NCBI GenBank assembly: GCA_964617945.1
Contig: CAZTXA010000001.1
Span: 1 to 60,846, forward strand
DNA from: an uncultured archaeon
Lineage (GTDB): Archaea; Nanohalarchaeota; Nanosalinia; Nanosalinales; Nanohalalkaliarchaeaceae
Reading direction: 5' to 3'
DNA length: 60,846 bases
Shown here: piece by piece, positions 1-60,846 of the stretch
Numbering within the stretch: position 1 is the stretch's first letter
Layout: each line of letters starts with the position of its first letter
Notes under the pieces: model-generated
Databases searched by the model: none
What the model was told of the DNA's origin: nothing
Seen by the model: the letters and a program-made list of their open reading frames with translations, nothing else
Made by a program: the position numbers and the translations under genes

Positions 1-248
1 ATTTCGAGATACCGCACGTCGACGACCTGTCAGACGTCCTCGCCGCGCTCACCACCAAGTACGACAAAGTGTTCTTCGTCTCCGACGTCCCTGCGGAACT
101 GGCCACCGCCAACCAGTCCGGCGCGTTCACCGTCGGCCTTACATCCGAGGAGAACGATGCCCAGCAGCTCAGCGGCATCGGCCCGAACTACGTGGTAGAC
201 ACGTTCAACGAGCTGGAAGAAGTCCTGCGGCTGGAAGGGATCACGTAA
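1..248 (+). CDS. HAD-superfamily hydrolase, C-terminal fragment (5' end lies outside the window)
   Basis: The frame is open from the window edge (codons from nt 3) to TAA 246-248. It reads ...KVFFVSDVPAELATANQSGAFTVGLTSEENDAQQLSGIGPNYVVDTFNELEEVLRLEGIT, which resembles the motif IV/tail region of HAD phosphatases. It is absent from the ORF track because it has no start codon. Confidence 0.5.
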   Translation, partial: FEIPHVDDLSDVLAALTTKYDKVFFVSDVPAELATANQSGAFTVGLTSEENDAQQLSGIGPNYVVDTFNELEEVLRLEGIT

Positions 249-1121
249 CTACTGGTTCTGCTCCCGGATGTGGTGGAACATGTACTGCTGCGCGTACCCC
301 GCGTAGTCGCCGAAGTAGTCGCGCAGGTTGTCCGCCGTCTCGTGGTAGTCCTCGTGGTGGTGGTCGGGGTAGTGCTCCTCGATCGCACTCCACGACCACG
401 TGTCCAGCGGGAACGCCTCCAGGTAGCCCAGCGAGAATAACAGCACGCAGTCCGCGACCTTGTCCCCGACCCCGTTAATCTTCTGGATCTCCTCGTGCGC
501 TCCCTTGTACCCCATCTCCTGCAGCTCCTCCTCCTTCACCTTCCCCTTGATCAGGTGCCGGATTGCGCTCTTCACGTACTTCGCGCGGTACCCGAGCCCC
601 ATCCGCCGCAGTTCACGTTCCGACACGTCGGACAGTTCGTAGAGCGAGGGGAACTGTTTGAAGGTCCGATCCCCGTATTCTATCGTGGTGCCGTACTTGT
701 CTGTGATCGCGTCGAACATCTCCTTGATCCGCGGGATCTCCATCTGCGGCGAGCACAGGTATGAGATCAGCGTTGGAACGAAGTCGTCGTTCACCAGGCG
801 CAGCCCGCGGTGCCGCTCCGTCGCCTCCTCCATCAACTCGTCCTTCCGGATCTGTTCCAGGACTGAGTCAAGGTCCTCGTGCAGCCGGAGAAAGCTCTCC
901 ACGTCCCGTGAAATCTCCCCCGACATCTCGTAGTGGAGTTCGTCATCCTCCTGCCACAGCATCACGACCTCGCCGTCAACCGTCGTATAGTACTTCTCGT
1001 CGGGCGAGGACTCTTCGAAGAACGGTTCGCCGGAGACCTTGTGCCAGCAGAAGGTTTGCCCGCACTGCATCGTCGTATGGAGATCAAGTTCGTCGCCCTC
1101 GAGATCGATAACGCCCTGCAT
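249..1121 (-). CDS. ogg: 8-oxoguanine DNA glycosylase/AP lyase (Ogg1-type, HhH-GPD)
   Basis: N-terminal OGG_N-like CGQTFCW motif. HhH-GPD signature INGVGDKVADCVLLF, with a Lys matching the catalytic Lys of GVGTKVADC in hOGG1, and a downstream PLDTW Asp. Confidence 0.85.
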   Translation of the reverse strand: MQGVIDLEGDELDLHTTMQCGQTFCWHKVSGEPFFEESSPDEKYYTTVDGEVVMLWQEDDELHYEMSGEISRDVESFLRLHEDLDSVLEQIRKDELMEEATERHRGLRLVNDDFVPTLISYLCSPQMEIPRIKEMFDAITDKYGTTIEYGDRTFKQFPSLYELSDVSERELRRMGLGYRAKYVKSAIRHLIKGKVKEEELQEMGYKGAHEEIQKINGVGDKVADCVLLFSLGYLEAFPLDTWSWSAIEEHYPDHHHEDYHETADNLRDYFGDYAGYAQQYMFHHIREQNQ

Positions 1122-1186
1122 CGCTTGTCCTACACCCTGACTCTGAACTTCAAAAGGTTACCCTCGTGCAGTAACCACCGCCCTGG

Positions 1187-1369
1187 TTACCCTTCCCCAT
1201 CTTTCGTGTACGTGAAGAACCCTTCCTCTCCATCCTCCCCCGGTTTCTTCTCCACGGTCTTGGCGGTCCGCCGCTTGTAGCTGCGACCACACCGGTGGCA
1301 CTTGATCCTGTCCACCGCCTCACTCTTCTGCTTGAACCCGCAGTCCGGACACTGGTAGTACACCGCCAT
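1187..1369 (-). CDS. small zinc-ribbon protein (DUF1922-like)
   Basis: 60 aa with CPDC...CHRC four-Cys ribbon and an acidic tail. GC3-rich codons. Confidence 0.55.
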   Translation of the reverse strand: MAVYYQCPDCGFKQKSEAVDRIKCHRCGRSYKRRTAKTVEKKPGEDGEEGFFTYTKDGEG

Positions 1370-1404
1370 CGATTATATCTTCCGCGTCAAGCATCTTAAA
1401 TCCG

Positions 1405-4086
1405 CTACGCCGCCGCACCCTGCCGCGGCCGGAACACCCGGTCCTCGACGAGGGTGAAGGCGACAAGCAGCGCGATGAACGCGACGAGCGACACCCCGAT
1501 CAGCGTCCACTGGTCGATACCGAGCGCGACAACCTTGAACAATCCGTTCAGCGGCGTGTACAGCACCAGTCCCTGCAGGACGAGCGACGCGGCGATAGCG
1601 ATCCACAGCCACTTGTTCGACAGTATCCCTGAGCCGTACTGGTAGCGGATGGTCTGGATGCCGAACATCTCGAACACCACCAACGCGGTGAACGCCACCG
1701 TCTGCGCCACCTGCAGCTCCGGCAGCTGCAGGAAGAAGATGGGGAGGATCACAAGGGTCATGAACGAGCCGATACCGAGGATCGTCGCCATCATCCGTTT
1801 ATCGATGACCTGCTCGTCCTCGCCGCGTGGCGGCCGCTCCATGATGTCATCCACCCGCGGGTCCGCGCCCACCGCGAGCGCGGGCAGCCCGTCCGTCACA
1901 AGGTTGATCCACAGCAGCATCACCGGCGTGAGGATGAGCGCTTTGCCGCCGGACTGGAAGATATCCGGGAAGAACAGGCTGCCGATCAGGATGCCGAAGA
2001 ACACGAGCAGTACCTCGCCCGCGTTGTACGACAGCAGGTAGGAGACGAACTTCCGGATGTTGTCGAAGATGCCGCGGCCCTCCGCGATCGCGTCCCGGAT
2101 CGTGACGAAGTTATCGTCCCGCAGGATCATATCCGACGCCTGCTGCGCCACGTCCGTCCCCCGGATGCCCATCGAGATACCGACGTCCGCGTTCTTCAAT
2201 GCCGGGGCGTCGTTCACCCCGTCCCCGGTCATCGCCACGCTGTGCCCGTTCGCCTGCAACGCCTCGAGGATACGGACCTTGTGCGACGGCGACACCCTGG
2301 CAAATATTTCCGTCTCCTCCACCGCCGCCTGCAACTCCTCGTCACTCATCGCTTCAACGTCGGCCCCGGTCAGCGCTCCCGACGGGTCGAACCCGACCTG
2401 TTCCCCGACCGCCTTCGCCGTCTCGACGTTGTCCCCGGTCGCCATCACGACACGGATCCCCGCCGCCCTGCAGTCCGCCACCGCCTCCTTCACCTCGTCC
2501 CGTGGCGGGTCGATCATCCCTTGTAGCCCGAGGAACACCATGCCGGACTCGATATCGTCCGCGTCCGCCTCTGGATCGTCGACCGCCTTCCGTGCAAACC
2601 CGAGGACGCGGAGCGCGTCACCCGCGTAGTCGTGCGTGGTCTGGATAAGCTCCTCACGCTTCTCCTCCGTCAGTTCCTGCTCCTCGCCGTCGACGAGGAT
2701 GCGGTCACACCGCTCCAGCACGGTTGCCGGTGCTCCCTTCATGAACGCCGTCGTACCATCAACGTCGTTGACAGTGGTCATCCGCTTCCGGTCGGAGGAG
2801 AACGGGATCTCCCTGAGGCGTTCAGCGCCGCCCTCGATGCCGGCCTTCGCTGCCGCGATCTGGATCGCCACTTCCGTCGGGTCGCCGTGGAACTCCCCGT
2901 CCCGCTCCTCGACGTTGTTGCACAGCGCGCCGCACCGCAGCAACGGTTCCAGCCGCTCCGGGTCGACCTCCGCTCCGCCCTGTTCGAACGTTCCCTCGAC
3001 CTCAGCGCCGCCGGTGACCTCGAACGTAGCGTTATCGAACCAGCACCGTGTCACCGTCATCCGGTCCTCCGTCAGCGTCCCTGTCTTGTCGGTGGCGATG
3101 ACATCGACCCCGCCGAGCTCCTCCACGACCGGGAGCCGCCGCACCAGCGCATCCTTCTCCACCATCTTCTTCGAGCCCAGCGCCAGTGTCAATGTGACGA
3201 CCGCGGGCAGTCCTTCCGGCACCGCGGCCACCGCCAGCGTGATGGCGACCAGCAGTGTAGACACCCACGAGGCACTGGTGAAGAAGAACTGGACCGCGGC
3301 GATGACCGCGATGAGGGCGATGATGCCGTACCCGATCTGCTTTCCAAGGTGGTCGACCTCCTCCTGGAACGGGGTCTTCCCCTCGTCCGCCTCACTGATC
3401 TGCTCCGCGATATCCCCGACCTCTGTATCCATCCCGGTCTCCACCACCACCGCCGTCCCACGGCCCTTGACCGCGGTCGTGTTCATGTACACCATACTGG
3501 ACCGTTCCGCGATCGGGGTGTCCCCGTCGACGGTACCGGGTTCCTTTGCGACCTGCGAGCTCTCCCCCGTCAACGCTGACTCGTCTGTCTCCAGGTTCGC
3601 ACTCTCCAGTACCCGGGCGTCGGCCGGGATGGCATCCCCCTGGTCGATGACAAGGATGTCGCCAGGGACGACCTCCGCCGCGTCCACCTGCACCTTCTCC
3701 CCGTCCCGCAGCACTGTCGCGTCGGGCGAGGACAGGTCTTTCAGTGCGGCGATCGCTTTCTCCGCCTTGTAGTCCTGGATGAACCCGAACACGCCGTTCC
3801 CGAACAGGATGAGGAAGATGAGCGCAGCGTCAACATACTCCGGTTCATGCCCCGGGAACAGGCCGACCGCGAGCGACACGATGGCCGCCAGGATGAGCAG
3901 GTAGATGAGGAAGTCGTGGAACTGGGAGAGGAACAGCCGGACCGGTGAGACCTCGTCCTCCTCTTCCAGCTCGTTCCGACCGTACCGTTCCAGCCGCGCC
4001 TCCGCCTCCGCAGCTGACAGCCCGTCCGCGTCTGCATCCAGCTCGTCAAATACGGCGTCCTCCTCGGCCGCATGCCACTCCGTCAT
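1405..4086 (-). CDS. P-type cation-transporting ATPase, P2 (Ca2+/cation) type
   Basis: Motifs [28 protein letters not shown] and [22 protein letters not shown], plus an N-terminal [20 protein letters not shown] moved the start to ATG 4086 ([10 protein letters not shown]...). The 43 upstream codons of the track ORF are R/P-rich and run into the HD gene. A TATA-like ATAAAT lies about 25-30 nt upstream. Confidence 0.9.
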
Positions 4087-4115
4087 ACCAATCCCTTGTC
4101 CAATCCCCCTATTTA

Positions 4116-5081
4116 TCAGTGGCGTACGATACGGAGCGGGACGCCGCCTGCAATGTCTTCCCGGTGTTCCGCGATGCGTCGCCGGACGGCGTCCGAGTAC
4201 TCGGTCACACGGCACCGCTCCCCGTCCTCGACCACCAGTGGGTCCACGGCCCGCGGCTTCGTCTCCCCCACCAGGTCGGGGTCCTCCGCGTCGATCTCGA
4301 CAGTGAACCCGTCGTCGAACAGCTCCAGCACCTCTCCAACCCGCTCCACGTCAGACTGCCGCAGCTGCTGCAGCACCTCCCTGTCGGTCCCGAACAGGTC
4401 GTCCTCCGACAGTTCACCTGCGTCCAGTGCGGCCCGGATGGCGTCCGCGAACAGTTCGAAGACTGCGATTTCCCGCGGGTTCGCCCACCACCGCTCGTCC
4501 GCCTCGATGTACCGTAACGCGTATTCCTCCGCGGTGTCCCTGTCGGTCAATACAAACCTGTCGTCGTGGACGGCCAGTGCGTCGATAAACTGCTCAAGCC
4601 GTTCCCCGGTGTTCCCGTGCCAGTCCCGCAGGAAATAGTCGATACGGTCCGCGCACAGGTCTGGCAGGTCGCGCTCCAGCAACGGGAACGCCGACTCGTC
4701 CAGGATCTCCTCCAGCCCGAATCCGTGCCCCTCCAGGATATCAGGGATCTCTGACCCCCTGATAACCTCCTCCATGAACCGTTCATGGTATTCGTGGTCT
4801 TCATCGTCGAATACGAAGTCCGCGACGTGGGAGAACGCGGTGTGCGGGACGTCGTGCAGCAGGCCGGCGACCTGTTCCCGGAGCGGCGCGTCGAACCGTT
4901 GCAGCAGGAGCATGACCCCGATCGAGTGGTCGTACCGCGTCACCGGTTTCTCATCGATCAGGGAGACGGGGCCGGCCTGGTTCACGTGCCGCAGCCGCTG
5001 CACAGGACTGGAGCGGATCAGGTCAGTGAGGACAGGACTGTCTACCGTCACCGGTCCGTACACAGGATCATCGATCTCCAC
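4116..5081 (-). CDS. HD-domain metal-dependent phosphohydrolase
   Basis: RYDHSIGVMLL ... GLLHDVPHTAFSHVADF (H...HD...D pattern). I set the start at in-frame GTG 5081 (VEIDDPVYGPVTV), 4 nt after the upstream gene's stop. The upstream 52 codons of the track ORF are R/S/T-rich and overlap the 5086-5721 CDS. Confidence 0.75.
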   Translation of the reverse strand: MEIDDPVYGPVTVDSPVLTDLIRSSPVQRLRHVNQAGPVSLIDEKPVTRYDHSIGVMLLLQRFDAPLREQVAGLLHDVPHTAFSHVADFVFDDEDHEYHERFMEEVIRGSEIPDILEGHGFGLEEILDESAFPLLERDLPDLCADRIDYFLRDWHGNTGERLEQFIDALAVHDDRFVLTDRDTAEEYALRYIEADERWWANPREIAVFELFADAIRAALDAGELSEDDLFGTDREVLQQLRQSDVERVGEVLELFDDGFTVEIDAEDPDLVGETKPRAVDPLVVEDGERCRVTEYSDAVRRRIAEHREDIAGGVPLRIVRH

Positions 5082-5085
5082 GGTC

Positions 5086-5721
5086 TCACCCGACCACGCA
5101 CTGGATCGGCTGGTCCTGCAACGCGTCACAGATGAACGATCCGAGCTCGTCGCGGTCCACGGTTTCAAGCCGGAGCGGGCCGCGCTGGAACCCTGTCGCG
5201 GCGACCCTGTCGTCCATGTCCGGGTACGGCGCCACATACACCCACGTCCTGTCCGAGTTGTACGTCGAGGCGATGTCTGACAATGCTGCGACAGTGTCCG
5301 GGCAGTCGCTGCAGCTGTACTGCAGCAGCACGGACTGCTGCGTCAACAGGTACAGCTGGACATCCTCGGACAGCGGGGTATCCGAAACAGCGCTGGCCGG
5401 TAGATCAGCCTCGCTTACCCGTGGGATGTCGCCTTGAGACTGGATGGTGTATCCGACCGGCGGCGACGGCTCCCTGGACGACGCCCCGCCGGACCCGCCC
5501 GGACTGCCAGGGGAGAGGGAGGAGGCGAAGAACACTGTTCCCATGAACAGGGTCGCCATCAGGAACACCCCGCCGAGCACGGCGAACTGTTTCAACGTGA
5601 GGTCCGGGACCGTGAACTGCAGGCCCTGGAGACGGCTGCGGTCACTGTCATGTTCGTGCTCGTCCCGCGCCTCCTTGCTCTTGAATACTTCGCCGCACGC
5701 GTCACAGACGTACCGGGGCAT
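5086..5721 (-). CDS. membrane protein: N-terminal C2H2-like zinc knuckle, one TM helix, extracytoplasmic DUF3105-like domain
   Basis: Start ATG 5721 (MPRYVCDACGEVFKSKEARDEHEH). TM helix FAVLGGVFLMATLFMGTVFFA. The C-terminal part (LLQYSCSDCPDTVAALSDIAS...WVYVAPYPDMDDRVAATGF...DRDELGSFI) resembles DUF3105. The family assignment is tentative. Confidence 0.6.
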   Translation of the reverse strand: MPRYVCDACGEVFKSKEARDEHEHDSDRSRLQGLQFTVPDLTLKQFAVLGGVFLMATLFMGTVFFASSLSPGSPGGSGGASSREPSPPVGYTIQSQGDIPRVSEADLPASAVSDTPLSEDVQLYLLTQQSVLLQYSCSDCPDTVAALSDIASTYNSDRTWVYVAPYPDMDDRVAATGFQRGPLRLETVDRDELGSFICDALQDQPIQCVVG

Positions 5722-5746
5722 GATAGGGACTGCGGGCTGCAATTCA

Positions 5747-5753
5747 TTTATAT
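5747..5753. promoter_or_regulatory. single TATA element (TTTATAT) shared by the divergent genes starting at 5721(-) and 5777(+)
   Basis: This is the only A/T-rich element in the 55-nt spacer. It lies about 26 nt from each start codon. Confidence 0.45.
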
Positions 5754-5776
5754 TCGTCGCAGCCCGCACGCATGTT

Positions 5777-6298
5777 ATGCAGAACGAGTACGTGGCGGCC
5801 GGTGCCGCCGCAGTCATCGTCGCGGTTGCAGCCGGGATTCTTGTCGGAGAAGTTATCGTGGACCGGCAGGCATCGACCCGCGACGCCATCGGCCAGCCCG
5901 GTTCCACCCATCTTCATGCCAGCTTCGCCGTCACCGTCAACGGTTCGGAGAAGGGGCTGGGCGGGCCGTACATCGAGCGCGCTGCACGGGCGCACCTCCA
6001 CGACACAGATAACGTGCTGCACGTCCATGCCGAGAACGTCGATCTTGACTATGCGCTCCGCACCCTCGCCATCGGCGTCAACCAGTCATGCCTCCAGTTC
6101 ACCCCGGAGAACGAGACCGTGTGCGGCGGGCAGGCCGGCATACGGGTGAACGGGGAGCAGGTGGCGGTCGAGGACGCGCTGGACAGGGATATCAGGCAGG
6201 GAGACAGCATCGTCGTCTGGGTCGGTGACCCGCCGGAGGGCCTGGACCTGGAACTGCCGCCCGCGTACCAGGAATCCGTGCCGGGGCAGAGCGTGTAA
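5777..6298 (+). CDS. membrane-anchored extracytoplasmic His-rich domain protein (paralogue 1 of 3, uncharacterised family)
   Basis: Start ATG 5777 (MQNEYVAAGAAAVIVAVAAGILV, a TM helix). GSTHLHASFAVTVNG...AHLHD...LHVHAENV...GVNQSCL...C...IRVNGEQV...IRQGDSIVVWVGD aligns with the CDSs at 10230 and 10941. Confidence 0.65.
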   Translation: MQNEYVAAGAAAVIVAVAAGILVGEVIVDRQASTRDAIGQPGSTHLHASFAVTVNGSEKGLGGPYIERAARAHLHDTDNVLHVHAENVDLDYALRTLAIGVNQSCLQFTPENETVCGGQAGIRVNGEQVAVEDALDRDIRQGDSIVVWVGDPPEGLDLELPPAYQESVPGQSV

Positions 6299-6300
6299 CC

Positions 6301-6951
6301 ATGGATACGGAAGCGGTCATATTCGACAACGACGGCGTGATAGTGGATTCCGAACAGTACTGGCGCCAGGTCGCGGTCGACCTGTTCCAGGACGCGACCG
6401 CTGAAGAGATCGATCCCACGGACGCGCTGGAGGACGCCCTCGGGATGAACTACCGCGACATCTACGACCTCTTGGCGGACCGGTACACTGTAACGATGGA
6501 CAAGGAAACATTTCTGCAGCGGTACGAAGATGCTGCCGAGCAGGTATACACGGAGAACGTTGAAATGATGGACGGATTCCACGAGCTGCTGGATACGGTG
6601 CGGGAACACGGATGCAACGTGGCGATCGCGTCGTCATCGCCGCGGCGCTGGCTGGACATGGTGGTGGACCGGTTCGACCTGGAGGTCGACGAGGTCGTGA
6701 GCGCGGACGCGTTGAAGCAGGCCGGCGACATCGACGCCGGCAAGCCTGACCCCGGCGTGTACCAGGTGACTGCGCGGCGGCTCGGGGTCGACCCGGAACG
6801 GTGTCTCGTGGTCGAGGACTCGACAAACGGTATCCGGGCGGCGAACAGGGCGGGAATGGTCTGTATCGGGTACAGGAACGAGTCGGACGAGGCGGACGCG
6901 ACAGCGGCCACGCCACAGGAACTCCGCGAGGAAATCCTGGACCGGCTGTAG
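6301..6951 (+). CDS. HAD-IA family hydrolase (phosphatase/beta-phosphoglucomutase-like)
   Basis: Motif I FDNDGV, motif II IASSS, motif III KPDPGVY, motif IV VVEDSTNGIRAANRAGM. It starts 2 nt after the upstream stop. Confidence 0.85.
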   Translation: MDTEAVIFDNDGVIVDSEQYWRQVAVDLFQDATAEEIDPTDALEDALGMNYRDIYDLLADRYTVTMDKETFLQRYEDAAEQVYTENVEMMDGFHELLDTVREHGCNVAIASSSPRRWLDMVVDRFDLEVDEVVSADALKQAGDIDAGKPDPGVYQVTARRLGVDPERCLVVEDSTNGIRAANRAGMVCIGYRNESDEADATAATPQELREEILDRL

Positions 6952-6999
6952 GAGAAGGTTTTTAACTCCCGGCCCGAACAAGGTGTGCAGTGACAGCAC

Positions 7000-7617
7000 A
7001 TGGTTGACTATGAAGAGGTTGTTGAAGGAACTATCGACGAGGTCAAGGAACAGGTCCAGGACGACGACCTCGACCCGGAGAAGGTTCTGGAGGCAGAGCA
7101 GGCGAACAAGGACCGTGTAACACTTGTCGACTGGCTTGAAGAGCGTATCGACGAAGCGGAGGAAACCGGTACAGATACGACAGATGCGGCGCCGTCCGGC
7201 GATGCCGGTGAAGGATTGCCGGGCCGCATCATCCGGGGGGCGACCAGCCACCTCTTCATCATCGGCCTCATCATCGGGGTCGCGGTCGCACTCGCTGTCG
7301 GTCCGGCCGGCGGCGGGGCCGGGATGTCTGGGGCCGCTGTCGGCGATAGCGTGGAGACATACTTCTCACAGAACGCTGACGGTGTCCCGCTGGAAGGCGT
7401 CCAGGTGCAGCAGGTCCAGCGGCTGGAGGGTTCGGACCTGTACCAGCTGGACATGGTGCTGTCCGCACAGTTCCTGAACAGGACTGTCGAACAGAACCAG
7501 ACCGCGGTCGTCTCTGCAGACGGGCGGTACATCTTCCTCAGCCAGCCGATCGACACTGAACGGCCGCTCGCCGACCAGCTCGGCGGCGCCCAGCAGACAC
7601 AGCAACAGGAGCCATGA
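7000..7617 (+). CDS. membrane-anchored protein with an acidic cytoplasmic N-terminus and an extracytoplasmic DsbC/DsbG-N-terminal-like domain (tentative)
   Basis: TM helix HLFIIGLIIGVAVALAV. The C-terminal part (LYQLDMVL...VVSADGRYIFLSQPID) resembles the DsbC/G dimerisation-domain pattern (LY.v.....vyvs.DG.y.f). Its stop overlaps the next start (ATGA at 7614). Confidence 0.55.
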   Translation: MVDYEEVVEGTIDEVKEQVQDDDLDPEKVLEAEQANKDRVTLVDWLEERIDEAEETGTDTTDAAPSGDAGEGLPGRIIRGATSHLFIIGLIIGVAVALAVGPAGGGAGMSGAAVGDSVETYFSQNADGVPLEGVQVQQVQRLEGSDLYQLDMVLSAQFLNRTVEQNQTAVVSADGRYIFLSQPIDTERPLADQLGGAQQTQQQEP

Positions 7618-8009
7618 ACCAGAACGCAGTGATTGCCGTAGCCGCCGTCGTACTTGTAGGGGTCGGCGGATACGCACTGCTCGGTGGTGGCGGCGATGGT
7701 CCGACGGGCGATATCACAGAGGAGGACCTTAACGACTTCGCCCAGTGCCTGGCAGAGAATGACGCCACGTTCTACGGCGCCTACTGGTGTCCGCACTGCA
7801 ACCAGCAGAAGGCGGTGTTCGGTGACGCGATGCAGCACGTTGACTACGTGGAGTGTTCACCGGACGGGCAGGAGGCGCCGCGCGCCGAGATCTGCGACGA
7901 GAAACAGATTGAAAGTTATCCGACGTGGATTATCGACGGCGAACGGCACACCGGGGTCCAGAGTCTGCAGGAGCTGGCCGGGGCGACCGGGTGCGAACTC
8001 CCACGATAA
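7614..8009 (+). CDS. membrane-anchored thioredoxin-like protein of the VKOR-partner type
   Basis: N-terminal TM helix. ATFYGAYWCPHCNQQKAVFG...YVECSP...C...IESYPTWIIDG..H.G...LQELA matches the Trx-like domain that is fused to VKOR in cyanobacteria and plants. Confidence 0.8.
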   Translation: MNQNAVIAVAAVVLVGVGGYALLGGGGDGPTGDITEEDLNDFAQCLAENDATFYGAYWCPHCNQQKAVFGDAMQHVDYVECSPDGQEAPRAEICDEKQIESYPTWIIDGERHTGVQSLQELAGATGCELPR

Positions 8010-8042
8010 CCGTTTTATACAGCTGGAGAACGTGATAGTGTC

Positions 8043-8537
8043 ATGGAGCGGGACACAGTCCTCCGCATCATATTGGGATTGTCCATCGTCGGGCTGGGGG
8101 TCGCGGCGTACCAGACCTACGAGCACTACTTCCTTACGACTGGTATGTGTGACCTGTCATCAACGTTCTCCTGCTCTGTCGTGACAGAGTCACGCTTCGG
8201 CGAGTTCCCGCCGAACTCCGGGATTGCGACCGCGGCGTGGGGCATGGCGTGGTGGCTTGGTGTCGCCGCACTCTCCTACACCGAGGTGAAAGGCGGTGAA
8301 TGGCTAGAAAACCAGGAGTTCTACCTGTTCTCGTATATCGCGGGCGGGATGGTGTTCGTGGTGTACCTCTTGGTGGTGGAGCTGTACATCCTTCCTGCAG
8401 AGACTGGCGCCCTGATCATCTGCCCATTCTGCACAGTCCAACACGTTATAATACTGGCACTCCTCCCGCTCTCCTACATCCGTCTGGCCAAACCGTTGAA
8501 AACATATATCGAAGACGTATTCTCCATGGAAGCGTGA
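8043..8537 (+). CDS. vitamin K epoxide reductase (VKOR) family membrane thiol oxidoreductase
   Basis: Four to five TM helices. Loop cysteines CDLSSTFSC and an in-membrane CxxC (IICPFCTVQH). TATA TTTTATA lies 24-30 nt upstream. Confidence 0.8.
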   Translation: MERDTVLRIILGLSIVGLGVAAYQTYEHYFLTTGMCDLSSTFSCSVVTESRFGEFPPNSGIATAAWGMAWWLGVAALSYTEVKGGEWLENQEFYLFSYIAGGMVFVVYLLVVELYILPAETGALIICPFCTVQHVIILALLPLSYIRLAKPLKTYIEDVFSMEA

Positions 8538-8608
8538 CCCGTGGCTGCGGTACCTGCTTGGGTAAACCATTTAACCGCAGGCTGTACAACAACGACCTGT
8601 GATACCTT

Positions 8609-8791
8609 ATGACCTTCCTAGGAACTGACGGCAAGTGCGACAACTGTGGCAAGGACCTCGACGACGTCGACGAACCAGTTACAAACAGCAACCATGAGTT
8701 CTGCGGTGTCGACTGCAAGGAAGAGTACCAGGCGGAACACGACCACGAGGATGACGGTGAAGAGGAGGCAGAGGTCTGCGAGTTCTGCTAG
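8609..8791 (+). CDS. small TRASH/zinc-ribbon-like metal-binding protein
   Basis: 60 aa with CDNC-x18-CGVDC (TRASH-like spacing), then a His/Asp/Glu-rich tail ending in CEFC. Confidence 0.5.
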   Translation: MTFLGTDGKCDNCGKDLDDVDEPVTNSNHEFCGVDCKEEYQAEHDHEDDGEEEAEVCEFC

Positions 8792-8835
8792 AACGCCGCA
8801 GGGTATATAAGAGTTCAAGTAGCCACGAAGAGACA

Positions 8836-9606
8836 ATGTCTGACGACAGTAGCGTTACACTGGAGTTCAAGACAACGCACGCCCTTTTCATGGCGTTCGT
8901 GGTCGGCGTGTTCGCCGGCGGGTTTCTCATGTCGGCAGTGACCACGGTCACAGGCCCGACAGGCGCTGCCGTCCAGGACGGACAGACCGCGCCGACACAG
9001 CCGACGGATACAGGTGACAGTCCCTCCCCGTCTGGCGATCAGGGCACTGAAACCGTCAGTATGGACCAGATAGAGCTGGAGGGAGAGCCGACCATGGGGA
9101 GCAGTGACGCGCCGGTCACCCTGGTGATGTATGAAGACTTCGAATGCCCGTTCTGCCAGCAGTTCGAGCAGAACGCGGTCCCCCAGATCGTAAGCAACTA
9201 TGTTGAATCCGGCGACGTCCGGCTGGTCTGGAAGGACTTCCCGCTGGCACAGCTCCACCCATGGGCGACACCGGCCGCGGAGGCGATGGAGTGCGTCTAC
9301 CGGCAGGACGAGGACGCGTTCTGGACGGTGAAGGACCGGATATTCGAGAACCAGAACACGCTGTCGACCAGCAATGTACAGGACCAGATCAAGTCCTGGG
9401 CCGCCGAGGAAGGCGTGTCTGAGAGCGCGGTCCAGTCGTGCATCGACAGCGGCGACGCCACACAGGAAGTCGAGGACGACCAGTCCGAGGGGCGCACCAT
9501 CGGCGTATCCGGCACACCGTCAGTGGTTGTGAACGGCGAGTTGATCGTCGGTGCACAGCCGTTCAGCCGGTTCGAATCAGCGATCGAATCGGCGCTTTCC
9601 GGATAG
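8836..9606 (+). CDS. DsbA/BdbD-family thiol:disulfide oxidoreductase, membrane-anchored
   Basis: TM helix. APVTLVMYEDFECPFCQQFEQ, WKDFPL, and the cis-Pro region GVSGTPSVVVNG. TATA TATATAA lies 26-32 nt upstream. Confidence 0.85.
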   Translation: MSDDSSVTLEFKTTHALFMAFVVGVFAGGFLMSAVTTVTGPTGAAVQDGQTAPTQPTDTGDSPSPSGDQGTETVSMDQIELEGEPTMGSSDAPVTLVMYEDFECPFCQQFEQNAVPQIVSNYVESGDVRLVWKDFPLAQLHPWATPAAEAMECVYRQDEDAFWTVKDRIFENQNTLSTSNVQDQIKSWAAEEGVSESAVQSCIDSGDATQEVEDDQSEGRTIGVSGTPSVVVNGELIVGAQPFSRFESAIESALSG

Positions 9607-9654
9607 TACCTGCAACATTTACATAGTTCTTCCAGCCACCTGTTTATACCCGAT

Positions 9655-10206
9655 ATGAAGGTCGCTGTCCCACACCCGGCCACTGCCGGTCGCCGCTTCC
9701 ACGCTGCAATCGGTGGCGTCCTCTATTCTCCGGTGTACGTTGCCGCAGCGGTTATCCTGACGGCCGCGGTGTACACGCTTTACACGCTTACAACGTTTCC
9801 CCAGTACAGCTGGCAGCTACTCTCCGCTAATCCTGTCTATATCACACAGGCGGTGTCTACACTTACTACCGGGATGTACGCCAGTATCGGGGTGCACGGT
9901 GTCCTCCTCGTGGCGGCGTACTCCGGGTTGACCGCGGTCGCCATCCTCCACGTCATCATCCAGTTCCGTACCGGTGGCCTCGCCCCCAGTCTCAGCGGTG
10001 CGGGCGGTACCAGCGGCGTCCTCCCGGTCTTCCTGGTTGGTGGCTGCGCCGGGTGTGGCGCTGGCCTCCTCGGATTATTCGGGGCCGCCGGTGCACTCGC
10101 CGTCCTCCCGTTCAACGGGAACGGGATCCGTCTCGTCAGCGTCGTCTTCCTCGTCGGCCTGCTGGGGTACGCCGGTGACCCGAGGACCTGCGATTTCGAC
10201 CGGTAA
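9655..10206 (+). CDS. polytopic membrane protein with an intramembrane CxxC (GGCAGCGAG)
   Basis: About 5 hydrophobic helices. The motif VFLVGGCAGCGAGLLGLFG sits inside a predicted helix. I do not recognise the family. Confidence 0.55.
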   Translation: MKVAVPHPATAGRRFHAAIGGVLYSPVYVAAAVILTAAVYTLYTLTTFPQYSWQLLSANPVYITQAVSTLTTGMYASIGVHGVLLVAAYSGLTAVAILHVIIQFRTGGLAPSLSGAGGTSGVLPVFLVGGCAGCGAGLLGLFGAAGALAVLPFNGNGIRLVSVVFLVGLLGYAGDPRTCDFDR

Positions 10207-10229
10207 CCGTTTAAAGGCTAAGGCGCCGG

Positions 10230-10880
10230 GTGGTAGATGTGAAATGCGATAAGTGCGGCCGACAGGTCGACTCCCGGCAGGAGGAGGTCGAACATCTTCT
10301 GGACCAGCACGACGACACGCTGACCTCCCATAAACGTGACGAGCTGAAACGGGAGCTGAACCAGATGGACAGCGGCGGCGGCCGGTCGCTGCCGCTGCGG
10401 ACGATAGGGATCGGTGTCGCAGTGCTGGCCGTCATCCTCGGCGGCGGGTTCGCACTCTCATCGGCCGGGATCGTCTCGTTCTCGGCTGGCGGGTCAAACG
10501 GGCCGACCGGGGCCGCAGTCGGTCCCGCAGGCTCCACGCACGAGCACGCCCAGTTCTCTGTGTTCGTCAACGGCGACGAGATTGACTTCTCGCAGCCCCG
10601 GTACCAGGTCGGGCAGACCCAGAACCGGCGCATCCACTTCGAGGGCGGTGACGGGTCCCGCATCCACAAGCACGCGACCGGGGTGACCGTCGGGTTCGCA
10701 CTCGAGTCTCTGGACATGGGGATCAACCAGACCTGCCTCTCTGTCCACGATGAGGTGTACTGCGAGGACGGGTCTGCGCCACTCACCGTGACGGTGAACG
10801 GGAACGAGATCGAAGATGCTGCATCACATGTCATCCGTGACGGCGAGGTCATCCGGATCGCCTACGGGGACGACGCGTAA
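10230..10880 (+). CDS. N-terminal zinc knuckle + TM + His-rich extracytoplasmic domain (paralogue 2 of 3)
   Basis: GTG start (GTG 10239 is an alternative). CDKCGRQV...VEHLLDQH, TM helix IGIGVAVLAVILGGGFAL, then GSTHEHAQFSVFVNGDEI...RIHFEG...RIHKHATGV...GINQTCL...C...VTVNGNEI...IRDGEVIRIAYGD. Confidence 0.65.
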   Translation: MVDVKCDKCGRQVDSRQEEVEHLLDQHDDTLTSHKRDELKRELNQMDSGGGRSLPLRTIGIGVAVLAVILGGGFALSSAGIVSFSAGGSNGPTGAAVGPAGSTHEHAQFSVFVNGDEIDFSQPRYQVGQTQNRRIHFEGGDGSRIHKHATGVTVGFALESLDMGINQTCLSVHDEVYCEDGSAPLTVTVNGNEIEDAASHVIRDGEVIRIAYGDDA

Positions 10881-10940
10881 CACAGCCGCAGGTTATATAG
10901 GCGTCCGACGTCACCGTGACGGTATGTCGCGAGGTGGCCG

Positions 10941-11846
10941 ATGATGCAGGTATTCCGGTACGTCCTCCTTATCTACGCAGCCGGCGTGGCAGCGGTACTG
11001 TACGCTATCGCCCGGTTCCCAGCGGCGACCTTCATCGATGCGGTCCCGGCGGTGATGAAGCTCGGCACCGTGGCACTGCTTGCCGCGGTCGCTGCCGCGT
11101 TATTCTTCAAGGACAGGGTGTCTGACCGGGGGCAGCGCATTATGATGGGGGCTATCCTCCTCATCGTCCTCGTCCCGACCCTGTACGCTGCCGGGGCGTG
11201 GATTCACGCCATGGCGACGTCGTGGAGTGGCGGCGAGGTCCACTACCACGCGGACTATGAGGTCGTGGTGCAGGACGAGAACGGTGCGTACCACCAGCTC
11301 GACCTGATCGACCCGGAGGAATTCTGCCAGCAGTCACAGCACGAGTCAACGTATATGTGCCGGTTGAACGACCGCGTCGGCACAACGGAATACCACGAGC
11401 ACAACGACCGCCGCATCCACCTCGAAGGAACGTTCAAGCAACGGGAGGACGCGACACTGGCCGCGTTCTTCGCCACGTTCGGCGGCGAACTGTCCAACGA
11501 CAGGCTGGTCTACCCGACGAACGAAGAGGATTGGACGGTGTCGGACGACGGGGAACGGACGGTTAAGATCCTGGTGAAGAAAGGTGTCGGCGGGACACGG
11601 CACTGGTGCGCCATCGGCCCGGAAGAAACTGTGACAGCGGAACAGGTATGCAACGACCCGTATACAGGGACTCCGGCGCGGTCGCCTGACCAGTACATCA
11701 TCTCACCGTTCCAGCGCGGCCCAACACTCGACGATATCTGGATTGTCTACGACAACGCGACAGTTACCGGGGCATTGAACGACCTGCAGGAAGACGACCG
11801 GTATAAACAGTTCGAACAGGAGAAGACCGGGGAGGGGTACCAGTGA
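10941..11846 (+). CDS. multi-TM protein with a divergent His-rich extracytoplasmic domain (paralogue 3 of 3)
   Basis: Three N-terminal TM helices, then EVHYHADYEVVVQDENG...EYHEHNDRRIHLEG...TLAAFFATFGG... The stop overlaps the GTG start of ccdA (GTGA at 11843). Confidence 0.6.
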   Translation: MMQVFRYVLLIYAAGVAAVLYAIARFPAATFIDAVPAVMKLGTVALLAAVAAALFFKDRVSDRGQRIMMGAILLIVLVPTLYAAGAWIHAMATSWSGGEVHYHADYEVVVQDENGAYHQLDLIDPEEFCQQSQHESTYMCRLNDRVGTTEYHEHNDRRIHLEGTFKQREDATLAAFFATFGGELSNDRLVYPTNEEDWTVSDDGERTVKILVKKGVGGTRHWCAIGPEETVTAEQVCNDPYTGTPARSPDQYIISPFQRGPTLDDIWIVYDNATVTGALNDLQEDDRYKQFEQEKTGEGYQ

Positions 11847-12553
11847 CGGCGGCAAACCTTCCGACGGTGTCCGCAGTCATCGTGACGGCAGCCGTCGACG
11901 CCATCAACCCGTGCGCGATCGGTGTCGCACTGTTGCTGGTCGCGACGATGCTCAAGCAGGGCCGCCGGAAACAGATGCTGACCGTCGGCGCACTGTACGT
12001 CGCCGCCGTCTATGCGACGTACTTCTTCGCCGGCGTCGGCATCCTCCTGTTCTTCGTGAACATCCCGGTCAAGATAGCCAACATCGTCACCGTCATCGTC
12101 GCACTGTTAGTCGTGACCGGCGGCCTCCTCGAGATAAAGGATTACTTCTGGTACGGGAAGGGGACATCGCTGATGATCCCGGAACAGTACGCGACAAAGA
12201 TTGCCGACCGGATGGAGGACCTGACCGCGCCCGCCGCCGTCTTCCTCGGCGTGTTCGTCGCGCTGGTGGAGCTGCCGTGCACCGGCGGCCCCTACCTGGC
12301 TATCCTGACGGTGATTGCACAGCAGGGCGTGAACATCTGGGCGTACGTGTTGATGGCGCTGTACAACCTGATATTCGTCGCCCCACTCATCTTCATCGTG
12401 GTCGCCGCCTACCTCGGCACATACACGGTCAGCGAGATGAAACAGTGGAAGCACATGAACCGGCCGCGGATGCGGCTCGCCGCCGGCGTCCTGATGATCC
12501 TGCTCGGCTGGGTGTTATTGGTGCTTGCGACAGGGATTATACGGTTCGGATGA
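11843..12553 (+). CDS. ccdA: CcdA/DsbD-family transmembrane thiol-disulfide electron transporter
   Basis: Six TM helices with the two family half-motifs AINPCAIG and ELPCTGGPY. Confidence 0.8.
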   Translation: MTAANLPTVSAVIVTAAVDAINPCAIGVALLLVATMLKQGRRKQMLTVGALYVAAVYATYFFAGVGILLFFVNIPVKIANIVTVIVALLVVTGGLLEIKDYFWYGKGTSLMIPEQYATKIADRMEDLTAPAAVFLGVFVALVELPCTGGPYLAILTVIAQQGVNIWAYVLMALYNLIFVAPLIFIVVAAYLGTYTVSEMKQWKHMNRPRMRLAAGVLMILLGWVLLVLATGIIRFG

Positions 12554-12557
12554 TACC

Positions 12558-12833
12558 ATGGACGTCCTCATAACACGTGACGGCGAAAAAGAGGAGTTCG
12601 ACCAGCGGAAGCTGTACTCCTCCATCTACTACCCTGCCCGCGTCGCCGAGTACGACGAACAGGCGGCGGAAGACCTGGCGGAAGATGTCTGCGAGGCTGT
12701 CGTCAACTGGATGGAGGACCAGGACGACACGGTCGTCACGTCCGAAGAGCTACGGGAGAAGACGATCGAAGAGCTGGAGGAGCGCGACGAAGAAGTCGCG
12801 TTCCTGTACGACACCCACCTCGACATCAACTAG
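12558..12833 (+). CDS. stand-alone ATP-cone domain protein
   Basis: Start ATG 12558. MDVLITRDGEKEEFDQRKLYSSIY matches the ATP-cone N-terminus (v.KRdG..e.Fd..Ki..si). Acidic tail. Confidence 0.65.
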   Translation: MDVLITRDGEKEEFDQRKLYSSIYYPARVAEYDEQAAEDLAEDVCEAVVNWMEDQDDTVVTSEELREKTIEELEERDEEVAFLYDTHLDIN

Positions 12834-14203
12834 TCGGAGAACCACTCGCCGTACCGGTACAGTGCATGCATCGCGGCCGCGGCACGGTCCGGGGCAGAAT
12901 ACGCCGCGACCTCGTTCTTCTCAAGGTTCTTCGCATGCAGGTCCGTGTACTCGCCGCCGGTCATGCACACAACGAGCGGCTTATGGAACTCCTCGTTCAC
13001 GTTGACGATGGTATCGATCACGTCCGAGTCCAGCGGCAGCGGCTGCAGCAACGGGATGACGATCAATCCATCGATGGCGTCGTCCGTCGCCAGGATATCC
13101 AGCGCCTGCTCGTACCGTTCAGTATCCGCGTCCCCGACAAGGTCCAGCGGGTTCTCCACGTTCCCGTACTCGGGGACCACGTCCCGCAGCTGCTCCCGGG
13201 TCGCGGTCGAGAACTCCGCCAGTTCAAGCCCGCGGTCCTCCAGCGCGTCGGCCGTCAGGACGCCGAACCCGCCGCCGTTCGTCACCACACCGATATTCTT
13301 CCCGTCGAGCGGCGGGTTGTATGCGAGGGCGCGTGCATAGTCGAACAGCTCCTCCACCGTCCCCGCCTCCAGCACCCGCGTCTGTCTGAACACGCCCTGG
13401 TACACGTTGTAGCTGCCGGCGAGCGACCCGGTGTGCGAGCTGACCGCGGACTTGCCGGACCCGGACTTCCCGCCTTTCAACGCGATGACAGGGGTCTCGT
13501 CGGTGACCTCTCGGGCGGTCTCCATGAACTGTTCCCCGTCTGACACGCCCTCCATGTATACCGTGATGGCGGCGGTCTCGTCGTCCTGGTCCAGCCACGC
13601 CATCAGTTCGCGTTCCGCTACGTCGGCCTGGTTCCCGTAGCTGATGAACCGGGACACACCGACCTCCATCTCCGCCAGCAGGTCCATGACCGCGGACCCG
13701 AACGCGCCGCTCTGCGTCACGATAGCGATATCGCCCGCCGGCGGCCGCTTGAGCTTGTATGAGGGCAGGAACAGCGTGTCGACCCGGGAGAACGCGTCGT
13801 ACACCCCGAGACAGTTCGGCCCGATCAACCGCGTATCGGTTCCCTCGACGATATCCTTCAGCTCCTCCTCCCGTCTCTCCCCGTCCTCACCAATCTCGCT
13901 GTACCCGGAGGTGACAACGATAACAGCCTCGACACCCTTGTACACCGCCTCCTGGACGACCTCGTTCGCCACCGATGGCGGGACGGAGACAACAGCCAGG
14001 TCAACAGCGTCGTCGATATCGAGGACGGAGTCGTACGATTCGAGACCGAGGATCTCGTCCGCGTTCGGGTTCACCGGGTAGACTTCGCCCTGGAAGTCTT
14101 CCTCCACGAAGTTCCTGAGGATAGAGTGTCCGACCTTGCCGCCGTCCCTGGACGCGCCGATGATAGCGACACTGTCCGGGTCGAAAAATTTTTCCAGGCT
14201 CAC
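12830..14203 (-). CDS. acdA: acetyl-CoA synthetase (ADP-forming), alpha subunit (CoA-binding + CoA-ligase domains)
   Basis: FFDPDSVAIIGASRDGGKVGHSILRNF, VYPVNPN, VDLAVVSVPP, SHTGSLAG. Its start overlaps the stop of acdB. Confidence 0.85.
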   Translation of the reverse strand: MSLEKFFDPDSVAIIGASRDGGKVGHSILRNFVEEDFQGEVYPVNPNADEILGLESYDSVLDIDDAVDLAVVSVPPSVANEVVQEAVYKGVEAVIVVTSGYSEIGEDGERREEELKDIVEGTDTRLIGPNCLGVYDAFSRVDTLFLPSYKLKRPPAGDIAIVTQSGAFGSAVMDLLAEMEVGVSRFISYGNQADVAERELMAWLDQDDETAAITVYMEGVSDGEQFMETAREVTDETPVIALKGGKSGSGKSAVSSHTGSLAGSYNVYQGVFRQTRVLEAGTVEELFDYARALAYNPPLDGKNIGVVTNGGGFGVLTADALEDRGLELAEFSTATREQLRDVVPEYGNVENPLDLVGDADTERYEQALDILATDDAIDGLIVIPLLQPLPLDSDVIDTIVNVNEEFHKPLVVCMTGGEYTDLHAKNLEKNEVAAYSAPDRAAAAMHALYRYGEWFSD

Positions 14204-14841
14204 TGCATCGTCACCAGTGCGTCCGCCGCATACGCGCCGTCGGCGTTGACGAACAGCGGGTTTATATCCAGCTCCTTGATCGGCTCCTCCTGCACCAGGT
14301 CCGACACGGCCAGGAGGACATCTACCACCGCATCGATATCCGCCGGGTCGTCACCGCGGACCCCGTCCAGCAACGGCCGGGCCTGCATCTCGTCCACGAG
14401 TTCACGGGCGTCGCGCTCGGTCAACGGCACCGCGCGGAAGTTCACATCGTGCAGGATCTCGACGAAGATCCCGCCCAGCCCGAACATGACGACCATCCCG
14501 AACTCCGGGTCCTCGTTCACGCCCACGATCATCTCGTGCCCGTCCAGGTGCTCCTCGACGAGGACGCCTTCAACCTCTGCATCCGGCACCGCCGCCCGTA
14601 CATTACCGGTAACAAGCTGGTACCGTTTCCGTACCTCCTCCTCGTCGTGCGCGGTCATCACCGCCCCGATATCCGTCTTGTGCTGGACGTCGGCGGAATC
14701 GATCTTCAGGACGACCGGGTACCCGAACTCGTCCGCAGCCGCTACCGCCGCGTCAACGTCGTGCACCAGTTCGTGCGCTGCGACAGGGATACCGGCGTCC
14801 TCGAACAGTGCCATCGCCTCGTGCTCTGGCAGCGACCGCAT
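14200..14841 (-). CDS. acdB: acetyl-CoA synthetase (ADP-forming), beta subunit (ATP-grasp)
   Basis: Start ATG 14841 (MRSLPEHEAMALFEDAGIPV...GYPVVLKIDSADVQHKTDIGAV). TATA ATATAAAA at 14865-14872 lies 24-31 nt upstream. Confidence 0.85.
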   Translation of the reverse strand: MRSLPEHEAMALFEDAGIPVAAHELVHDVDAAVAAADEFGYPVVLKIDSADVQHKTDIGAVMTAHDEEEVRKRYQLVTGNVRAAVPDAEVEGVLVEEHLDGHEMIVGVNEDPEFGMVVMFGLGGIFVEILHDVNFRAVPLTERDARELVDEMQARPLLDGVRGDDPADIDAVVDVLLAVSDLVQEEPIKELDINPLFVNADGAYAADALVTMQ

Positions 14842-14922
14842 GGTAGGAACCGACTGCCGATTGCATATAAAACTTCCTTGCCGCCCGAAACCGACTAAAA
14901 GGAGGCAGTCTAAAACCACTGT

Positions 14923-15663
14923 ATGTCGGAGGTCCACGTCCACAACCAGGTCGACATCGATGACGGCGTCTTCATCGAGGGAGTCCCGGGCGTCGGCCTG
15001 GCGAGCAAGATCGCGACCGACCACCTCATCGACCGCCTCGATATGACGTTACATGCAACGGTACGGGCTGACGGGATACCTGAAGTGATGATATTCGAGG
15101 AAGGAAGCAGGGCGCTGCGGTCACCGGTCCGTATCTTCGCCGACGAGGAGACAGGGATGTACGCGTTCACAAGTGACGTGCTGATCTCTCCCGTCAACGT
15201 TGACGGGTTCGCCGCATTACTGGTCGACTGGATGGAGGAGAACGGGGTGATGCCGCTCCTGCTCAGCGGACTGCCATCGAATCAAGACGATGAGGACAAG
15301 CGCCTGTACGGCGTCAGCACCGGCGACGCAGACGAGGTCCTGGAGGAGGCGGGGATCGATACCCCGGCGCAGACCGGGTTGATCGGGGGGCCGACCGGCG
15401 CGATGATGCACGAGGCATCGGACCGCGGTCTGGACGCGGTCGGACTGGTGGCGGAGACAGACCCGCAGTTCCCTGACCCCATCGCCGCCCGCCACCTCAT
15501 CGATGACGGTGTGGAGAAGATTGTCGGGTTCGACGTGGAGACTGATGTGCTGGTGGAACAGGCCGAGCAGATCAGAGACCAGAAACAGCAGCTGGCGGAG
15601 ATGATCCAGAACGCGGAGAAGCACGAACGCAGCCAGGCCTACCCGGAAGGCATGTACCAGTAG
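14923..15663 (+). CDS. PAC2 (proteasome assembly chaperone 2) family protein
   Basis: FIEGVPGVGLASKIATDHLI is the typical PAC2 N-terminal motif (G.PG.G..g.ia...l). 246 aa. Confidence 0.7.
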   Translation: MSEVHVHNQVDIDDGVFIEGVPGVGLASKIATDHLIDRLDMTLHATVRADGIPEVMIFEEGSRALRSPVRIFADEETGMYAFTSDVLISPVNVDGFAALLVDWMEENGVMPLLLSGLPSNQDDEDKRLYGVSTGDADEVLEEAGIDTPAQTGLIGGPTGAMMHEASDRGLDAVGLVAETDPQFPDPIAARHLIDDGVEKIVGFDVETDVLVEQAEQIRDQKQQLAEMIQNAEKHERSQAYPEGMYQ

Positions 15664-15691
15664 ATTCTCAGTTATCCGTTGCGGATAGCGA

Positions 15692-16153
15692 TTAGACCTC
15701 CCAGAACACGGCGGACAGGAACACGAGCGCGGTCACGCTCTGCACCAGCGTGTTCCCCGTGGCGACCGCGGCAGCTGCGAGGAGTGGGACGGCGAGCCAC
15801 GGCAGTTTCACCCGGTCCGGCCACGCATCGAGATCCAGCGGGGTCGGCTCCGGGACAGGGCTGTCGCTGACCCGGTAGACGGTGGCCGCGAATACTGCCG
15901 CCCCACCGATCAGCACGCCGGCAGGACTGCCAAGCGTCAGGACCGGGACGCCGCCGGCCAGCAACCCTGCGACCGTGTACACGCCGACGTGCAGCGTGTA
16001 CGACCGCTGGCTGGTGATGACGGTCGCTATCGAGATATCGTTGCGGGCGAGCCCGTACCCGAGGAACCCGAGATACAGCAACGGTATAACAAGCAGTGCG
16101 AGCTGCCAGGCCGCGTCAAGGAGCTGTACAGTGAGACCGGGGAGCGTCGCCAT
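15692..16153 (-). CDS. hypothetical polytopic membrane protein
   Basis: 153 aa with about 4 hydrophobic helices. No recognisable motif. Confidence 0.45.
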   Translation of the reverse strand: MATLPGLTVQLLDAAWQLALLVIPLLYLGFLGYGLARNDISIATVITSQRSYTLHVGVYTVAGLLAGGVPVLTLGSPAGVLIGGAAVFAATVYRVSDSPVPEPTPLDLDAWPDRVKLPWLAVPLLAAAAVATGNTLVQSVTALVFLSAVFWEV

Positions 16154-16193
16154 AGTCGTATACGGATGAGGCAGGGGTTAAAAGTCTGCGGCG

Positions 16194-16523
16194 TCAGAGC
16201 TCGGTCTCTTCGACCTGCTCTTTCTCGTACCGTTCCTCCTCCTCGGCTTCCTGTTCTTCAGACGTCTTGACATCGCCCTTGAAGTGGTCGATCATCACGA
16301 CGTCGTCGATCGCGTTCACCATGGAGAACGGGACTATAACACCCTTCTTACCGCCAACCTTTTCCGCGAGGTAGGAGCCCTGTGCCGCGTCTACAACGAC
16401 TGCACGGACCTTGAACTTTGGCAGGTCGAGCTCGATGTCGCGCGCCTTGCCGCAGTACGATCCCTGAGAAGTGAAGACGTCCTTGCCTACCACGTCGGTC
16501 ATGTTCTCTACGTCCGTGGCCAT
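16194..16523 (-). CDS. PRC-barrel domain protein
   Basis: VVGKDVFTSQGSYCGKARDIELD...VVVD...IVPFSMVNAIDDVVMI, plus an acidic tail. This is the typical archaeal PRC-barrel architecture. Confidence 0.65.
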   Translation of the reverse strand: MATDVENMTDVVGKDVFTSQGSYCGKARDIELDLPKFKVRAVVVDAAQGSYLAEKVGGKKGVIVPFSMVNAIDDVVMIDHFKGDVKTSEEQEAEEEERYEKEQVEETEL

Positions 16524-16615
16524 CCTATCACGACACGGTCTGTGTGTTGCATATTTAAATACCTTAAGCGGCTCCGCGCCGGATGTTCTTAAAATTACGT
16601 CAGGACGGTAGCGAC

Positions 16616-17584
16616 ATGGGACGTGGGACAGGTGTAGCCCGGTACGTAGCAGACAGGACAGGTCTCGCCCGCGACGCGTTCTCAGGGGTATACCGCGGTG
16701 CCAGGAGCGGCGTCCGGGAGCGGTGGACAGCCCTCACACCGGGCGACGAGGCCGCACTCGCACCGTCGCTGACCCGGTCCGATGACTACTACGAGCAGGC
16801 GGACGCGGTCGCCGCATACAGCGACGCCCGCCGCCAGCACATCGACGACTACCGCGACGACCTCGTTGAACGTGCAACCGATGGAACGCTCAGCGGCAAA
16901 CAGTACATCCTGGCGAAGGAGATGCGGCAGATCGAACAGTTCTTCGAGTCTGAGGGATATGACATGGACGAAGATGCACCGCTCGACGGCGTCCGCGTAC
17001 TTGACGCGCCGTGCGGCGACGGCTGCTTTTCCCGTGCGCTCGCGAACTGGGGGGCAGACGTTATCAGCGCTGACCGGTCGTGGGAGATGCTTGAAGCCGC
17101 GCAGGAGAAGGAATACTGGGACGAGGCGATCAACCCGTTGCGCGAGGACGCGCCAGGGAGTATCGTGTACCGGGAGGAGGACGTGACCGATATGGACCTG
17201 ATGGACCGGGTTGACTACGCGGTGATGTGGCGGAGCGCCCACGTCATCGGCGACCTTGCGGCGCCGCTTCAGGAGCTGGCGGACGCGGTCGAATCACCGG
17301 GAGCAGTCCTGTTCGACACGTTCCACCGGCGCAGCGGCCGGCGCCTGTACACCTCGCTGCTGCGGATGGACAGCACGCTGCACGGCCGGGACGAGGTCCG
17401 CGACGCTGCACCTGCCGAGGCGAGCATCGAACGCCGGGACTCCGGGTTCGTCCTCCCGTACGGGGCGTTCCGTCCCATCCCTGCCGGGCACCGGTGGATG
17501 GAGGGGAACGTCCGGTGGAACGAGCGGATGGAGGAGAAGCGGCCCGAGTACGCCTCTGTGGATTTCTGGACGCTGTCGACGTGA
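16616..17584 (+). CDS. class I SAM-dependent methyltransferase
   Basis: Motif I VRVLDAPCGDGCFSRALANWGADVISADRS. Start ATG 16616. TATA TTAAAAT at 16589-16595 lies inside the track's upstream extension. Confidence 0.7.
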   Translation: MGRGTGVARYVADRTGLARDAFSGVYRGARSGVRERWTALTPGDEAALAPSLTRSDDYYEQADAVAAYSDARRQHIDDYRDDLVERATDGTLSGKQYILAKEMRQIEQFFESEGYDMDEDAPLDGVRVLDAPCGDGCFSRALANWGADVISADRSWEMLEAAQEKEYWDEAINPLREDAPGSIVYREEDVTDMDLMDRVDYAVMWRSAHVIGDLAAPLQELADAVESPGAVLFDTFHRRSGRRLYTSLLRMDSTLHGRDEVRDAAPAEASIERRDSGFVLPYGAFRPIPAGHRWMEGNVRWNERMEEKRPEYASVDFWTLST

Positions 17585-17607
17585 CGGCTCGGCACCGGTT
17601 CAAGGAC

Positions 17608-17614
17608 TTAAAAT
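17608..17614 (+). promoter_or_regulatory. TATA box of the tRNA-Ser gene
   Basis: TTAAAAT lies 28-34 nt upstream of tRNA position 1. Confidence 0.45.
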
Positions 17615-17641
17615 GTTCCTCGCCAACTATATCCCGCGGAT

Positions 17642-17731
17642 GTCGGGGTCGCATAGCCTGGCCTAGTGCGGTGGCTTGCTAAGCCACTCGGCGTGTATGC
17701 GCCGACGCGGGTTCAAATCCCGCCCCCGACG
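17642..17731 (+). tRNA. tRNA-Ser (anticodon GCU), class II with long variable arm, no encoded CCA
   Basis: Folded by hand. Acceptor GTCGGGG/CCCCGAC (7 bp). D stem GCAT/GTGC. Anticodon stem GTGGC/GCCAC with loop TTGCTAA. Variable arm CGGCG-TGTATG-CGCCG. T arm GCGGG-TTCAAAT-CCCGC. Discriminator G. Confidence 0.85.
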
Positions 17732-17815
17732 CTGGACACATCCTTTCTTCGAGACGGTCGAACCGGAAGCTACCCGGTCGGGTTCAAAAACATCTCCAGT
17801 GCAGCACGTTGAGCT

Positions 17816-17974
17816 ATGGATCCCGACTACACGTGTGCGTTGTGTGAGTGGAACGGTGACGATGCGGAAACAGTGGACGGCCGCTGCCCGGAGTGTACCG
17901 GGCGCGTCCTCGCGGTGGCAGAATGCCCGGGGTGTATCACAGGGCCGGCGGTCCTGCCCGGCACGAGGCGGTAG
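17816..17974 (+). CDS. small zinc-ribbon protein (52 aa; below the ORF-track cut-off)
   Basis: MDPDYTCALCEWNGDDAETVDGRCPECTGRVLAVAECPGCITGPAVLPGTRR has three CxxC pairs. GC3-rich codons. It lies in an otherwise empty gap. Confidence 0.45.
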   Translation: MDPDYTCALCEWNGDDAETVDGRCPECTGRVLAVAECPGCITGPAVLPGTRR

Positions 17975-18020
17975 CAGGCCGGCGGCACCGATTTAAATTC
18001 TGCGACGCCGTGTTCTATAC

Positions 18021-18335
18021 ATGGTTGAGATCGCAGTGGAAGGTGTCGCGGTGCAGGTCGGTACCGGCGCCGCACTCGGTCTTATCTCCGGCTACGCTGC
18101 GAAGAAGGTGACGAAGATTATCGCTGTCGTCGCAGGGATGGCGCTCATCGCGGCCGCGTGGCTCGAGTCCCGTGGTATCATCCCTGTAGACTGGGCCGGC
18201 CTCGGCACTGGCGCGGTTGACGCGGGCGGTGCCGCCGCTGAGACCGTTCCCCCTGTCTTCAACGCTGTCGCCTCGACTGCCGGTATCGGCGGTGGGTTCG
18301 TCGCAGGGTTCCTGCTCGGGTTCCGCCGCGGCTAG
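18021..18335 (+). CDS. FUN14-family membrane protein
   Basis: GAALGLISGYAAKKVTKIIAVVAGMALIAAAWLESRGIIPVDW matches the FUN14 pattern. TATA TTTAAAT lies 23-29 nt upstream. Confidence 0.6.
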   Translation: MVEIAVEGVAVQVGTGAALGLISGYAAKKVTKIIAVVAGMALIAAAWLESRGIIPVDWAGLGTGAVDAGGAAAETVPPVFNAVASTAGIGGGFVAGFLLGFRRG

Positions 18336-18568
18336 AACACGGACTCGATCTTCTCCGCCAGCCAGCGGAACGGCTGGACCTCCTTCCGGTCCACGATAAG
18401 TTCTGACAGCGCGGCGAACGGGATGGCGACGAGCACGATGATGCCGATGACCTGTAGATCGATGGCCGCCCCGGTGGCGAGCCGGACCGCGATCACGTCC
18501 TCTGTCACGCCGAGCGCGACACCGATAACGAGAAATTCGAGGAACCGTTCAACTCGCCGTCGCTCCAT
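18332..18568 (-). CDS. small two-TM membrane protein, hypothetical
   Basis: 78 aa with two hydrophobic helices. It shares its stop (CTAG) with the FUN14 gene and shares a TATA with the rhodanese gene. Confidence 0.5.
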   Translation of the reverse strand: MERRRVERFLEFLVIGVALGVTEDVIAVRLATGAAIDLQVIGIIVLVAIPFAALSELIVDRKEVQPFRWLAEKIESVF

Positions 18569-18591
18569 ACGAACTCCTTCGGTGGGGGAGG

Positions 18592-18598
18592 TTTAAAT
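18592..18598. promoter_or_regulatory. single palindromic TATA element (TTTAAAT) shared by divergent genes 18568(-) and 18623(+)
   Basis: 54-nt spacer. The element lies 24-31 nt from both ATGs. Confidence 0.45.
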
Positions 18599-18622
18599 CC
18601 TGCCGGATAGTATAACAGTGAT

Positions 18623-18946
18623 ATGGTCGACACGATTTCACGGTCGGAGCTGAAGGAGAAGATGGACCGCGGCGATGATTTCACCCTTGTAAACGTTCTT
18701 TCAGAGGATGACTTCGAAGAGGAGCACATCCCTGGATCCATCAACGTCCCGCTTGACGAGGTAGAGGAGGAGTTCCCGCGGCAGTTCGACCGCGACGAGG
18801 ACATCGTCGTCTACTGCGCGTCCGAATCCTGTCAGGCCTCGCCGAAGGCGGCAGAGAAGCTGGAGTCGATGGGATTCACGAACGTCGCCGATTACGAGGG
18901 CGGCCTTGCTGACTGGAAGGAGCGGTACGAGACCCAGAGCTCCTAG
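18623..18946 (+). CDS. single-domain rhodanese (sulfurtransferase)
   Basis: FTLVNVLSEDDFEEEHIPGSINVP and the active-site loop VVYCASESCQAS. Confidence 0.85.
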   Translation: MVDTISRSELKEKMDRGDDFTLVNVLSEDDFEEEHIPGSINVPLDEVEEEFPRQFDRDEDIVVYCASESCQASPKAAEKLESMGFTNVADYEGGLADWKERYETQSS

Positions 18947-19205
18947 CATCCTCCCGCTCCTCCCCGCGTTCCTCGTCCTCGTCTGACTGCAGTACACCGT
19001 ACAGTCCGGTGACAACCCCGGCGGCGATGAGGATACCGGCCAGTCCGAACAGTACGATACTTGCCGTCCCCATCAACGCGCCGTAGTCAACGACCGGGCC
19101 GGTTGTCGCCCCGGTGGCGGTGAAGATGACGTCACCGATCACCCGGATTGCCGCACCGGCACCGCCGATGATGAGGCCTGCAACAACGGTTTTCGCCGAC
19201 TGCAT
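18876..19205 (-). CDS. small membrane protein, hypothetical
   Basis: Two Gly-rich hydrophobic helices followed by an acidic then basic tail. The 3' end overlaps the rhodanese 3' end by 71 nt. TATA TATAATA lies 21-27 nt upstream. Confidence 0.45.
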   Translation of the reverse strand: MQSAKTVVAGLIIGGAGAAIRVIGDVIFTATGATTGPVVDYGALMGTASIVLFGLAGILIAAGVVTGLYGVLQSDEDEERGEEREDARSSGSRTAPSSQQGRPRNRRRS

Positions 19206-19276
19206 ACCGCCGTTTTCAGGATTCTGTATAATAACTGTTTCCCCGTCTGAAAGGGATTATAAAATCAGCCGCCACC

Positions 19277-20215
19277 ATGTACCGTGGTATGGAGGCGGGA
19301 CAGGTCCTCGACGGTGTGGAGACATGGGTGGACGACAGCCCGCTGCACAGCGGCGAGGGTGGCGGCCCGGTCCTGGTCTATACCTGGCGGTACGCGGATC
19401 TGCAGTCCCGCCGTTCCCTCGAGGCGGTGCAGGCGTTGCACGACGCGTACCGTGATGCAGGGCTGCAGGTAGTCGGCGTCCACACCCCGCGGTTCTCCTT
19501 CGAGGCGGACGAGGACAATGTCGCTGACGCTGTCTCCCGGTACGGCGTCGACTTCCCGGTCGGGATACGGATCGATACGTCCATCCCGGCCGGACCGGCA
19601 GGGGAGCCGTCCGCAGTCCTCCTCGGGCCGGACGGGGATATCAGGGCTGAGGAGACCGGTGTCGACGCGCTTGAACCCGCGGTGCGGCAGGTGCTACGGC
19701 GGCACGGCGCCGCCCTTGACAGTCCGGTGTTTGACGGGAGAGCTGGTCCCCAGTCACCGGTCGCTGGCACCGTCAGCGCTGACGTGTACGCGGGCACTGC
19801 CTACGGCGGCCCGCTCGGCAACGACCACCCTACTGCCCCGCACACGACCGTTACCTACGAGGAGGACGGCGACCGAGAGATGGGGGTTCTCTATCTGGAT
19901 GGGGCGTGGCGGCGGGAGGACGAGTACGTCGCCGCCGACGGTTCCGGGGGATACGCCGCGGTCCGGTTCACCGGCCGGGAATGCGGGATCGTCGTCGGCC
20001 CTGCGGGGGCGGACTGTGCGGTGCAGCTGTACGGCGGCCCGGTCCCGGACACGATGTACACTGACGAGGTCGTTGTGGAGGGGAGGGAGACCAGGGTTTC
20101 ACCGGACACCCCGGGACTCTACACGGTGATGGAGCGGGACGAGCCCCGCATCAATGAACTCAAGATACTACCGCGGTCGGATGATTTCCGGCTGTACGCG
20201 GTCTGCTTCGGCTAA
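19277..20215 (+). CDS. DipZ C-terminal-like protein: thioredoxin-fold lacking CxxC, plus a beta-sandwich domain
   Basis: LQVVGVHTPRFSFEADEDNVADAVSRYGVDFPV...VLLGPDGDIR matches the redoxin part of DipZ-type proteins. The expected CxxC position reads WRYADLQS. The C-terminal part (YLDGAWRREDEYV...) matches the appended jelly-roll domain. ATG 19289 is an alternative start, because a TATA lies only 13-20 nt upstream of 19277. Confidence 0.65.
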   Translation: MYRGMEAGQVLDGVETWVDDSPLHSGEGGGPVLVYTWRYADLQSRRSLEAVQALHDAYRDAGLQVVGVHTPRFSFEADEDNVADAVSRYGVDFPVGIRIDTSIPAGPAGEPSAVLLGPDGDIRAEETGVDALEPAVRQVLRRHGAALDSPVFDGRAGPQSPVAGTVSADVYAGTAYGGPLGNDHPTAPHTTVTYEEDGDREMGVLYLDGAWRREDEYVAADGSGGYAAVRFTGRECGIVVGPAGADCAVQLYGGPVPDTMYTDEVVVEGRETRVSPDTPGLYTVMERDEPRINELKILPRSDDFRLYAVCFG

Positions 20216-20248
20216 CCATTCTTAAACGTCCGGGTCGGTAATGCGGGT

Positions 20249-20737
20249 ATGAAGCACGTTGCAGCGGCCGTGTTTGTGGTGCTCATGGCGGGAGCCGTGG
20301 CGGCACACGCAGGACACTTCGACGATACCGGGACAGAGGCGCCGGCATCGATCGATGACGCTGTCGACGAGATAGATACCCTCGCCGCCACGTACAACGA
20401 GAACGCTGACAGCGTCCCGTCACTCGTTGAAAGTCTCGTCGCCGACGAACGGGTGAATGTTCACATCGAGACGGGAGACGATGATATCGTCATCGGCGTG
20501 GTCATGGACGACGCCCGGATGACGACGGTCACCCGCGGCGGCGTGGAGAACGTCACCGTCGACCTCTATACGGATGAAGAGACAGTGTCATCTATCCTGG
20601 CGGCGGAGGACTCCCCGGCCCGCGCCGTCGAAGCGTTCAACAGCGACCACATCACGTACGAGGCGCACGGGTTCGGACGCTCGATCAAGTTCGCCGTCAT
20701 CTCCACCGTGTCAAAGATACTCGGATTCCTGCTCTAG
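20249..20737 (+). CDS. secreted acidic hypothetical protein
   Basis: Signal peptide MKHVAAAVFVVLMAGAVAAHA, an acidic mature part and an amphipathic C-terminus. Confidence 0.5.
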   Translation: MKHVAAAVFVVLMAGAVAAHAGHFDDTGTEAPASIDDAVDEIDTLAATYNENADSVPSLVESLVADERVNVHIETGDDDIVIGVVMDDARMTTVTRGGVENVTVDLYTDEETVSSILAAEDSPARAVEAFNSDHITYEAHGFGRSIKFAVISTVSKILGFLL

Positions 20738-20904
20738 AATGTCCACCGGTCCTCCACAGTCGTGCCGCACCCGTTGCAGGCGTACACGTCCGTCTCGCCG
20801 AACACGCCCTCCCGCTCTTCGAGGAACACCATCTCCACGTCACAGTCCCCGCATGCAGGGGTCTCGTCTGTGTCGCGGAACGTGTAGGATGGCTGTCCAG
20901 TCAT
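20734..20904 (-). CDS. small zinc-ribbon protein (56 aa; below the ORF-track cut-off)
   Basis: The reverse strand reads MTGQPSYTFRDTDETPACGDCDVEMVFLEEREGVFGETDVYACNGCGTTVEDRWTF, with CxxC...CxxC. GC3-rich codons. It shares a CTAG stop with the 20249 gene. Confidence 0.5.
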   Translation of the reverse strand: MTGQPSYTFRDTDETPACGDCDVEMVFLEEREGVFGETDVYACNGCGTTVEDRWTF

Positions 20905-20931
20905 CGGTAAGAAGCGGGTGACGCGGCCTTT

Positions 20932-21930
20932 TTATTCTATCGAATACCGGAGCTCTGCCGCGATCCCGCCCAGCGATGCCAGCTTCTTCCCGGCGTCGTG
21001 GTCCTCGTGCACCAGCTGCACGGTGCCGTCCTGCTGCTCCACCTGCTCCACGAGCTCCTCCTTCTCCCGGATCATCCGGTCCGTCACCAGCAACCGTTCC
21101 ACCGCCCCCATCTCCACCGCCTCCTGCACCGGGTCCTCGCCGTAGGTGACATCGCCGTCGCTGTGCAGCTCGTCCAGGAACCGTTCCACCGCCTCCGTCT
21201 CATCTGATATCCGGGACTGCTGCCGCACACGGTCGACCGCCCCCCGCTTGATCACCTCCTGGACACCGGCCATACCGGTCGTGCTGGCGTCCTCGACCGT
21301 CACCACGTCCGCCAGCTCGTCGTCTTCGATCCGGTCAACAAGGTTCTCCTTCTCGAACCCGGGGCCTGCAACGATGATATGGTCGACACCGGTGTGTTCG
21401 GACAGGACCGCGATAACCTCTCTGTAGAATTCTTCCTGGCTCTGGGCGTCGTCCCGGTACATCTTCCCCGACGCACCGCTCCGGACCTCGGACAGCTCCC
21501 TGATACCGGTCTCCGTGATGACGGCGAAATTGGCGCCGTCACTGTCCACCATGCAGACCAGGATCTCGTACTCGTCCGTGTCCGCCGCCTGTTCCACCCG
21601 GTCAAGCTGGTGGTCGTCCCACCGCTCCTTCCACATCTCCACCGTCACGCCCGGTTCGAGGTTGAACGTGTGGTACCCGTGCTGCACGTCGTCCGGCGCA
21701 TGCGTTATCTCTCCCGTGGCGCGTAACCGGCCTCCCTCGTACTCCGTCTTCTCCACCTCCAGCTGCAGGGTCGCGTACCGCTTCTCCCCGCCCTCGATCG
21801 TCGTCCGCTGGTCGTCCATCCGCAGTATATCGCCGGGTTCGACGACATGCCGCAGATGCCAGAGATCCGCATCTGACTCTATCTCCAGCTCCATATACCC
21901 TTCCTTCGTATCCTGGTCCAGAACGTTCAT
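20932..21930 (-). CDS. pelA: Pelota (Dom34) mRNA surveillance / ribosome rescue factor
   Basis: The whole length resembles archaeal Pelota: MELEIESDADLWHLRHVVEPGDIL, IVAGPGFEKE, and an eRF1-like C-terminal domain. Confidence 0.9.
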   Translation of the reverse strand: MNVLDQDTKEGYMELEIESDADLWHLRHVVEPGDILRMDDQRTTIEGGEKRYATLQLEVEKTEYEGGRLRATGEITHAPDDVQHGYHTFNLEPGVTVEMWKERWDDHQLDRVEQAADTDEYEILVCMVDSDGANFAVITETGIRELSEVRSGASGKMYRDDAQSQEEFYREVIAVLSEHTGVDHIIVAGPGFEKENLVDRIEDDELADVVTVEDASTTGMAGVQEVIKRGAVDRVRQQSRISDETEAVERFLDELHSDGDVTYGEDPVQEAVEMGAVERLLVTDRMIREKEELVEQVEQQDGTVQLVHEDHDAGKKLASLGGIAAELRYSIE

Positions 21931-21993
21931 TTTCGGCTTTCAGGAAGGAGTTTCGACACTTTTTTATTAAAAGGTAGCACACTACGAGGTGGT

Positions 21994-23136
21994 ATGGCGT
22001 CCGAATTTGTCTACGTACTGGCCGCTGGCATAGCAATCCTCGTGGTCGGCGGCGTTCTCGCCGGTCTGACCGATGAGGTCGGCGTAGGAGGGCCGGACGG
22101 CGATACAGTCGGACGCCAGCTCGCGTCATACTCTCCAGGGACCATCGGGGCGATCGATTCGACGTCACGCACCCTCCAGTTCGGTGACGTGACCGTGGCG
22201 GACGAGTCGCCGAACGTCACCGCAGCGACACGTGGCACCGTTTCAGTGTCGTCCAGCGTGCTTGACAGTTCGACAGAGACAGTAACGTTCGAGTCCCAGT
22301 CCCCCCAGCGAGTGTTTATCTCCTTCACCCCGTCACAGGCGGCCGACCCTGACAGCCTCATCATCACGGTGAACGGGGAAGCGGTTGATATCCCTGACTT
22401 CGAGGTCGGCGAACCCGTGACGATCAGTGCGGAGAGCGTACAGTCCGGGCGGAACAGCATCGTGTTCCGCGCCGAGGATCCGGGCGCAGCGTTCTGGCGG
22501 CGTCCGTCCTTCACGCTCGACGACGTTGAGGTAGTGGTCGAGGACGCGGCGAACGCGGGCACTGTAGAGACGTTCCGCGCCTACCAGTACGAGGTCGAAG
22601 GATTTGACCGCGGCGAGCTCAGGTTCTCGGTAACGGAGGACGTGGTCCGGGACGAACCCCTGCGGATACAGATCAACGGGAACACCGTGGTTGAACGGTC
22701 CCCGGTCACCCGTGCCCTCCCGTACACGGCGACGTTCTCAGCAAACGAGACCGGGATCTCGGCCGGTGAAAACGTGCTGGCGGTGCGGACCGGTGGCGAT
22801 TCCCGGTACACCCTGGACAACCTGCAGATGACGCTGTACTTCTTCGCCGGGACGGAACGCCGCACCGTAGAGCGCGAATTCCAGATGCCGCCGTCGACGT
22901 ACCGAAACCTCGGCGATGACGGTGGGAACATCACTATCGAGGTGGACCGCGTAGGGCTGCAGCGACCGGTCACCATCGAACTCGGGAACGCGACGTTTAC
23001 ACGGACGCTGGACGTCGGCGAGAACGTTATCCGGTTCGGCCAGTCAGATGTGGGGAAGGGGACGAACACGGTACGGATATCGACCGACGGATCCTACCGC
23101 GTCCCGCGGATAACGGTTTCTGCGGCTGATGGATAA
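21994..23136 (+). CDS. N-terminally anchored surface protein with three repeated beta-domains (uncharacterised)
   Basis: TM helix FVYVLAAGIAILVVGGVLAGL. Three modules of the type ITVNGEAV..SGRNSIVFRAEDPG / IQINGNTV..AGENVLAVRTGGDS / IELGNATF..VGENVIRFGQSD. Confidence 0.6.
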   Translation: MASEFVYVLAAGIAILVVGGVLAGLTDEVGVGGPDGDTVGRQLASYSPGTIGAIDSTSRTLQFGDVTVADESPNVTAATRGTVSVSSSVLDSSTETVTFESQSPQRVFISFTPSQAADPDSLIITVNGEAVDIPDFEVGEPVTISAESVQSGRNSIVFRAEDPGAAFWRRPSFTLDDVEVVVEDAANAGTVETFRAYQYEVEGFDRGELRFSVTEDVVRDEPLRIQINGNTVVERSPVTRALPYTATFSANETGISAGENVLAVRTGGDSRYTLDNLQMTLYFFAGTERRTVEREFQMPPSTYRNLGDDGGNITIEVDRVGLQRPVTIELGNATFTRTLDVGENVIRFGQSDVGKGTNTVRISTDGSYRVPRITVSAADG

Positions 23137-24157
23137 CGACAGCCGCCTCAACCTACTTAAGGCCGAGATACACATCTACCAGCAGGAGAAACCTCTGAAA
23201 TCATCCTATCTCAACACCATGGCCGACGATAACAGTGATACTGCTGCTGCCGAGGAACCGTCTGGACAGCGATCAGGCCTGAACCATGAGATGGCGGAAG
23301 CGGTGCGGGATACGGGCGTCACGGAAGAGGTCCGCGAATCGATTACGGAGGATGTGGAGGAGCGGGTGGAGGGCGAGGAGCAGGGCCGCGCCCGCATGTT
23401 CTCGAAGGACCAGATCATCCACGAGGCGGCTATCCTGGCCCGTGGTATGTACGGGACCACGAGACCGAGCCTGGAGATGGATACCTACGGGGAGCGGCGG
23501 AAAGAGGAAGGATACTATGACCTGGTGGACTGCTGGCTGGTCGTCGCCCACAGGCTCGACGACAAGTACCATGAGACCTTCCTCAGGCGGGCGACACCCT
23601 TTCCGTGGAAGGCCAGGATGAACCGGTACCTGATCCCGAACTACTACCTGTTCGCGTTGGAAGGTGTTGACCGCGCTATAGAGGAGAAATATATCAGCCC
23701 CCTCTTCAGCGATAAGCTGGAGTACCGGTTGGGCGCACATACGTCGTTCCCCTTCCTGGTTGTCGGGCCGCCGCTGGCGTACTTCGACTGGGCCCCGTTC
23801 GGACCGACAACGGAAGAGGCGCGGGCCTACGCCGCGATTGAAGATAGTTCTGGGGCTGACGCTGATGTTGAAGAGATGAAGGAGGACCTGGAATACTACA
23901 AGCGGCGGGTATACGAGCTCGGGAACACCGTTGAACGCCACGAGGAGAAGATCGATGAACTCGACCGGATTATCAGGTCAACGAAGTCAAAACGTGAAAG
24001 CGTGCCGGAGGGAAGCGACGAGGCGGCGGACCTGGAGGACCGCTTGGACGAGCTGGAGGAGCGGCGCGACACGATAACCGCCGACATGGAGGACGCGATG
24101 GAAAAAATGGAGGCAGCATACGCCAAGTATGAAGAACTGGCGGACGAAACACCGTGA
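23129..24157 (+). CDS. acidic cytoplasmic protein with C-terminal coiled coil (uncharacterised)
   Basis: No TM helix or signal peptide. C-terminal heptad-rich region EMKEDLEYYKRRVYELGNTVERHEEKIDELDRII...LEDRLDELEERRDTITADMEDAMEKMEAAYAKYEEL. ATG 23129 overlaps the upstream stop by 8 nt. ATG 23219 (MADDNSD) is an alternative start. Confidence 0.55.
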   Translation: MDNDSRLNLLKAEIHIYQQEKPLKSSYLNTMADDNSDTAAAEEPSGQRSGLNHEMAEAVRDTGVTEEVRESITEDVEERVEGEEQGRARMFSKDQIIHEAAILARGMYGTTRPSLEMDTYGERRKEEGYYDLVDCWLVVAHRLDDKYHETFLRRATPFPWKARMNRYLIPNYYLFALEGVDRAIEEKYISPLFSDKLEYRLGAHTSFPFLVVGPPLAYFDWAPFGPTTEEARAYAAIEDSSGADADVEEMKEDLEYYKRRVYELGNTVERHEEKIDELDRIIRSTKSKRESVPEGSDEAADLEDRLDELEERRDTITADMEDAMEKMEAAYAKYEELADETP

Positions 24158-24184
24158 GAACAGAACCCTGCGTGACATCAACGA

Positions 24185-25093
24185 ATGCTCTGGAACGATG
24201 ACCTGAAGAAGCGTGTGAAGGAGGTCCGCAAGGAGTACTATGGCACGATAGACTCCCTGGAAGGGTCGCCCTCGTCCGCGGACTATCACTGGAAGACCGT
24301 CGTCGGCGTCTTCCTGTCAGCTATCTACATCCTCATCCTTATCGGGACCGATTTGATCACGAACAGTTACGTCTCCGTCCTCAGCGGGATAATCGCTGCT
24401 GTCGCGCTCGTGAAGGCGAGTCAGAAAGGGATAACCGCAGGATATGTTATCGGCGGGATACTCCTCCTGCACCCCGGGTACGCCGCCCTCTCCATCTTCG
24501 GCCTCGATATCAACGCCATCGCGGTCATAATCGGGATCGCTGCAGGCGTACTCTCTGTCTTCCAGGAAGGCCCGGTGCAATCCACTGGCGGCGGACGGCC
24601 GGGTGCAGATGTACAGAACGCTATTTTCAAGGCGGGCGCGCTCGCGTTCCTCCCTATATGGATCGTTGCCGGGGTCAACGTCGTCCTGTCAGCCCTGGCA
24701 GGGCAGTTCCTCAACACCGGGTTCGTCGTCGCCAGCATCGTGACCGCAGGGACCTCGGTGTTCCTGTTCACCCACGACAATATCAAGTACGCCCTTGCCT
24801 GGTACATCGGATCCGTAAGCTTCTTCGTGTCCGCGCTCGAGGTCGCGGAGGATCCGGACGAACGGACAGGACTGGACAAGATAGTGATTGCTGGCTTGGT
24901 GCTGTGGATGCTGGTGGCGATGGCGGTAGGACTCATCCGACTGACAGGGGTGTTAGGGCTGGAAGTCGAAGGAGTGTTCATCGCATTTTTCCTGTCGATG
25001 GGCGGGCCGATGGCGCTCTATGTGGCTGAACGCGCAGTCTGGAACCGTTTAGAGCCGTCAGGCGGCTCCGGTGGAGGTGGTGGCGGTGGCTAA
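24185..25093 (+). CDS. polytopic membrane protein (about 8 TM helices) with a poly-Gly C-terminus (uncharacterised)
   Basis: Hydrophobic helices run through the whole protein. It ends in SGGSGGGGGGG. Confidence 0.6.
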   Translation: MLWNDDLKKRVKEVRKEYYGTIDSLEGSPSSADYHWKTVVGVFLSAIYILILIGTDLITNSYVSVLSGIIAAVALVKASQKGITAGYVIGGILLLHPGYAALSIFGLDINAIAVIIGIAAGVLSVFQEGPVQSTGGGRPGADVQNAIFKAGALAFLPIWIVAGVNVVLSALAGQFLNTGFVVASIVTAGTSVFLFTHDNIKYALAWYIGSVSFFVSALEVAEDPDERTGLDKIVIAGLVLWMLVAMAVGLIRLTGVLGLEVEGVFIAFFLSMGGPMALYVAERAVWNRLEPSGGSGGGGGGG

Positions 25094-27143
25094 CGGGGGC
25101 AACAGTGGTGACAGTGGCTCGGACCGCCGCCAGCAGATCAGAGAAGGGGTTAGAAAAGCAAAGGCGGGCGCGCCAACCGCCGCGAAGTACGGCGGAATCG
25201 CCCTCCTTGGAATCGGGGTTGTCCTGCTAGGACTCCTCCTGATAGTATCCTTCGGAGTCTCCGTGTACTCCATGTTTGCGAACCTGATGAACGACGCCGT
25301 GTTCCTGGCGACGGTTGTCGTGTTCGCATACGGGATGGTGTTCTGGAATTTCTCGCGGCACTTCTTCGGTGAGCTTGAGGGCCCGGCAGCCCTGGCCGCA
25401 CACTACATCATCAGCATCTTCATCTTCGCCCTGTTCGGCATAGTGCTACAGCTCTTCAGCAGGGCGGCGAGCCTCGGCAGCGCCAACCCGCCGGCCCTGC
25501 TGTACCTGGTCTCGATGGCGTTCTTCGTCATCATGGTCTACCGTGTCGCTGAAGAACTCACCGAGGGCCATGAGCACAGCCGGTGGTTGATGATAGGGAG
25601 TCTGTTCGTCGCCCTGGTCCTCGTCTTTTTCATCGGACAGTGGGCTGTCGGGGGATGGGGGAACATCGGGGGCGTCATCGGGGAAGCTGGATACAACCTG
25701 GAGGACACCCTGGTCGGTGTCCCCCTCGACATCCTCGGCAATGTCTGGAGCAGTTTCCAGGCACAGCTCTCGGTCTGTAATAACCCGACTATCGGCCAGA
25801 TCCAGTGCACTGCCGACCTGTACATGGAGGGAGCGGTGTACGAGGCGGTGGCAGGGTCTGCATCGGTGTCGCAGTGTGTCCAGCAAAAGATCGAGAACCA
25901 GTGTGGCCCGGCGACCGAGAGCGAGGAAGTCACCGACCCCTTGATCGTGGAGGTGCAGGAACCGATCATCGAACCGTTGCAGGACCACGTCCGGTTCTTC
26001 GTACCGGTCACGAACACGCTCGTCAACGATATCCAGGGACGTGTCATCGACATCCCGGCGCGCGAGGTCTCCGTCGACATCGCGTTCCAGTACCTCGACA
26101 AGGTGGTGGCGTCAGAGCAGACCTCGGTCGGCGAGATACAGAACGGGGATACCGCGAACATCATGTTCAACGAGCGCGACGACGGGTCGTACTACTTCCC
26201 CCGGTTCGAGCTGAGCTCGGCCATATCCAGGACCGAGATCCAGCGCCGGCTCATCGATGTCTCGGAGGACTGTGAGAACGGGGTGGACTATCCAGACGAG
26301 GCTTCGTCGGAGTGCCAGGCCAGTGTGAACTGGTTCCTCGACGCGTTCGACGGGAACGCAGAGGACGTGTCGGACCTCCAGGAAGGCTCGTTCCTCTCTA
26401 CGGCCCGCGTCGGATTCATCGCGAAGACCCGGCTGGACCTGCCGGGGAGCTTTGAAGAAGAGTTCCCGCAGCCGCTGTACGAGGAGATAGACGAGTACCT
26501 CGGTGACAGCAACATCCTCGCGCCGGACCGTGAACACGATGTGACTATAACGGTAGATTACAAGTATTCGGCGGACGCTGCGTTCACCCAGTCCAGCCGG
26601 TGGAAGAGCGGTAACCAGCTCCTCAAGGTGTGGCGGTACGACGACTGGAACGAGCTGACCCCTGAGGAGCGGCAGGAGTGGCGGCAGCAGAACTGCGACG
26701 AGGTAACGCGCGCCGGGGAGACGTTCCAGAAGCAGCGGACCGCCTCCCTCACGACACCGATCGTCCCGGTGATGTACGCTGACTGTGGCGGCGTCCTGTT
26801 CAGCCGCTTCAGTGCGGACGCCGGGTACACAGGAGACATCCCTATCCAGGTAGCGGCGACGGTGAACGATAACGTCCGTGAACGTGTCTCCGATAAAGGG
26901 TTCAAGATCATAAGCGCTAACACGAACTGCGGCGACGGCAGCCTTGACGGGCTTACCGGCAAATGGTACAACCGGCGGGAGGAAGGCGGCTTCCAGGTGG
27001 ATCCGGTCACGATCACCCGGTCAGATGTAACGGTGGACGGCGAGCGTATGACGATAGGGTGCAGGGTTTCGATGGACGTACAGGTACGGCTCCAGGACAC
27101 GACAACGTTCCAGGAAGGGGGTGACGAAGAATCAGACGGATGA
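25071..27143 (+). CDS. large membrane protein: about 5 N-terminal TM helices plus a Cys-containing ectodomain of about 450 aa (uncharacterised)
   Basis: GTG start region 25071-25086 overlaps the upstream stop. The exact start is uncertain. The ectodomain shares strand motifs with the downstream lipoproteins (VTITVDYKYSADAAF, IGCRVSMDVQVRLQD). Confidence 0.6.
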   Translation: MEVVAVANGGNSGDSGSDRRQQIREGVRKAKAGAPTAAKYGGIALLGIGVVLLGLLLIVSFGVSVYSMFANLMNDAVFLATVVVFAYGMVFWNFSRHFFGELEGPAALAAHYIISIFIFALFGIVLQLFSRAASLGSANPPALLYLVSMAFFVIMVYRVAEELTEGHEHSRWLMIGSLFVALVLVFFIGQWAVGGWGNIGGVIGEAGYNLEDTLVGVPLDILGNVWSSFQAQLSVCNNPTIGQIQCTADLYMEGAVYEAVAGSASVSQCVQQKIENQCGPATESEEVTDPLIVEVQEPIIEPLQDHVRFFVPVTNTLVNDIQGRVIDIPAREVSVDIAFQYLDKVVASEQTSVGEIQNGDTANIMFNERDDGSYYFPRFELSSAISRTEIQRRLIDVSEDCENGVDYPDEASSECQASVNWFLDAFDGNAEDVSDLQEGSFLSTARVGFIAKTRLDLPGSFEEEFPQPLYEEIDEYLGDSNILAPDREHDVTITVDYKYSADAAFTQSSRWKSGNQLLKVWRYDDWNELTPEERQEWRQQNCDEVTRAGETFQKQRTASLTTPIVPVMYADCGGVLFSRFSADAGYTGDIPIQVAATVNDNVRERVSDKGFKIISANTNCGDGSLDGLTGKWYNRREEGGFQVDPVTITRSDVTVDGERMTIGCRVSMDVQVRLQDTTTFQEGGDEESDG

Positions 27144-28087
27144 TGCTACTGTTACCGGCGTTATTAGTCCTGCTGGCCGGTTGTACAGATCTTCCCGGCG
27201 GGCAGCAGACGCAAGACGAACAACCGGACGTGATACAGGTTGACCGTCCTACGTGCCAGGTCGGCGGGCAGCGCTGCTCCGCCGGCTCGGTGACCCGGTT
27301 CGCCGGCACCGGCGAGGTACGGCTCGCCCTTACAAACAACGGGGAACGCCCGATAACGGTCAACGTTGGCCAGAACGGGCGTCAGATGATGGTGTCCAAG
27401 TGTAACGATGAGCTTGTCCGGATCGGGTCCGTGACAGAAGGGTTCCGGGTGCTGATACAGGGACCGTCAGAGTACACCGAGGAGACATCGTTCAGCCCGG
27501 GAGGGACCATCGATGTGGAGGAGAACCAGCGGATGACCGCGATATGGCCGCTCACCATAGAGGCCGGACCGGACACGCTCTCCCGCCTCGGCAACTCGTG
27601 CCAGATGGACTTCGAAGTATCGTTCGACCAGACCATCGAGACCTCGCGCCAGGTACAGATAAAGCAGGACCGGGACGTCCCTGACGCCGCGAGCCTGGAC
27701 ACGACCACCACGTCCAAGCGGCCGGTCAGGCTCCGGGTCGAGGCCCCGGACTCCATCGTCCGCGCCGAGGGACGGAACCTTGTGGCGGAGGCGTTCTTTG
27801 AGAACGTGGGAGACGGCGAGATCACTGATGTCCAGCGTATCGAATACATGTCTGGCTGGGACGCCCTGTTCCAGTGTTCCCCGTCCAACAGCGATCTCAG
27901 GGTGTACGGCGAGGGCCCCCGCGAGGGACAGAGCTACCGGAAGAGCTGTTCCTTCCCGGTCGGGCCCGACGATGATGGTCCGCGGTCCACCGTGGAGTGG
28001 CTACGGTTCGAGGGAGACTACAGTTACAGGATGTCGCTCGGTACGGAAACAATCGAACTCCGGCCCGCCCCGGGGGAGGGTGGATGA
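27140..28087 (+). CDS. lipobox lipoprotein, paralogous surface family member 1
   Basis: MMLLLPALLVLLAGC-T lipobox. ATGA overlap with the upstream stop. Terminal strand WLRFEGDYSYRMSLGTETIELR. Confidence 0.65.
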   Translation: MMLLLPALLVLLAGCTDLPGGQQTQDEQPDVIQVDRPTCQVGGQRCSAGSVTRFAGTGEVRLALTNNGERPITVNVGQNGRQMMVSKCNDELVRIGSVTEGFRVLIQGPSEYTEETSFSPGGTIDVEENQRMTAIWPLTIEAGPDTLSRLGNSCQMDFEVSFDQTIETSRQVQIKQDRDVPDAASLDTTTTSKRPVRLRVEAPDSIVRAEGRNLVAEAFFENVGDGEITDVQRIEYMSGWDALFQCSPSNSDLRVYGEGPREGQSYRKSCSFPVGPDDDGPRSTVEWLRFEGDYSYRMSLGTETIELRPAPGEGG

Positions 28088-28992
28088 TGGACACGGCATC
28101 GGTGTGGAAGATGGGAGGTATGCTGCTCGTGGCCATCGCACTGGCAGGATGCACCGCGTTCCCCGGCGGGGGTTCGACATCCGACGAACCGCCGGCACGC
28201 GGACTCGTCATCCAGGAGGTGCAGCTGGAGAACAACGCCATCCCGGACGACGGGGGTACACGGCTCGTCCTCCGCGTGGCGAACACGCAGCCGGACGCGG
28301 CGGAGAACGTGAGAATCGATATCACGAATACCGGCGCGGTGCAGACAGAGCTACGGACGGAAGACAGCGATTCAAAATGCACATCGGCATTCGATAGCGA
28401 CCCGACTGATTACCCGGATATCGACGCCGCATCACAGGGCGTACCGACAGAACTCCTGTGCGTGTGGGACATCAACGGTAACGGTGCGGCGGAAGGGTCG
28501 TACCCGCTGACAGTGACGGTCGATTACACGAACACGCTCACGATGCAGCAGGAGTCGCCGAAGATAACGTTCGACCCGGACCGGCAGATCGCCGCCCCCA
28601 CGACCTCGCGGACCTACAGCAACGGCGAACTGTCGATGACCGTCAGCTACCCGCCGCGACTGCCCTCCAGCGCGAACGAGTTCGATGTTGAGACAAGCCT
28701 GTCGGACGTAGGCCCCGGCAGGGTAGTAGGACGGTCCCAGATCGGCTGTGAGGGGACATGTGCGACCATCGAGTACAGCGGGTCGCTGAAAACATCGGCA
28801 GGGTTCACCGAGTCCGGTGAACGCTGTGGTACCGCCCGGTTCCTGGAAGGTGAGAGCCAGGTAACGACCAGCTGCGAGTTCACAGGGGGAGATACAGGGG
28901 ATACGATTACGACACACAACCTCCGTGCGGACGCCAGTTACGGCTACCAGGTATCACGTGAACTCCCGTTGCAGGTCGTGGTAGACGACTAG
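28084..28992 (+). CDS. lipobox lipoprotein, paralogous surface family member 2
   Basis: Start ATG 28084 (ATGA overlap). GGMLLVAIALAGC-T lipobox. VLRVANTQPDAAENVRIDITNTG. Terminal strand LRADASYGYQVSRELPLQVVV. Confidence 0.65.
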   Translation: MMDTASVWKMGGMLLVAIALAGCTAFPGGGSTSDEPPARGLVIQEVQLENNAIPDDGGTRLVLRVANTQPDAAENVRIDITNTGAVQTELRTEDSDSKCTSAFDSDPTDYPDIDAASQGVPTELLCVWDINGNGAAEGSYPLTVTVDYTNTLTMQQESPKITFDPDRQIAAPTTSRTYSNGELSMTVSYPPRLPSSANEFDVETSLSDVGPGRVVGRSQIGCEGTCATIEYSGSLKTSAGFTESGERCGTARFLEGESQVTTSCEFTGGDTGDTITTHNLRADASYGYQVSRELPLQVVVDD

Positions 28993-29984
28993 ACGCCGAG
29001 TACAGCGCGGACGAGGTTCCGGACGCCGGGCCCCAGCCCGACCGCGAGGATGCCGAGCAGGACAAGGTTGTAGAACAGGGGGTCGTCGTCCCGGTCCGTG
29101 CCGTGCATGACTCCAAGGACTGCCAGGATGACCGCGGCCTTTGCAACCGGGAAGCTATACGGCGTCCCTGTCGCGTCCATGATGAACGCTGAGACCGGGT
29201 GCTTCTCTCCGTATCCAAGTACCGCGATGGAGAGCGCTGTCGCGCTCCCATCGATCATATGCCCGCCGAGCACTGTCCCGCCTTCCCAGGTCATAGCCGC
29301 CGACAGCCCGTCCCAGGACCGGCGCCCGTACCACGCCACCGCTACGGCTGCAGCTGTCAGCACCGCGGCCAGTCCGAGCCCCGCCGGCAGCATCCACGCC
29401 GCCGCTACTGGTTCAGCACCGGCCAATAGGAGGGTGGTGGCGGCGACGGCAACTATCCCCCCGCCGGCGATGACAGACTTGTAGTCGCTGACAACGCCAC
29501 GCCGGTCCAGTACTGCAGCGACCGCAAGCGTTACGATCACGATAGCGGCCACCGTTCCATAGATCACCGGTGATATGAAGAGATACTGTAACGGCCCTGA
29601 GAGGATGGCCGCGTCCTCCACCACGCGCACCAGCCCGCCGAAGATGATGAACGGGACGAACCAGAGGATGAATCCCCGCTCCCTGCCGAGCTCGTACCGC
29701 TGTAACACGTGGAAGAGGACGGTGATCGCGTAGATGACGATGAGCCCGTAGACGACCTCGTTGACAAGGTTGTACCCGCGCTCAGCGACAACGCCGTGGT
29801 ACGTTGCCGTCGCCTGGTTCGCCGCATCTGCCACGACCGGGCCGACAACATACTTCCAGATAACCTGGTCGTAGACGATGGAGGGAAACGCGGCGGCAGC
29901 GAGCAATACCGTCGCTAGGATAACCGTGCCGCCGAGGAGAAGTGCCTGGAGACGGGAGAGCCCGCGCATCACCGTGGTCGCCAC
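28989..29984 (-). CDS. polytopic membrane protein (DUF63-like, tentative)
   Basis: About 8 TM helices, with GGHMIDGSATALSIAVLGYGEKHPVSAFIM. GTG start 29984 (ATG 29969 is an alternative). It shares a CTAG stop with the 28084 gene. Confidence 0.55.
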   Translation of the reverse strand: MATTVMRGLSRLQALLLGGTVILATVLLAAAAFPSIVYDQVIWKYVVGPVVADAANQATATYHGVVAERGYNLVNEVVYGLIVIYAITVLFHVLQRYELGRERGFILWFVPFIIFGGLVRVVEDAAILSGPLQYLFISPVIYGTVAAIVIVTLAVAAVLDRRGVVSDYKSVIAGGGIVAVAATTLLLAGAEPVAAAWMLPAGLGLAAVLTAAAVAVAWYGRRSWDGLSAAMTWEGGTVLGGHMIDGSATALSIAVLGYGEKHPVSAFIMDATGTPYSFPVAKAAVILAVLGVMHGTDRDDDPLFYNLVLLGILAVGLGPGVRNLVRAVLGV

Positions 29985-30059
29985 TTCGCTGACATAACTT
30001 ATAAATACCCTGCAGATAATACGGCAATCAGTGCTGGACGAAGTCGTGAGGGGCTAATA

Positions 30060-30989
30060 ATGGAGAATCGTTACCTGTTTGCGCTGTCACTGGTCGCGGT
30101 CATAGCGCTGGCCGGATGCACCGCGCTGCCATCTTCTTCTGACGGCGATGATGAGCCGGAGACACGGTACCGTATCACACAGGATGACGGCCTCACACTC
30201 TCGTTCCAGTCGCTACAGAGCAGCTATTTCGAAGACGGGCAGATCGTGCTCGAGTTCACCGCCCAGAACACCGGGCAGAGCGTAGCCGAGAACGTGGAGG
30301 CGCGGCTGTACGGTGCGAGCTTTATCGCCGGGGACGAACTGGATCTTTCCCAGACCGTGCTGGACGGGGTTGACAGTGAAGCCCAGCAGGCCGGTGGTAT
30401 CGCAACGGCGACATACCAGGCTGACAACCCTGTCGACCTGAGACAGGGAGAGACCCGTTCATTCCCTGCAGGCGTCCGGGCGGCATACGACTACAACACC
30501 GACGCATCAGCCGCGTTCAGGGTTATGCCGCGTGAAGATTTCCCTGGCGGGAGCGAGCTCGTCACGACAGAGAACACGGCAGGACCGCTGAAGGCTGATA
30601 TCGAGGTCCAGTCACCGAAACCGGTCTCCCCGCCGCCGGGTGAGGACTCGGTGACAGTATCGATCCCTGTCGTGGTACAGAACGTTGCCGGTGGGAAGGT
30701 CGTGGAGGGTATCAACGGTAATCGGGGAGACGTGGATCTCACCCTTGAATTCCCGACGGCGGACTCGGAAACGGCCGAGATAACGGACTGCGGCGGTTCT
30801 GGCGGGACGTCGACCAGTTTCAGTTTCCCGCGTGGCCAGACGGAGCGGCAGGTCGTCTGCACGGCAGAGATCAGTGAGGATGTGTTCGACACCCAGCTCA
30901 CGCTGGAAGCAGACCTCGATTACACGTATTTCGAGACGACCGAGACAACGTTCCGGGTAGAAGGACTGTCCGGCGACCAGACAGGGTAA
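30060..30989 (+). CDS. lipobox lipoprotein, paralogous surface family member 3
   Basis: LVAVIALAGC-T lipobox. DGLTLSFQSL...LEFTAQNTGQSVAENVEARLYG. Terminal strand LEADLDYTYFETTETTFRVEG. Confidence 0.65.
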   Translation: MENRYLFALSLVAVIALAGCTALPSSSDGDDEPETRYRITQDDGLTLSFQSLQSSYFEDGQIVLEFTAQNTGQSVAENVEARLYGASFIAGDELDLSQTVLDGVDSEAQQAGGIATATYQADNPVDLRQGETRSFPAGVRAAYDYNTDASAAFRVMPREDFPGGSELVTTENTAGPLKADIEVQSPKPVSPPPGEDSVTVSIPVVVQNVAGGKVVEGINGNRGDVDLTLEFPTADSETAEITDCGGSGGTSTSFSFPRGQTERQVVCTAEISEDVFDTQLTLEADLDYTYFETTETTFRVEGLSGDQTG

Positions 30990-31024
30990 GATAGAAAAGC
31001 AGTCGGCACCCATCCGAGGCCACG

Positions 31025-31861
31025 ATGCGAACCCTGACCCTCCTCTTCTTCACTACACTCCTCCTTGCAGGCTGTACCAGTGCCCCTGGACAGGTGGACG
31101 GCCTGTTCGGCGGCGGTGAGGACGAGGTGCCAGAGACTGACGGGCTCTCCCTCTCCTTCGAACAGCTCGGGACCTTCGCGCTCGAGACTGAGGAGGTGAC
31201 GCTGGAACTGTCGGTGGAGAACGTGGGCCAGGCGGACGCGGAGAGCATCGAGGCGCAGGTGTTCGGCCCCTCCTGGATATCCGGCAGCCGTTCGATCGGG
31301 ACGCTGCAGGGGGTTGACCGGGCAGCCGGCCAGGCGGGAGAGAGCGCGGTGGCCGAGTGGTCGCTGAGCCCGCCGGACGTTGACACGGACACGTCGCAGG
31401 AATACGATGCAACAGCACAGGTAACGTACGTCTACGAGACGACCGCGACCATATCAGCGGCGCTGTCGCCAGAGGGCTTTACCACGTCACAGAGCACGGT
31501 GGAGGCCGGGATGACAGACGGACCGGTCCAGATGTCCACAGACCTGGAGACACCGATCCCGACGCAGGGGGAGACAAGTCATACGATCCCGCTCACCATC
31601 ACAAACGCTGGCGACGGCGTTATCAACAGCCAGGTCGACCTGACCGGGCAGCTCGTCGGTGCAACAGGAGGTATATCGCTGACAGGGTGTGATACCACCG
31701 TGTCGGTCGACGAGGAGGCGGACGTGACGTGTACACTGGAGACGCCTGAGGACGGCGTTTCAGTGGATACGACGGCGGATATCCGTATCACCGCCCGGTA
31801 CGAGTACCAGGAGGAGACATCGACAACGGTAACAGTCCGCGGCGTGCAGGGCGCAGAGTAA
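31025..31861 (+). CDS. lipobox lipoprotein, paralogous surface family member 4
   Basis: LFFTTLLLAGC-T lipobox. DGLSLSFEQL...LELSVENVGQADAESIEAQVFG. Terminal strand IRITARYEYQEETSTTVTVRG. Confidence 0.65.
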   Translation: MRTLTLLFFTTLLLAGCTSAPGQVDGLFGGGEDEVPETDGLSLSFEQLGTFALETEEVTLELSVENVGQADAESIEAQVFGPSWISGSRSIGTLQGVDRAAGQAGESAVAEWSLSPPDVDTDTSQEYDATAQVTYVYETTATISAALSPEGFTTSQSTVEAGMTDGPVQMSTDLETPIPTQGETSHTIPLTITNAGDGVINSQVDLTGQLVGATGGISLTGCDTTVSVDEEADVTCTLETPEDGVSVDTTADIRITARYEYQEETSTTVTVRGVQGAE

Positions 31862-31901
31862 CGACCAATGTTTATGTACGTATAACCCCCATACGCATCC
31901 G

Positions 31902-34232
31902 ATGCGCCGTCACTACATTGCCGGGCTGGTAGTGGTCCTCCTTCTTGCAGGGTGTACCGCGGCCCCGGACGGGGGCACCGACGGCGAGGAGTCAACACGG
32001 ACAACACCCAACGACGGGCTCACCGTCCAGTTCGAACCGGTGAAATCGACGTTCCAGGAGAACGAGGTGCTGCAGTTCCGGCTGAGTGTGGCCAACACCG
32101 GCGCGGCGGAAGCCTCCAATATCGAGGCCTCCACGTTCGGAAGCCCGTTCGTCGACGTCAGCGGCCGCTGCCCGACTCCGCTGGTCGGCGACAACGGTAT
32201 CATCCCGTCGGATATCGGTGCAGGGGAGCCGCCCGAGTCGACCGATAGCTGGCAGTGCGTACCGCCGTCAGCCGGGACAGACTATGGCGGCGATACGTCA
32301 GGTGTGAATGTGGGCCAGCAGCTTATCGACCTGTCCACGGGCGCGACCGACTCGTACGACGCAGGGCTGGAGGTCGCGTACGATTACAGTACGAACGCCA
32401 GTTCCCGGGTGACGGTGACGACGCCCAGCAGGATATCCTCTCCGAGCCCGGTCACTACCGAAAACGATGCCGGCCCGGTCAAGGCCGAGATCAACATGCA
32501 GAGCCCGCAGACGGTCAGAAGCGACGGAACGATGGACATCCCGGTGACCGTCCGTAACGTGGGCGACGGAGAGACCATCGGTGGGAGGTTCGAGGGGAAG
32601 GACGTCAAGGTCACGGTGACGTGTCCGCAGTGTTCTGGTGGTGACGGGTCGTCGCAGACGGAACGCATAAATCTTGTCGACGGCCGCCGGCAGGTCGTCG
32701 TCTCCCTGGACGGGTTCACCCTGCCGGAGGATGCTGACAACCTGGAGCGGTCGTACCCGATCGATATCTCTCTCGAATACCGGTACCGTGAACGGGTGTC
32801 CAACAGGTTCACGATCGGTGGGCAGCCGGGTGGCGTCTCTCTTGAGACGCTTGAACAGGCGCAGCTGCCGCCGGCAGATGACGGGGACGCAGTGGATGTG
32901 GACGATGGGGACGAGGGGGACGACAGGGAGGGAGAGACAGTGACGCTGACTGTGGGCCGCAACGACGATGCATCGGCAGATGCATCAGAGTACAGCGTCC
33001 TGTTGAGGAAGAACGAGGGAGAGCCTATCACGGCCACGATACGGGCAGGTACCGGTTTCAGCGACCAGTGCGACGCGCGTGCGACCCTCGACGTTGCCGG
33101 GGGGTCAGCGACGATACACCAGGATTCGCGGATGGAGGAGATTTCCGGCACCGAGGACGCCTCCGGCACTGTTGATATATCGCTCAGCGACTGGGAGTGC
33201 AGGGAGGGAGGAGAGGAGCCGTTCCAGCTCGGGTGCCTGCCACCTGACACGGCGTCGGTGGAGCTCGGCTCGTCAGAGCAGGAACGGTCTGTGACGTGTT
33301 TCAGTGGAGGGGTAACGTACGATGCGACCATCCTCTTCGGGGACAGCCCGGTCAGCGAGGCCCGTGTCAGCTATGAAGGGTCCGGTCGGAAGGTGGCGCC
33401 TGCGGAGGACCCGCCCCAGTTCAGCTTCTCGGGGGAGGAGATAGGGACGACGGTGCCGTTCACTGCGACGGAGTTAGACGGCTGCGCTGACACGTCGCTG
33501 GACGTTGTCATCGGGCGAAGCGGGGGTTCGACAGGAGTGACCTGCAGTACAGAGGCGATAAGCAGGCTGTCCGGTGACACTGTCTTCGCCGTCGATCTCG
33601 TGAGTGGGAGTGTGGCCGACCCCGATATCGGCACACAGTACTCGGTGACGGCAGAGAAGGGGACGGAGACCGTCGAGGAAGAGGGCGAGGAGCGGGAGCG
33701 GACAGTGCTCGACGTGTCGGTAAGGGACAACGAGGATCTTGGCTGTGGAACCGGGAACGGTGCGCCGCAGGTTAGAGTGAACACGCGGATAGAGTGGGAC
33801 GGAAAGCCGTGGCTGTGGGGCGGTACGCTCACCATCCCGACAGAGGAGGGCGGAGCATCGCTGGCCGATGTACGCTGCCCGGACGAACCGGCCGTCGCCT
33901 GTCTCCCCATCGACGAGGAGATAGATCCCAGCGAGATGGAAACAGGGGCTTCGAGGACGTTCACGACCACGTGTTTCGAGGGGGCTCTGCCCTATGACAC
34001 CAACGTGTTTGACGGAGGGACACAGGTGAGAGGCACGGTCGCTCTGGGAGATACAGAGAAGGAGACCGGCGTAAACAGGGGCTCCGTATTCGAGGTCGGA
34101 GGACCTGACAGCCGGTGGAGCGTGGGAGACACAGTGCTCTTCTCAGTGTCCTTCGTCGAGGACTGCGAAAACGATACCGCGGAAGTGGTTATCGGGAGCG
34201 ACGGGAACACGAAGGAACTGACCTGTGAATAA
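31902..34232 (+). CDS. large lipobox lipoprotein (776 aa), paralogous surface family member 5 with an extended C-terminal region
   Basis: MRRHYIAGLVVVLLLAGC-T lipobox. DGLTVQFEPV...FRLSVANTGAAEASNIEASTFG. IDISLEYRYRERVSNRFTIGG. An acidic linker DDGDAVDVDDGDEGDDREGE, then about 450 further aa with paired Cys. Confidence 0.65.
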   Translation: MRRHYIAGLVVVLLLAGCTAAPDGGTDGEESTRTTPNDGLTVQFEPVKSTFQENEVLQFRLSVANTGAAEASNIEASTFGSPFVDVSGRCPTPLVGDNGIIPSDIGAGEPPESTDSWQCVPPSAGTDYGGDTSGVNVGQQLIDLSTGATDSYDAGLEVAYDYSTNASSRVTVTTPSRISSPSPVTTENDAGPVKAEINMQSPQTVRSDGTMDIPVTVRNVGDGETIGGRFEGKDVKVTVTCPQCSGGDGSSQTERINLVDGRRQVVVSLDGFTLPEDADNLERSYPIDISLEYRYRERVSNRFTIGGQPGGVSLETLEQAQLPPADDGDAVDVDDGDEGDDREGETVTLTVGRNDDASADASEYSVLLRKNEGEPITATIRAGTGFSDQCDARATLDVAGGSATIHQDSRMEEISGTEDASGTVDISLSDWECREGGEEPFQLGCLPPDTASVELGSSEQERSVTCFSGGVTYDATILFGDSPVSEARVSYEGSGRKVAPAEDPPQFSFSGEEIGTTVPFTATELDGCADTSLDVVIGRSGGSTGVTCSTEAISRLSGDTVFAVDLVSGSVADPDIGTQYSVTAEKGTETVEEEGEERERTVLDVSVRDNEDLGCGTGNGAPQVRVNTRIEWDGKPWLWGGTLTIPTEEGGASLADVRCPDEPAVACLPIDEEIDPSEMETGASRTFTTTCFEGALPYDTNVFDGGTQVRGTVALGDTEKETGVNRGSVFEVGGPDSRWSVGDTVLFSVSFVEDCENDTAEVVIGSDGNTKELTCE

Positions 34233-34242
34233 CTTCTCTGGC

Positions 34243-35505
34243 TTAGAACGCGTCCAGCTGTTCCTGTACCTGTTCGTACCGGCACTCCAGCTCCGCCGCC
34301 CGGTTCTCCTCGATGCGTTCTTTCTCTCCCTCGTCGCTCGGGATAATCATCTCTCCGTACTCACCGCCTCCGCCTGGAACCATCACGATCTCGTCCTCCC
34401 GGAACGTCCGTACCGCCTCGCCGACCTCCTGGTTGACCGACTTCAGCTCCTCGATCGGTGTATCTGTTAGCATCGTGATCTCCGACGTAAACTGTTCCTG
34501 GAACCGGTCGTAGATGTCCTGCACGGTCTTGGTCGTGGGCGAGGCGTGCCCGACAACGTGCTGTATGATCTCTGCCAGTGGGAACAGGTGGACATAGTCC
34601 GGCCGGTGTCCCGGCGAGTCACCGACCGCCGTGTCGGACAGCTCCTGGATCCGGTCCCGCACACCCTGCTTGACCGTCCCGCCGCACTCCGCACAGTTCC
34701 AGCCGAACTCCTGCGCCTGCTCCATCGTGTACGGCTGGTAGCAGTCGATGCACGCGGTACAGTGGTACTTCCCTTCCCGCGGGTTGAACCCGGCGTTCAG
34801 CGTGGTGCCGCGGCCCCCGTCCCGGTCGAACGCCTTCTCGATCTCCCGGAAGGACGGTTCCTGCACCTCAAACCGTGTGAACTCGCGGCCGAGCCGGTGC
34901 GGCCACGGCGAGTGTGCGTCCGAGAAACTGGCGAACGTCAGGTCGTGGTGGGCCGTGATCGAGTCCGCCAGCGCGGTGTCTGCGGACAGCCCGAGCTCGA
35001 GGAAGGACAACACATCGGTACTGTTCCCGTAACAACCTTCCAGGGCGTCGAACTCCTTGTATATAGCAGTCCACGGAGTGAATGCGTGCGCCGGACCGAT
35101 AAGGACGCCATATCTCTCGCATATCTGGGCTATACGCTCGCCGCTGACGTCCAGCCGCGGTCGGCCCTCATCGTCGATATCGGATGAAAACCGGCTGAAA
35201 TCCTCGTATGCGTCCTCGACCGCGCCGAACGACGGGAACAGGAGGAGGTGGTGGATACGGTCCGTATCTTCGACCTCCGTGGTCAGCAGGAACGTGGTCC
35301 CGTCCTCCGCTTCGAGGATCCCGTTACCACGGTCTTCTGTCGTCTCCTGGATGTGGTCGCGCCACGCAGGGTTGAGACAGTCACCGGTGCCGACCAGGTC
35401 CAGTCCCTTGATGTCGGCCTGCTCCGCGATCACCGGGATCTCCATCCTGTCCGAGACCCCGCCGGAGTGAAGGCCGTGGAGGTGGAGGTCAGCATCGATC
35501 TCCAT
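34243..35505 (-). CDS. PHP-domain protein of the archaeal COG1379/TIGR00375 type
   Basis: MEIDADLHLHGLHSGGVS...KGLDLVGTGDCLNPAW, then a Cys cluster CTACIDC...CAECGG. Start ATG 35505 is preferred over GTG 35529. Confidence 0.75.
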   Translation of the reverse strand: MEIDADLHLHGLHSGGVSDRMEIPVIAEQADIKGLDLVGTGDCLNPAWRDHIQETTEDRGNGILEAEDGTTFLLTTEVEDTDRIHHLLLFPSFGAVEDAYEDFSRFSSDIDDEGRPRLDVSGERIAQICERYGVLIGPAHAFTPWTAIYKEFDALEGCYGNSTDVLSFLELGLSADTALADSITAHHDLTFASFSDAHSPWPHRLGREFTRFEVQEPSFREIEKAFDRDGGRGTTLNAGFNPREGKYHCTACIDCYQPYTMEQAQEFGWNCAECGGTVKQGVRDRIQELSDTAVGDSPGHRPDYVHLFPLAEIIQHVVGHASPTTKTVQDIYDRFQEQFTSEITMLTDTPIEELKSVNQEVGEAVRTFREDEIVMVPGGGGEYGEMIIPSDEGEKERIEENRAAELECRYEQVQEQLDAF

Positions 35506-35539
35506 ACTGGAGAGAACCGGGTGGAACACTTAACTTCGT

Positions 35540-37129
35540 TTACTCTTCCAGCTGGTTCCTGATCTCGTTGATAACAGTGTTCCGGTTCTTCCCCTGCTTC
35601 TCCTCCTCCATCAACACTTCCAGGAACTCGTCGCTGAGATTGTCGTCCCGCAGCCCCTTGACCACGGTGTTCGTGTTCTGGTCGAGGACGTCGTCCGCGG
35701 ACTTGTGGTAGTCACGCATCTGGGTGGATGGCGTCACTCCGACCTCTTCACGCCGGAGGAAGTAGTACCCGCCGATGAGGAGGATGAGCGCTGTCACGAT
35801 GACCGCGGCGATGCCAGACGACTGGCCGGTGATGCGCCCGACCGGCGTCCGCGTCCCGGCCATCTCAAGCGTGACGGTACCGTTCCGGGCTGTCGCGTTC
35901 ATCTGTACTGTGTTCCGCACCCCCTGTCCCGAGACGACCATCGTCGCCGTGTAGGTGCCGTCGCCGAAGAAGTCTGGCGCCATGTACACGTATACTGGTG
36001 CTGTGTCGTTGGGCTCCAGCGAGACGTTGGCCGGCTCGGCGTCCATCCAGTCCGGCCCGTCGAGCTCCACGGTGTACGTATTCGTCTGTGTACCGTTGTT
36101 CGTCAGTGCGAACTCGACCAGCGTCCGGTTCCCTGCCTCGGGGGCGGTCGTCACCGGTTCAAGGGAGAGGTCGTGGCACCTGTCGATACTGACCTCCGAC
36201 ATCGCGGAGTCCTGCACGCGGGCGAGGCTGGTCGATGTTGCGGAGACCTGGATGTTCCCGGTGATGTCCGCGGCCGGGATCGACTCCTCCACGGTTACAG
36301 TCTGCCCGGCGGCCACGGAGACGTTCCGTGTCTCCCCGCCGATCGCAACGCGGTACGTATCATTGATACGGCCGTTGTTGGCGACGGTCGCTGTAAGCAG
36401 GAAGTCGTCCGAGTTGCACAGGGACGCGGTCTCCGGGGCGACGGACACGTCTACGTCCCGGCACGCCTCTGCTACAAATTCGATGTCAGTGGTATCCGTT
36501 GCATAACTGGTTGTAGAGTCCGCGCGGACCCGGACAGTTCTGTCCATCTCCTCGGTGCTTGACAGGGTCAGCGTCACCGTCTGTTCGTCGCCGGAATCGA
36601 GTGTGACGGTGTCGGTGGAGAGCTGTCCCGCATCAGCGGACAGTTCATAGGTCTCCTCGACCTGCCCCTGGTTCTCGATATCGATCCTATACACTGCCTC
36701 GTCGCCGCGGCATACCTGCTGCCGGTCCTCCACTGTTTCGAGCGCGACGGAGCGACAGCTGAGGACGTTCAACGTGCCGGGTTCGATTGCTGTATCCCCG
36801 TTGTTGGAGGAGGTTGCGGACACGGTGAACTGGTGCTCTCCCGGTGCGGCGGTCTTCGGTGCCTGTACCCACAGCGGGATGCGTTCCGTCCCTCCGGGGT
36901 CGATCCGGACTGTGTCTGTCGGGAGGGTGGACGCACCTGTCCACGGCCCCTCAACATCTATCGTGTACCTGTCTCCCGCCGGGCCGGGGTTATGTAGCTG
37001 GACGGTGTACTGGCCGCTCCCGGTCGGACACGCCTGCCCGTTCCCCGTGTTCACGGATAGCTGCGGTGTCCCAGCAGCTGCAAGCGGGACAAGGAGGAGA
37101 ACGGCGAACAGGGGGAGGACACGCTTCAT
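35540..37129 (-). CDS. secreted, C-terminally TM-anchored multi-domain (CARDB/NEW3-like) surface protein with a cytoplasmic tail
   Basis: Signal peptide MKRVLPLFAVLLLVPLAAAG. Repeated beta-domains (YTVQLHNPGPAGDRYTIDV, YRIDIENQGQVEETYELS, ATVANNGRINDTYRV, FALTNNGTQTNTYTVEL). Many N-x-S/T sequons. TM helix IAAVIVTALILLIGGYYFL. Tail of about 80 aa. Confidence 0.65.
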   Translation of the reverse strand: MKRVLPLFAVLLLVPLAAAGTPQLSVNTGNGQACPTGSGQYTVQLHNPGPAGDRYTIDVEGPWTGASTLPTDTVRIDPGGTERIPLWVQAPKTAAPGEHQFTVSATSSNNGDTAIEPGTLNVLSCRSVALETVEDRQQVCRGDEAVYRIDIENQGQVEETYELSADAGQLSTDTVTLDSGDEQTVTLTLSSTEEMDRTVRVRADSTTSYATDTTDIEFVAEACRDVDVSVAPETASLCNSDDFLLTATVANNGRINDTYRVAIGGETRNVSVAAGQTVTVEESIPAADITGNIQVSATSTSLARVQDSAMSEVSIDRCHDLSLEPVTTAPEAGNRTLVEFALTNNGTQTNTYTVELDGPDWMDAEPANVSLEPNDTAPVYVYMAPDFFGDGTYTATMVVSGQGVRNTVQMNATARNGTVTLEMAGTRTPVGRITGQSSGIAAVIVTALILLIGGYYFLRREEVGVTPSTQMRDYHKSADDVLDQNTNTVVKGLRDDNLSDEFLEVLMEEEKQGKNRNTVINEIRNQLEE

Positions 37130-37163
37130 AGGAATTTATCTACGCCACAATAGTTAAATACGT

Positions 37164-38894
37164 TCAGTACTGGGGCTCGATAACCTCTCTCCGCCGTCTG
37201 CGCCAGTAGAGGAGGATGAGGAGCAGGACGATCCCGCCGGCGCCGATGACAGCCCATTTCTCGCGTTGCCCGAGCTCTGTGAACTGTGCCCTCGTGTCTG
37301 ATGCCCACTGTGCCGCGCCCCCGATGACCGGGTTCTTGAGCGCGGGGTTCTCGACGGCGAGCACCTCGACCTGTGCCTCGGTGAGCACGGTGTCCTTGTT
37401 CGAAACAGTTATCGTCCCCGTGTACCGCCCGGTCTCGTCCGGGACGGCGCGGACGACTGCCGTGGTCGATCCCCCCGCCCTGAGGTTCACGGTACCGGGG
37501 GACTGGATCGATAGATCCTCGAACCCGTCGACACTGATATCGAACTGCCGTGCCGCGAGCCGGTCGTTGTCGATACGGACCTGGAAGACGCCGGCCTGCC
37601 CCTGCGTCAGGGTGAGCTGGTCAGGGAAGACCTCTGTCGAGATACCGGTATCAACGGTCTGGACCGTCCGCTCCGCGGACGCTGACGCTGCGCCTGCGGA
37701 CGCCTCGACCCTGACGGTGTGGTCGCCGCTGGACGAGACGGAGGTGGAGAAACAGTGTTCCGTCTCCCTGGCGACCGAGACGGTTTCAGTCTTCCTGAGC
37801 TGGCCGTCGACGAGGAGCCGGAGCGTGACCTCGCCGCTCTCCGACCGGCTGACGCGGCTGCAGACATCGAAGATGCTGCCGGCCCCGGCCCGCTCTGGGA
37901 CGGAGACCTCACTGATATCGAGCTCCGGCTCCACCGTCAGGAACTTCTCCACTTCGGCCGTGCCGACCCGCAGCGTCACCCGATGCACGCCAGCCCGTTC
38001 AGGGATGATGGTATGGGTATAGTGGCCGCCCTCGTCAGAGAACACCGGCGCCTCGAACCGCCCCCCGTAGTAGAGGTCGGCACGGGTGTTCCGCCTGCTC
38101 AATATCCCGGAGACGGTGACGTGGTCGCCGACCGTGACCTCGCTCTGTCGCAGGTTCATCGTGGCATGGACCCGGGACACGACCAGGGTGGCGTTCATAC
38201 TGTCCCTGTCCCGGAACGTTGACGCCTCGATCCTGATGGTCTCCCGGTCCCGGGTGGCGGCAGGGACGGAGAGTTCGATCGGCACTGTCCGCGTGGACGT
38301 TCCGTCGAGACGGCCGACCTCTTCAGTCATCGTCCTCCCGAACGCGTCGACGGCGACATGGAGCTGGCTCATGTCCCTGTCTCCTGTATTCCGGACAGTG
38401 ACATCGACTGTCGCGGTCTGGCCAGCCATCACCGTTGCAGGCATCGACACAGACTTGATACGGAGATCACCCTCCTCTGGTTCGACGATGGTACCGCTCT
38501 CCCCGACATCGATGGACACGTTCCGCTGCTCCCCGCCGATGACGCGGCCGTCCCGGTCACGCGACTGGACCGAGAGCGTGACTTCGTGCGTCCCCTCCCG
38601 GTCGGTCGGCGTGTCGAGGTAGAAGATAACCCGGTCCTCCTCGCCAGGGTCCAGCCCCCAGAGGTTCTCCTCCTTCACCTGGTTGAACCCCTCGGCCTTC
38701 ACCTCCATGTGGTACGCGTCCTCGTCGTCCGTGTTCTTCACGGTCGCGGCGATACGCGCGGTGTCACCGCTCTCAACGAAATCAGGCGCCTCTATATCGA
38801 GGATGTCGACGTTGGCATCGGCCGCCGCTGTACCGCTGAATATCACGGAGAGGCAGAACAGGGTGAGAAGGGCCCGGTGCCGCACCGTAGCCAT
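37164..38894 (-). CDS. secreted, C-terminally TM-anchored multi-domain (CARDB-like) surface protein
   Basis: Signal peptide ...LFCLSVIFSGTAAADA. Repeats such as IAATVKNTDDEDAYHMEV and VDVTVRNTGDRDMSQLHV. TM helix WAVIGAGGIVLLLILLYW followed by RRRRR. Confidence 0.65.
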   Translation of the reverse strand: MATVRHRALLTLFCLSVIFSGTAAADANVDILDIEAPDFVESGDTARIAATVKNTDDEDAYHMEVKAEGFNQVKEENLWGLDPGEEDRVIFYLDTPTDREGTHEVTLSVQSRDRDGRVIGGEQRNVSIDVGESGTIVEPEEGDLRIKSVSMPATVMAGQTATVDVTVRNTGDRDMSQLHVAVDAFGRTMTEEVGRLDGTSTRTVPIELSVPAATRDRETIRIEASTFRDRDSMNATLVVSRVHATMNLRQSEVTVGDHVTVSGILSRRNTRADLYYGGRFEAPVFSDEGGHYTHTIIPERAGVHRVTLRVGTAEVEKFLTVEPELDISEVSVPERAGAGSIFDVCSRVSRSESGEVTLRLLVDGQLRKTETVSVARETEHCFSTSVSSSGDHTVRVEASAGAASASAERTVQTVDTGISTEVFPDQLTLTQGQAGVFQVRIDNDRLAARQFDISVDGFEDLSIQSPGTVNLRAGGSTTAVVRAVPDETGRYTGTITVSNKDTVLTEAQVEVLAVENPALKNPVIGGAAQWASDTRAQFTELGQREKWAVIGAGGIVLLLILLYWRRRRREVIEPQY

Positions 38895-38953
38895 GTTGTT
38901 ACTTTTAAATCAGACCAAGTTTTAAATCTGTCGCTACTCGGCCGCGCCCGCTC

Positions 38954-39787
38954 TTACCCGGTGTTTTCAACCCGTACATCGAAGCACACCCGTTCTACGG
39001 CCGGGTTGTAGTGGCCGCAGACAACTGACTCCTCGATCTCTACCGTTGCGCCGTGCTCGGCGAACAGCTGCTCCACGTGCATCTCCGCTTCGTCCCACAG
39101 CTCGTCCTTCGGTACGAACCGGTAGAAGTGGATAACGCCGCCCTCGTTCACATGGTCCAGCGCGAGGTCGACGAACTCGTCGCTGCTCTCCGGCAGGTTC
39201 ATCACGACCCGGTCCGCCTGCACACCCAGTTCTGGAAGGTTGTCCCGGACATCGCCGCCGAAGACCTCGACCCGGTCTTCAACGTTGTTCAGCTCCACGT
39301 TCTGTTCCAGGTAGTCGACCGCCGCCGGGTTCACCTCGAACGCGTACACCATCTCAACGCCAGCGTTCCGTGCCAGCTGGACGGTGAACGGGCCGACACC
39401 GGCGAACATGTCGACCACAGTCTCCCCTTCTGCAGCCTGTTCAACCACGCGCTCCCGCTCGTGGCCGAGCCGCTCGGAGAAGTACACCGCGGTCGGGTCC
39501 AGGGCGAACCGGCAGCCGTGCTCCTTGTGGATCGTGTCTGTCGCGTCGCCGCGCAACAGTTCATACTCGGCGACGCGGTACTCGCCCGACCGCTCCCCGG
39601 TCTTCCGGAGAACGGTGTTGACGTTGGTGTGCTGCTCCAGCACTGCCTCCCCGATGACATCCTTCTTCGCCTCCAGCTCCTCCGGCACCTTGATGATGGC
39701 GATGTCGCCGACGATATCGTACGACGTGACAAGGTGCTCCAGCTCGTCCTCCGTCAACGAGCCCTCCAGCCGGTCTTTCAGGTCCAT
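38954..39787 (-). CDS. trm5: tRNA (guanine37-N1)-methyltransferase Trm5/Taw22 family (Met-10+ like)
   Basis: YDIVGDIAIIKVPEELE, FALDPTAVYFSERLGHERERV, VVDMFAGVGPFTVQLA, VMNLPE. Confidence 0.8.
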   Translation of the reverse strand: MDLKDRLEGSLTEDELEHLVTSYDIVGDIAIIKVPEELEAKKDVIGEAVLEQHTNVNTVLRKTGERSGEYRVAEYELLRGDATDTIHKEHGCRFALDPTAVYFSERLGHERERVVEQAAEGETVVDMFAGVGPFTVQLARNAGVEMVYAFEVNPAAVDYLEQNVELNNVEDRVEVFGGDVRDNLPELGVQADRVVMNLPESSDEFVDLALDHVNEGGVIHFYRFVPKDELWDEAEMHVEQLFAEHGATVEIEESVVCGHYNPAVERVCFDVRVENTG

Positions 39788-39817
39788 GCCGGTGCCTGTT
39801 CCCGAACAGTTAAAGGG

Positions 39818-40282
39818 TCACTGCTGCAGCGCGTCCCGGACGGACACGGAGCCGTACTCCGTGACCGCGTCCAGCACCACTTTCGTCTTCGTGTCCGCGA
39901 TCCCGCCCTCCTGCTGCAGGTCGCGGATGAAGTCGTACATGTGCTGCCGGTCCACGAACTTGCAGATGAGGACGATGTCCGTGTCACCGGTCACGACGAA
40001 CTCGGACAGGATCTCGTCCCGCTCCGACATGTCAGGGACCAGCTCGTCCTTGTACCCGGCCTCGACGCCGATGTCGACGACCGCGGTGATACCGAACCCG
40101 ATCTCCTCGTAGTCGAGCTTCGGCTGGAACCCGTCGATGACACCGTTCGATTCCAGCTCGTGGAACCGGTTGCTGACCGTGGATGGTGACAGATCCAGTT
40201 CGTCCGCTAGCTCCCGTAACGATGCCCGTCCGTCCTTCTGGAGGTACTCGATGATCGCGAGGTCAGTTTCGTCGATGTCCAT
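39818..40282 (-). CDS. lrp: Lrp/AsnC-family transcriptional regulator
   Basis: Start ATG 40282. HTH MDIDETDLAIIEYLQKDGRASLRELADELDLSPSTVSNRFHELESNGVI, followed by a RAM domain. Confidence 0.85.
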   Translation of the reverse strand: MDIDETDLAIIEYLQKDGRASLRELADELDLSPSTVSNRFHELESNGVIDGFQPKLDYEEIGFGITAVVDIGVEAGYKDELVPDMSERDEILSEFVVTGDTDIVLICKFVDRQHMYDFIRDLQQEGGIADTKTKVVLDAVTEYGSVSVRDALQQ

Positions 40283-40317
40283 GTGTCCACACACCCACCC
40301 AACAGTTAAACATATTG

Positions 40318-40331
40318 CGAACATATGTTCG
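40318..40331. promoter_or_regulatory. perfect 14-bp palindrome CGAACATATGTTCG upstream of lrp (candidate operator)
   Basis: Read directly from the sequence. It sits just upstream of the putative lrp TATA (GTTTAAC on the minus strand, 40305-40311). An extra half-site AACATAT lies at 40309-40315. Confidence 0.4.
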
Positions 40332-40386
40332 AGGTTAGATATATGATTACAGGATGCGTATAGTGTAAACGGTGAGAACTGTGGGA

Positions 40387-40542
40387 ATGTGCAGAATTTG
40401 TGGCTGCCTCGTGGCAACCCAGGATGTCGAAGAGGTCAAGATGGCCGGCCGGGATCACACGGTCTGCAGCTCCTGCGCCGACAAGAAGATCCCGATGCTG
40501 TCCGGCCTTCCAGGCGTGGTTATCGGTGGACGCGATGTGTAG
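40387..40542 (+). CDS. small zinc-ribbon protein (51 aa; below the ORF-track cut-off)
   Basis: MCRICGCLVATQDVEEVKMAGRDHTVCSSCADKKIPMLSGLPGVVIGGRDV, with CxxC...CxxC. GC3-rich codons. The overlapping track ORFs 40389/40400 are in other frames and are R-rich. Confidence 0.4.
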   Translation: MCRICGCLVATQDVEEVKMAGRDHTVCSSCADKKIPMLSGLPGVVIGGRDV

Positions 40543-40626
40543 GACGTGTACCGCTGCAGAGATCACGGTCGCCGCAGCGTGGCGGCCCCGCTGACGGTTT
40601 AAAGCGCCCGGTCCACAGGTAAGGGT

Positions 40627-41301
40627 ATGCTGGTCGTGTCAGATATTCACGGGAATCTCCCGGCGCTTGAGGCGGTGCTGGACGACGCGCCCGGTGCGGA
40701 CACGGTCATCTGTTGCGGCGACCTGACCGGATACTACCCGTGGCCGGACGACGTGGTCGGGATAGCCAGGGAACAGGGGTTTCTCGCTGTACGCGGCAAC
40801 CACGATGAGGCGATCATCACCGGGTCGACGTTTGGAATGGCAGGTGCCGCTGCCACTGCTGCCCGGTGGACGACCGAGGCCATCGCCGACGACACCAGGG
40901 CGTTCCTGGAGAAGCTGCCGTACACCCGCCGCGAAGCTGTCCACGGCGTGGATGTGCTGGTGGCGCACGGCTCGCCGCGTGCCCCGGTGGAAGAATACGT
41001 CTACCCGGACACGGTATCGGAACAGTTCCTGCAGGAGCAGAACATCGACGCGGACATCCTCTTGCTCGGCCACACCCACGTCCCGTTCGCGAAGACCGTG
41101 GCCGACACGCTGGTGGTGAACCCTGGCAGCGTCGGGCAGCCGCGGGACGGCGACCCCCGTGCCGCGTACGCTGTCGTCGACCTGGCGGAACAGACCGCCG
41201 ATATCCACCGCGTCGAGTACCCTGTGGCGGAGGTGCAGGAGGCTGTACGCGGTGCAGGCCTCCCGGACGAACTCGCGGCCCGGCTTGAGCACGGCCGGTG
41301 A
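40627..41301 (+). CDS. metallophosphoesterase (YfcE/MJ0936-like)
   Basis: VVSDIHGN, CCGDLTGY, RGNHDE, LLLGHTHVPF, VNPGSVGQPRDG. Confidence 0.85.
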   Translation: MLVVSDIHGNLPALEAVLDDAPGADTVICCGDLTGYYPWPDDVVGIAREQGFLAVRGNHDEAIITGSTFGMAGAAATAARWTTEAIADDTRAFLEKLPYTRREAVHGVDVLVAHGSPRAPVEEYVYPDTVSEQFLQEQNIDADILLLGHTHVPFAKTVADTLVVNPGSVGQPRDGDPRAAYAVVDLAEQTADIHRVEYPVAEVQEAVRGAGLPDELAARLEHGR

Positions 41302-41342
41302 CCCTGTCCACGCATTTAAGCCTCTCCCACACTCCTGCACCC

Positions 41343-42035
41343 ATGTTACACCTGGTCGGGCTCGGCCTCCGCGACGGCGATATCGCAGTCCGCGGCATCG
41401 ACGCGCTGGAAGCCGCGGATGCAGCGTACGCGGAGCTGTACACCAACAGCATCGACTACGACCTCGACGCACTGGCGGAACGGACAGGGACAGAGATCAC
41501 GGTACTGGACCGGGCCGCGGTCGAGGACGAGGACCGTGTCGTCCAGGACGCTGCCGACAGGGATGTCGTGTTTCTTGTGTCGGGCGACCCGCTGGCCGCG
41601 ACCACCCACCAGGACCTGCTGTTCCGTGCCCGGGACCGCGGCATCGCCGTCGAGGTGGTGCACGCCCCGTCCATCCTGACCGTGGTCGCACAGACCGGTC
41701 TCTCCGTGTACAAGTTCGGCCGCACCACTACACTCACCGTCCAGAACGGCGAGGTACCGGGATCGGTGTTCGACGCCGTCCGGGGGAACAGGGAAGCAGG
41801 GCTGCACACCCTGGTCCTGCTCGATATCGGGATGACAGTTGACGAGGCGCTCCCACTCCTCGACGATGAGATTTCAGGCGACGTCGTCGTGTGCGACCGG
41901 GTCGGCACCGCGGACCAGCAGATCGCGGTCGGTGAGATCGATGAGATAGCGGCGGACCGGTTCGGGACGCCCGCCGCGATAATAGTGCCGGGCGACCTCA
42001 GCGACAACGAGGCGGAGCGCCTGGAACACGTTTAA
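41343..42035 (+). CDS. dph5: diphthine synthase
   Basis: Start ATG 41343. MLHLVGLGLRDGDIAVRGIDALEAADAAYAELYTN, VVFLVSGDPLAATTHQDL. TATA ATTTAAG at 41314-41320 lies 23-29 nt upstream. Confidence 0.85.
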   Translation: MLHLVGLGLRDGDIAVRGIDALEAADAAYAELYTNSIDYDLDALAERTGTEITVLDRAAVEDEDRVVQDAADRDVVFLVSGDPLAATTHQDLLFRARDRGIAVEVVHAPSILTVVAQTGLSVYKFGRTTTLTVQNGEVPGSVFDAVRGNREAGLHTLVLLDIGMTVDEALPLLDDEISGDVVVCDRVGTADQQIAVGEIDEIAADRFGTPAAIIVPGDLSDNEAERLEHV

Positions 42036-42060
42036 GAACCGCCGCCGCCAAGCCTCTGGC

Positions 42061-42669
42061 ATGGAGCTGCCCCAGACGAAGCGGCCGTCACCACTGTCAC
42101 CGCACTTCTTCTACAAGTACGTGAAGTTCGGTGTGCCGGCACTCCTCATCGCGGTCGCTGTCCTCGTCCTTACTGCGTACGGGTACCTCGACGTCCTCCC
42201 GTTCAACCCGCTGTACCTGCTCGTACTGACCCTCCCGTTCCTGGGGAAGGCGCTGCAGGCGGAGATCAACCGTCACACCTACGAGTACGAGTTCAACTCC
42301 GAACGGGTGAAGGTGCGGACCGGGCGGCACACCATCCAGCAGGAGGATGTGCTGTACGAGGAGATTACAGACATCTCCTCCGAGAGCCCGCCGTGGGAGC
42401 AGCTGGTGGATGTGGGCGACCTCCACCTGCACTTGACCGGGACGGACAAAGTGGTGACGATGCTGGGGCTGCGACACCCGGACCGGTACGAGAACCTGAT
42501 GCTCGGCCGGGAATCCCATGAAGAGACCGTGACGGACAAGGAGAGTATCGAGACCGAGCTGGTCGACCTTGAACGCCAGTACGAGAACGGGGAGATCGGG
42601 CGGGCGGAGTACGAACGCCGGTACTACTACCTGCAGGGCAAACTGGACGTGCTGGAGGCGCAGGAATGA
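42061..42669 (+). CDS. membrane protein with a bPH_2 (YdbS/YdbT-like PH) domain and a C-terminal SHOCT-like helix
   Basis: Two N-terminal TM helices. YEFNSERVKVRTGRHTIQQEDVLYEEITDIS...VGDLHLHLTG. C-terminal LERQYENGEIGRAEYERRYYYLQGKL. Confidence 0.65.
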   Translation: MELPQTKRPSPLSPHFFYKYVKFGVPALLIAVAVLVLTAYGYLDVLPFNPLYLLVLTLPFLGKALQAEINRHTYEYEFNSERVKVRTGRHTIQQEDVLYEEITDISSESPPWEQLVDVGDLHLHLTGTDKVVTMLGLRHPDRYENLMLGRESHEETVTDKESIETELVDLERQYENGEIGRAEYERRYYYLQGKLDVLEAQE

Positions 42670-42914
42670 CGGACACAGCGGAACGACTGGAGGAGGAGAC
42701 GGACAAGTGGCGGGGAAAACTGCAGCAACGGATCTCCGAGGTCGAAGCGGTGGACGGGGACGGAACGGTGATCCTGGAGAACGCCCGCGCCTATCTCGAG
42801 GACGCGGACCATTTCGAGGCTGACGGTGACATGGTCCGTGCGTTCGAGGCAGTGGTATGGGGATGGAGCTGGGTGGAGATCGGGGAAGAACTGGGAAAGA
42901 TAGGAGAAAAATAA
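42666..42914 (+). CDS. DUF357-family protein
   Basis: NARAYLEDADHFEADGDMVRAFEAVVWGWSWVEIG matches my recollection of the DUF357 core. ATGA overlap with the upstream gene. Confidence 0.55.
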   Translation: MTDTAERLEEETDKWRGKLQQRISEVEAVDGDGTVILENARAYLEDADHFEADGDMVRAFEAVVWGWSWVEIGEELGKIGEK

Positions 42915-42956
42915 AGGAAGGGAAGAGGGAGGACGGCGCCTCCCTCGTTGGTTTTT

Positions 42957-44687
42957 CTACGCGAGTCGCTGATGGACGTCCGGGAGCGGGTCGACGGTCT
43001 GGCCGTCAACCTCGACCTGGTAGTTGCCGGTGACGATGTCGCTCACCCGTTCGTAGGTGGCTTCATCGTTCAGGTCGCTGTTCTCCCGTGCGTCGACGAT
43101 CTCCTGCGTGTAGGTCGCTACAGCCTCAACGTCGTCGGAGAGGCTGAGCTGGTCGCCTGCACTGAACCGGGCGTCCTGGTGGAGGTACCCGGCGTCCAGC
43201 GCCTCGTTGAGGTGCTGGGTGTACTCGGCGACCGTGTCTGAACGGTCCGTGACCTCTGCAGCGAAGGAGTCGAGTCGCTCGTGGTCGGCCAGCTGGTCTG
43301 GCTGGTCGACGCTGAGCGCGTCGTCGTACTGGTCGACCTCCGCCACAACTTCGTGGAACCGGTTCGCCGCACTGACGATGTCGTCCAGCATGCCGCCGGA
43401 GCTGAACCCGTCGCCGAGCCGGTCCATCTTCGCGTCCAGTGCGTCGTACCACTGGTCAAGCCGGTCTGTCGAAGCGGTCTCCGGCTTGTACTGGTCTTCT
43501 GTGGAGAATCCCTGGTTCTTCTCCATCCGGAGATCGACAGAGATCTCGTGAAGCAGGCCGTTCTGGCCGAGCATCTCGGCCATCTCCTGCTGGACATCAT
43601 GCAGTCGGTCGGCAAGCTCGATCTCTTCCTCGTAGAAGCTGTCGATGGTCTCTGCCGTCTGCTCCACGGTCTGGTCCATGTCCGTCAGGAGCCGGTCGTA
43701 GTCCCGCAGCAGTCGCCGATCCTGGCTCTCGATCTCGTGCTTCTTCGCCTCTGTCGGCGCCATCTGCGCTTCCCGGACGGTCTGCTGGATTTCGTCCTCG
43801 GTCGCAGCAGCCACATCGTCGGCGAGCTCGTACACGGTCGCACGGTGCTCGATGATGGAGGTGACGTCCCCGTCATCGGGGTCGACGATGCTCCCAAAGT
43901 TTTCATGCGTGTGGATCGCGTCCAGGACGAGCCGGTGCTCGTACTGTCCTTCCGGTACTTCACCGAGGCTCCGGCCCGACCCGGCTTCGTCCGCAAGGTC
44001 AGCGGTCGTCGTGTCGTCCGCCGATAGCCGGGGGACAACAGAGCGTTCCAGGAGCGTGGCGTCGAAGTCGGTCTCTTCGTCGTAGTGGTTGTCGAGGAAC
44101 CGGTCCTCGTCCATCGCGTCGTCTTCACTGTATGTCCGGTTGGTGTCCCTGTTCAGGGTCTCTCGGGCGTAGTCGTTGCGCGCCTCTTCGTGCATTCCGG
44201 ACTGGAGTCCTTCGACGTTCGCGTCCTGCACGATGTCCGCGACCGTCTTCTGCTGGTCAAAGAACGCGGCCGTTCCTGCGTCGTCGCCGTCACCGCCGAC
44301 GTCGTCGACAGCCACTTCTGTCGTGTGCCGGACCAGTTCGACACGTTCCTCTGTGCTCATCTCGTCGACGATCTCTTCCGCCTTGTCGAGCGGCGGGACT
44401 TCCTGGTCGGGCGTGCTGTCGTCTGTCGGAGGTGTCACAGGCTCGTCAGGGGTATCACCGTCGCCCTCACCTGTCTCTCCAGAGCCGTGTGCCTCTGCAG
44501 CAGAAGCGACATCGTCGTCGCGGGCCTCTTCATGTGTCCGTTCCTCGTCGGACGGTGACTCTCCGCTTCCGTCCGTCATAAGGGGTTTATCGCTGTCAGC
44601 ATCCGTGATCGGGGCGGATGCATCCGTTTCGGTCTGTTTGTTCCGGGAGTTTCCTAGCTGTTCAATCCAGTTACGCCAGTTAGGCAT
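42957..44687 (-). CDS. hyper-acidic soluble protein with coiled-coil segments (uncharacterised)
   Basis: Start ATG 44687 (MPNWRNWIEQLG). No TM helix or signal peptide. D/E content is very high. It is divergent from the 44862 gene. Confidence 0.6.
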   Translation of the reverse strand: MPNWRNWIEQLGNSRNKQTETDASAPITDADSDKPLMTDGSGESPSDEERTHEEARDDDVASAAEAHGSGETGEGDGDTPDEPVTPPTDDSTPDQEVPPLDKAEEIVDEMSTEERVELVRHTTEVAVDDVGGDGDDAGTAAFFDQQKTVADIVQDANVEGLQSGMHEEARNDYARETLNRDTNRTYSEDDAMDEDRFLDNHYDEETDFDATLLERSVVPRLSADDTTTADLADEAGSGRSLGEVPEGQYEHRLVLDAIHTHENFGSIVDPDDGDVTSIIEHRATVYELADDVAAATEDEIQQTVREAQMAPTEAKKHEIESQDRRLLRDYDRLLTDMDQTVEQTAETIDSFYEEEIELADRLHDVQQEMAEMLGQNGLLHEISVDLRMEKNQGFSTEDQYKPETASTDRLDQWYDALDAKMDRLGDGFSSGGMLDDIVSAANRFHEVVAEVDQYDDALSVDQPDQLADHERLDSFAAEVTDRSDTVAEYTQHLNEALDAGYLHQDARFSAGDQLSLSDDVEAVATYTQEIVDARENSDLNDEATYERVSDIVTGNYQVEVDGQTVDPLPDVHQRLA

Positions 44688-44835
44688 GATTTCACCATGA
44701 AGTGACAACAGGAACAAACATTTTTAAAATCGTCGGCAGTACCGCAAATATGGCGAATATAGGGCCTATAGTTGCCCGCCGGGGCCGGTTGATGCGGCCG
44801 GGGTCGCCCGCCCCACCACAACCTTTTTATATTGT

Positions 44836-44856
44836 TACTGTTAAATGATAACAGTA
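44836..44856. repeat. inverted repeat TACTGTTA-aatga-TAACAGTA between the TATA box and the start of the 44862 gene (candidate operator)
   Basis: Read directly from the sequence. TATA TTTATAT at 44826-44832, ATG at 44862. Confidence 0.4.
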
Positions 44857-44861
44857 GATTG

Positions 44862-46616
44862 ATGAGTCGACAATACGATACCAACCTGCTATCGTTCGGC
44901 CTCATGATGAAGGATCTCCGGGGGGAGAGCCGGGCGCTGGACCAGTACGACGATCCGCTGGAGCAGGCGGCCGAACTCGTCTCGGAGTACGGAGAGGGAG
45001 ATATCGGGGAGCGTGCCGATGAGATATATGAGGACCTGGTGGACCAGGAGGCATACCCGCACGACAGCGATACACTGCAGGACGCGTTCTGGATCGTCCA
45101 CGGACTCACCGTACAGGACCGCGGGCCGGACGAGATCCCGGAACTCGGTTCACAGGCATACGACGAGTTTGTACAGGATGTATTAGATGAGGCAGCGGCC
45201 CTGGGCCCGTCCGACGCGGAGCAGCGCTGGGGGTACCAGGTCAGGGGCGTCGATCTCGGGGCTGTTGAGGCGGTGCTCCGGTATGTCGGTGATACAGAGA
45301 GCGACCTGGAACCGCTCCAGCAGGACATCCAGGATATAGGCGATACTATCCGGGAGCACGAGGGATACGAGGACTGGCTCTATGACACGCTGGACGACCT
45401 TCTCGGCGGCGAGGAACCGCCGACAGGCCCTGATACGGGGGGTGACGGACCGGCTGGCCCCCATGCAGAGGCGACAGGGATCGAAGAGCTGAACCTGTAC
45501 GGCGGCAGCGTCCCTGATGAACTCAGTGATCTTCTCGACGACGATGCCACGATAGCGGTCGAAGACGGCCGGCTTTACATCGAAGGGATACCGGACTCGG
45601 TAGATATCAGCGGGTTTGACGATATCGAATCCCTCCTTGAGGCGCTGGAAGACGCAGATTTTGGCGCTGAAGCCACTGGCGGGGATGCGGCCGCGTCCAA
45701 CGTCGACGTCGACGGAACGGACACGACGCCGATCGGCGAGGGCCTCGCGGCGATAGCCGAGGCACTCAGCGAGGACGAGGACGGAGACGGGGACGACGAT
45801 GGTGACGGTGAGGACGGTCCCGACGTCCGCGAACTGGATGTCGATTTCGACATCGTGACGACAGAGTACGATCCGGCTGGGTGGTGGGACAGGCTCGGAT
45901 ACCGCCTGGGTGGAGAAGAACAGGAAGCATACGTCAAAGTGACAGGCCGGGACAGTGCAGAATATGTCAACGAGTACCTTACAGACCTCGATCAGACCTT
46001 CGATGCGGCCGTGTTCACGGAATATCGGACGCTCGGTGACGACGAAGATTCGGGGGAGAAGATTCCAGACTTCGACAGTATCAAGGAAGAACTCGATGTG
46101 GAACTGGATATGGACCCGGACGAGCGGAAAGTATTCGGGAACTCGATTTTCATGCCGATGGACTTCGTCGGCTCGCGCGCAGCCGGTAACAGGGTCTCGC
46201 TCGATCCGGGAGAATCGCTGTGGGTCGAGGGATGGATAGACGGGGATACACGCGCCGCCGCTGCCGGGTCGCGGTACGACGAGATCGAGATTCCACGGCT
46301 TGCCGGTTCAGGAGATTCGGAAGGGTACTACGACACCTGGAAGGATCTCGCGGTCGACGGTGCGAAGGCCGCCCGTTCGACGATGCACAAGATCGATACG
46401 CACCCGGTTATTGCTGGGAAGAACCCGGGCGTGTGGGGCGAGAACGCGCCGGAAGAGGACGGTACGCCGCCTACCATGGCGCAGCGGTGGGCGCGCAGCA
46501 AGAAGGATGAGCCCCAACAGCTGCGTGCGGCGGCGAATTTCGGGATGGAGCATCTCCTGAGTGGAACTGCTGCCGGTGTTTTGGGCCACGTGATAGGACA
46601 GGGCACCGGGAATTAG
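44862..46616 (+). CDS. hyper-acidic soluble protein (uncharacterised), sharing two motifs with the next gene
   Basis: Start ATG 44862 (the track's TTG 44832 lies on the TATA box). Shared motifs VTGRDSAEYVNEYLTDL...AAVFTEY and AGKNPGVWGEN. Poly-acidic EDEDGDGDDDGDGEDGPD. Confidence 0.6.
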   Translation: MSRQYDTNLLSFGLMMKDLRGESRALDQYDDPLEQAAELVSEYGEGDIGERADEIYEDLVDQEAYPHDSDTLQDAFWIVHGLTVQDRGPDEIPELGSQAYDEFVQDVLDEAAALGPSDAEQRWGYQVRGVDLGAVEAVLRYVGDTESDLEPLQQDIQDIGDTIREHEGYEDWLYDTLDDLLGGEEPPTGPDTGGDGPAGPHAEATGIEELNLYGGSVPDELSDLLDDDATIAVEDGRLYIEGIPDSVDISGFDDIESLLEALEDADFGAEATGGDAAASNVDVDGTDTTPIGEGLAAIAEALSEDEDGDGDDDGDGEDGPDVRELDVDFDIVTTEYDPAGWWDRLGYRLGGEEQEAYVKVTGRDSAEYVNEYLTDLDQTFDAAVFTEYRTLGDDEDSGEKIPDFDSIKEELDVELDMDPDERKVFGNSIFMPMDFVGSRAAGNRVSLDPGESLWVEGWIDGDTRAAAAGSRYDEIEIPRLAGSGDSEGYYDTWKDLAVDGAKAARSTMHKIDTHPVIAGKNPGVWGENAPEEDGTPPTMAQRWARSKKDEPQQLRAAANFGMEHLLSGTAAGVLGHVIGQGTGN

Positions 46617-46709
46617 CAGCGAGCTGCCCAGATTTGGCGGGTTCTACCGGTAATCGCTCAACCCCAAACACAAAACTTTATAAACAATGAATGTAATTGT
46701 TCCTTATAG

Positions 46710-47351
46710 GTGGTAACAAGAATGTCGGATGATGAGATGGATGTCGCGATGAAGATCCTCGAACCGTCGGAAGACGGTCGTATGGGGAAGAATCCGGGAG
46801 TGAAAGACCTTCTTCTCGGTGCAGCCGATGCGATGACTGGCGGTGCCGGAAGGGATACCGAAGTCTACAAGTTCACCGGCGACGATGCAGAACGATACGT
46901 CTCAGAGTACCTCGACCAGTTCGAGGTGGCGGTATACGAACAGACCGGTGAACAGAAGATGCCGGACGGGACAGTTATTCCAGACTACGATCCCGCTCAG
47001 GGCGCGGTGACAACGTTCAATACGGGGAAGGGAGACGTTACAGTCCGGGATTCTAGCAACGTGTACGTCACGCCAGAAACCTCGGTCGGAGATGAGGTCC
47101 AGGGCGGTACGTACGCGGTCCAAGTAACCACGACGGAGGATCCTGATATTGGAGACTACGAGGGTCCTGGCAAGCGGGGGGCCAGTATAGATGTCGGCGA
47201 AGACGGCGTCTCAGGTGTCGTGAAGGAGTTCATCAGCCGCAACGTTTCCGGCGCCAAGGTGTACGACAAGGCGGTCGGGGACGGTGTCGGCGACAACGAC
47301 ATGGGATCCGACCTCAGGCCGATTTATGAACGGTTAGCGGCTGACCGGTAG
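46710..47351 (+). CDS. acidic soluble protein, partial paralogue of the 44862 gene
   Basis: MGKNPGVKDLL and FTGDDAERYVSEYLDQFEVAVYEQ match motifs in the preceding protein. GTG 46710 lies 26-33 nt from TATA TTTATAAA. ATG 46722 is an alternative start. Confidence 0.6.
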   Translation: MVTRMSDDEMDVAMKILEPSEDGRMGKNPGVKDLLLGAADAMTGGAGRDTEVYKFTGDDAERYVSEYLDQFEVAVYEQTGEQKMPDGTVIPDYDPAQGAVTTFNTGKGDVTVRDSSNVYVTPETSVGDEVQGGTYAVQVTTTEDPDIGDYEGPGKRGASIDVGEDGVSGVVKEFISRNVSGAKVYDKAVGDGVGDNDMGSDLRPIYERLAADR

Positions 47352-47396
47352 AGAATCTCTCAAGGTTTAAATAGAGGTAGGAGTAAATCGGTCTGT

Positions 47397-48266
47397 ATGG
47401 GCGTCTCCGGACGTAGGAACGTGGCGAAGGCGGCGGCGGTAACGGCGGTCACTGCCTCGTTTTCCGTGCTAGCTGCTGCACAGTACGGTGGCGGGGGCCG
47501 GTTCGCCCAGATGTTAAACACGTATTTCCTCCCGCAGGGGGCGCAGGTAACAGGGCTGTCTGGACTTATTTTCAGCGTCTTCATCCCGTTCGCGATTGTC
47601 GCCATCCTCCTGGTGGCCGGGCTACAGACCATCGAAGTGTTCAACCGGCGCCAGGCATCCCTGCTCGGCGTTCTTATCGCGCTGTTCATCGTCCCCTCTG
47701 GCGGGTACAAGATAATCTCTGAGACGTTACTGGCGTTGTTCGGACTGGGTCAGACAGGTGTTTCCGCGCCCGGCCTTACAGGCACTCCGCTCGATCCACT
47801 CCTCGAGTCCCCGCTGTGGATGGGAATCCTGGCCTACTTCCTCTCTGTCTACGCGCTAAACAACTTCGTGACGGGTGCGGAGACCGGTTTCACCTTACGA
47901 GAGCACCTCGCCGGTGGTACCGTCGCCGTGCTCGTATACGTGGGACTCTCAGGGTCACAGACCTTCCTCATACTTGCGGTGTTCTGGGGGCTCATCCTCA
48001 TATTCGGCTGGAAGATGTTCAAACGCGGGACCGGTATGGGCGGTGGGACCGGGTTCCTCATCGCGATATTCGGTATTTTCCTGCTTGGTATCGGTGTGAC
48101 GCGAATGGAGATCCTCCCTGAGGAAATCCAGGCGATGGGAAGCACCGTGACCGGATATATATCGGGAGCGTTCTGGGTGCTGCTGATATTGGCTGTTGTG
48201 GCCGGGGCGGTAGCACTCGGGGTGAAGGCATATCAGGAAGGCCTGCTTCAAAAACTGATTTCGTAG
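47397..48266 (+). CDS. polytopic membrane protein, member 1 of a four-gene tandem paralogous family (uncharacterised)
   Basis: About 8 TM helices. The N-terminal helix region (LSGLIFSVFIPFAIVAILLVAGLQT) aligns with the family core. TATA TTTAAAT at 47366-47372. Confidence 0.6.
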   Translation: MGVSGRRNVAKAAAVTAVTASFSVLAAAQYGGGGRFAQMLNTYFLPQGAQVTGLSGLIFSVFIPFAIVAILLVAGLQTIEVFNRRQASLLGVLIALFIVPSGGYKIISETLLALFGLGQTGVSAPGLTGTPLDPLLESPLWMGILAYFLSVYALNNFVTGAETGFTLREHLAGGTVAVLVYVGLSGSQTFLILAVFWGLILIFGWKMFKRGTGMGGGTGFLIAIFGIFLLGIGVTRMEILPEEIQAMGSTVTGYISGAFWVLLILAVVAGAVALGVKAYQEGLLQKLIS

Positions 48267-48337
48267 GTGAGGGAGTGAGGTGATACCTGATTGTCAGTGG
48301 GATTGAGGCGTGGATCGGTGTTGCCGAGCGGACAGGA

Positions 48338-48805
48338 GTGTACGGCTACGTACTCCCGTTCCTGGTGACGTTCCTGATCATCTATGGTGTGATGGAGAAG
48401 GTGGAGCCGTTCGGCGGCGGACAGAGCAGGCTACACGCCCTGTTCGCCTCACTCGTCGGCCTGTTCCTGCTCGCATTCGCTCCTGGCGGCGTCATCGGGG
48501 CGTTCTTCTCCAACTTTTTCGGCGCCGTTGCAGTCGTGATGGTCGGGTTAGTGCTGGTGATGGTCGTATACGCGCTCGTATTTGGACAGCCAACTGCGGA
48601 CTCGGCCTTTGTCAAGGGGCTGGGGGTCATCGGTGCGACCGCTGCCGCAGTCCTGTTCCTCATCTGGGGCGGGTTCTCGCTGGTATTCCCGGAGGACGTT
48701 TCGCTATACGGCGGGCTTGGGGGGTACCTTGACGTCGTTGTCGTGCTCGGCCTCCTCGCGCTGCTCGGCTGGGCACTGTTCGGCGGCGGGAACGCGGGAG
48801 AGTAG
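48338..48805 (+). CDS. polytopic membrane protein, family member 2 (start probably upstream at a non-AUG codon)
   Basis: YGYVLPFLVTFLIIYGVMEKV aligns with FFEFGLPILFFMAVYYGLLMKT and FFKYGAPFLLMFALVFGLTTKL. See the finding on 48277-48340. Confidence 0.6.
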   Translation: MYGYVLPFLVTFLIIYGVMEKVEPFGGGQSRLHALFASLVGLFLLAFAPGGVIGAFFSNFFGAVAVVMVGLVLVMVVYALVFGQPTADSAFVKGLGVIGATAAAVLFLIWGGFSLVFPEDVSLYGGLGGYLDVVVVLGLLALLGWALFGGGNAGE

Positions 48806-48869
48806 CGGGAGTAACTACGGCAGCGGAGAAACTTATTTAAACAGGGCGGACGGTAAACGGCAATAGATA

Positions 48870-49502
48870 ATGGATATAACCCAGAAGCTGGTCGGTGCCG
48901 CTGCATCCGGGTTCCTGATGGTGCAGGTCGCTGCAGCCCAGAACCAGGGGACGATCGGCTCCGGCATCCAGTCGCTCTGGGATATCGGGTTCTTCAAGTA
49001 CGGCGCCCCGTTCCTCCTCATGTTCGCCCTTGTATTCGGTCTCACTACCAAGTTATCGATATTCGAGAACGACCAGGTCAGCGCGATCGTCGCAGTGACC
49101 GCGGGACTGTTCGTCGACGCCGCAATCCTGCAGGGATACGTGAGCGGGCCGACACTGGAGGTATTCCTGTTCCAGTTCTTCGGCGCGTTCGCAGTCATCG
49201 CGTCAGGCCTGCTCGTCGTCGTGATGGCGGCCGGGCTCGGAGGATATGAAGGAGAGTGGGCGTTCGGTGATAACGCTAAACGCGCGTTCTTCGTGCTGGG
49301 CGGTCTCGCAGCGGTGACCGCGTTCATCGGCTGGGGCGGCCTCCAGTGGCTTGAAATCTCTGCCGCACAGTCCGAGGTAGGAAACCTCGGCTTCTTCAGT
49401 AATGACCTGTTCATCCTGCTCGTCGTTGTCGTCCTTATCGTCGGTCTCGTCTGGTGGGTGACCGGTGGCGAGGAAGGCGGCGGTGGCGAAGAAGGCGAAT
49501 AG
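48870..49502 (+). CDS. polytopic membrane protein, family member 3
   Basis: SGIQSLWDIGFFKYGAPFLLMFALVFGLTTKLSIFEND. G/E-rich C-terminus. TATA TTTAAA lies 29-34 nt upstream. Confidence 0.6.
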   Translation: MDITQKLVGAAASGFLMVQVAAAQNQGTIGSGIQSLWDIGFFKYGAPFLLMFALVFGLTTKLSIFENDQVSAIVAVTAGLFVDAAILQGYVSGPTLEVFLFQFFGAFAVIASGLLVVVMAAGLGGYEGEWAFGDNAKRAFFVLGGLAAVTAFIGWGGLQWLEISAAQSEVGNLGFFSNDLFILLVVVVLIVGLVWWVTGGEEGGGGEEGE

Positions 49503-49548
49503 AACCGCCACATATAAAAGCAGATAGTATTTAATTCGTTGTAGGACG

Positions 49549-50049
49549 ATGGCAACGCCTGGATTCGAGTTATTGTTCCAGAACCTGCAGTCCATCGGGT
49601 TCTTCGAGTTCGGCCTCCCTATCCTGTTCTTCATGGCCGTGTACTACGGCCTGCTGATGAAGACCGGGACGATCAGCGACGAAGAATCCGTCAACGGGAC
49701 CGCAGCCATCGCACTCGCGTTCCTGACCACGCTCGGTATCTATACGTTCATCCCGTTCAGCATCTTCCCACAGTTCTTCGCCGCACTCGCCGTTCTGGTC
49801 GTCCTCGTCCTCGGCGGTATGATGCTGATGGGGATGCTGGGCGTCGAGGTAGGCGGTGAGATGGACGAGCGGGCGCAGCGGTTGATGGTCATCGGTGTCG
49901 TTGCCCTCCTGATAATCGTCGGCGTCCCACTGTTCGGGTCCATGGACATCGGGTTCGAGCTGACGGACGACTTCATGAATTTCATCCTGACGATCGCCAC
50001 GATCGCGGTCATCGGCTACGTCATCCGGTCGATGGGCGGCGGAGAATAA
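49549..50049 (+). CDS. polytopic membrane protein, family member 4
   Basis: FQNLQSIGFFEFGLPILFFMAVYYGLLMKTGTISDEE. Four to five TM helices. Confidence 0.6.
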   Translation: MATPGFELLFQNLQSIGFFEFGLPILFFMAVYYGLLMKTGTISDEESVNGTAAIALAFLTTLGIYTFIPFSIFPQFFAALAVLVVLVLGGMMLMGMLGVEVGGEMDERAQRLMVIGVVALLIIVGVPLFGSMDIGFELTDDFMNFILTIATIAVIGYVIRSMGGGE

Positions 50050-50050
50050 G

Positions 50051-50809
50051 CTACTCTTCCTGCATCTCCTTGACCAGTGCCGACAGTTCACGCGTATTCT
50101 CGACAAGCGACGGCAGCACCTGTTCGAACGCCTTCTCCATCCCCCCGATCCGGGACTGTGACTCGGCCAGGTAGTCCTCGATCTCCTCCACCTTCTGCAC
50201 GACTTCCTGCTGGTCCTCGTCCTCCCTGATCTCCAGCTCCTCCACACGGTCCTCCAGATCTGCGACCCGGCCCTGCAGGCTATCAAGTTCGCTGTACACG
50301 GTATTGAACTCGTCCTCCACGTCCGTGAAATGCTCGGAGACGATCGTCTCGATCAGCTCTTCCTCCTCCATCGACACGCCCGACGGTTCGCCGAACCCGG
50401 AGTCATCGTCCTCGGGGGGTTCCTCCGGTTCCGCCGGCTCCGGTTCCTGCTGCGGTTGCTGCGGGGCGGGTTGCTCCACCGGTGCAGCGGGTGACTGTTC
50501 CTCCTGGGGGGCAGGTGCCTGCGCGGTGGACTGGCCGCCCGTCGCTCCTGGAGCGGGGGACTGCCCTGTGTTCCGCGGCGCCGCCTGCTGGCCGCCAGAC
50601 TGTCCACGTTCAACGGTCCGTTCCTGGACGGCCTGGTTGATCGCCTCGTTGATCTCACCGTAGGAATACCCGCGGTCCCGCAGCTGTTCCGTTATCTCGC
50701 TCTCCGCGTAGCCGTCGTCGCTTAACCGCCGGACCTCGTCCACGGGCGGCCGGCCACGGCCCTCCGCCTCTCCCTCTTCACCGCCCCGGAACCGGTCGAG
50801 AACACCCAT
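50051..50809 (-). CDS. three-part protein: small helical N-domain, Q/P-rich linker, C-terminal coiled coil (uncharacterised)
   Basis: VDEVRRLSDDGYAESEITEQLRDRGYSYGEINEAINQAV. Linker ...QAPAPQEEQSPAAPVEQPAPQQPQQEPEPAEPEEPPEDDD. Coiled coil LDSLQGRVADLEDRVEELE.... Confidence 0.55.
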   Translation of the reverse strand: MGVLDRFRGGEEGEAEGRGRPPVDEVRRLSDDGYAESEITEQLRDRGYSYGEINEAINQAVQERTVERGQSGGQQAAPRNTGQSPAPGATGGQSTAQAPAPQEEQSPAAPVEQPAPQQPQQEPEPAEPEEPPEDDDSGFGEPSGVSMEEEELIETIVSEHFTDVEDEFNTVYSELDSLQGRVADLEDRVEELEIREDEDQQEVVQKVEEIEDYLAESQSRIGGMEKAFEQVLPSLVENTRELSALVKEMQEE

Positions 50810-51246
50810 TATTCGTCCTCCTCCAGTTCGTCAAGCTTGCGTTCGATCATTCGATTTACCTCGTACTTTGACACGCCGCCGGATCCTTGTTCCTCGAGCA
50901 TATCCTCAACCTCGCTCTCCGTCACGAACGAACTGCTGACGGGGTCCATCAGGTTGAGGTAGTTCTCGATTTCGCTGATTTCCCGTTTTGTCACGGTTTT
51001 ACGGAGGTTGCGCTGCAGGTTCTTGATATCGACCTCGAGGTTGGCCGCCCGGTCCTGCAGGCTTTCAATATTACTTTCAACATCCGAGACCTCGCTATTT
51101 AACGCTTTCGTCCGTTCGAGCAGCGTGTCCTCGACCGTGTTCACCCGTGCGTTGAGGTTCCGGACGTTCTCCTCCAGGTCACGGATCCGCCGGTTGAACT
51201 CCTTCATCCGCTGGACGACCTCGGTCATCGTCTCCTGCTGCGCCAT
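50809..51246 (-). CDS. coiled-coil protein (uncharacterised), first gene of a two-gene operon divergent from the pilus ATPase
   Basis: Start ATG 51246 (MAQQETMTEVVQRMKEFNRRIRDLEENVRNLNARVNTVEDTLLE...). TAATG overlap with the downstream gene. Confidence 0.55.
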   Translation of the reverse strand: MAQQETMTEVVQRMKEFNRRIRDLEENVRNLNARVNTVEDTLLERTKALNSEVSDVESNIESLQDRAANLEVDIKNLQRNLRKTVTKREISEIENYLNLMDPVSSSFVTESEVEDMLEEQGSGGVSKYEVNRMIERKLDELEEDE

Positions 51247-51349
51247 GTGCCACCGTTGTGGAGCCTTACTTATATTGTTCCCACCGCTGTCTCCACGGAA
51301 ACCGGCGCCACGGCAAAAGTATAATAGGTCGGCAGCCGAGAACCGTGGC

Positions 51350-53623
51350 ATGGCGGTCGAGGATCTTGACACGTGGGAGTACGAGTACGACGACGAGTCC
51401 GGGACGATCCGGGTCAACGCGCTGGGAAGCGTGTACGGGCCGTCGGTCGAGGACTATCCCGAAGTGATGGCCCGCGTCATCGATATCTTGCGTGAAGTCG
51501 GTGGGGCGTCCTCCATCGTCCTGTCCGCCTCCCGTGAATACGAGTACCCGGAGGAGCAGACCGAGCTGCTGCAGGAGGTGGCGCAGGCCATCCAGGACAT
51601 CACCCGCGGCGGGTACCTCGCGAAGGAGAACCTGCGGGCGAAGAAATGCGAGAAGTACTACCCGGTGTGGCGGCAGGACCTGCAGGAACTTGTCACCAAC
51701 GACCTCCGGCAGGACCCGGTGGGCGCGTACGTCAAGCTCCGCCGTGAAATCCGGCACAAGAAAGAGGAGATGGAGGACGCGTACCCGGAGACGAAACGGT
51801 GCTACAAGTTCTACATCCATGACATCCTCCAGCCACTGAAACAGCGCCTCGAGGAGACGCAGATGGTGCAGCAGGCGCAGGAGCACGTGACAGGGTACCA
51901 TGTCGGCGACCGTGCGCTCTACAGGGAGATGTTCCACCCGCTGGTCCGGCCGAACTTCATGCTTACCAAGTACATGTCGCTGCCGCCGGAGCAGGGCGAG
52001 GAGATCGACCGGTACACCATCGGGAACGACGTGGAAGTGGAGATATACCGGGTGCCGGACGAGGCCCAGCGCATCTACCACATGACCCCGCCAGAATTCG
52101 ACCTGTCCGAGGAGAAATACACGATACTGGACGCGGCACGCCGGTACATGGGCGAGCACCGGCCGGCATCGGAAGAATTTGCGAAGCCGGAGCGGATGCG
52201 GGACGTGTTCGCCAACATCGGCCGCGACATGCTGGTCGATATCGCGGACCAGATGAACACGTCGCTCTCCTCGGAAGAACTGGACAACCTCACCGACATC
52301 CTGACACGGTACACCGCCGGGCTGGGCGTCCTCGAACTGCTGTTCGCGGATACGCGGATTCAGGACGTGTACGTGAACTCGCCGGTCGGGATGGAACCGG
52401 TATTCATCTTCCATGCGGACTACGAGGAGTGCCGCACCAACCTCGTGCCGACGCGGGAGGACGCGGAGTCGTGGGCGACACGGTTCCGGATACAGAGCGG
52501 GCGGCCGCTGGACGAGGCGAACCCGGTCCTGGATACGGAGATGGAGGTGCCCGGCGGCCGTGCACGTGTGGCGGTGATCCAGGAGAACCTGTCGCCGGAA
52601 GGCCTCGGGTTCGCGTTCCGCCGGCACCGAGACGAGCCGTGGACCTACCCCTTGTTTATCGACAACGACTATTTCAACCCGCTCGCCGCCGCGTTGATGA
52701 GCTTCCTGATCGACGGCGGCCGGACCATGCTCATCTCCGGGACGCGCTCCGCGGGAAAGACCTCGCTGATGGGTGCGTCCCTCCTCGAACTGATGAAGAA
52801 GACACGGCTGGTCACGGTCGAGGACACGCTCGAACTCCCTGTTCCCGCCCTGCAGGACATCGGGTACAACGCGGAGCGGATGAAGAGCCGGTCAGTCATC
52901 ACCCAGGTCGAGTCAGAGCTGCCCGCGGACGAGGCCATCAGGACATCGCTCCGGCTGGGCGATTCCGCACTCGTGCTGGGCGAGGTCCGGAGCGACGAGG
53001 CAAAAGCATTGTACGAGGCGATGCGTATCGGGGCCGTCGCCAACTTTGTCGGCGGTACGATCCACGGCGAGGACGCGTACGCGGTGTTCGACAGGGTGGT
53101 GAACGATCTCGGTGTACCGGCGACCTCGTTCAAGGCGACGGACATCATCGTCTCCGCCAACCGGCTGCGTAGTCCCTCTGGGACAGACCGGTTCCGCCGT
53201 GTGACCGGTATCACCGAGGTCCGGAAGGACTGGACCGAGGACCCGGCGCGGGAGAACGGCTTCGTGGACCTGATGCGGTACGACGCGGAGCAGGATAAAC
53301 TGGTGCCGACCGAGACCCTGCTGAACGGTGAGTCCGTCATCCTCAACAGGATCGCGGACAACGTCCGGGAGTGGAAGAACGACTGGGACGCGGTATGGGA
53401 GAACATCCAGCTCCGGAAACGCGTCAAGCAGCGGCAGGTCGACCTTGCCAGCCACGGCGACCACGTCCTTGAGGCACAGTTCACCTCGAAGGCGAACGAG
53501 AAATTCCATACCATCTCCGACCAGGTGAAGGAGGAGTACGGCGAGCTTGACCCGGAACGCATCTACGCACGGTGGAACGAGTGGGCGGAGCGAACCGCCA
53601 AGCAGGGACTTGAGGAGCGGTAA
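51350..53623 (+). CDS. pilB: type IV pilus/archaellum-superfamily secretion ATPase (PilB/FlaI/GspE family) with a long N-terminal domain
   Basis: Walker A ISGTRSAGKTSL, Asp box VTVEDTLEL, Walker B/His box ALVLGEVRSDEA...GGTIHG. Start ATG 51350. TATA TATAATA at 51320-51326. Confidence 0.85.
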   Translation: MAVEDLDTWEYEYDDESGTIRVNALGSVYGPSVEDYPEVMARVIDILREVGGASSIVLSASREYEYPEEQTELLQEVAQAIQDITRGGYLAKENLRAKKCEKYYPVWRQDLQELVTNDLRQDPVGAYVKLRREIRHKKEEMEDAYPETKRCYKFYIHDILQPLKQRLEETQMVQQAQEHVTGYHVGDRALYREMFHPLVRPNFMLTKYMSLPPEQGEEIDRYTIGNDVEVEIYRVPDEAQRIYHMTPPEFDLSEEKYTILDAARRYMGEHRPASEEFAKPERMRDVFANIGRDMLVDIADQMNTSLSSEELDNLTDILTRYTAGLGVLELLFADTRIQDVYVNSPVGMEPVFIFHADYEECRTNLVPTREDAESWATRFRIQSGRPLDEANPVLDTEMEVPGGRARVAVIQENLSPEGLGFAFRRHRDEPWTYPLFIDNDYFNPLAAALMSFLIDGGRTMLISGTRSAGKTSLMGASLLELMKKTRLVTVEDTLELPVPALQDIGYNAERMKSRSVITQVESELPADEAIRTSLRLGDSALVLGEVRSDEAKALYEAMRIGAVANFVGGTIHGEDAYAVFDRVVNDLGVPATSFKATDIIVSANRLRSPSGTDRFRRVTGITEVRKDWTEDPARENGFVDLMRYDAEQDKLVPTETLLNGESVILNRIADNVREWKNDWDAVWENIQLRKRVKQRQVDLASHGDHVLEAQFTSKANEKFHTISDQVKEEYGELDPERIYARWNEWAERTAKQGLEER

Positions 53624-53626
53624 CCA

Positions 53627-55759
53627 ATGTTCGACTGGTTCGGTGACGACCACGACGAGGAGGGGGAGGAACGGATGTCGGAGGAACGGAAGGAGGAGAT
53701 CAACGACATCCTGGACAGCTACGAGCAACGGTTTGACGCAGAGATCGGTGGTGAGACGGGCCGGGTCGCGTCCCGCGACTACCAGGCGTACCAGGAGGCT
53801 GAAGAGGAGGCGCGGAAGACGACATGGTACGAGAAACTGGTTAACAGGATTTCGTTCTTCCGGTACGAGTTCGACGACCTGGAGGAGGAGCACCGGGACG
53901 CGCTCCGCCTGATCGACTACGACCTCGAGCCTCATCAGATCGTCCCTGCAGCGCTTGTCGTGGCCGCAGTCACTGCCGTGATGGTGACGCCTGTCCTGCT
54001 TGCGGAACTCCCGACGTTGTTCAAGATATTCGCGGTCTCGGTGCCGCTCGGCATGTTCTACTATATCGCCAAGTATCCGCAGCTGAAGGCCCGGCAGAAG
54101 GTTGTGCGGTCGTCGGAGAACCTCATACTCGCAATACTTTACATGGTCATATACATGCGTTCGACGCCGAACCTTGAGGGCGCCCTCATCTTCGCGTCCC
54201 GCCATCTTGAGGGACCTGTGTCAAAGGACCTGAAGCTGTTACTGTGGCGGCTGGACGTCCGGGAATATACGACGGTCCGGGAAGCGCTCGCCGACTACAT
54301 CAACCGGTGGCGGCCCTACAACCAGGGATTCGTGCAGGCGCTTAACCTGATAAAATCGGCGACAGCCGAGGCTAAAAAGTCGAAACGGAACGCCGTGCTG
54401 GCCGAGGCGATTGACACACTTCTCGAGGATACACAGGACAGGATGGACGAGTTCGCCCACCAGCTGAAGATGCCGGTCATGGCGCTGTACGCCATCGGCA
54501 TCCTCCTCCCGGTCCTCGCTATCATCCTGTTCCCGATGATTGCAGCGTTCATGGGCGGCGGCGGGATGGCGGTATACCTTGCGCTGCTGTACAATATCAT
54601 CATCCCTGTGACCGTGTACGTCCTGATGAAAAACCTGTTGATTAGCCGACCGCTGTCGCTCTCCTCCCAGACAGGGCAGCTCATGGAGACCCATCCTGGC
54701 ATGGTGACGGTGTCGGTGCTGGACCGGGATTTCAGGTTCAATGTCGCGTTCATCAGCATCCCGCTGTTCATTGTACTCGCCGCATGGCCGCTCCCACACT
54801 ACTACCAGGCGATCATAGCCGGCAGCGGAATACCGATCGCGCCGGACACGGTCACGTTCTTCCGGGAACTCCTCCTGGTACTGGCGGTCTCGTTCCCGAT
54901 CGGTGTCCACCTCGTCGGCGGGTACCGGAGCGTCGTCCGGAAACAGGAACAGCTCCAGTCGATGGAGGACGAGTTCCCGGAGGTTCTGTTTGAACTGGCG
55001 AACGCACTGGATCGGGGGAAACCAGTAGAGCTTGCGGTGGAGGACGTTGCACGGGAGGAGAAACGGCTCGACATATCGGACATGTTCGCCGCGCTGTCCC
55101 ACAACATGCGGGAACGCGGCATGACGTTCCATGACGCGCTGTTCGACGCGGAATACGGGGCGATGAGGCAGTACCCGTCCAAGCTGATGCAGACAGTCAT
55201 GGAGGTGCTGTCCGAGTCCACCGGGAAAGGCCCGGCGGTGGCGGCCAGTGCGGCGTCAAGTATCTCGGAATACCTGCAGCGGATCAAGGAGACGCAGAAA
55301 CGGCTGGAGGAGCTTATCGAGGACACCCTGTCATCCGTCCAGTTCCTCGGATACATCCTCGCACCGGTAATCGCGGGTGTAGCGGTCGGCCTCGGAGGGG
55401 TGATATCGCTCGCGTTCGACACCATCCAGCAGGTCGCCGGCGCCGCACAGCCGGGGAATGCGACGGGGAACGCGACAACACCCGGCGGCGGGTTCGGCGG
55501 CGATACGAGTCTCGTCGGGATCTTCGAGATTCACGATGCGATCCCGCCAGGCATCCTGCAGCTCGTTGTCGGGCTGTACCTCATCCAGATATCGTTCATC
55601 ATCGGGACGATGTACGTCCGGCTCGAGGAGGGGCGGAACCCGGCGAAGCGGAACGTGATGATAGGAAAGCTGCTGCTCGTGGCGATACCCTTATATACAC
55701 TGGTAACGCTGATTTTGATCGTGGTATTCGGCAGCATGATCCAGGGGATCGGCGGATGA
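53627..55759 (+). CDS. pilC: type IV pilus platform membrane protein (PilC/TadC/FlaJ family)
   Basis: 710 aa with two blocks of TM helices separated by soluble helical domains (a duplicated T2SSF-like organisation). It starts 3 nt after the ATPase stop. Confidence 0.7.
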   Translation: MFDWFGDDHDEEGEERMSEERKEEINDILDSYEQRFDAEIGGETGRVASRDYQAYQEAEEEARKTTWYEKLVNRISFFRYEFDDLEEEHRDALRLIDYDLEPHQIVPAALVVAAVTAVMVTPVLLAELPTLFKIFAVSVPLGMFYYIAKYPQLKARQKVVRSSENLILAILYMVIYMRSTPNLEGALIFASRHLEGPVSKDLKLLLWRLDVREYTTVREALADYINRWRPYNQGFVQALNLIKSATAEAKKSKRNAVLAEAIDTLLEDTQDRMDEFAHQLKMPVMALYAIGILLPVLAIILFPMIAAFMGGGGMAVYLALLYNIIIPVTVYVLMKNLLISRPLSLSSQTGQLMETHPGMVTVSVLDRDFRFNVAFISIPLFIVLAAWPLPHYYQAIIAGSGIPIAPDTVTFFRELLLVLAVSFPIGVHLVGGYRSVVRKQEQLQSMEDEFPEVLFELANALDRGKPVELAVEDVAREEKRLDISDMFAALSHNMRERGMTFHDALFDAEYGAMRQYPSKLMQTVMEVLSESTGKGPAVAASAASSISEYLQRIKETQKRLEELIEDTLSSVQFLGYILAPVIAGVAVGLGGVISLAFDTIQQVAGAAQPGNATGNATTPGGGFGGDTSLVGIFEIHDAIPPGILQLVVGLYLIQISFIIGTMYVRLEEGRNPAKRNVMIGKLLLVAIPLYTLVTLILIVVFGSMIQGIGG

Positions 55760-55878
55760 GACGGAACGGATTGAACCTGATCATCATCGTGTTCGTCGTG
55801 GCGATCCTCCTCGGAATGCTGGCGCTGTTGACGATGCTGACCGGGATGTTCGACGCGGTCGGCGGAGCCGTCGGGTGA
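55756..55878 (+). CDS. mini prepilin-like protein (40 aa, class III signal peptide-like)
   Basis: MRRNG/LNLIIIVFVVAILLGMLALL.... ATGA overlap with the pilC stop. Below the ORF-track cut-off. Confidence 0.5.
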   Translation: MRRNGLNLIIIVFVVAILLGMLALLTMLTGMFDAVGGAVG

Positions 55879-55884
55879 TATCGG

Positions 55885-56079
55885 ATGAGACGGAAAGGTG
55901 TTGATCTGTCGCTCCGGAGCATGGTTCTCATCGTCCTCGCAGGCGTAGCTTCATTCATCTTCCTAGCCCTGTTCCTCCCCGTGATACAGGGACAGGGACT
56001 GCAGGAGACGCTTATTACGGTGGTAAACACAGTTACGCCAGGCATGGCACAGCACATCCCGAACTTCTTCGGAGGGTGA
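55885..56079 (+). CDS. prepilin-like protein (64 aa)
   Basis: MRRKG/VDLSLRSMVLIVLAGVASFIFLALFL. Confidence 0.55.
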   Translation: MRRKGVDLSLRSMVLIVLAGVASFIFLALFLPVIQGQGLQETLITVVNTVTPGMAQHIPNFFGG

Positions 56080-56702
56080 TGATGGGACGAGCCGGTATCT
56101 CCTTCACCAGTTCGACCATGGTGAAGGTACTCCTCATCGTGCTCGCGCTCGCTGTCCTGTTCGGGTTTGTGGACTGGGCGGTCGGCGGCGTCTCGACCAT
56201 CCTGGGATACGTCCAGTGGGGATCTGGTGCGGAGATGGAGGTAGATACATACAACATCGATCCCAGCGCCGATCCCCCGTTCGAGGTCACGTTCACCTTC
56301 ACTAACACCGCCTCCAGTGAACAGGAATTTTGGGTGAGGGCGCGTGGCGCCAGCGGTACGGACCTCGGATCAGCCCCGCCGGACGATCCGCAGAACAACC
56401 AGCTAACTGTGGAGGGACACGGGTCGACACGCGAGAGCATATCATACACCGGCGACACCGAGGACGTCGGCTGCCAGTTCAAACTCACTGCGTTCAAACG
56501 CTGCGAACTGGCGAGCGACCCGCTCTGTGGGTGGAAAGCCGCCCACCTCAACCAGATATCGACGATCGCGACAGCGACAGTCCGCATCCCGGAGGACCGC
56601 CGCCCGGACGCCTGGGGAGAGGACTGTCCTGCCGGCGACTCGGACGATGGCGGCTTCTGGGGTGGTGTCCTCCGCACGATGGTACGGGTCGGCCCCATAT
56701 AG
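56079..56702 (+). CDS. prepilin-like protein with a 4-Cys globular domain (paralogue A)
   Basis: MMGRAG/ISFTSSTMVKVLLIVLALAVLFGFVDW. The track starts at GTG 56076. It is paralogous to the 56796 gene (VDTYNIDPSADPPFEVT versus VDSYNVDPAASPKFEVT). Confidence 0.65.
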   Translation: MMGRAGISFTSSTMVKVLLIVLALAVLFGFVDWAVGGVSTILGYVQWGSGAEMEVDTYNIDPSADPPFEVTFTFTNTASSEQEFWVRARGASGTDLGSAPPDDPQNNQLTVEGHGSTRESISYTGDTEDVGCQFKLTAFKRCELASDPLCGWKAAHLNQISTIATATVRIPEDRRPDAWGEDCPAGDSDDGGFWGGVLRTMVRVGPI

Positions 56703-56795
56703 CACCGGGCACGGCTGCCGATCCACGGGATAACTGTATTTAAGACAGGAACCCGGAACGTACTGCGTGGACAGGACAACGGGGCTGATGGTACG

Positions 56796-57362
56796 GTGAC
56801 ACGGCGACAGGGGATTCGGTTTCTCAGCGGGACGACTGTGAAGATTATACTGGTGATGCTGGTGCTGGCAGTGTTCTTCGGGTTCGTTGACTGGGGGGTT
56901 GGAACAGCGACGGTACTCCTGGAATACGTCGGATGGGGGGAACCCGGAGACCTGAATGTCGACTCCTACAACGTCGACCCGGCCGCGTCACCGAAGTTCG
57001 AGGTCACGGCAGAGTACGTCAACGAGGAGGACAAGCCGCGAGACATATGGCTGGAGATAAGCGGGAACACGCCCGCAGGATCATCCTACCTCGGCCGGGT
57101 TCCGACCGAGGCGGACGGGCCGCTCCCTATCGGACCGGAGGACGCGTCAGGCCAGCTCACGTTCGAGTACAACGGCGACCTCCGGAACCTCGGCTGCGGG
57201 TTCACCATCGACGTGCACAGGGACTGTGTCGGCATCGTCGCCCCGATGATAGGGTGTACCGGCGTACTGCAGGAGGTATCAGACTCGCAGCGGATGATGT
57301 CGAAGTCGGTCCGGCTCGAGGGCAGCGAGGTACCGCCGGAGTGGCAGGGGAAGTGTTCCTGA
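56796..57362 (+). CDS. prepilin-like protein with a 4-Cys globular domain (paralogue B)
   Basis: GTG start. TRRQG/IRFLSGTTVKIILVMLVLAVFFGFVDW. Confidence 0.65.
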   Translation: MTRRQGIRFLSGTTVKIILVMLVLAVFFGFVDWGVGTATVLLEYVGWGEPGDLNVDSYNVDPAASPKFEVTAEYVNEEDKPRDIWLEISGNTPAGSSYLGRVPTEADGPLPIGPEDASGQLTFEYNGDLRNLGCGFTIDVHRDCVGIVAPMIGCTGVLQEVSDSQRMMSKSVRLEGSEVPPEWQGKCS

Positions 57363-57405
57363 CGCGCGAGAATATTTAAGAGACGAACCGAAACGTGGTG
57401 GTAGG

Positions 57406-57567
57406 ATGCTGAGGAGAGGAGAAGGCCGTTCCATCGGGCTCGTATTCGTTGTCCTGCTTGTTGTTGCGCTCCTCGGCGCAGTCCTCCTGCTCGGAGTGGG
57501 GAAGGGACTGGCGGACACGATAACCGCGACGCTCGATTCACGTATAGCGTCTTGGCTGGTAACATGA
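57406..57567 (+). CDS. mini prepilin-like protein (53 aa)
   Basis: MLRRGEGRS/IGLVFVVLLVVALLGAVLLLG. TATA TATTTAA at 57373-57379. Below the ORF-track cut-off. Confidence 0.5.
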   Translation: MLRRGEGRSIGLVFVVLLVVALLGAVLLLGVGKGLADTITATLDSRIASWLVT

Positions 57568-58247
57568 TACAGAGGAAAGGGTTCACCTTCAATATCCGGA
57601 TTGTGATATTTCTGGCGCTGGCGTTGATGACTGCAGTATTGCTGATAACCGTGCCGAAAGGACATGCGGAGGAGACGACACAGCGCGGGACCGAGTCGAT
57701 AGAGAACGCATCAGGTGCTGAACAGGTCTCCCGCGACCAGACCCTGATAAACCCGGGGTTTGAGGTATCCGGCCAGGGAGGGTGGACCTGTTTCGGGGAC
57801 GAGGCACGGCAGGGCGTCCCCGACTCGTGCGTGTACTTCCCGTCTCAGAGCTTTGACCCGAGCGTCGACCCGCAGGAAGGCCGCAACGTCGGGTATGTGT
57901 CGCACGGTGAAGGCGCGTGCGGGATCCACGGATTCGGGCAGCGGGTTGTCGTACCGGAGACGACCACGACGCTCGAGTTCCAGATGAAGACAGAACTCGC
58001 ACTCGGCAGGGAGGCCGGCGTCTACATCCTGGACGCGGACGGTTCTCTGATGGAGTCACGGGTGAACGAGAACACGGGCAGCCGGACAGCCACCACCTCG
58101 GCGTGGGAGGAGAAACAGGTCGACCTGTCCGGCTCTGTGGGGGATGAGGTACAGATTATCGTGGGGAACGCGGAGACCGGTTCGGACTGCGACCGCGGCG
58201 GCCAGTACAAGATATGGGTCGATGACTTCAGCTTCGCGATAAACTGA
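57564..58247 (+). CDS. prepilin-like protein with a C-terminal CBM/galactose-binding-like jelly-roll domain
   Basis: Start ATG 57564 (ATGA overlap). MIQRKG/FTFNIRIVIFLALALMTAVLLI. INPGFEVSGQGGW resembles the N.gFE.g...W opening of CBM4_9-type modules. It ends in IWVDDFSFAIN. Confidence 0.6.
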   Translation: MIQRKGFTFNIRIVIFLALALMTAVLLITVPKGHAEETTQRGTESIENASGAEQVSRDQTLINPGFEVSGQGGWTCFGDEARQGVPDSCVYFPSQSFDPSVDPQEGRNVGYVSHGEGACGIHGFGQRVVVPETTTTLEFQMKTELALGREAGVYILDADGSLMESRVNENTGSRTATTSAWEEKQVDLSGSVGDEVQIIVGNAETGSDCDRGGQYKIWVDDFSFAIN

Positions 58248-58310
58248 GGTCTGGCCACTGCGCGCAGGAAAGCCGTAACTGTATTAAGAAGGAGCGGGAG
58301 ATAAGCTACC

Positions 58311-59987
58311 ATGCTGTCGCGACGGCGGCCGGGACGGGTAACCATGCATCGTCGAGTGCGGAGCGGAGCGCTCTCCCTCGGCGTCCTGTTGACGCTTCTC
58401 GTGGTCGTTATCGTGGCAAGTGTCGCAGCGTACTCCCTCCAGGGCATCGTTACCCCGGCAGAGGAACGGGTGTCGGAGCAGACTGACCGTATCCCGGAGC
58501 GTGGTGAAACCAACGGTGGCGGGGTCGAATCGACCAATATAGAGGCCGCGCAGGAATTCGTCGTCTGCCCCGCCTCATGCGGCGCTGTTATCAATACCGA
58601 TAAGGGGTCACAGACGTTCAGTCGTTCCGGGAACTACCGGTTACCGTTCCTCAGCCTCCACAGCGGGGAGACGACAACGGTGAACAGCGTCTCCGACCTC
58701 CCGGCCGGTTGTTCAGCCTGGCTGCACCAGGATCTCCGGGGCGTGGATCAGGAACAGTGGTACTCGCAGGCTCCCGAGGGCTCCCTGGAAGTCAAAAGCG
58801 GACAGGAGCTTGAATCCCACGATGCAGAGTTCGCGGTGATAGCGCCGAAGGAACAGTCATGCCGGGAGGGCCTGAGCTTGATCCGCTACGTTGTCCGGGG
58901 AGAGCGGAACGACCACGCGGTCGGAGGTGGCAAGTTGCACACCCACGTCATCTTCAGTGCGATGCACGATTCCACGCGTGATTACCGGATAACGCTGCAG
59001 AACGAGCAGTGTGAGGTTGAACGGGATACAGGATGGAACTCGTATGGGCCGAACGCGTGGTGGTGGAAGGGCTGGAAGGTCGACGACCCTGACTCGAACC
59101 TGCACCAGCCGTACCAGGTCAATATCTGGAACCGAGAGCACTCAGCGGACGAACCAGAGTTCACTTTCGTCGGCTGCGAACCCGGTGGCTCTGAATGTCC
59201 TGGAGCGACAGGGTACGGCGAGGCCTGGTGTACGCCAGGCGAGAGCGACAGCAGTCCCGACGAGGACCCGACCATCTCTAACGTGGAATACGAGAAGAAC
59301 AGCGGGAACGAGCTCGACTTCACGGTTTCGGTCGAAAACAATGATGACTACTCCATCCGGGCGATGGTGAAGTTCGAGCAGAACAACGGCGATGTCTACG
59401 GGAACTGCCCTGGCGGTGCAGGATGCCCCACCCAGCAGATCGAGGGCGGCGGGGCAGCCGTATTCGAACACACGACGAACTGGAAGTCAGGGTACGGACG
59501 GGCCGACTTTAAACCCGACTTCGATATCTCGCTCTGGGTCGAGAATAGTGACGGCGACTTTGAGCTCGTGAACCGTGAGAACTATGAGTGCTGTCCCGGG
59601 ACGGATACGGGCAGTGGAACGGAGTCATGGGACTTCACGATAAACAGTGCCGAGATCTACGAGAACGGGCATAAGGACGCGACCACACGAAGCGATCCGA
59701 AGGCAAAGGTTACCCTGGCAGACAATTCGCATGAGGAGACGAGCAAGATTGATGACGCCCAGAATCCAGAGTGGGACGCCACCCTGTTCACGGACAAGCC
59801 GCGAGAGGCACTGACCGCGCTCACAATCGACATCGACGACTACGATGATACCACATGGGATGATGACATCGGTGAATGCGATTTCAACGTGGACGACAGC
59901 AACTTCGAGGACGGCTCAGAGTTTACACTCACCAAGTCGTGCGGGACGGTGTTCGATGTGACGTTCACAATCAGTCCCGCAGGGTGA
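58311..59987 (+). CDS. large prepilin-like protein with a Cys-rich middle region and a C-terminal C2-like domain
   Basis: RRVRSG/ALSLGVLLTLLVVVIVASVAAY. TATA TATTAAG lies 23-29 nt upstream of ATG 58311. The C-terminal part (SDPKAKVTL...NPEWDATLF...LTIDIDDYDDTTWDDDIGECDF) is C2-like. Confidence 0.65.
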   Translation: MLSRRRPGRVTMHRRVRSGALSLGVLLTLLVVVIVASVAAYSLQGIVTPAEERVSEQTDRIPERGETNGGGVESTNIEAAQEFVVCPASCGAVINTDKGSQTFSRSGNYRLPFLSLHSGETTTVNSVSDLPAGCSAWLHQDLRGVDQEQWYSQAPEGSLEVKSGQELESHDAEFAVIAPKEQSCREGLSLIRYVVRGERNDHAVGGGKLHTHVIFSAMHDSTRDYRITLQNEQCEVERDTGWNSYGPNAWWWKGWKVDDPDSNLHQPYQVNIWNREHSADEPEFTFVGCEPGGSECPGATGYGEAWCTPGESDSSPDEDPTISNVEYEKNSGNELDFTVSVENNDDYSIRAMVKFEQNNGDVYGNCPGGAGCPTQQIEGGGAAVFEHTTNWKSGYGRADFKPDFDISLWVENSDGDFELVNRENYECCPGTDTGSGTESWDFTINSAEIYENGHKDATTRSDPKAKVTLADNSHEETSKIDDAQNPEWDATLFTDKPREALTALTIDIDDYDDTTWDDDIGECDFNVDDSNFEDGSEFTLTKSCGTVFDVTFTISPAG

Positions 59988-60110
59988 CCGACGGCCTGAT
60001 CGGGATCTACGCGCGGAGACCACGTTCTTATTTAATTGGCAAGTACCAAGACAAGTCCGTTGTATGGAAAAAACGGCATTCACCAGCGGATGCTCTCTGG
60101 AGGGGGCTGC

Positions 60111-60846
60111 ATGGTAGCGCTCCTCCCGATAGGGATGAGCCGTGCAGGCCGCACAACGGATGAGACTATCTGGCTATTCGTCAAGACCCTGGCCGTCCTT
60201 CTGGTGCTGTGGTCGATCGGGAGCATGCTTATCTCATTCGAGGGGCAGATTGCAGGGGCAGAGTTCGACCTGAAATCGTTCCGGGCGGAGATAGATAAGG
60301 GGTGCTCAGTCGGGCACCAGCGGGACGAGTTCCAGTACACGTTCGAGACCGGACCGGCAGAGGTCGCTGTCACCGGGGATAGCACGTACCGGATGGAGCT
60401 CGACAACGGCCGCGTGGTGACGGCGGATGCGCAGTCCTGTGAATCGGTGGAGATGCCGAACAGTCCGATGGAGGTACCGCCGGACGGCCAGGTCCTCATG
60501 AAGCTGGAATACACAGACGATAAGTCGGTAACCATCGTGCCGGGCTGTGGCGACAACGTGTGCGGGTCCGGTGAGTCGTATGATATCTGTCCGGAAGACT
60601 GTCTCACACACGCCTCCATCGACAACCCGCAGGGCATGTACCCGAGGGATAGCGGATGGTGGCTGGTCGGGAGTGGGACCGGGGAGTCGAAGATTTTCGA
60701 ATACAACGAGGACTGGTCCTACACTGGTACAAGCTATGACTTGACCAGCGCTGATTCACGGATGCGGGATATTCACGAGGCTGACAACGGCGACTGGTGG
60801 ATGACCGGGTTCGGGGAATGGGGGATGAACAGGGAGGGCGGTGAGG
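60111..60846 (+). CDS. prepilin-like/secreted protein, 5' part (continues beyond the window)
   Basis: The frame is open from ATG 60111 to the window end and is not in the track (no stop). MSRAG/RTTDETIWLFVKTLAVLLVLWSIGSML, a CGDNVCGSGESYDICPEDC knot motif, then W/G-rich repeats. Confidence 0.55.
   Translation, partial: MVALLPIGMSRAGRTTDETIWLFVKTLAVLLVLWSIGSMLISFEGQIAGAEFDLKSFRAEIDKGCSVGHQRDEFQYTFETGPAEVAVTGDSTYRMELDNGRVVTADAQSCESVEMPNSPMEVPPDGQVLMKLEYTDDKSVTIVPGCGDNVCGSGESYDICPEDCLTHASIDNPQGMYPRDSGWWLVGSGTGESKIFEYNEDWSYTGTSYDLTSADSRMRDIHEADNGDWWMTGFGEWGMNREGGE

Follow-up and report, generated by a model that had tools for sequence, protein, structure and literature searches.

To our knowledge, every DPANN archaeon brought into culture lives attached to a host; the manner of this attachment is the question on which the locus described here bears. 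Published genome surveys have found pilus motors, but not the subunits. Which proteins might such a motor assemble in the Nanohaloarchaeota, and into what kind of structure? The window, i.e. the whole stretch of DNA that was analysed (60,846 nucleotides), is an entire contig of a Nanohaloarchaeota MAG of 585 kb.

Genetic organization of the locus

The region between positions 51350 and 60846 of the window encodes a type IV pilus-like machine, which confirms the observation made in a first-pass annotation of this DNA. Genes for an assembly ATPase and a TadC platform are followed by eight co-oriented prepilin-like ORFs (p1-p8), whose products begin with a short basic stretch, usually a glycine, and then a hydrophobic helix of ~20 aa. 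All eight N-termini quoted in that annotation are present in the sequence where it had placed them, and the chaining of genes by ATGA/TGATG overlaps was found at the TadC/p1, p2/p3 and p5/p6 junctions. Three of the ORFs, starting at 55756, 57406 and 60111, had been missing from the ORF track; they are real genes, as called genes of 40, 56 and 410 aa occupy the same places in the close relative L063, whose syntenic contig served as the reference for orthologue identities, called genes and dN/dS. Because the last 22 aa of the L063 orthologue of p8 match contig C29 (positions 3-68), the p8 gene and the locus continue on this contig, which carries at least six further prepilin-like genes and brings the total, with the eight of the window, to at least 14.

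The first gene of the machine (positions 51350..53623, + strand) encodes a secretion/assembly ATPase of the GspE/FlaI/CpaF superfamily (757 aa; 46.2 bits against the Pfam model T2SSE, cut-off 24.9), with an N-terminal extension of ~220 aa. The Walker A (GTRSAGKTS, residue 464), Asp (VTVEDTLE, residue 490) and His (GGTIHGED, residue 569) boxes named earlier were all located, as was a Walker B motif (LVLGEVR, residue 541), and a strong match to this ATPase was detected in ~60 of the 70 genomes of the phylum.

Three nucleotides separate the ATPase stop codon from the ATG of the second gene (53627..55759, + strand), the product of which had been described as PilC/TadC-like and is a membrane platform protein of the TadC/FlaJ/GspF type (710 aa), with ~9 TM helices and two cytoplasmic helical domains suggested by a hydropathy scan. 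The protein itself remained below the cut-off of the T2SSF model (20.9 versus 25.2 bits), and a sequence and profile search of the PDB with TadC found nothing. The same model was matched by 16 of 18 orthologues (best E-value 9e-11), and it is through these orthologues that membership in the family is established.

Two coiled-coil genes transcribed divergently from the ATPase gene precede it: ccp2 (50809..51246, − strand; 145 aa), with a weak coiled-coil match to DUF7310 below the cut-off, and ccp1 (50051..50809, − strand; 252 aa), which gave only weak matches of the coiled-coil type, including FlaC_arch (E=0.003, below the cut-off). Their conserved neighbour, m4 (49549..50049, + strand), encodes a small polytopic membrane protein of 166 aa without a match in a Pfam search. 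Upstream of m4 lie the membrane protein gene m1 (47397-48266) and two paralogues of m4, m2 (48338-48805) and m3 (48870-49502).

The prepilin-like proteins

All eight ORFs show the sequence pattern of class III signal peptides, in which a short basic leader ends in G, A or S at position −1 and a hydrophobic helix follows (the predicted cleavage site is marked below by a slash). A genome scan with a FlaFind-like regular expression proved too strict (it missed p1, p2, p4, p5, p7 and p8) and was not used as a census. No pilin family was found among the Pfam and NCBIfam matches of all 14 subunits, those encoded on C29 included.

Three of the products are mini-prepilin-like: (i) p1 (55756..55878, + strand; 40 aa; MRRNG/LNLIIIVFVV), which overlaps the TadC stop codon in an ATGA, (ii) p2 (55885..56079, + strand; 64 aa; MRRKG/VDLSLRSMVLIVLAG), and (iii) p5 (57406..57567, + strand; 53 aa; MLRRG/EGRSIGLVFVVLL). 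Their L063 orthologues are 69, 73 and 68% identical, respectively, and the corresponding dN/dS values are 0.72 (over 40 codons only), 0.20 and 0.25. The predicted mature lengths are ~35 aa for p1 and ~45 aa for p5, the cleavage site of the latter being ambiguous and atypical (RRG/EGRS or EGRS/I).

The proteins p3 (56082..56702, + strand; 206 aa; MGRAG/ISFTSS) and p4 (56796..57362, + strand; 188 aa; TRRQG/IRFLSG) are paralogues (34% identity), and the gap upstream of p4 holds the TATA-like sequence ATTTAAGA. The p4 orthologue is 69% identical (dN/dS 0.19). In an AlphaFold2 model of p3, a long helix at the N-terminus is joined to a beta-sandwich (pLDDT ~88 for the beta part), and the model's best fold match in the PDB is an archaeal type IV pilin of Pyrobaculum (8fk7), with a modest TM-score of 0.38 (query) or 0.53 (target).

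The first-pass annotation had also spoken of modular adhesin-like pilins. This description finds partial support in p7 (58311..59987, + strand; 558 aa; ...RVRSG/ALSLGVLLTLLV), a large Cys-rich protein with a C-terminal C2 domain (Pfam, 1.4e-8, residues 454-532) that matches the C2 domain of PKC-alpha in the PDB; its one homologue (69% identity) is named 'C2 domain-containing protein' at NCBI. Position −1 of p7 is A rather than G in the relative, and the Pilin_N model was approached with E=0.06 only. For p6 (57564..58247, + strand; 227 aa; MIQRKG/FTFNIRIVIFL) the description applies at low confidence only: the C-terminal beta-sandwich (pLDDT ~80, in a model with an overall pLDDT of 56) gave fold matches to CBM35, CBM4, CBM61 and adhesin domains, which is a hint, and no more, of a CBM-like module. 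Its signal motif is retained in L063 (SSKG/FTWNV), upstream of the annotated start. The last ORF, p8 (60111..60846, + strand; ...MSRAG/RTTDETIWLFVKTLAVLLVLW), is cut by the contig end; its orthologue in L063 has 410 aa and is 86% identical. The protein p8 contains internal repeats of ~60 aa, and its site is atypical, with charged residues directly after the glycine (G/RTTDE).

Prepilin peptidase

The absence of a prepilin peptidase from the window had been correctly noted, and the search of the rest of the genome that had been proposed revealed a member of the A24 family on contig C2 (Peptidase_A24, positions 3-953; 35-38 bits, cut-off 26.5), in a gene that is cut by the contig end. The same Pfam model found matches in three of five related complete genomes, all of them below the cut-off.

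Conservation of the locus and divergence of its subunits

Comparison of 20 related loci of Nanohaloarchaeota revealed the order m4-ccp1-ccp2-ATPase-TadC in every one of them, and behind TadC a row of ~10-14 ORFs whose products begin with such a helix. Both coiled-coil genes are kept throughout (ccp2 at 42-56% identity), a tblastn match to m4 adjoins them in most of the loci, and the first gene after TadC is in all 20 cases an ORF of 34-74 aa with an N-terminal hydrophobic helix. A helix of this kind is present in 219 of the 243 ORFs located behind TadC. In 100 of these 219 (46%) the last K/R is followed by G, placing [KR]G directly before the helix, compared with 5 of 122 (4%) control ORFs, i.e. 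those with an N-terminal helix encoded elsewhere in the source genome.

The subunits themselves have diverged considerably. Identities to the close relative are 61-73% for p1-p7, as against 87% for TadC and 96% for the ATPase, while dN/dS values of 0.1-0.3 for p2-p7 indicate purifying selection. When p1-p8 were compared by tblastn with the 20 related loci, a single weak match was obtained, for p8, and this was located outside the arrays; since the subunits are too diverged for this method, their conservation is documented by position and by the N-terminal pattern. A word-indexed search recovered one or two homologues each for p3, p6 and p7, all in close relatives (two for p3 in 5.8 billion proteins), and the alignments available for structure prediction were therefore shallow. 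Two non-halophilic DPANN loci have the same core without the pilin row behind TadC, so that the link between core and row is one drawn from the Nanohaloarchaeota only.

The product of the locus

We consider it likely, with a probability of roughly 0.8, that the Nanohaloarchaeota version of the cluster-2 DPANN type IV filament locus (CCPs, a CpaF-like ATPase and TadC) builds a surface filament. The A24 peptidase would cut the subunits after [KR]G, and the ATPase and TadC would then pull them from the membrane and stack them via their N-terminal helices; the resulting surface filament may be a pilus or, alternatively, a short pseudopilus. The helix-only proteins p1, p2 and p5, together with a conserved protein encoded on C29 ('[KR]KG/MSQTL..LIVAASVLMM'), are candidates for the core of this filament. 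The larger, fast-evolving proteins may serve as minor or tip subunits (p3 and p4 with a predicted Ig-like sandwich, p6 with the putative CBM-like one, p7 with the C2 domain and p8 with the repeats), and these would probably bind the surface of the haloarchaeal host.

The machine might also serve for display. In the bindosome of Sulfolobus, a scaffold inserts sugar-binding proteins at the cell surface and retains them there, and there is a small but appreciable chance that, in a comparable bindosome-like or type II secretion-like arrangement, the ATPase, TadC and the mini-pilins form only a short pseudopilus or scaffold. The proteins p6, p7 and p8, and those of 300-1200 aa in the relatives, would be, with a similarly small chance, surface proteins held by this scaffold and not filament subunits. 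Many of the subunits are indeed large and carry modules of the binding type, several of the mini-proteins resemble small components of the BasABC type, the ATPase scores weakly against the BasE model (NF053672; 53 bits), and the main text of a paper on the imaging of nanohaloarchaea makes no mention of long pili. However, this BasE score is far below the cut-off (1000) and weaker than those obtained with the FlaI and TadA models, no solute-binding domain was revealed in any of the proteins by Pfam and NCBIfam searches, and p3 has the compact build of a pilin. Display would moreover employ the same machinery and the same processing as a filament, and what separates the two readings is the shape of the product alone.

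Far less credible is the view that the ORFs encode uncleaved type II signal-anchor proteins lying beside a secretion ATPase, with the K/R-G motif reflecting the positive-inside rule and chance. The lack of matches to pilin family models and the atypical sites of p8 and p5 would fit such proteins, but the enrichment of [KR]G over other ORFs with an N-terminal helix, the arrangement kept behind TadC in all 20 loci despite divergence beyond BLAST detection, the similarity of the p3 model to an archaeal pilin and the presence of a prepilin peptidase led us to reject this reading.

The first-pass annotation had called the locus a pilus rather than an archaellum, for want of archaellin-type N-termini and arlC-H-like genes, a view at odds with any ATPase that falls within ArlI. 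The placement of the ATPase, based on HMM scores and PDB ranks, upholds this view. Its nominally best NCBIfam match is FlaI (the ArlI equivalog, NF058587), where its 124.5 bits fall far short of the cut-off of 550. Scores of 300-440 bits are reached by the other paralogous ATPases of the phylum, and this cut-off is passed in none of the 70 genomes, whereas control archaea pass it. Among the PDB matches, GspE2 of A. fulgidus (2oap, 87 bits) and CpaF (67) are placed ahead of FlaI (62). Pfam and NCBIfam scans of the window genes between 47397 and 60846 gave, apart from the FlaC_arch match of ccp1 below the cut-off, no match to ArlC/D/E, ArlF/G or ArlH, and no ArlB-like domain was found in the window's genes. 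In the genome, which is only 69% complete, the best score against the archaellin model PF01917 was 24.8 bits (cut-off 29.5), for a protein encoded outside the window. The notion of a motility operon, in favour of which only the nominal FlaI match and the weak FlaC_arch match of ccp1 can be cited, is thus rejected on the ATPase scores, the PDB ranks and the absent archaellin and Arl matches; it has practically no probability left and is refuted as far as sequence tells.

Relationship to known systems

The locus is the phylum-wide Nanohaloarchaeota version of the published CCP-CpaF-TadC locus of DPANN archaea. The core is alike, with two divergently transcribed coiled-coil genes followed by the ATPase and TadC, and orthologues at 54-56% identity occur in MAGs of Aenigmatarchaeota and other Nanobdellati, of which the loci L004 and L006 hold the same core. 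In the text of the report on the cluster-2 DPANN loci (Hamm et al. 2024, Nat Commun, PMC11291902), several of the encoded proteins were detected in the proteome, and filament proteins (FlaF and PilA) are named only for Locus 1. As these loci are described there, ccp1 corresponds to the CCPs. The neighbours of Locus 1 (Mpg, GroEL and GatE) are absent from the window, and the locus probably represents Locus 2 of that study. It differs from the loci described there in that TadC is directly followed by a row of no fewer than 14 class III genes, all without annotation.

Many minor pilins are known from type IV pili of euryarchaea, among them the Epd pili of Methanococcus maripaludis (Makarova, Koonin and Albers 2016, PMC4858521). 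The Epd system likewise comprises an ATPase, TadC and at least five class III proteins, mostly presumed minor pilins and with large adhesin-like members, and its peptidase is encoded elsewhere. In contrast to Epd, the window locus has a single fused platform of 710 aa instead of two TadC genes, it is joined by coiled-coil and small membrane proteins, and its subunits show no sequence relation to those of Epd, with neither Q at position +1 nor a DUF361-type motif.

The Pil system of Haloferax volcanii (PilB3/PilC3 and PilA pilins) belongs to the same machine superfamily and also occurs in halophilic archaea. A locus of the Pil type is present on contig C4 of the source genome (matches to PilB3_C, DUF7289, DUF7266 and DUF7287), but its ATPase is only 27% identical to that of the window and has a different N-terminal extension, and the window subunits match none of the haloarchaeal pilin families.

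Two bacterial systems show further likenesses. The Flp pilins of Tad systems are very short and comprise little beyond the hydrophobic helix, as do p1 and p5. The Tad pilus differs in having TadB plus TadC in place of the single fused platform; neither an Flp motif nor a Pfam Flp match was found among the subunits, and the ATPase scores 107 bits against the TadA model (TIGR03819, cut-off 373). The modular type IV pilins PilB and PilC of Streptococcus sanguinis, which have been experimentally tested (PMC8179133, PMC9934059), combine a pilin moiety, made up of the class III signal and the N-terminal helix, with a grafted binding module, a design that is predicted here for the C2 domain of p7 and the CBM-like sandwich of p6.

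Significance for the Nanohaloarchaeota

The finding reveals no new kind of machine, and the motor genes had already been published; no description of the row of fast-evolving, unannotated pilin-like genes was found in the searchable literature. The locus of the window and the 20 related loci provide a concrete list of candidate subunits for the Nanohaloarchaeota. Besides mini-pilins, it contains a candidate for the major pilin, which is well conserved and encoded next to Alba, as well as subunits that are large, variable and equipped with binding modules.

As a tentative proposal, which we regard as possible rather than probable, the row of at least 14 genes may supply the cognate pilins hitherto missing for the coiled-coil/CpaF/TadC machine of DPANN archaea, building a host-contact organelle of the Nanohaloarchaeota in which interchangeable tips are mounted on a core of mini-pilins and the post-Alba pilin. 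If this is true, the tips would be the Ca2+/lipid-binding C2 domain of p7 and the lectin-like sandwiches of p6 and p3/p4, gripping the membrane or the S-layer glycans of the host, and the divergence of the subunits (in contrast to that of the motor) would track host specificity.

Gene organization of the locus

The proposal that the window ends in a type IV pilus-like locus is well supported, and we consider this first reading of the locus to be correct. The genome from which it comes (585 kb in 88 contigs, 69% complete; the window is the whole of contig C1) has its closest public records among Nanohaloarchaeota MAGs and therefore belongs to a DPANN symbiont of haloarchaea; the proteins encoded in the window are acidic and the GC content is about 62%. 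The ATPase gene (51350-53623, + strand) encodes a Walker A motif (GTRSAGKTS), an Asp box, a Walker B motif and a His box at residues 464, 490, 541 and 569, respectively. The ATG of the gene for a TadC-type platform, a 710-aa membrane protein (53627-55759, + strand), lies 3 nt from the ATPase stop codon, so that the sequence bears out the first-pass annotation, which had described nucleotide-binding motifs followed 3 nt on by a PilC/TadC-like protein.

Directly behind tadC, the ORF list and N-terminal translation revealed eight co-oriented ORFs (p1-p8; 55756-60846, + strand), whose products begin with a few basic residues, usually followed by G and then by a hydrophobic stretch of approx. 20 residues (best 19-residue Kyte-Doolittle means of 2.1-3.3). 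ATGA or TGATG overlaps occur at the junctions tadC/p1, p2/p3 and p5/p6, and every element quoted for this row in the first-pass annotation was found in the ORF list and the translation. Each of the gaps before p4, p5, p7 and p8 (56702-56795, 57363-57405, 58248-58310 and 59988-60110) contains a TATA-like (T)ATTTAAG/ATTAAGA element (CTGTATTTAAGA, ATATTTAAGA, CTGTATTAAGAAGG and TTATTTAATT) placed 25-45 nt ahead of the next start, which suggests that the row has several promoters of its own and is not transcribed as a single long operon.

Coding status of the small ORFs

The coding test relied on contig L063 (9.6 kb), which comes from a close relative and has the same gene order; the genes called there behind tadC encode proteins of 40, 62, 204, 142, 56, 216, 559 and 410 aa. 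Identity between the two genomes is 96% for the ATPase, 87% for TadC, 61-73% for p1-p7 and 86% for p8. The dN/dS values of 0.10 (tadC) and 0.11-0.30 (p2-p7) indicate that these genes are coding. The claim that the small ORFs are true genes thus holds, since they are called at the same places in L063 and the values for p2 and p5 fall within the latter range. For p1 the ratio was 0.72, computed over only 40 codons; its position is kept, as in each of the 20 related loci analyzed tadC is followed first by an ORF of 34-74 aa whose product has a hydrophobic helix at the N-terminus. Class III cleavage sites have G, A or S at position -1. The p7 protein has G at this position and its L063 orthologue A, which fits the rule.

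Continuation of the locus on a second contig

The last gene of the row, p8, is cut by the contig end. The last 22 residues of the 410-aa p8 of L063 match positions 3-68 of contig C29 of the same genome as the window, and the two genes that follow p8 in L063 match C29:177-587 (93%) and C29:665-952 (88%). We therefore conclude that C29 follows window position 60846, across a gap of approx. 0.4 kb that falls inside internal repeats of p8 (about 60 aa each). The distal part of the locus (C29:1-5433) contains six more class III-type genes, starting at 177, 578, 1742, 2859, 3380 and 4864, and together with the eight in the window these give a locus of at least 14 such genes.

An Alba gene (C29:4504-4797) lies within this row. 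A gene for this chromatin/RNA-binding protein occupies the same place in 17 of the 20 related loci (e.g. L043, L053 and L058), and the Alba proteins of the locus are on average 77% identical across the phylum. The best conserved subunit, with the motif [KR]KG/MSQTL.LIVAASVLMMTALT, is encoded directly downstream of Alba (C29:4504-5433 region) and is a candidate major pilin. A total of 1.84 billion protein clusters yielded only 47 representatives of its family.

Predicted structures of the subunits

An AlphaFold2 model of p3, built from a five-sequence alignment, consists of a helix (residues 10-44) and a beta-sandwich (50-170; pLDDT approx. 88 in the sandwich, mean 70). Its best fold match in the PDB was the type IV pilus subunit of the archaeon Pyrobaculum calidifontis (8fk7, E=4.5e-5), with modest TM-scores (0.38 for the query, 0.53 for the target) and generic Ig-like sandwiches next in the list. 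The p6 model, which is poor overall (mean pLDDT 56, approx. 80 in the C-terminal beta part), matched CBM35, CBM4, CBM61 and adhesin domains, a hint of a CBM/adhesin-like sandwich. In p7 we detected a Pfam C2 domain (E=1.4e-8), which could be aligned with its counterpart in protein kinase C alpha.

Conservation across the phylum

Twenty loci were fetched around ATPase orthologues from genomes spread across the phylum. All of them contain a core composed of a small membrane protein gene (m4), two coiled-coil protein genes (ccp1 and ccp2), the ATPase and tadC, and in all of them about 10-14 ORFs line up behind tadC on the same strand. An N-terminal hydrophobic helix is present in 219 of the 243 ORFs behind tadC. 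In 100 of these 219, G directly follows the last K/R that precedes the helix, compared with 5 of 122 other N-terminal-helix ORFs of the genome. The difference is large, but with a crude control set and related genomes it serves as an indication and not as a formal test.

Two loci from non-halophilic Aenigmatarchaeota/Nanobdellati MAGs (L004 and L006) also encode small membrane proteins, two coiled-coil proteins and the ATPase (54-56% identity). In L006, tadC is present and no pilin-like row comes after it. L004 is of little informative value, since it ends approx. 0.6 kb past the ATPase match and this short stretch holds neither an ORF of TadC size nor a pilin-like one. Physical linkage between the core and the subunit row may be special to Nanohaloarchaeota.

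The ATPase, the platform and the question of an archaellum

The ATPase matches Pfam T2SSE above cut-off. With NCBIfam models it scored 124.5 bits for the ArlI/FlaI equivalog (cut-off 550), 107 for TadA (373) and 53 for BasE (1000), and among PDB entries A. fulgidus GspE2 (87 bits) ranked ahead of CpaF (67) and FlaI (62). Other ATPase paralogues in the phylum reach 300-440 bits on the ArlI model, which makes the enzyme of this locus the least ArlI-like. No ATPase in 70 genomes of the phylum passed the ArlI cut-off, whereas control archaea with archaella did, and no archaellin was found at cut-off in the genome analyzed here (69% complete). On this sequence evidence an archaellum is very improbable, in agreement with the first-pass annotation, which had preferred a pilus.

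For the platform, the analysis gave about nine TM helices together with two cytoplasmic domains; T2SSF scored below cut-off for this protein and was matched by 16 of 18 orthologues (best E-value 9e-11).

Many ATPase orthologues carry an intein directly after the Asp box (TVED/S...), at approx. residue 494 of the window protein. They include L007:117-2534 and L063:1-1163 (the latter with a Pfam Intein_splicing match) and others seen as split matches; the window copy has no intein.

Prepilin peptidase and other pilin-type genes

The first-pass annotation had called for a peptidase search in the rest of the genome, and an A24 prepilin peptidase was indeed found on contig C2, its gene cut by the contig end. 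The sequence contains a AAYLDLKTSEVPD stretch and GGAD, which we take to be the two catalytic Asp motifs. Neither of the two computable findings that would speak against a pilus, a genome lacking the peptidase or an ArlI-like ATPase, was thus obtained. The enzyme gave no Pfam match in two of five complete relatives, which indicates that it is very diverged in the phylum. In the complete genome G031 the only A24-like match (G031:C1:669812-670150) adjoins a third ATPase paralogue of roughly 500 aa (667256-668587), away from the locus.

A second type IV pilus locus, of haloarchaeal type, is located on contig C4 (45-9013). It encodes a 646-aa ATPase (PilB3_C match; 418 bits on the FlaI model), a TadC that is divided between two genes, and a set of five class III proteins. 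Three of these match DUF7289, DUF7266 and DUF7287, and the one encoded last may be LamG-like. Further class III-like genes stand alone (C2:38963-39844, C15:1498-1842, C50:1654-2566, and on C64, C74 and C76); three match Pilin_N (two of these above its cut-off), and two have N-termini of the MRRG/QV(A/S)(L/V)EY type. With such genes on several contigs, this small genome invests heavily in prepilin-like proteins.

Relation to published loci and proposed function

Hamm et al. 2024 (PMC11291902) describe two conserved loci of cluster-2 DPANN that encode coiled-coil proteins together with CpaF and TadC. They name filament proteins for Locus 1 only, and they report that several products of these loci were detected by proteomics in Ca. 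Nanohaloarchaeum antarcticus. The neighbours of Locus 1 are absent from the window, and the locus is therefore probably Locus 2. A 2022 study of Nanohaloarchaeota (PMC9563170) annotated no pilins in its MAGs, and in databases the subunits of the locus are "hypothetical protein". The locus represents a lineage-specific version of a known machine type, the core of which has already been published.

A type IV filament machine and a peptidase are encoded in the genome, together with at least 14 prepilin-like proteins, and among the genes for the latter p2-p7 are under purifying selection. In the proposed mechanism, the peptidase would cleave the prepilin-like proteins after [KR]G, and the ATPase and TadC would extract and polymerise them. 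The filament core would be formed by the mini-pilins that consist of little more than a helix, by the conserved pilin encoded after Alba, or by both. The main alternative, a display system resembling the bindosome in which the pseudopilus would stay short, fits the sequence data as well; we regard it as improbable. In a pilus, the larger, variable proteins would be minor or tip subunits binding the host. The value of the locus lies in the list of candidate subunits that it provides for a host-contact organelle.

Follow-up and report, generated by a model that had tools for sequence, protein, structure and literature searches.

Analysis of the 60,846-nucleotide stretch of DNA studied here (the window) revealed that the protein encoded by the open reading frame (ORF) at 58311-59987 (+), 558 aa in length, ends in a C2 domain. 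The C-terminal 120 aa form a C2 domain of the PKC family with type II strand order. The same ORF carries a class-III-signal-like N terminus, as judged from its sequence, and its product is probably a modular pilin-like protein that belongs to a type IV pilus-like system (Tad/PilBC type) of a halophilic, probably nanohaloarchaeal (DPANN) symbiont. The reading that we prefer, with a probability of roughly 0.45, is that this protein is a modular minor pilin or surface adhesin whose Ca2+-loaded C2 domain binds anionic lipids of the host membrane. Ca2+ binding, lipid binding, and incorporation into a pilus are properties that we infer for the protein, and the host of the symbiont is presumably a haloarchaeon. 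The features of the locus and of the C2 protein are listed in Table 1.

Table 1. Features of the pilus locus and of the C2 protein, with window coordinates and the evidence for each assignment.
Feature	Position	Strand	Evidence
PilB/FlaI-type assembly ATPase; likely start MAVEDLDTWEY at ~51347, mechanical ORF from 51008	51347..53623	+	Pfam T2SSE, E = 4.3e-12
PilC/TadC-like polytopic membrane platform protein, 710 aa	53627..55759	+	Pfam T2SSF, E = 3.6e-4
Small pilin-like gene, 64 aa; MRRKG and hydrophobic stretch	55885..56079	+	Sequence, motif
Pilin-like gene, 208 aa; GRAG and hydrophobic stretch; N terminus resembles that of the next gene	56076..56702	+	Sequence, motif
Pilin-like gene, 188 aa; RRQG and hydrophobic stretch	56796..57362	+	Sequence, motif
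Small pilin-like gene, 53 aa	57406..57567	+	Sequence, motif
Pilin-like gene, 227 aa; MIQRKG and hydrophobic stretch, C-terminal module	57564..58247	+	Sequence, motif
C2 protein, N terminus, aa 1-45; basic leader, RSG, ~25 hydrophobic residues; class-III-signal/pilin-helix-like	58311..58445	+	Sequence
C2 protein, middle region, aa 46-433; Cys-rich, strand-rich from ~aa 190	58446..59609	+	Sequence, AF2
C2 protein, C2 domain, aa 434-558; strands aa 439-556, type II strand order	59610..59984	+	Pfam, PDB sequences, AF2, Foldseek
Loop between strands 1 and 2, aa 450-462 (ENGHKDATTRSD); D456 and D462; equivalent to Ca2+-binding loop 1	59658..59696	+	Alignments, model
aa 510-518 (DYDDTTWDD); D510, D512, D518, T515, W516; equivalent to Ca2+-binding loop 3	59838..59864	+	Alignments, model
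Cys pair C523 (strand 6) to C544 (strand 7), putative disulfide	59877..59942	+	Alignment
Next pilin-like gene (MSRAGRTTDETIW and hydrophobic stretch), cut by the window end	60134..60846	+	Sequence

The translation of 59625-59984 (+) is exactly the peptide quoted in the original prediction (SWDFTINSAEIYENGHKDATTRSDPKAKV...TFTISPAG) and forms the C terminus of the ORF. Searching Pfam revealed a match to the C2 profile (PF00168) for the isolated 120 aa (E = 8.4e-10, 39.2 bits) as well as for the full 558-aa protein (E = 1.4e-8, 35.3 bits, aa 454 to 532), and both scores exceed the curated cutoff of 22 bits. The same 120 aa reversed and five shuffled versions gave no C2 match at E values of 10 or below, which indicates that acidic composition does not explain the match. 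Among PDB sequences, the C2 domains of PKC-alpha, -beta, and -gamma were matched by phmmer (best E = 1.3e-4). The AF2 model of aa 434 to 558 (multiple-sequence alignment of 9 sequences, pLDDT 86.4, pTM 0.83) predicted an eight-stranded antiparallel beta-sandwich with C2 connectivity. When this model was compared with the PDB by Foldseek, all 50 listed matches had a probability of 1.00 and nearly all were annotated as a C2 domain or as a protein with one. The C2 domain of cPLA2 ranked highest (6iej and 1rlw; E of ~2.5e-6 to 5e-6, TM 0.67 to 0.70), and the others included a Trichomonas C2 domain, E-Syt, dysferlin C2A, and perforin C2. The TM scores of the top matches ranged from 0.6 to 0.74, and the cPLA2 C2 domain was aligned over its full length. 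For the assignment of type II topology, we relied on the AF2 model together with the ranking of the Foldseek matches, because an hhalign comparison of the family alignment with a single cPLA2 sequence gave a weak partial match (probability 8.6%). The dN/dS ratio over the C2 domain, calculated against a 68%-identical orthologue, was 0.08, indicating a conserved coding region under selection. The C2-like domain that had been predicted at the C terminus is thus borne out by a profile score above the gathering threshold and by the modeled fold.

Comparison with PKC-alpha and Syt1 revealed that all five canonical Ca2+-ligand Asp residues are present (D456, D462, D510, D512, and D518). These match, column for column, D187, D193, D246, D248, and D254 of PKC-alpha and D172, D178, D230, D232, and D238 of Syt1, which are Ca2+ ligands in those proteins; the PKC-alpha segment used in the family alignment was confirmed by a PDB alignment. 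In the secondary structure of the AF2 model, the loop joining strands 1 and 2 contains D456 and D462, while the other three (D510, D512, and D518) occupy the end of strand 5 and the loop that leads into strand 6. The acidic residues thus map to loop positions, a point on which the original prediction could have failed. Asp makes up 17% of the domain (21 of 125 residues); Asp-rich loops alone are weak evidence, because the proteins of halophiles are acidic in general. The five ligand Asp residues are kept in the orthologue and in the family members P0006, P0008, and P0009, and P0042 keeps the set with Glu at the last position. At the position after the first Asp, which corresponds to M173 of Syt1, P0006 and P0009 have W, P0008 has L, and P0042 has V. 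W516 in loop 3 is present in the window protein, the orthologue, and P0009. Of the two Lys residues in SDPKAKV, K464 occurs in six of six archaeal members and K466 in four of six, in a domain that is otherwise very acidic. The C523/C544 pair is invariant in all nine prokaryotic family members (C90 and C111 in alignment A5) and absent from both eukaryotic C2 references aligned, PKC-alpha and Syt1; extra CxxC pairs were found in loops of some family members. Genes for VKOR and a DsbA-like protein are located elsewhere in the window and, like the Cys pair, speak for an extracellular domain with a disulfide.

The only close homologue of the C2 protein (P0002; 68% identity, shared gene order) is encoded in a MAG labeled Nanohaloarchaea. 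Word-indexed homology searches returned the protein itself and one orthologue when the full protein was used, no match when the C2 domain alone was used, and three already known members when the family profile was used. When 1.84 billion protein representatives were searched exhaustively, four further clusters were found that combine a pilin-like N terminus with a C2 domain. Three of these adjoin PilC-like genes or fragments, and the fourth is located among pilin-like genes. The prokaryotic family scored 102 to 165 bits versus at most 48 bits for all other sequences, and identity to eukaryote-type C2 domains was ~22 to 37% over 60 to 129 aa. Scans of the GTDB representative genomes with the full protein and the PilC alignment revealed no relative, and a metagenome scan with the C2 family alignment gave pattern matches, none of which was confirmed by tblastn.

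In the reading that we prefer, the N-terminal helix would hold the protein first in the membrane and later in a filament or short pseudopilus; given its size, the C2 protein would most likely occur there at low abundance or at the tip. Its C2 domain and Cys-rich middle part would lie outside the cell, stabilized by disulfides, and the Asp cluster would be permanently metal loaded in Ca2+-rich brine. The Ca2+-loaded loops, with their exposed Trp or hydrophobic residues, could bridge to the phosphate head groups of membrane lipids, which are almost entirely anionic in the presumed haloarchaeal host. Such a direct grip on the host bilayer might serve attachment and possibly the membrane contact needed for lipid acquisition. 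Two points count against lipid binding: electrostatic attraction to membranes is largely screened in multimolar salt, and the S-layer of the host lies in front of its membrane. The wider proposal, in which a clade of DPANN (Nanohaloarchaeota) symbionts gained or kept a canonical Ca2+-binding C2 domain of eukaryotic type and presents it on type IV pili as a means of grasping the bare lipid bilayer of the host, is doubtful.

Alternatively, the same architecture could serve an adhesin for a nonlipid ligand (S-layer glycoprotein, glycans, or protein), with Ca2+ only stabilizing the fold, which we regard as unlikely. The host S-layer is the first surface met by a pilus. Proteins, not lipids, are the ligands of many C2 domains, and contacts between proteins are mediated by many of those in eukaryotes. 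The conservation of the full Ca2+-ligand set across the family argues against this alternative, as does the retention of hydrophobic or aromatic residues at the loop positions used for membrane insertion of the synaptotagmin type, although the loop-3 Trp is absent from P0006 and P0008. The best structural matches bind lipid (cPLA2 with phosphatidylcholine, perforin, and dysferlin), whereas the C2 domain of cyanobacterial NOS is regulatory and binds protein surfaces (PMC12922734). Other modules on the neighboring pilin-like genes could divide ligand specificities.

Analysis of the genomic localization of the C2 gene revealed that the PilB-like and PilC/TadC-like genes are immediately followed by a run of seven pilin-like genes, of which the C2 gene is the sixth. 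The T2SSF score of the PilC/TadC-like protein was 20.9 bits, below the cutoff of 25.2 bits; this protein shares 88% identity with its orthologue in locus L001 and 67% with that in locus L006. In both loci a gene similar to that at 56076..56702 comes after PilC, the gene for the 227-aa pilin-like protein is conserved, and the C2 gene again follows the PilB/PilC block. The full-length L001 orthologue of the gene cut by the window end encodes 410 aa. A crude motif, [KR]x0-1[GA] followed by a hydrophobic stretch, was found in six of the seven ORFs after PilB/PilC and in 3 of 49 other ORFs of the window. The 227-aa protein gave no Pfam or PDB profile match; a CBM4_9-like lectin module (NPGFE...GW...VWVDDF motifs) was considered for it and found no support in Pfam, NCBIfam, or the PDB profile search. 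A coiled-coil protein is encoded beside the pilus locus. The window as a whole contains archaeal marker genes and encodes an acidic proteome; the taxon was assigned from these two features and from the MAG label of the orthologue, which is the sole source of the name Nanohaloarchaea.

Related loci show comparable arrangements. In L003 and L004, the C2 gene is located among pilin-like genes, downstream of a C-terminal fragment whose resemblance to the end of the PilC-like protein was judged by eye from the translations, and in L002 it lies amid pilin-like genes on a contig without PilC. Fifty-nine more distant PilC-like relatives were found in a diverse set of metagenomes, on contigs with low GC content and lengths of up to 760 kb. 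Series of RKG-type pilin-like genes, some of them encoding 565 to 906 aa, were seen in more distant loci. The C2 domain was absent from all 59 more distant PilC loci fetched, indicating that it is no general requirement of such pili.

The class-III-signal-like motif of the window protein reads ...RRVRSG/ALSLGVLLTLLVVVIVASVAAY (the slash marks the putative cleavage site), and RRA/QISLGV is found at the equivalent place in the orthologue; the C2 gene of L006 begins MTVSKG/TIGIRP followed by a hydrophobic stretch. In the window protein, the residue at position -2 is Ser, neither Lys nor Arg. The Pilin_N profile (PF07790) gave a weak match below its cutoff (E = 0.061), and the NCBIfam pilin models gave no match to the C2 protein. 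The full-length AF2 model (two-sequence alignment, pLDDT 42.9) is too poor to assign a fold to the middle region, although it predicts strands there and a helix at aa 23 to 42. The middle region gave no Pfam match, and its sole homologue is P0002; its dN/dS ratio was 0.05 to 0.16. In architecture, the protein has the layout of modular pilins sensu Raynaud et al. 2021, with a pilin-like N terminus, ~390 aa, and then the C2 domain. The original description of the protein as pilin-like thus draws its support from the N-terminal motif and the gene context.

These data bear on a further alternative, in which the protein is not a filament subunit. Its hydrophobic N-terminal segment would simply anchor it in the membrane, or would be a class III signal like those of the Sulfolobus bindosome, and the C2 domain would be a short-range adhesin on the symbiont surface. 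Sulfolobus proteins with class III signals (Bas system) form surface structures and not long pili. The results of the pilin profiles and the lack of a prepilin peptidase (Peptidase_A24) among the scanned ORFs of the window are consistent with such an anchor, but the peptidase may be encoded elsewhere in the genome. The position of the gene within a block of similar genes after PilB/PilC, kept in L001 and L006, its location after a PilC-like fragment in L003 and L004, and the strong enrichment of the N-terminal motif in the pilin-like block point to a filament protein instead and render this alternative improbable. A length of 558 aa is far above typical pilin size, but modular pilins of large size are well known from bacteria (PMC8179133).

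It is also highly improbable that the C2 domain is a Ca2+ sensor or regulator that switches pilus assembly or adhesion rather than a ligand-binding tip. The domain would face the brine outside the cell, where fluctuation of Ca2+ around micromolar affinities would not be expected, and the protein lacks a partner domain for C2 to regulate. The C2 domain of cyanobacterial NOS is such a switch (PMC12922734), and a P-type Ca2+-ATPase-like gene is present in the window, ~54 kb from the C2 gene. Finally, an origin of the C2 resemblance in chance or in the composition of an Asp-rich halophile sequence, for which the Asp content and the hhalign result might speak, is effectively refuted by the Pfam score 17 bits over the cutoff with negative controls, the independent passing of the C2 cutoff by P0006 and P0008, the Foldseek matches, and a set of conserved positions that is exactly the C2 signature.

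Pili are the usual suspects for host attachment, passage through the S-layer, and the uptake of lipids by DPANN archaea, which do not make these lipids themselves, but few of the pilus subunits have been identified. Nanohaloarchaeota lack lipid synthesis, and their pili are thought to be used for host contact (PMC9563170; PMC11291902; bioRxiv 10.1101/2025.08.05.668663). In one genomic study, pilins could not be annotated in nanohaloarchaeal MAGs (PMC9563170). The locus described here supplies concrete candidate pilins, one of which bears a domain whose activity, Ca2+-bridged binding of anionic lipids, is well understood and easily assayed. A literature search for C2 domains together with Nanohaloarchaeota, DPANN, or archaea and pilin found nothing relevant. 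If lipid binding by the C2 protein holds true, it would offer a first molecular handle on membrane contact or lipid acquisition by lipid-auxotrophic nano-archaea. In that case, no extracellular C2 domain with an intact Ca2+ site would have been described from a prokaryote before, and the finding would bear on whether the PKC-type C2 domain is truly a eukaryotic invention.

Among known systems, the closest resemblance of the domain is to eukaryotic C2 domains of the PKC family (above all the type II Ca2+/phospholipid binders cPLA2, perforin, and dysferlin C2A, with PKC-alpha by sequence), which match the same Pfam profile and have the same eight-strand sandwich. The strand order is that of cPLA2, with Ca2+ loop 1 between the first and second strands, the five ligand Asp residues have the spacing found in PKC and synaptotagmin, and the SDP...NP.W...D.D...D.G signature is shared. 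Perforin is an extracellular C2 protein that is docked by its C2 domain onto the membrane of another cell. Unlike the eukaryotic domains, the window domain is archaeal, predicted to be extracellular, fused to a pilin-like N terminus, and very acidic, and it carries the C523/C544 pair.

The modular type IV pilins PilB (vWA module) and PilC (lectin module) of Streptococcus sanguinis (PMC8179133, PMC9934059) resemble the window protein in combining an N-terminal pilin-type segment with a C-terminal binding module and in being encoded amid pilin genes beside the assembly machinery. The window protein differs in that it is archaeal, has an N terminus that is not of the IPR012902 type, carries C2 as its module, and is a putative filament subunit. 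The text supplementary files of the modular-pilin survey (PMC8179133) contain no C2 module. Type IV pilus (CpaF/TadC) loci are conserved in cluster-2 DPANN, including Nanohaloarchaeota (PMC11291902), and Tad-like clusters are described in PMC9563170; as in the window, an ATPase and a TadC-like platform are followed by small filament genes, but no C2 domain is reported for these loci. Sugar-binding ABC-transporter proteins with a pilin-type signal are comparable as large ligand-binding proteins that need a PilB/PilC-like pair, and they have no homology to the window protein.

C2 domains had been described as rare in prokaryotes, in agreement with the literature (PMC3495828, PMC12922734), and the window domain is a clear addition to a very short list. 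The one characterized bacterial C2 domain, that of the cyanobacterial NOS (syNOS), is Ca2+ sensitive and regulatory and does not bind membranes (PMC12922734). It shares with the window domain a prokaryotic C2 fold and a response to Ca2+, in the window domain a predicted one. The syNOS domain is intracellular and lacks the canonical Asp ligands, whereas the window C2 domain keeps all five.

The original prediction placed a C2-like domain at the C terminus of a pilin-like protein. Translation of the predicted region gave exactly the peptide on which that claim was based, and the region forms the C-terminal part of a 558-aa open reading frame (ORF) (see table). Comparison with the Pfam C2 profile (PF00168), the check proposed at the time, gave 39.2 bits (E=8.4e-10) for the isolated 120 residues and 35.3 bits (E=1.4e-8, aa 454-532) for the whole protein, both above the curated cut-off of 22 bits. 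Searching all PDB sequences with phmmer revealed the C2 domains of PKC-alpha, beta, and gamma (best E=1.3e-4). In the membership tests applied, the window domain behaved as a member of the C2 family.

The AlphaFold model of the full-length protein, for which only two sequences were available, was poor (pLDDT 42.9). After further family members had been found, aa 434-558 were modeled on a nine-sequence alignment, which yielded eight strands with a pLDDT of 86.4 and a pTM of 0.83. A Foldseek search of the PDB with this model returned C2 domains as top matches. The 50 listed matches all had a probability of 1.00, and almost every one is annotated as a C2 domain or as a protein containing one; they include cPLA2 C2 (6iej and 1rlw; E about 2.5e-6 to 5e-6, TM 0.67-0.70), Trichomonas C2 domains, extended-synaptotagmin C2A and C2B, dysferlin C2A, perforin C2, and PKC-epsilon C2. 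From the model and the Foldseek ranking we infer a type II (cPLA2/PLC-delta) strand order, because the loop with the first two ligand Asp residues directly follows the first strand (aa 439-449) and the structural alignment spans the whole cPLA2 C2 length. Direct comparison with a single cPLA2 sequence by hhalign gave too weak a match to strengthen this inference.

The C2 domain was aligned with PKC-alpha and synaptotagmin-1 (Syt1) C2A; the PKC-alpha segment was independently confirmed by PDB alignment. The comparison revealed five putative Ca2+ ligands, D456, D462, D510, D512, and D518 (corresponding to D187, D193, D246, D248, and D254 in PKC-alpha and to D172, D178, D230, D232, and D238 in Syt1 C2A, according to the established ligand numbering). 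T515 shares a column with the ligand S235 of Syt1. In the model, D456 and D462 are located in the loop joining strands 1 and 2; D510, D512, and D518 occupy the last part of strand 5 and the loop connecting it with strand 6. The original prediction had been made dependent on a C2 or related fold and on loop positions for the acidic residues; since the fold was matched and the five Asp residues fell in C2 loops, it held on both points.

Word-indexed searches revealed a single homologue, P0002 (559 aa, 68% identity), named 'MAG: C2 domain-containing protein [Candidatus Nanohaloarchaea archaeon]' at NCBI; its contig, L001 (GCA_042218745.1), has the gene order of the window. When the domain profile was run exhaustively with HMMER against 1.84 billion representatives, only 90 matches reached E<=1e-3. 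The majority are of eukaryotic type, namely long proteins with multiple C2 domains and balanced charge (e.g., a Trichomonas C2 protein and a 'Ca2+-dependent lipid-binding protein'); in BLAST, the window domain showed about 22% to 37% identity to eukaryote-type matches over 60-129 aa. Four single-domain matches (P0006, P0008, P0009, and P0042) have a strongly hydrophobic N terminus, from which a Gly/Asp-rich linker leads straight into C2 in P0008 and P0009; in P0006 the region between the two is longer. P0006 and P0008 independently passed the Pfam C2 cut-off. Three short metagenome proteins (P0061, P0074, and P0076), with no hydrophobic N terminus in the recorded sequence, also contain the invariant Cys pair of the family (C523/C544, window numbering). 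The family HMM scored the nine members at 102-165 bits and every other match at 48 bits or less. By these comparisons, the nine proteins form a prokaryotic clade of their own, small and distinct, within the PKC-type C2 family and do not represent a recent copy of a eukaryotic gene among those sampled.

Directly upstream of the pilin-like genes, a PilB/FlaI-type ATPase and a PilC/TadC-like membrane protein are encoded, the latter with a sub-threshold T2SSF score (20.9 bits; cut-off, 25.2). Seven consecutive ORFs follow, whose N termini show basic residues, then Gly, then about 20-25 hydrophobic residues. A crude motif scan flagged 6 of these 7 ORFs, compared with 3 of the 49 other window ORFs. 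The predicted pilin-like character of the C2 protein is supported by the N-terminal motif and the PilB/PilC-like neighbors but hardly by profiles, as the Pilin_N match was weak (E=0.061) and no NCBIfam pilin match was obtained; a pilin is likely, not proven. The family C2 genes of loci L003, L004, and L006 are positioned 3' of PilC-like genes or fragments (judged by eye from translations in L003 and L004), amid pilin-like genes. That of L002 also lies amid pilin-like genes, adjoining an Alba gene. In-frame sequence upstream of the L006 gene gives MTVSKG/TIGIRP and a hydrophobic stretch.

Genes and features of the window, with related genes on L001 and L006 (slash, division within the N-terminal motif)
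Feature	Position	Strand	Length (aa)	Motif or match
P-type ATPase	1405-4215	-	935	
VKOR-family protein	8043-8537	+		Pfam E=1.1e-18
DsbA-like thioredoxin	8836-9606	+		E=9.1e-35
Extremely acidic protein	42957-44717	-	586	
Extremely acidic protein	44832-46616	+	594	
Four polytopic membrane proteins	47397-50049	+	289, 155, 210, 166	
Acidic protein	50051-50809	-	252	
PilB/FlaI-type ATPase	51347-53623	+		T2SSE E=4.3e-12
PilC/TadC-like protein	53627-55759	+	710	
Pilin-like ORF	from 55885	+		RKG/V
Pilin-like ORF	from 56076	+		RAG/I
Pilin-like ORF	from 56796	+		RQG/I
Pilin-like ORF	from 57406	+		GEG/R
Pilin-like ORF 5' of C2 gene	57564-58247	+		RKG/F
C2 protein	58311-59987	+	558	RSG/A
Predicted C2-like region	59625-59984	+	120	
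Pilin-like ORF 3' of C2 gene (cut by window end)	60134-60846	+		RAG/R
L001 PilB-like ATPase	1-1163			Intein_splicing
L001 gene with module of 57564 ORF	5083-5772			
L001 full-length orthologue of 60134 ORF	7521-8753		410	
L006 gene with module of 57564 ORF	3067-3729			

A further 59 more distant PilC relatives (26-38% identity) were found mostly on low-GC metagenome contigs, some of 0.3-0.76 Mb, as expected for DPANN genomes. Several of these loci repeat the pattern of consecutive RKG-type genes, some of which encode 565-906 aa, and none of the 59 encodes a C2 domain; the C2-carrying loci have a GC content of 53-61%. The C2 module is therefore restricted to a narrow lineage and grafted onto a general design. 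At L008, L011, L012, L013, and L050, the runs are located 3' of PilC and their very large members lack C2, which suggests other modules at the equivalent position.

Archaeal genes in the window encode a three-domain eRF1-family protein, a TYW2/Trm5 methyltransferase, DUF63, and an ADP-forming acetyl-CoA synthetase, and the window proteins are strongly acidic. The assignment to Nanohaloarchaeota is based on the MAG label of the orthologue and on how the PilC relatives are distributed, which is DPANN-like. Read by eye, the C2 protein has no further hydrophobic segment beyond the N terminus. It contains 14 Cys residues, with the invariant pair on strands 6 and 7. P0006, P0009, and P0042 (on L002, L003, and L006) carry extra Cys pairs (CxxC or Cx4C) within the Ca2+-binding loops, e.g., NCDAVGCHQD in loop 1 and DCDDCVP in loop 2, and P0009 has a long Cys-rich C-terminal extension after C2. 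The VKOR-family and DsbA-like proteins, encoded about 300 bp apart, could form extracytoplasmic disulfides, which fits Cys-rich pilin-like proteins. Because of the single hydrophobic segment, these Cys residues and pairs, and the VKOR/DsbA-like genes, the sequences suggest that the C2 protein folds oxidatively outside the cell.

Analysis of the neighboring genes revealed further features. The L001 PilB-like ATPase contains an intein (...NILAHN/TLELPVPALQ), and the same site is uninterrupted in the window ATPase (RLVTVEDTLELPVPALQ). In the pilin-like protein encoded 5' of the C2 gene, a conserved C-terminal module shows NPGFE...GW...VWVDDF motifs reminiscent of carbohydrate-binding jelly rolls, with no supporting Pfam, NCBIfam, or PDB profile match. 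The L001 orthologue of the 3' gene shows repeated units of type G.WW..G......Y...W.YTGTSYD, which may form a propeller-like module; neither gene product gave a Pfam match. The acidic protein encoded beside the ATPase gene and divergently from it has a C-terminal heptad-like segment, probably a coiled coil; coiled-coil proteins accompany DPANN pilus loci (PMC11291902). Two divergent genes encode proteins with about 25% Asp+Glu and no Pfam or NCBIfam match. Of the four consecutive polytopic proteins encoded directly upstream of the pilus locus, three have a Gly/Glu-rich C-terminal tail, and the three scanned (289, 210, and 166 aa) gave no Pfam match. The best matches of the P-type ATPase are Ca2+-transporting (PMR1, SERCA, and PMCA), all below equivalog cut-offs; any connection with the C2 protein, encoded at a distance of 54 kb, would be speculative.

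We propose, with a probability of roughly 45%, that the C2 protein acts as a minor pilin of modular design, or as a pilin-like surface subunit, and that its distal C2 domain, loaded with Ca2+, would bind the anionic head groups of lipids in a haloarchaeal host. The ligand set is intact in the alignment, four family members have W, L, or V where Syt1 carries its membrane-inserting M173, and W516 in loop 3 of the window protein recurs in its orthologue and in P0009. In a domain that is otherwise acidic, the Lys residues of SDPKAKV are largely conserved. The structural neighbors of the model are lipid-binding C2 domains, including that of perforin, which docks onto another cell's membrane. Anionic lipids dominate haloarchaeal membranes, and brines are rich in divalent cations. 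Nanohaloarchaeota are without lipid synthesis (PMC9563170; bioRxiv 10.1101/2025.08.05.668663), pili are suspected to bring about contact with the host (PMC11291902), and pilins were previously not annotated (PMC9563170).

Three points weigh against this reading. Proteins can be C2 ligands, the membrane is shielded by the host S-layer, and salt screens electrostatic attraction. A non-lipid ligand of the C2 domain is less likely than lipid binding but has substance. Less probable still is a surface anchor outside any filament, which would overlap with either ligand model; the weak pilin profile leaves room for it, and the N-terminal motif and PilB/PilC-like neighbors speak for a pilin. A regulatory Ca2+ sensor is very improbable for a protein that seems to fold outside the cell. 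As the domain contains 17% Asp, composition controls were run; the reversed sequence and five shuffles gave no C2 match at E<=10, the resemblance is genuine and not due to chance, and an artefact is a negligible explanation.

The original interpretation is supported in its predicted fold, putative Ca2+ ligands, and pilus-locus context; binding of a lipid surface, such as another cell's membrane, by a C2 domain presented on a pilus subunit would be the candidate function. Detection of the domain is not new, since databases already carry an automatic C2 label on the orthologue; its genomic context and the implication are. Our literature search found no paper tying C2 domains to Nanohaloarchaeota, DPANN, or archaeal pilins. 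The finding yields a directly testable hypothesis on symbiont-host membrane contact in DPANN archaea. The C2 domain of a cyanobacterial NOS, described in a 2026 paper, is without canonical Asp ligands (PMC12922734). Modular pilins, such as PilB and PilC of Streptococcus sanguinis, have been surveyed across bacteria, with C2 absent from the text-format supplementary files of that survey, and the architecture of the window protein fits the modular-pilin concept (PMC8179133).
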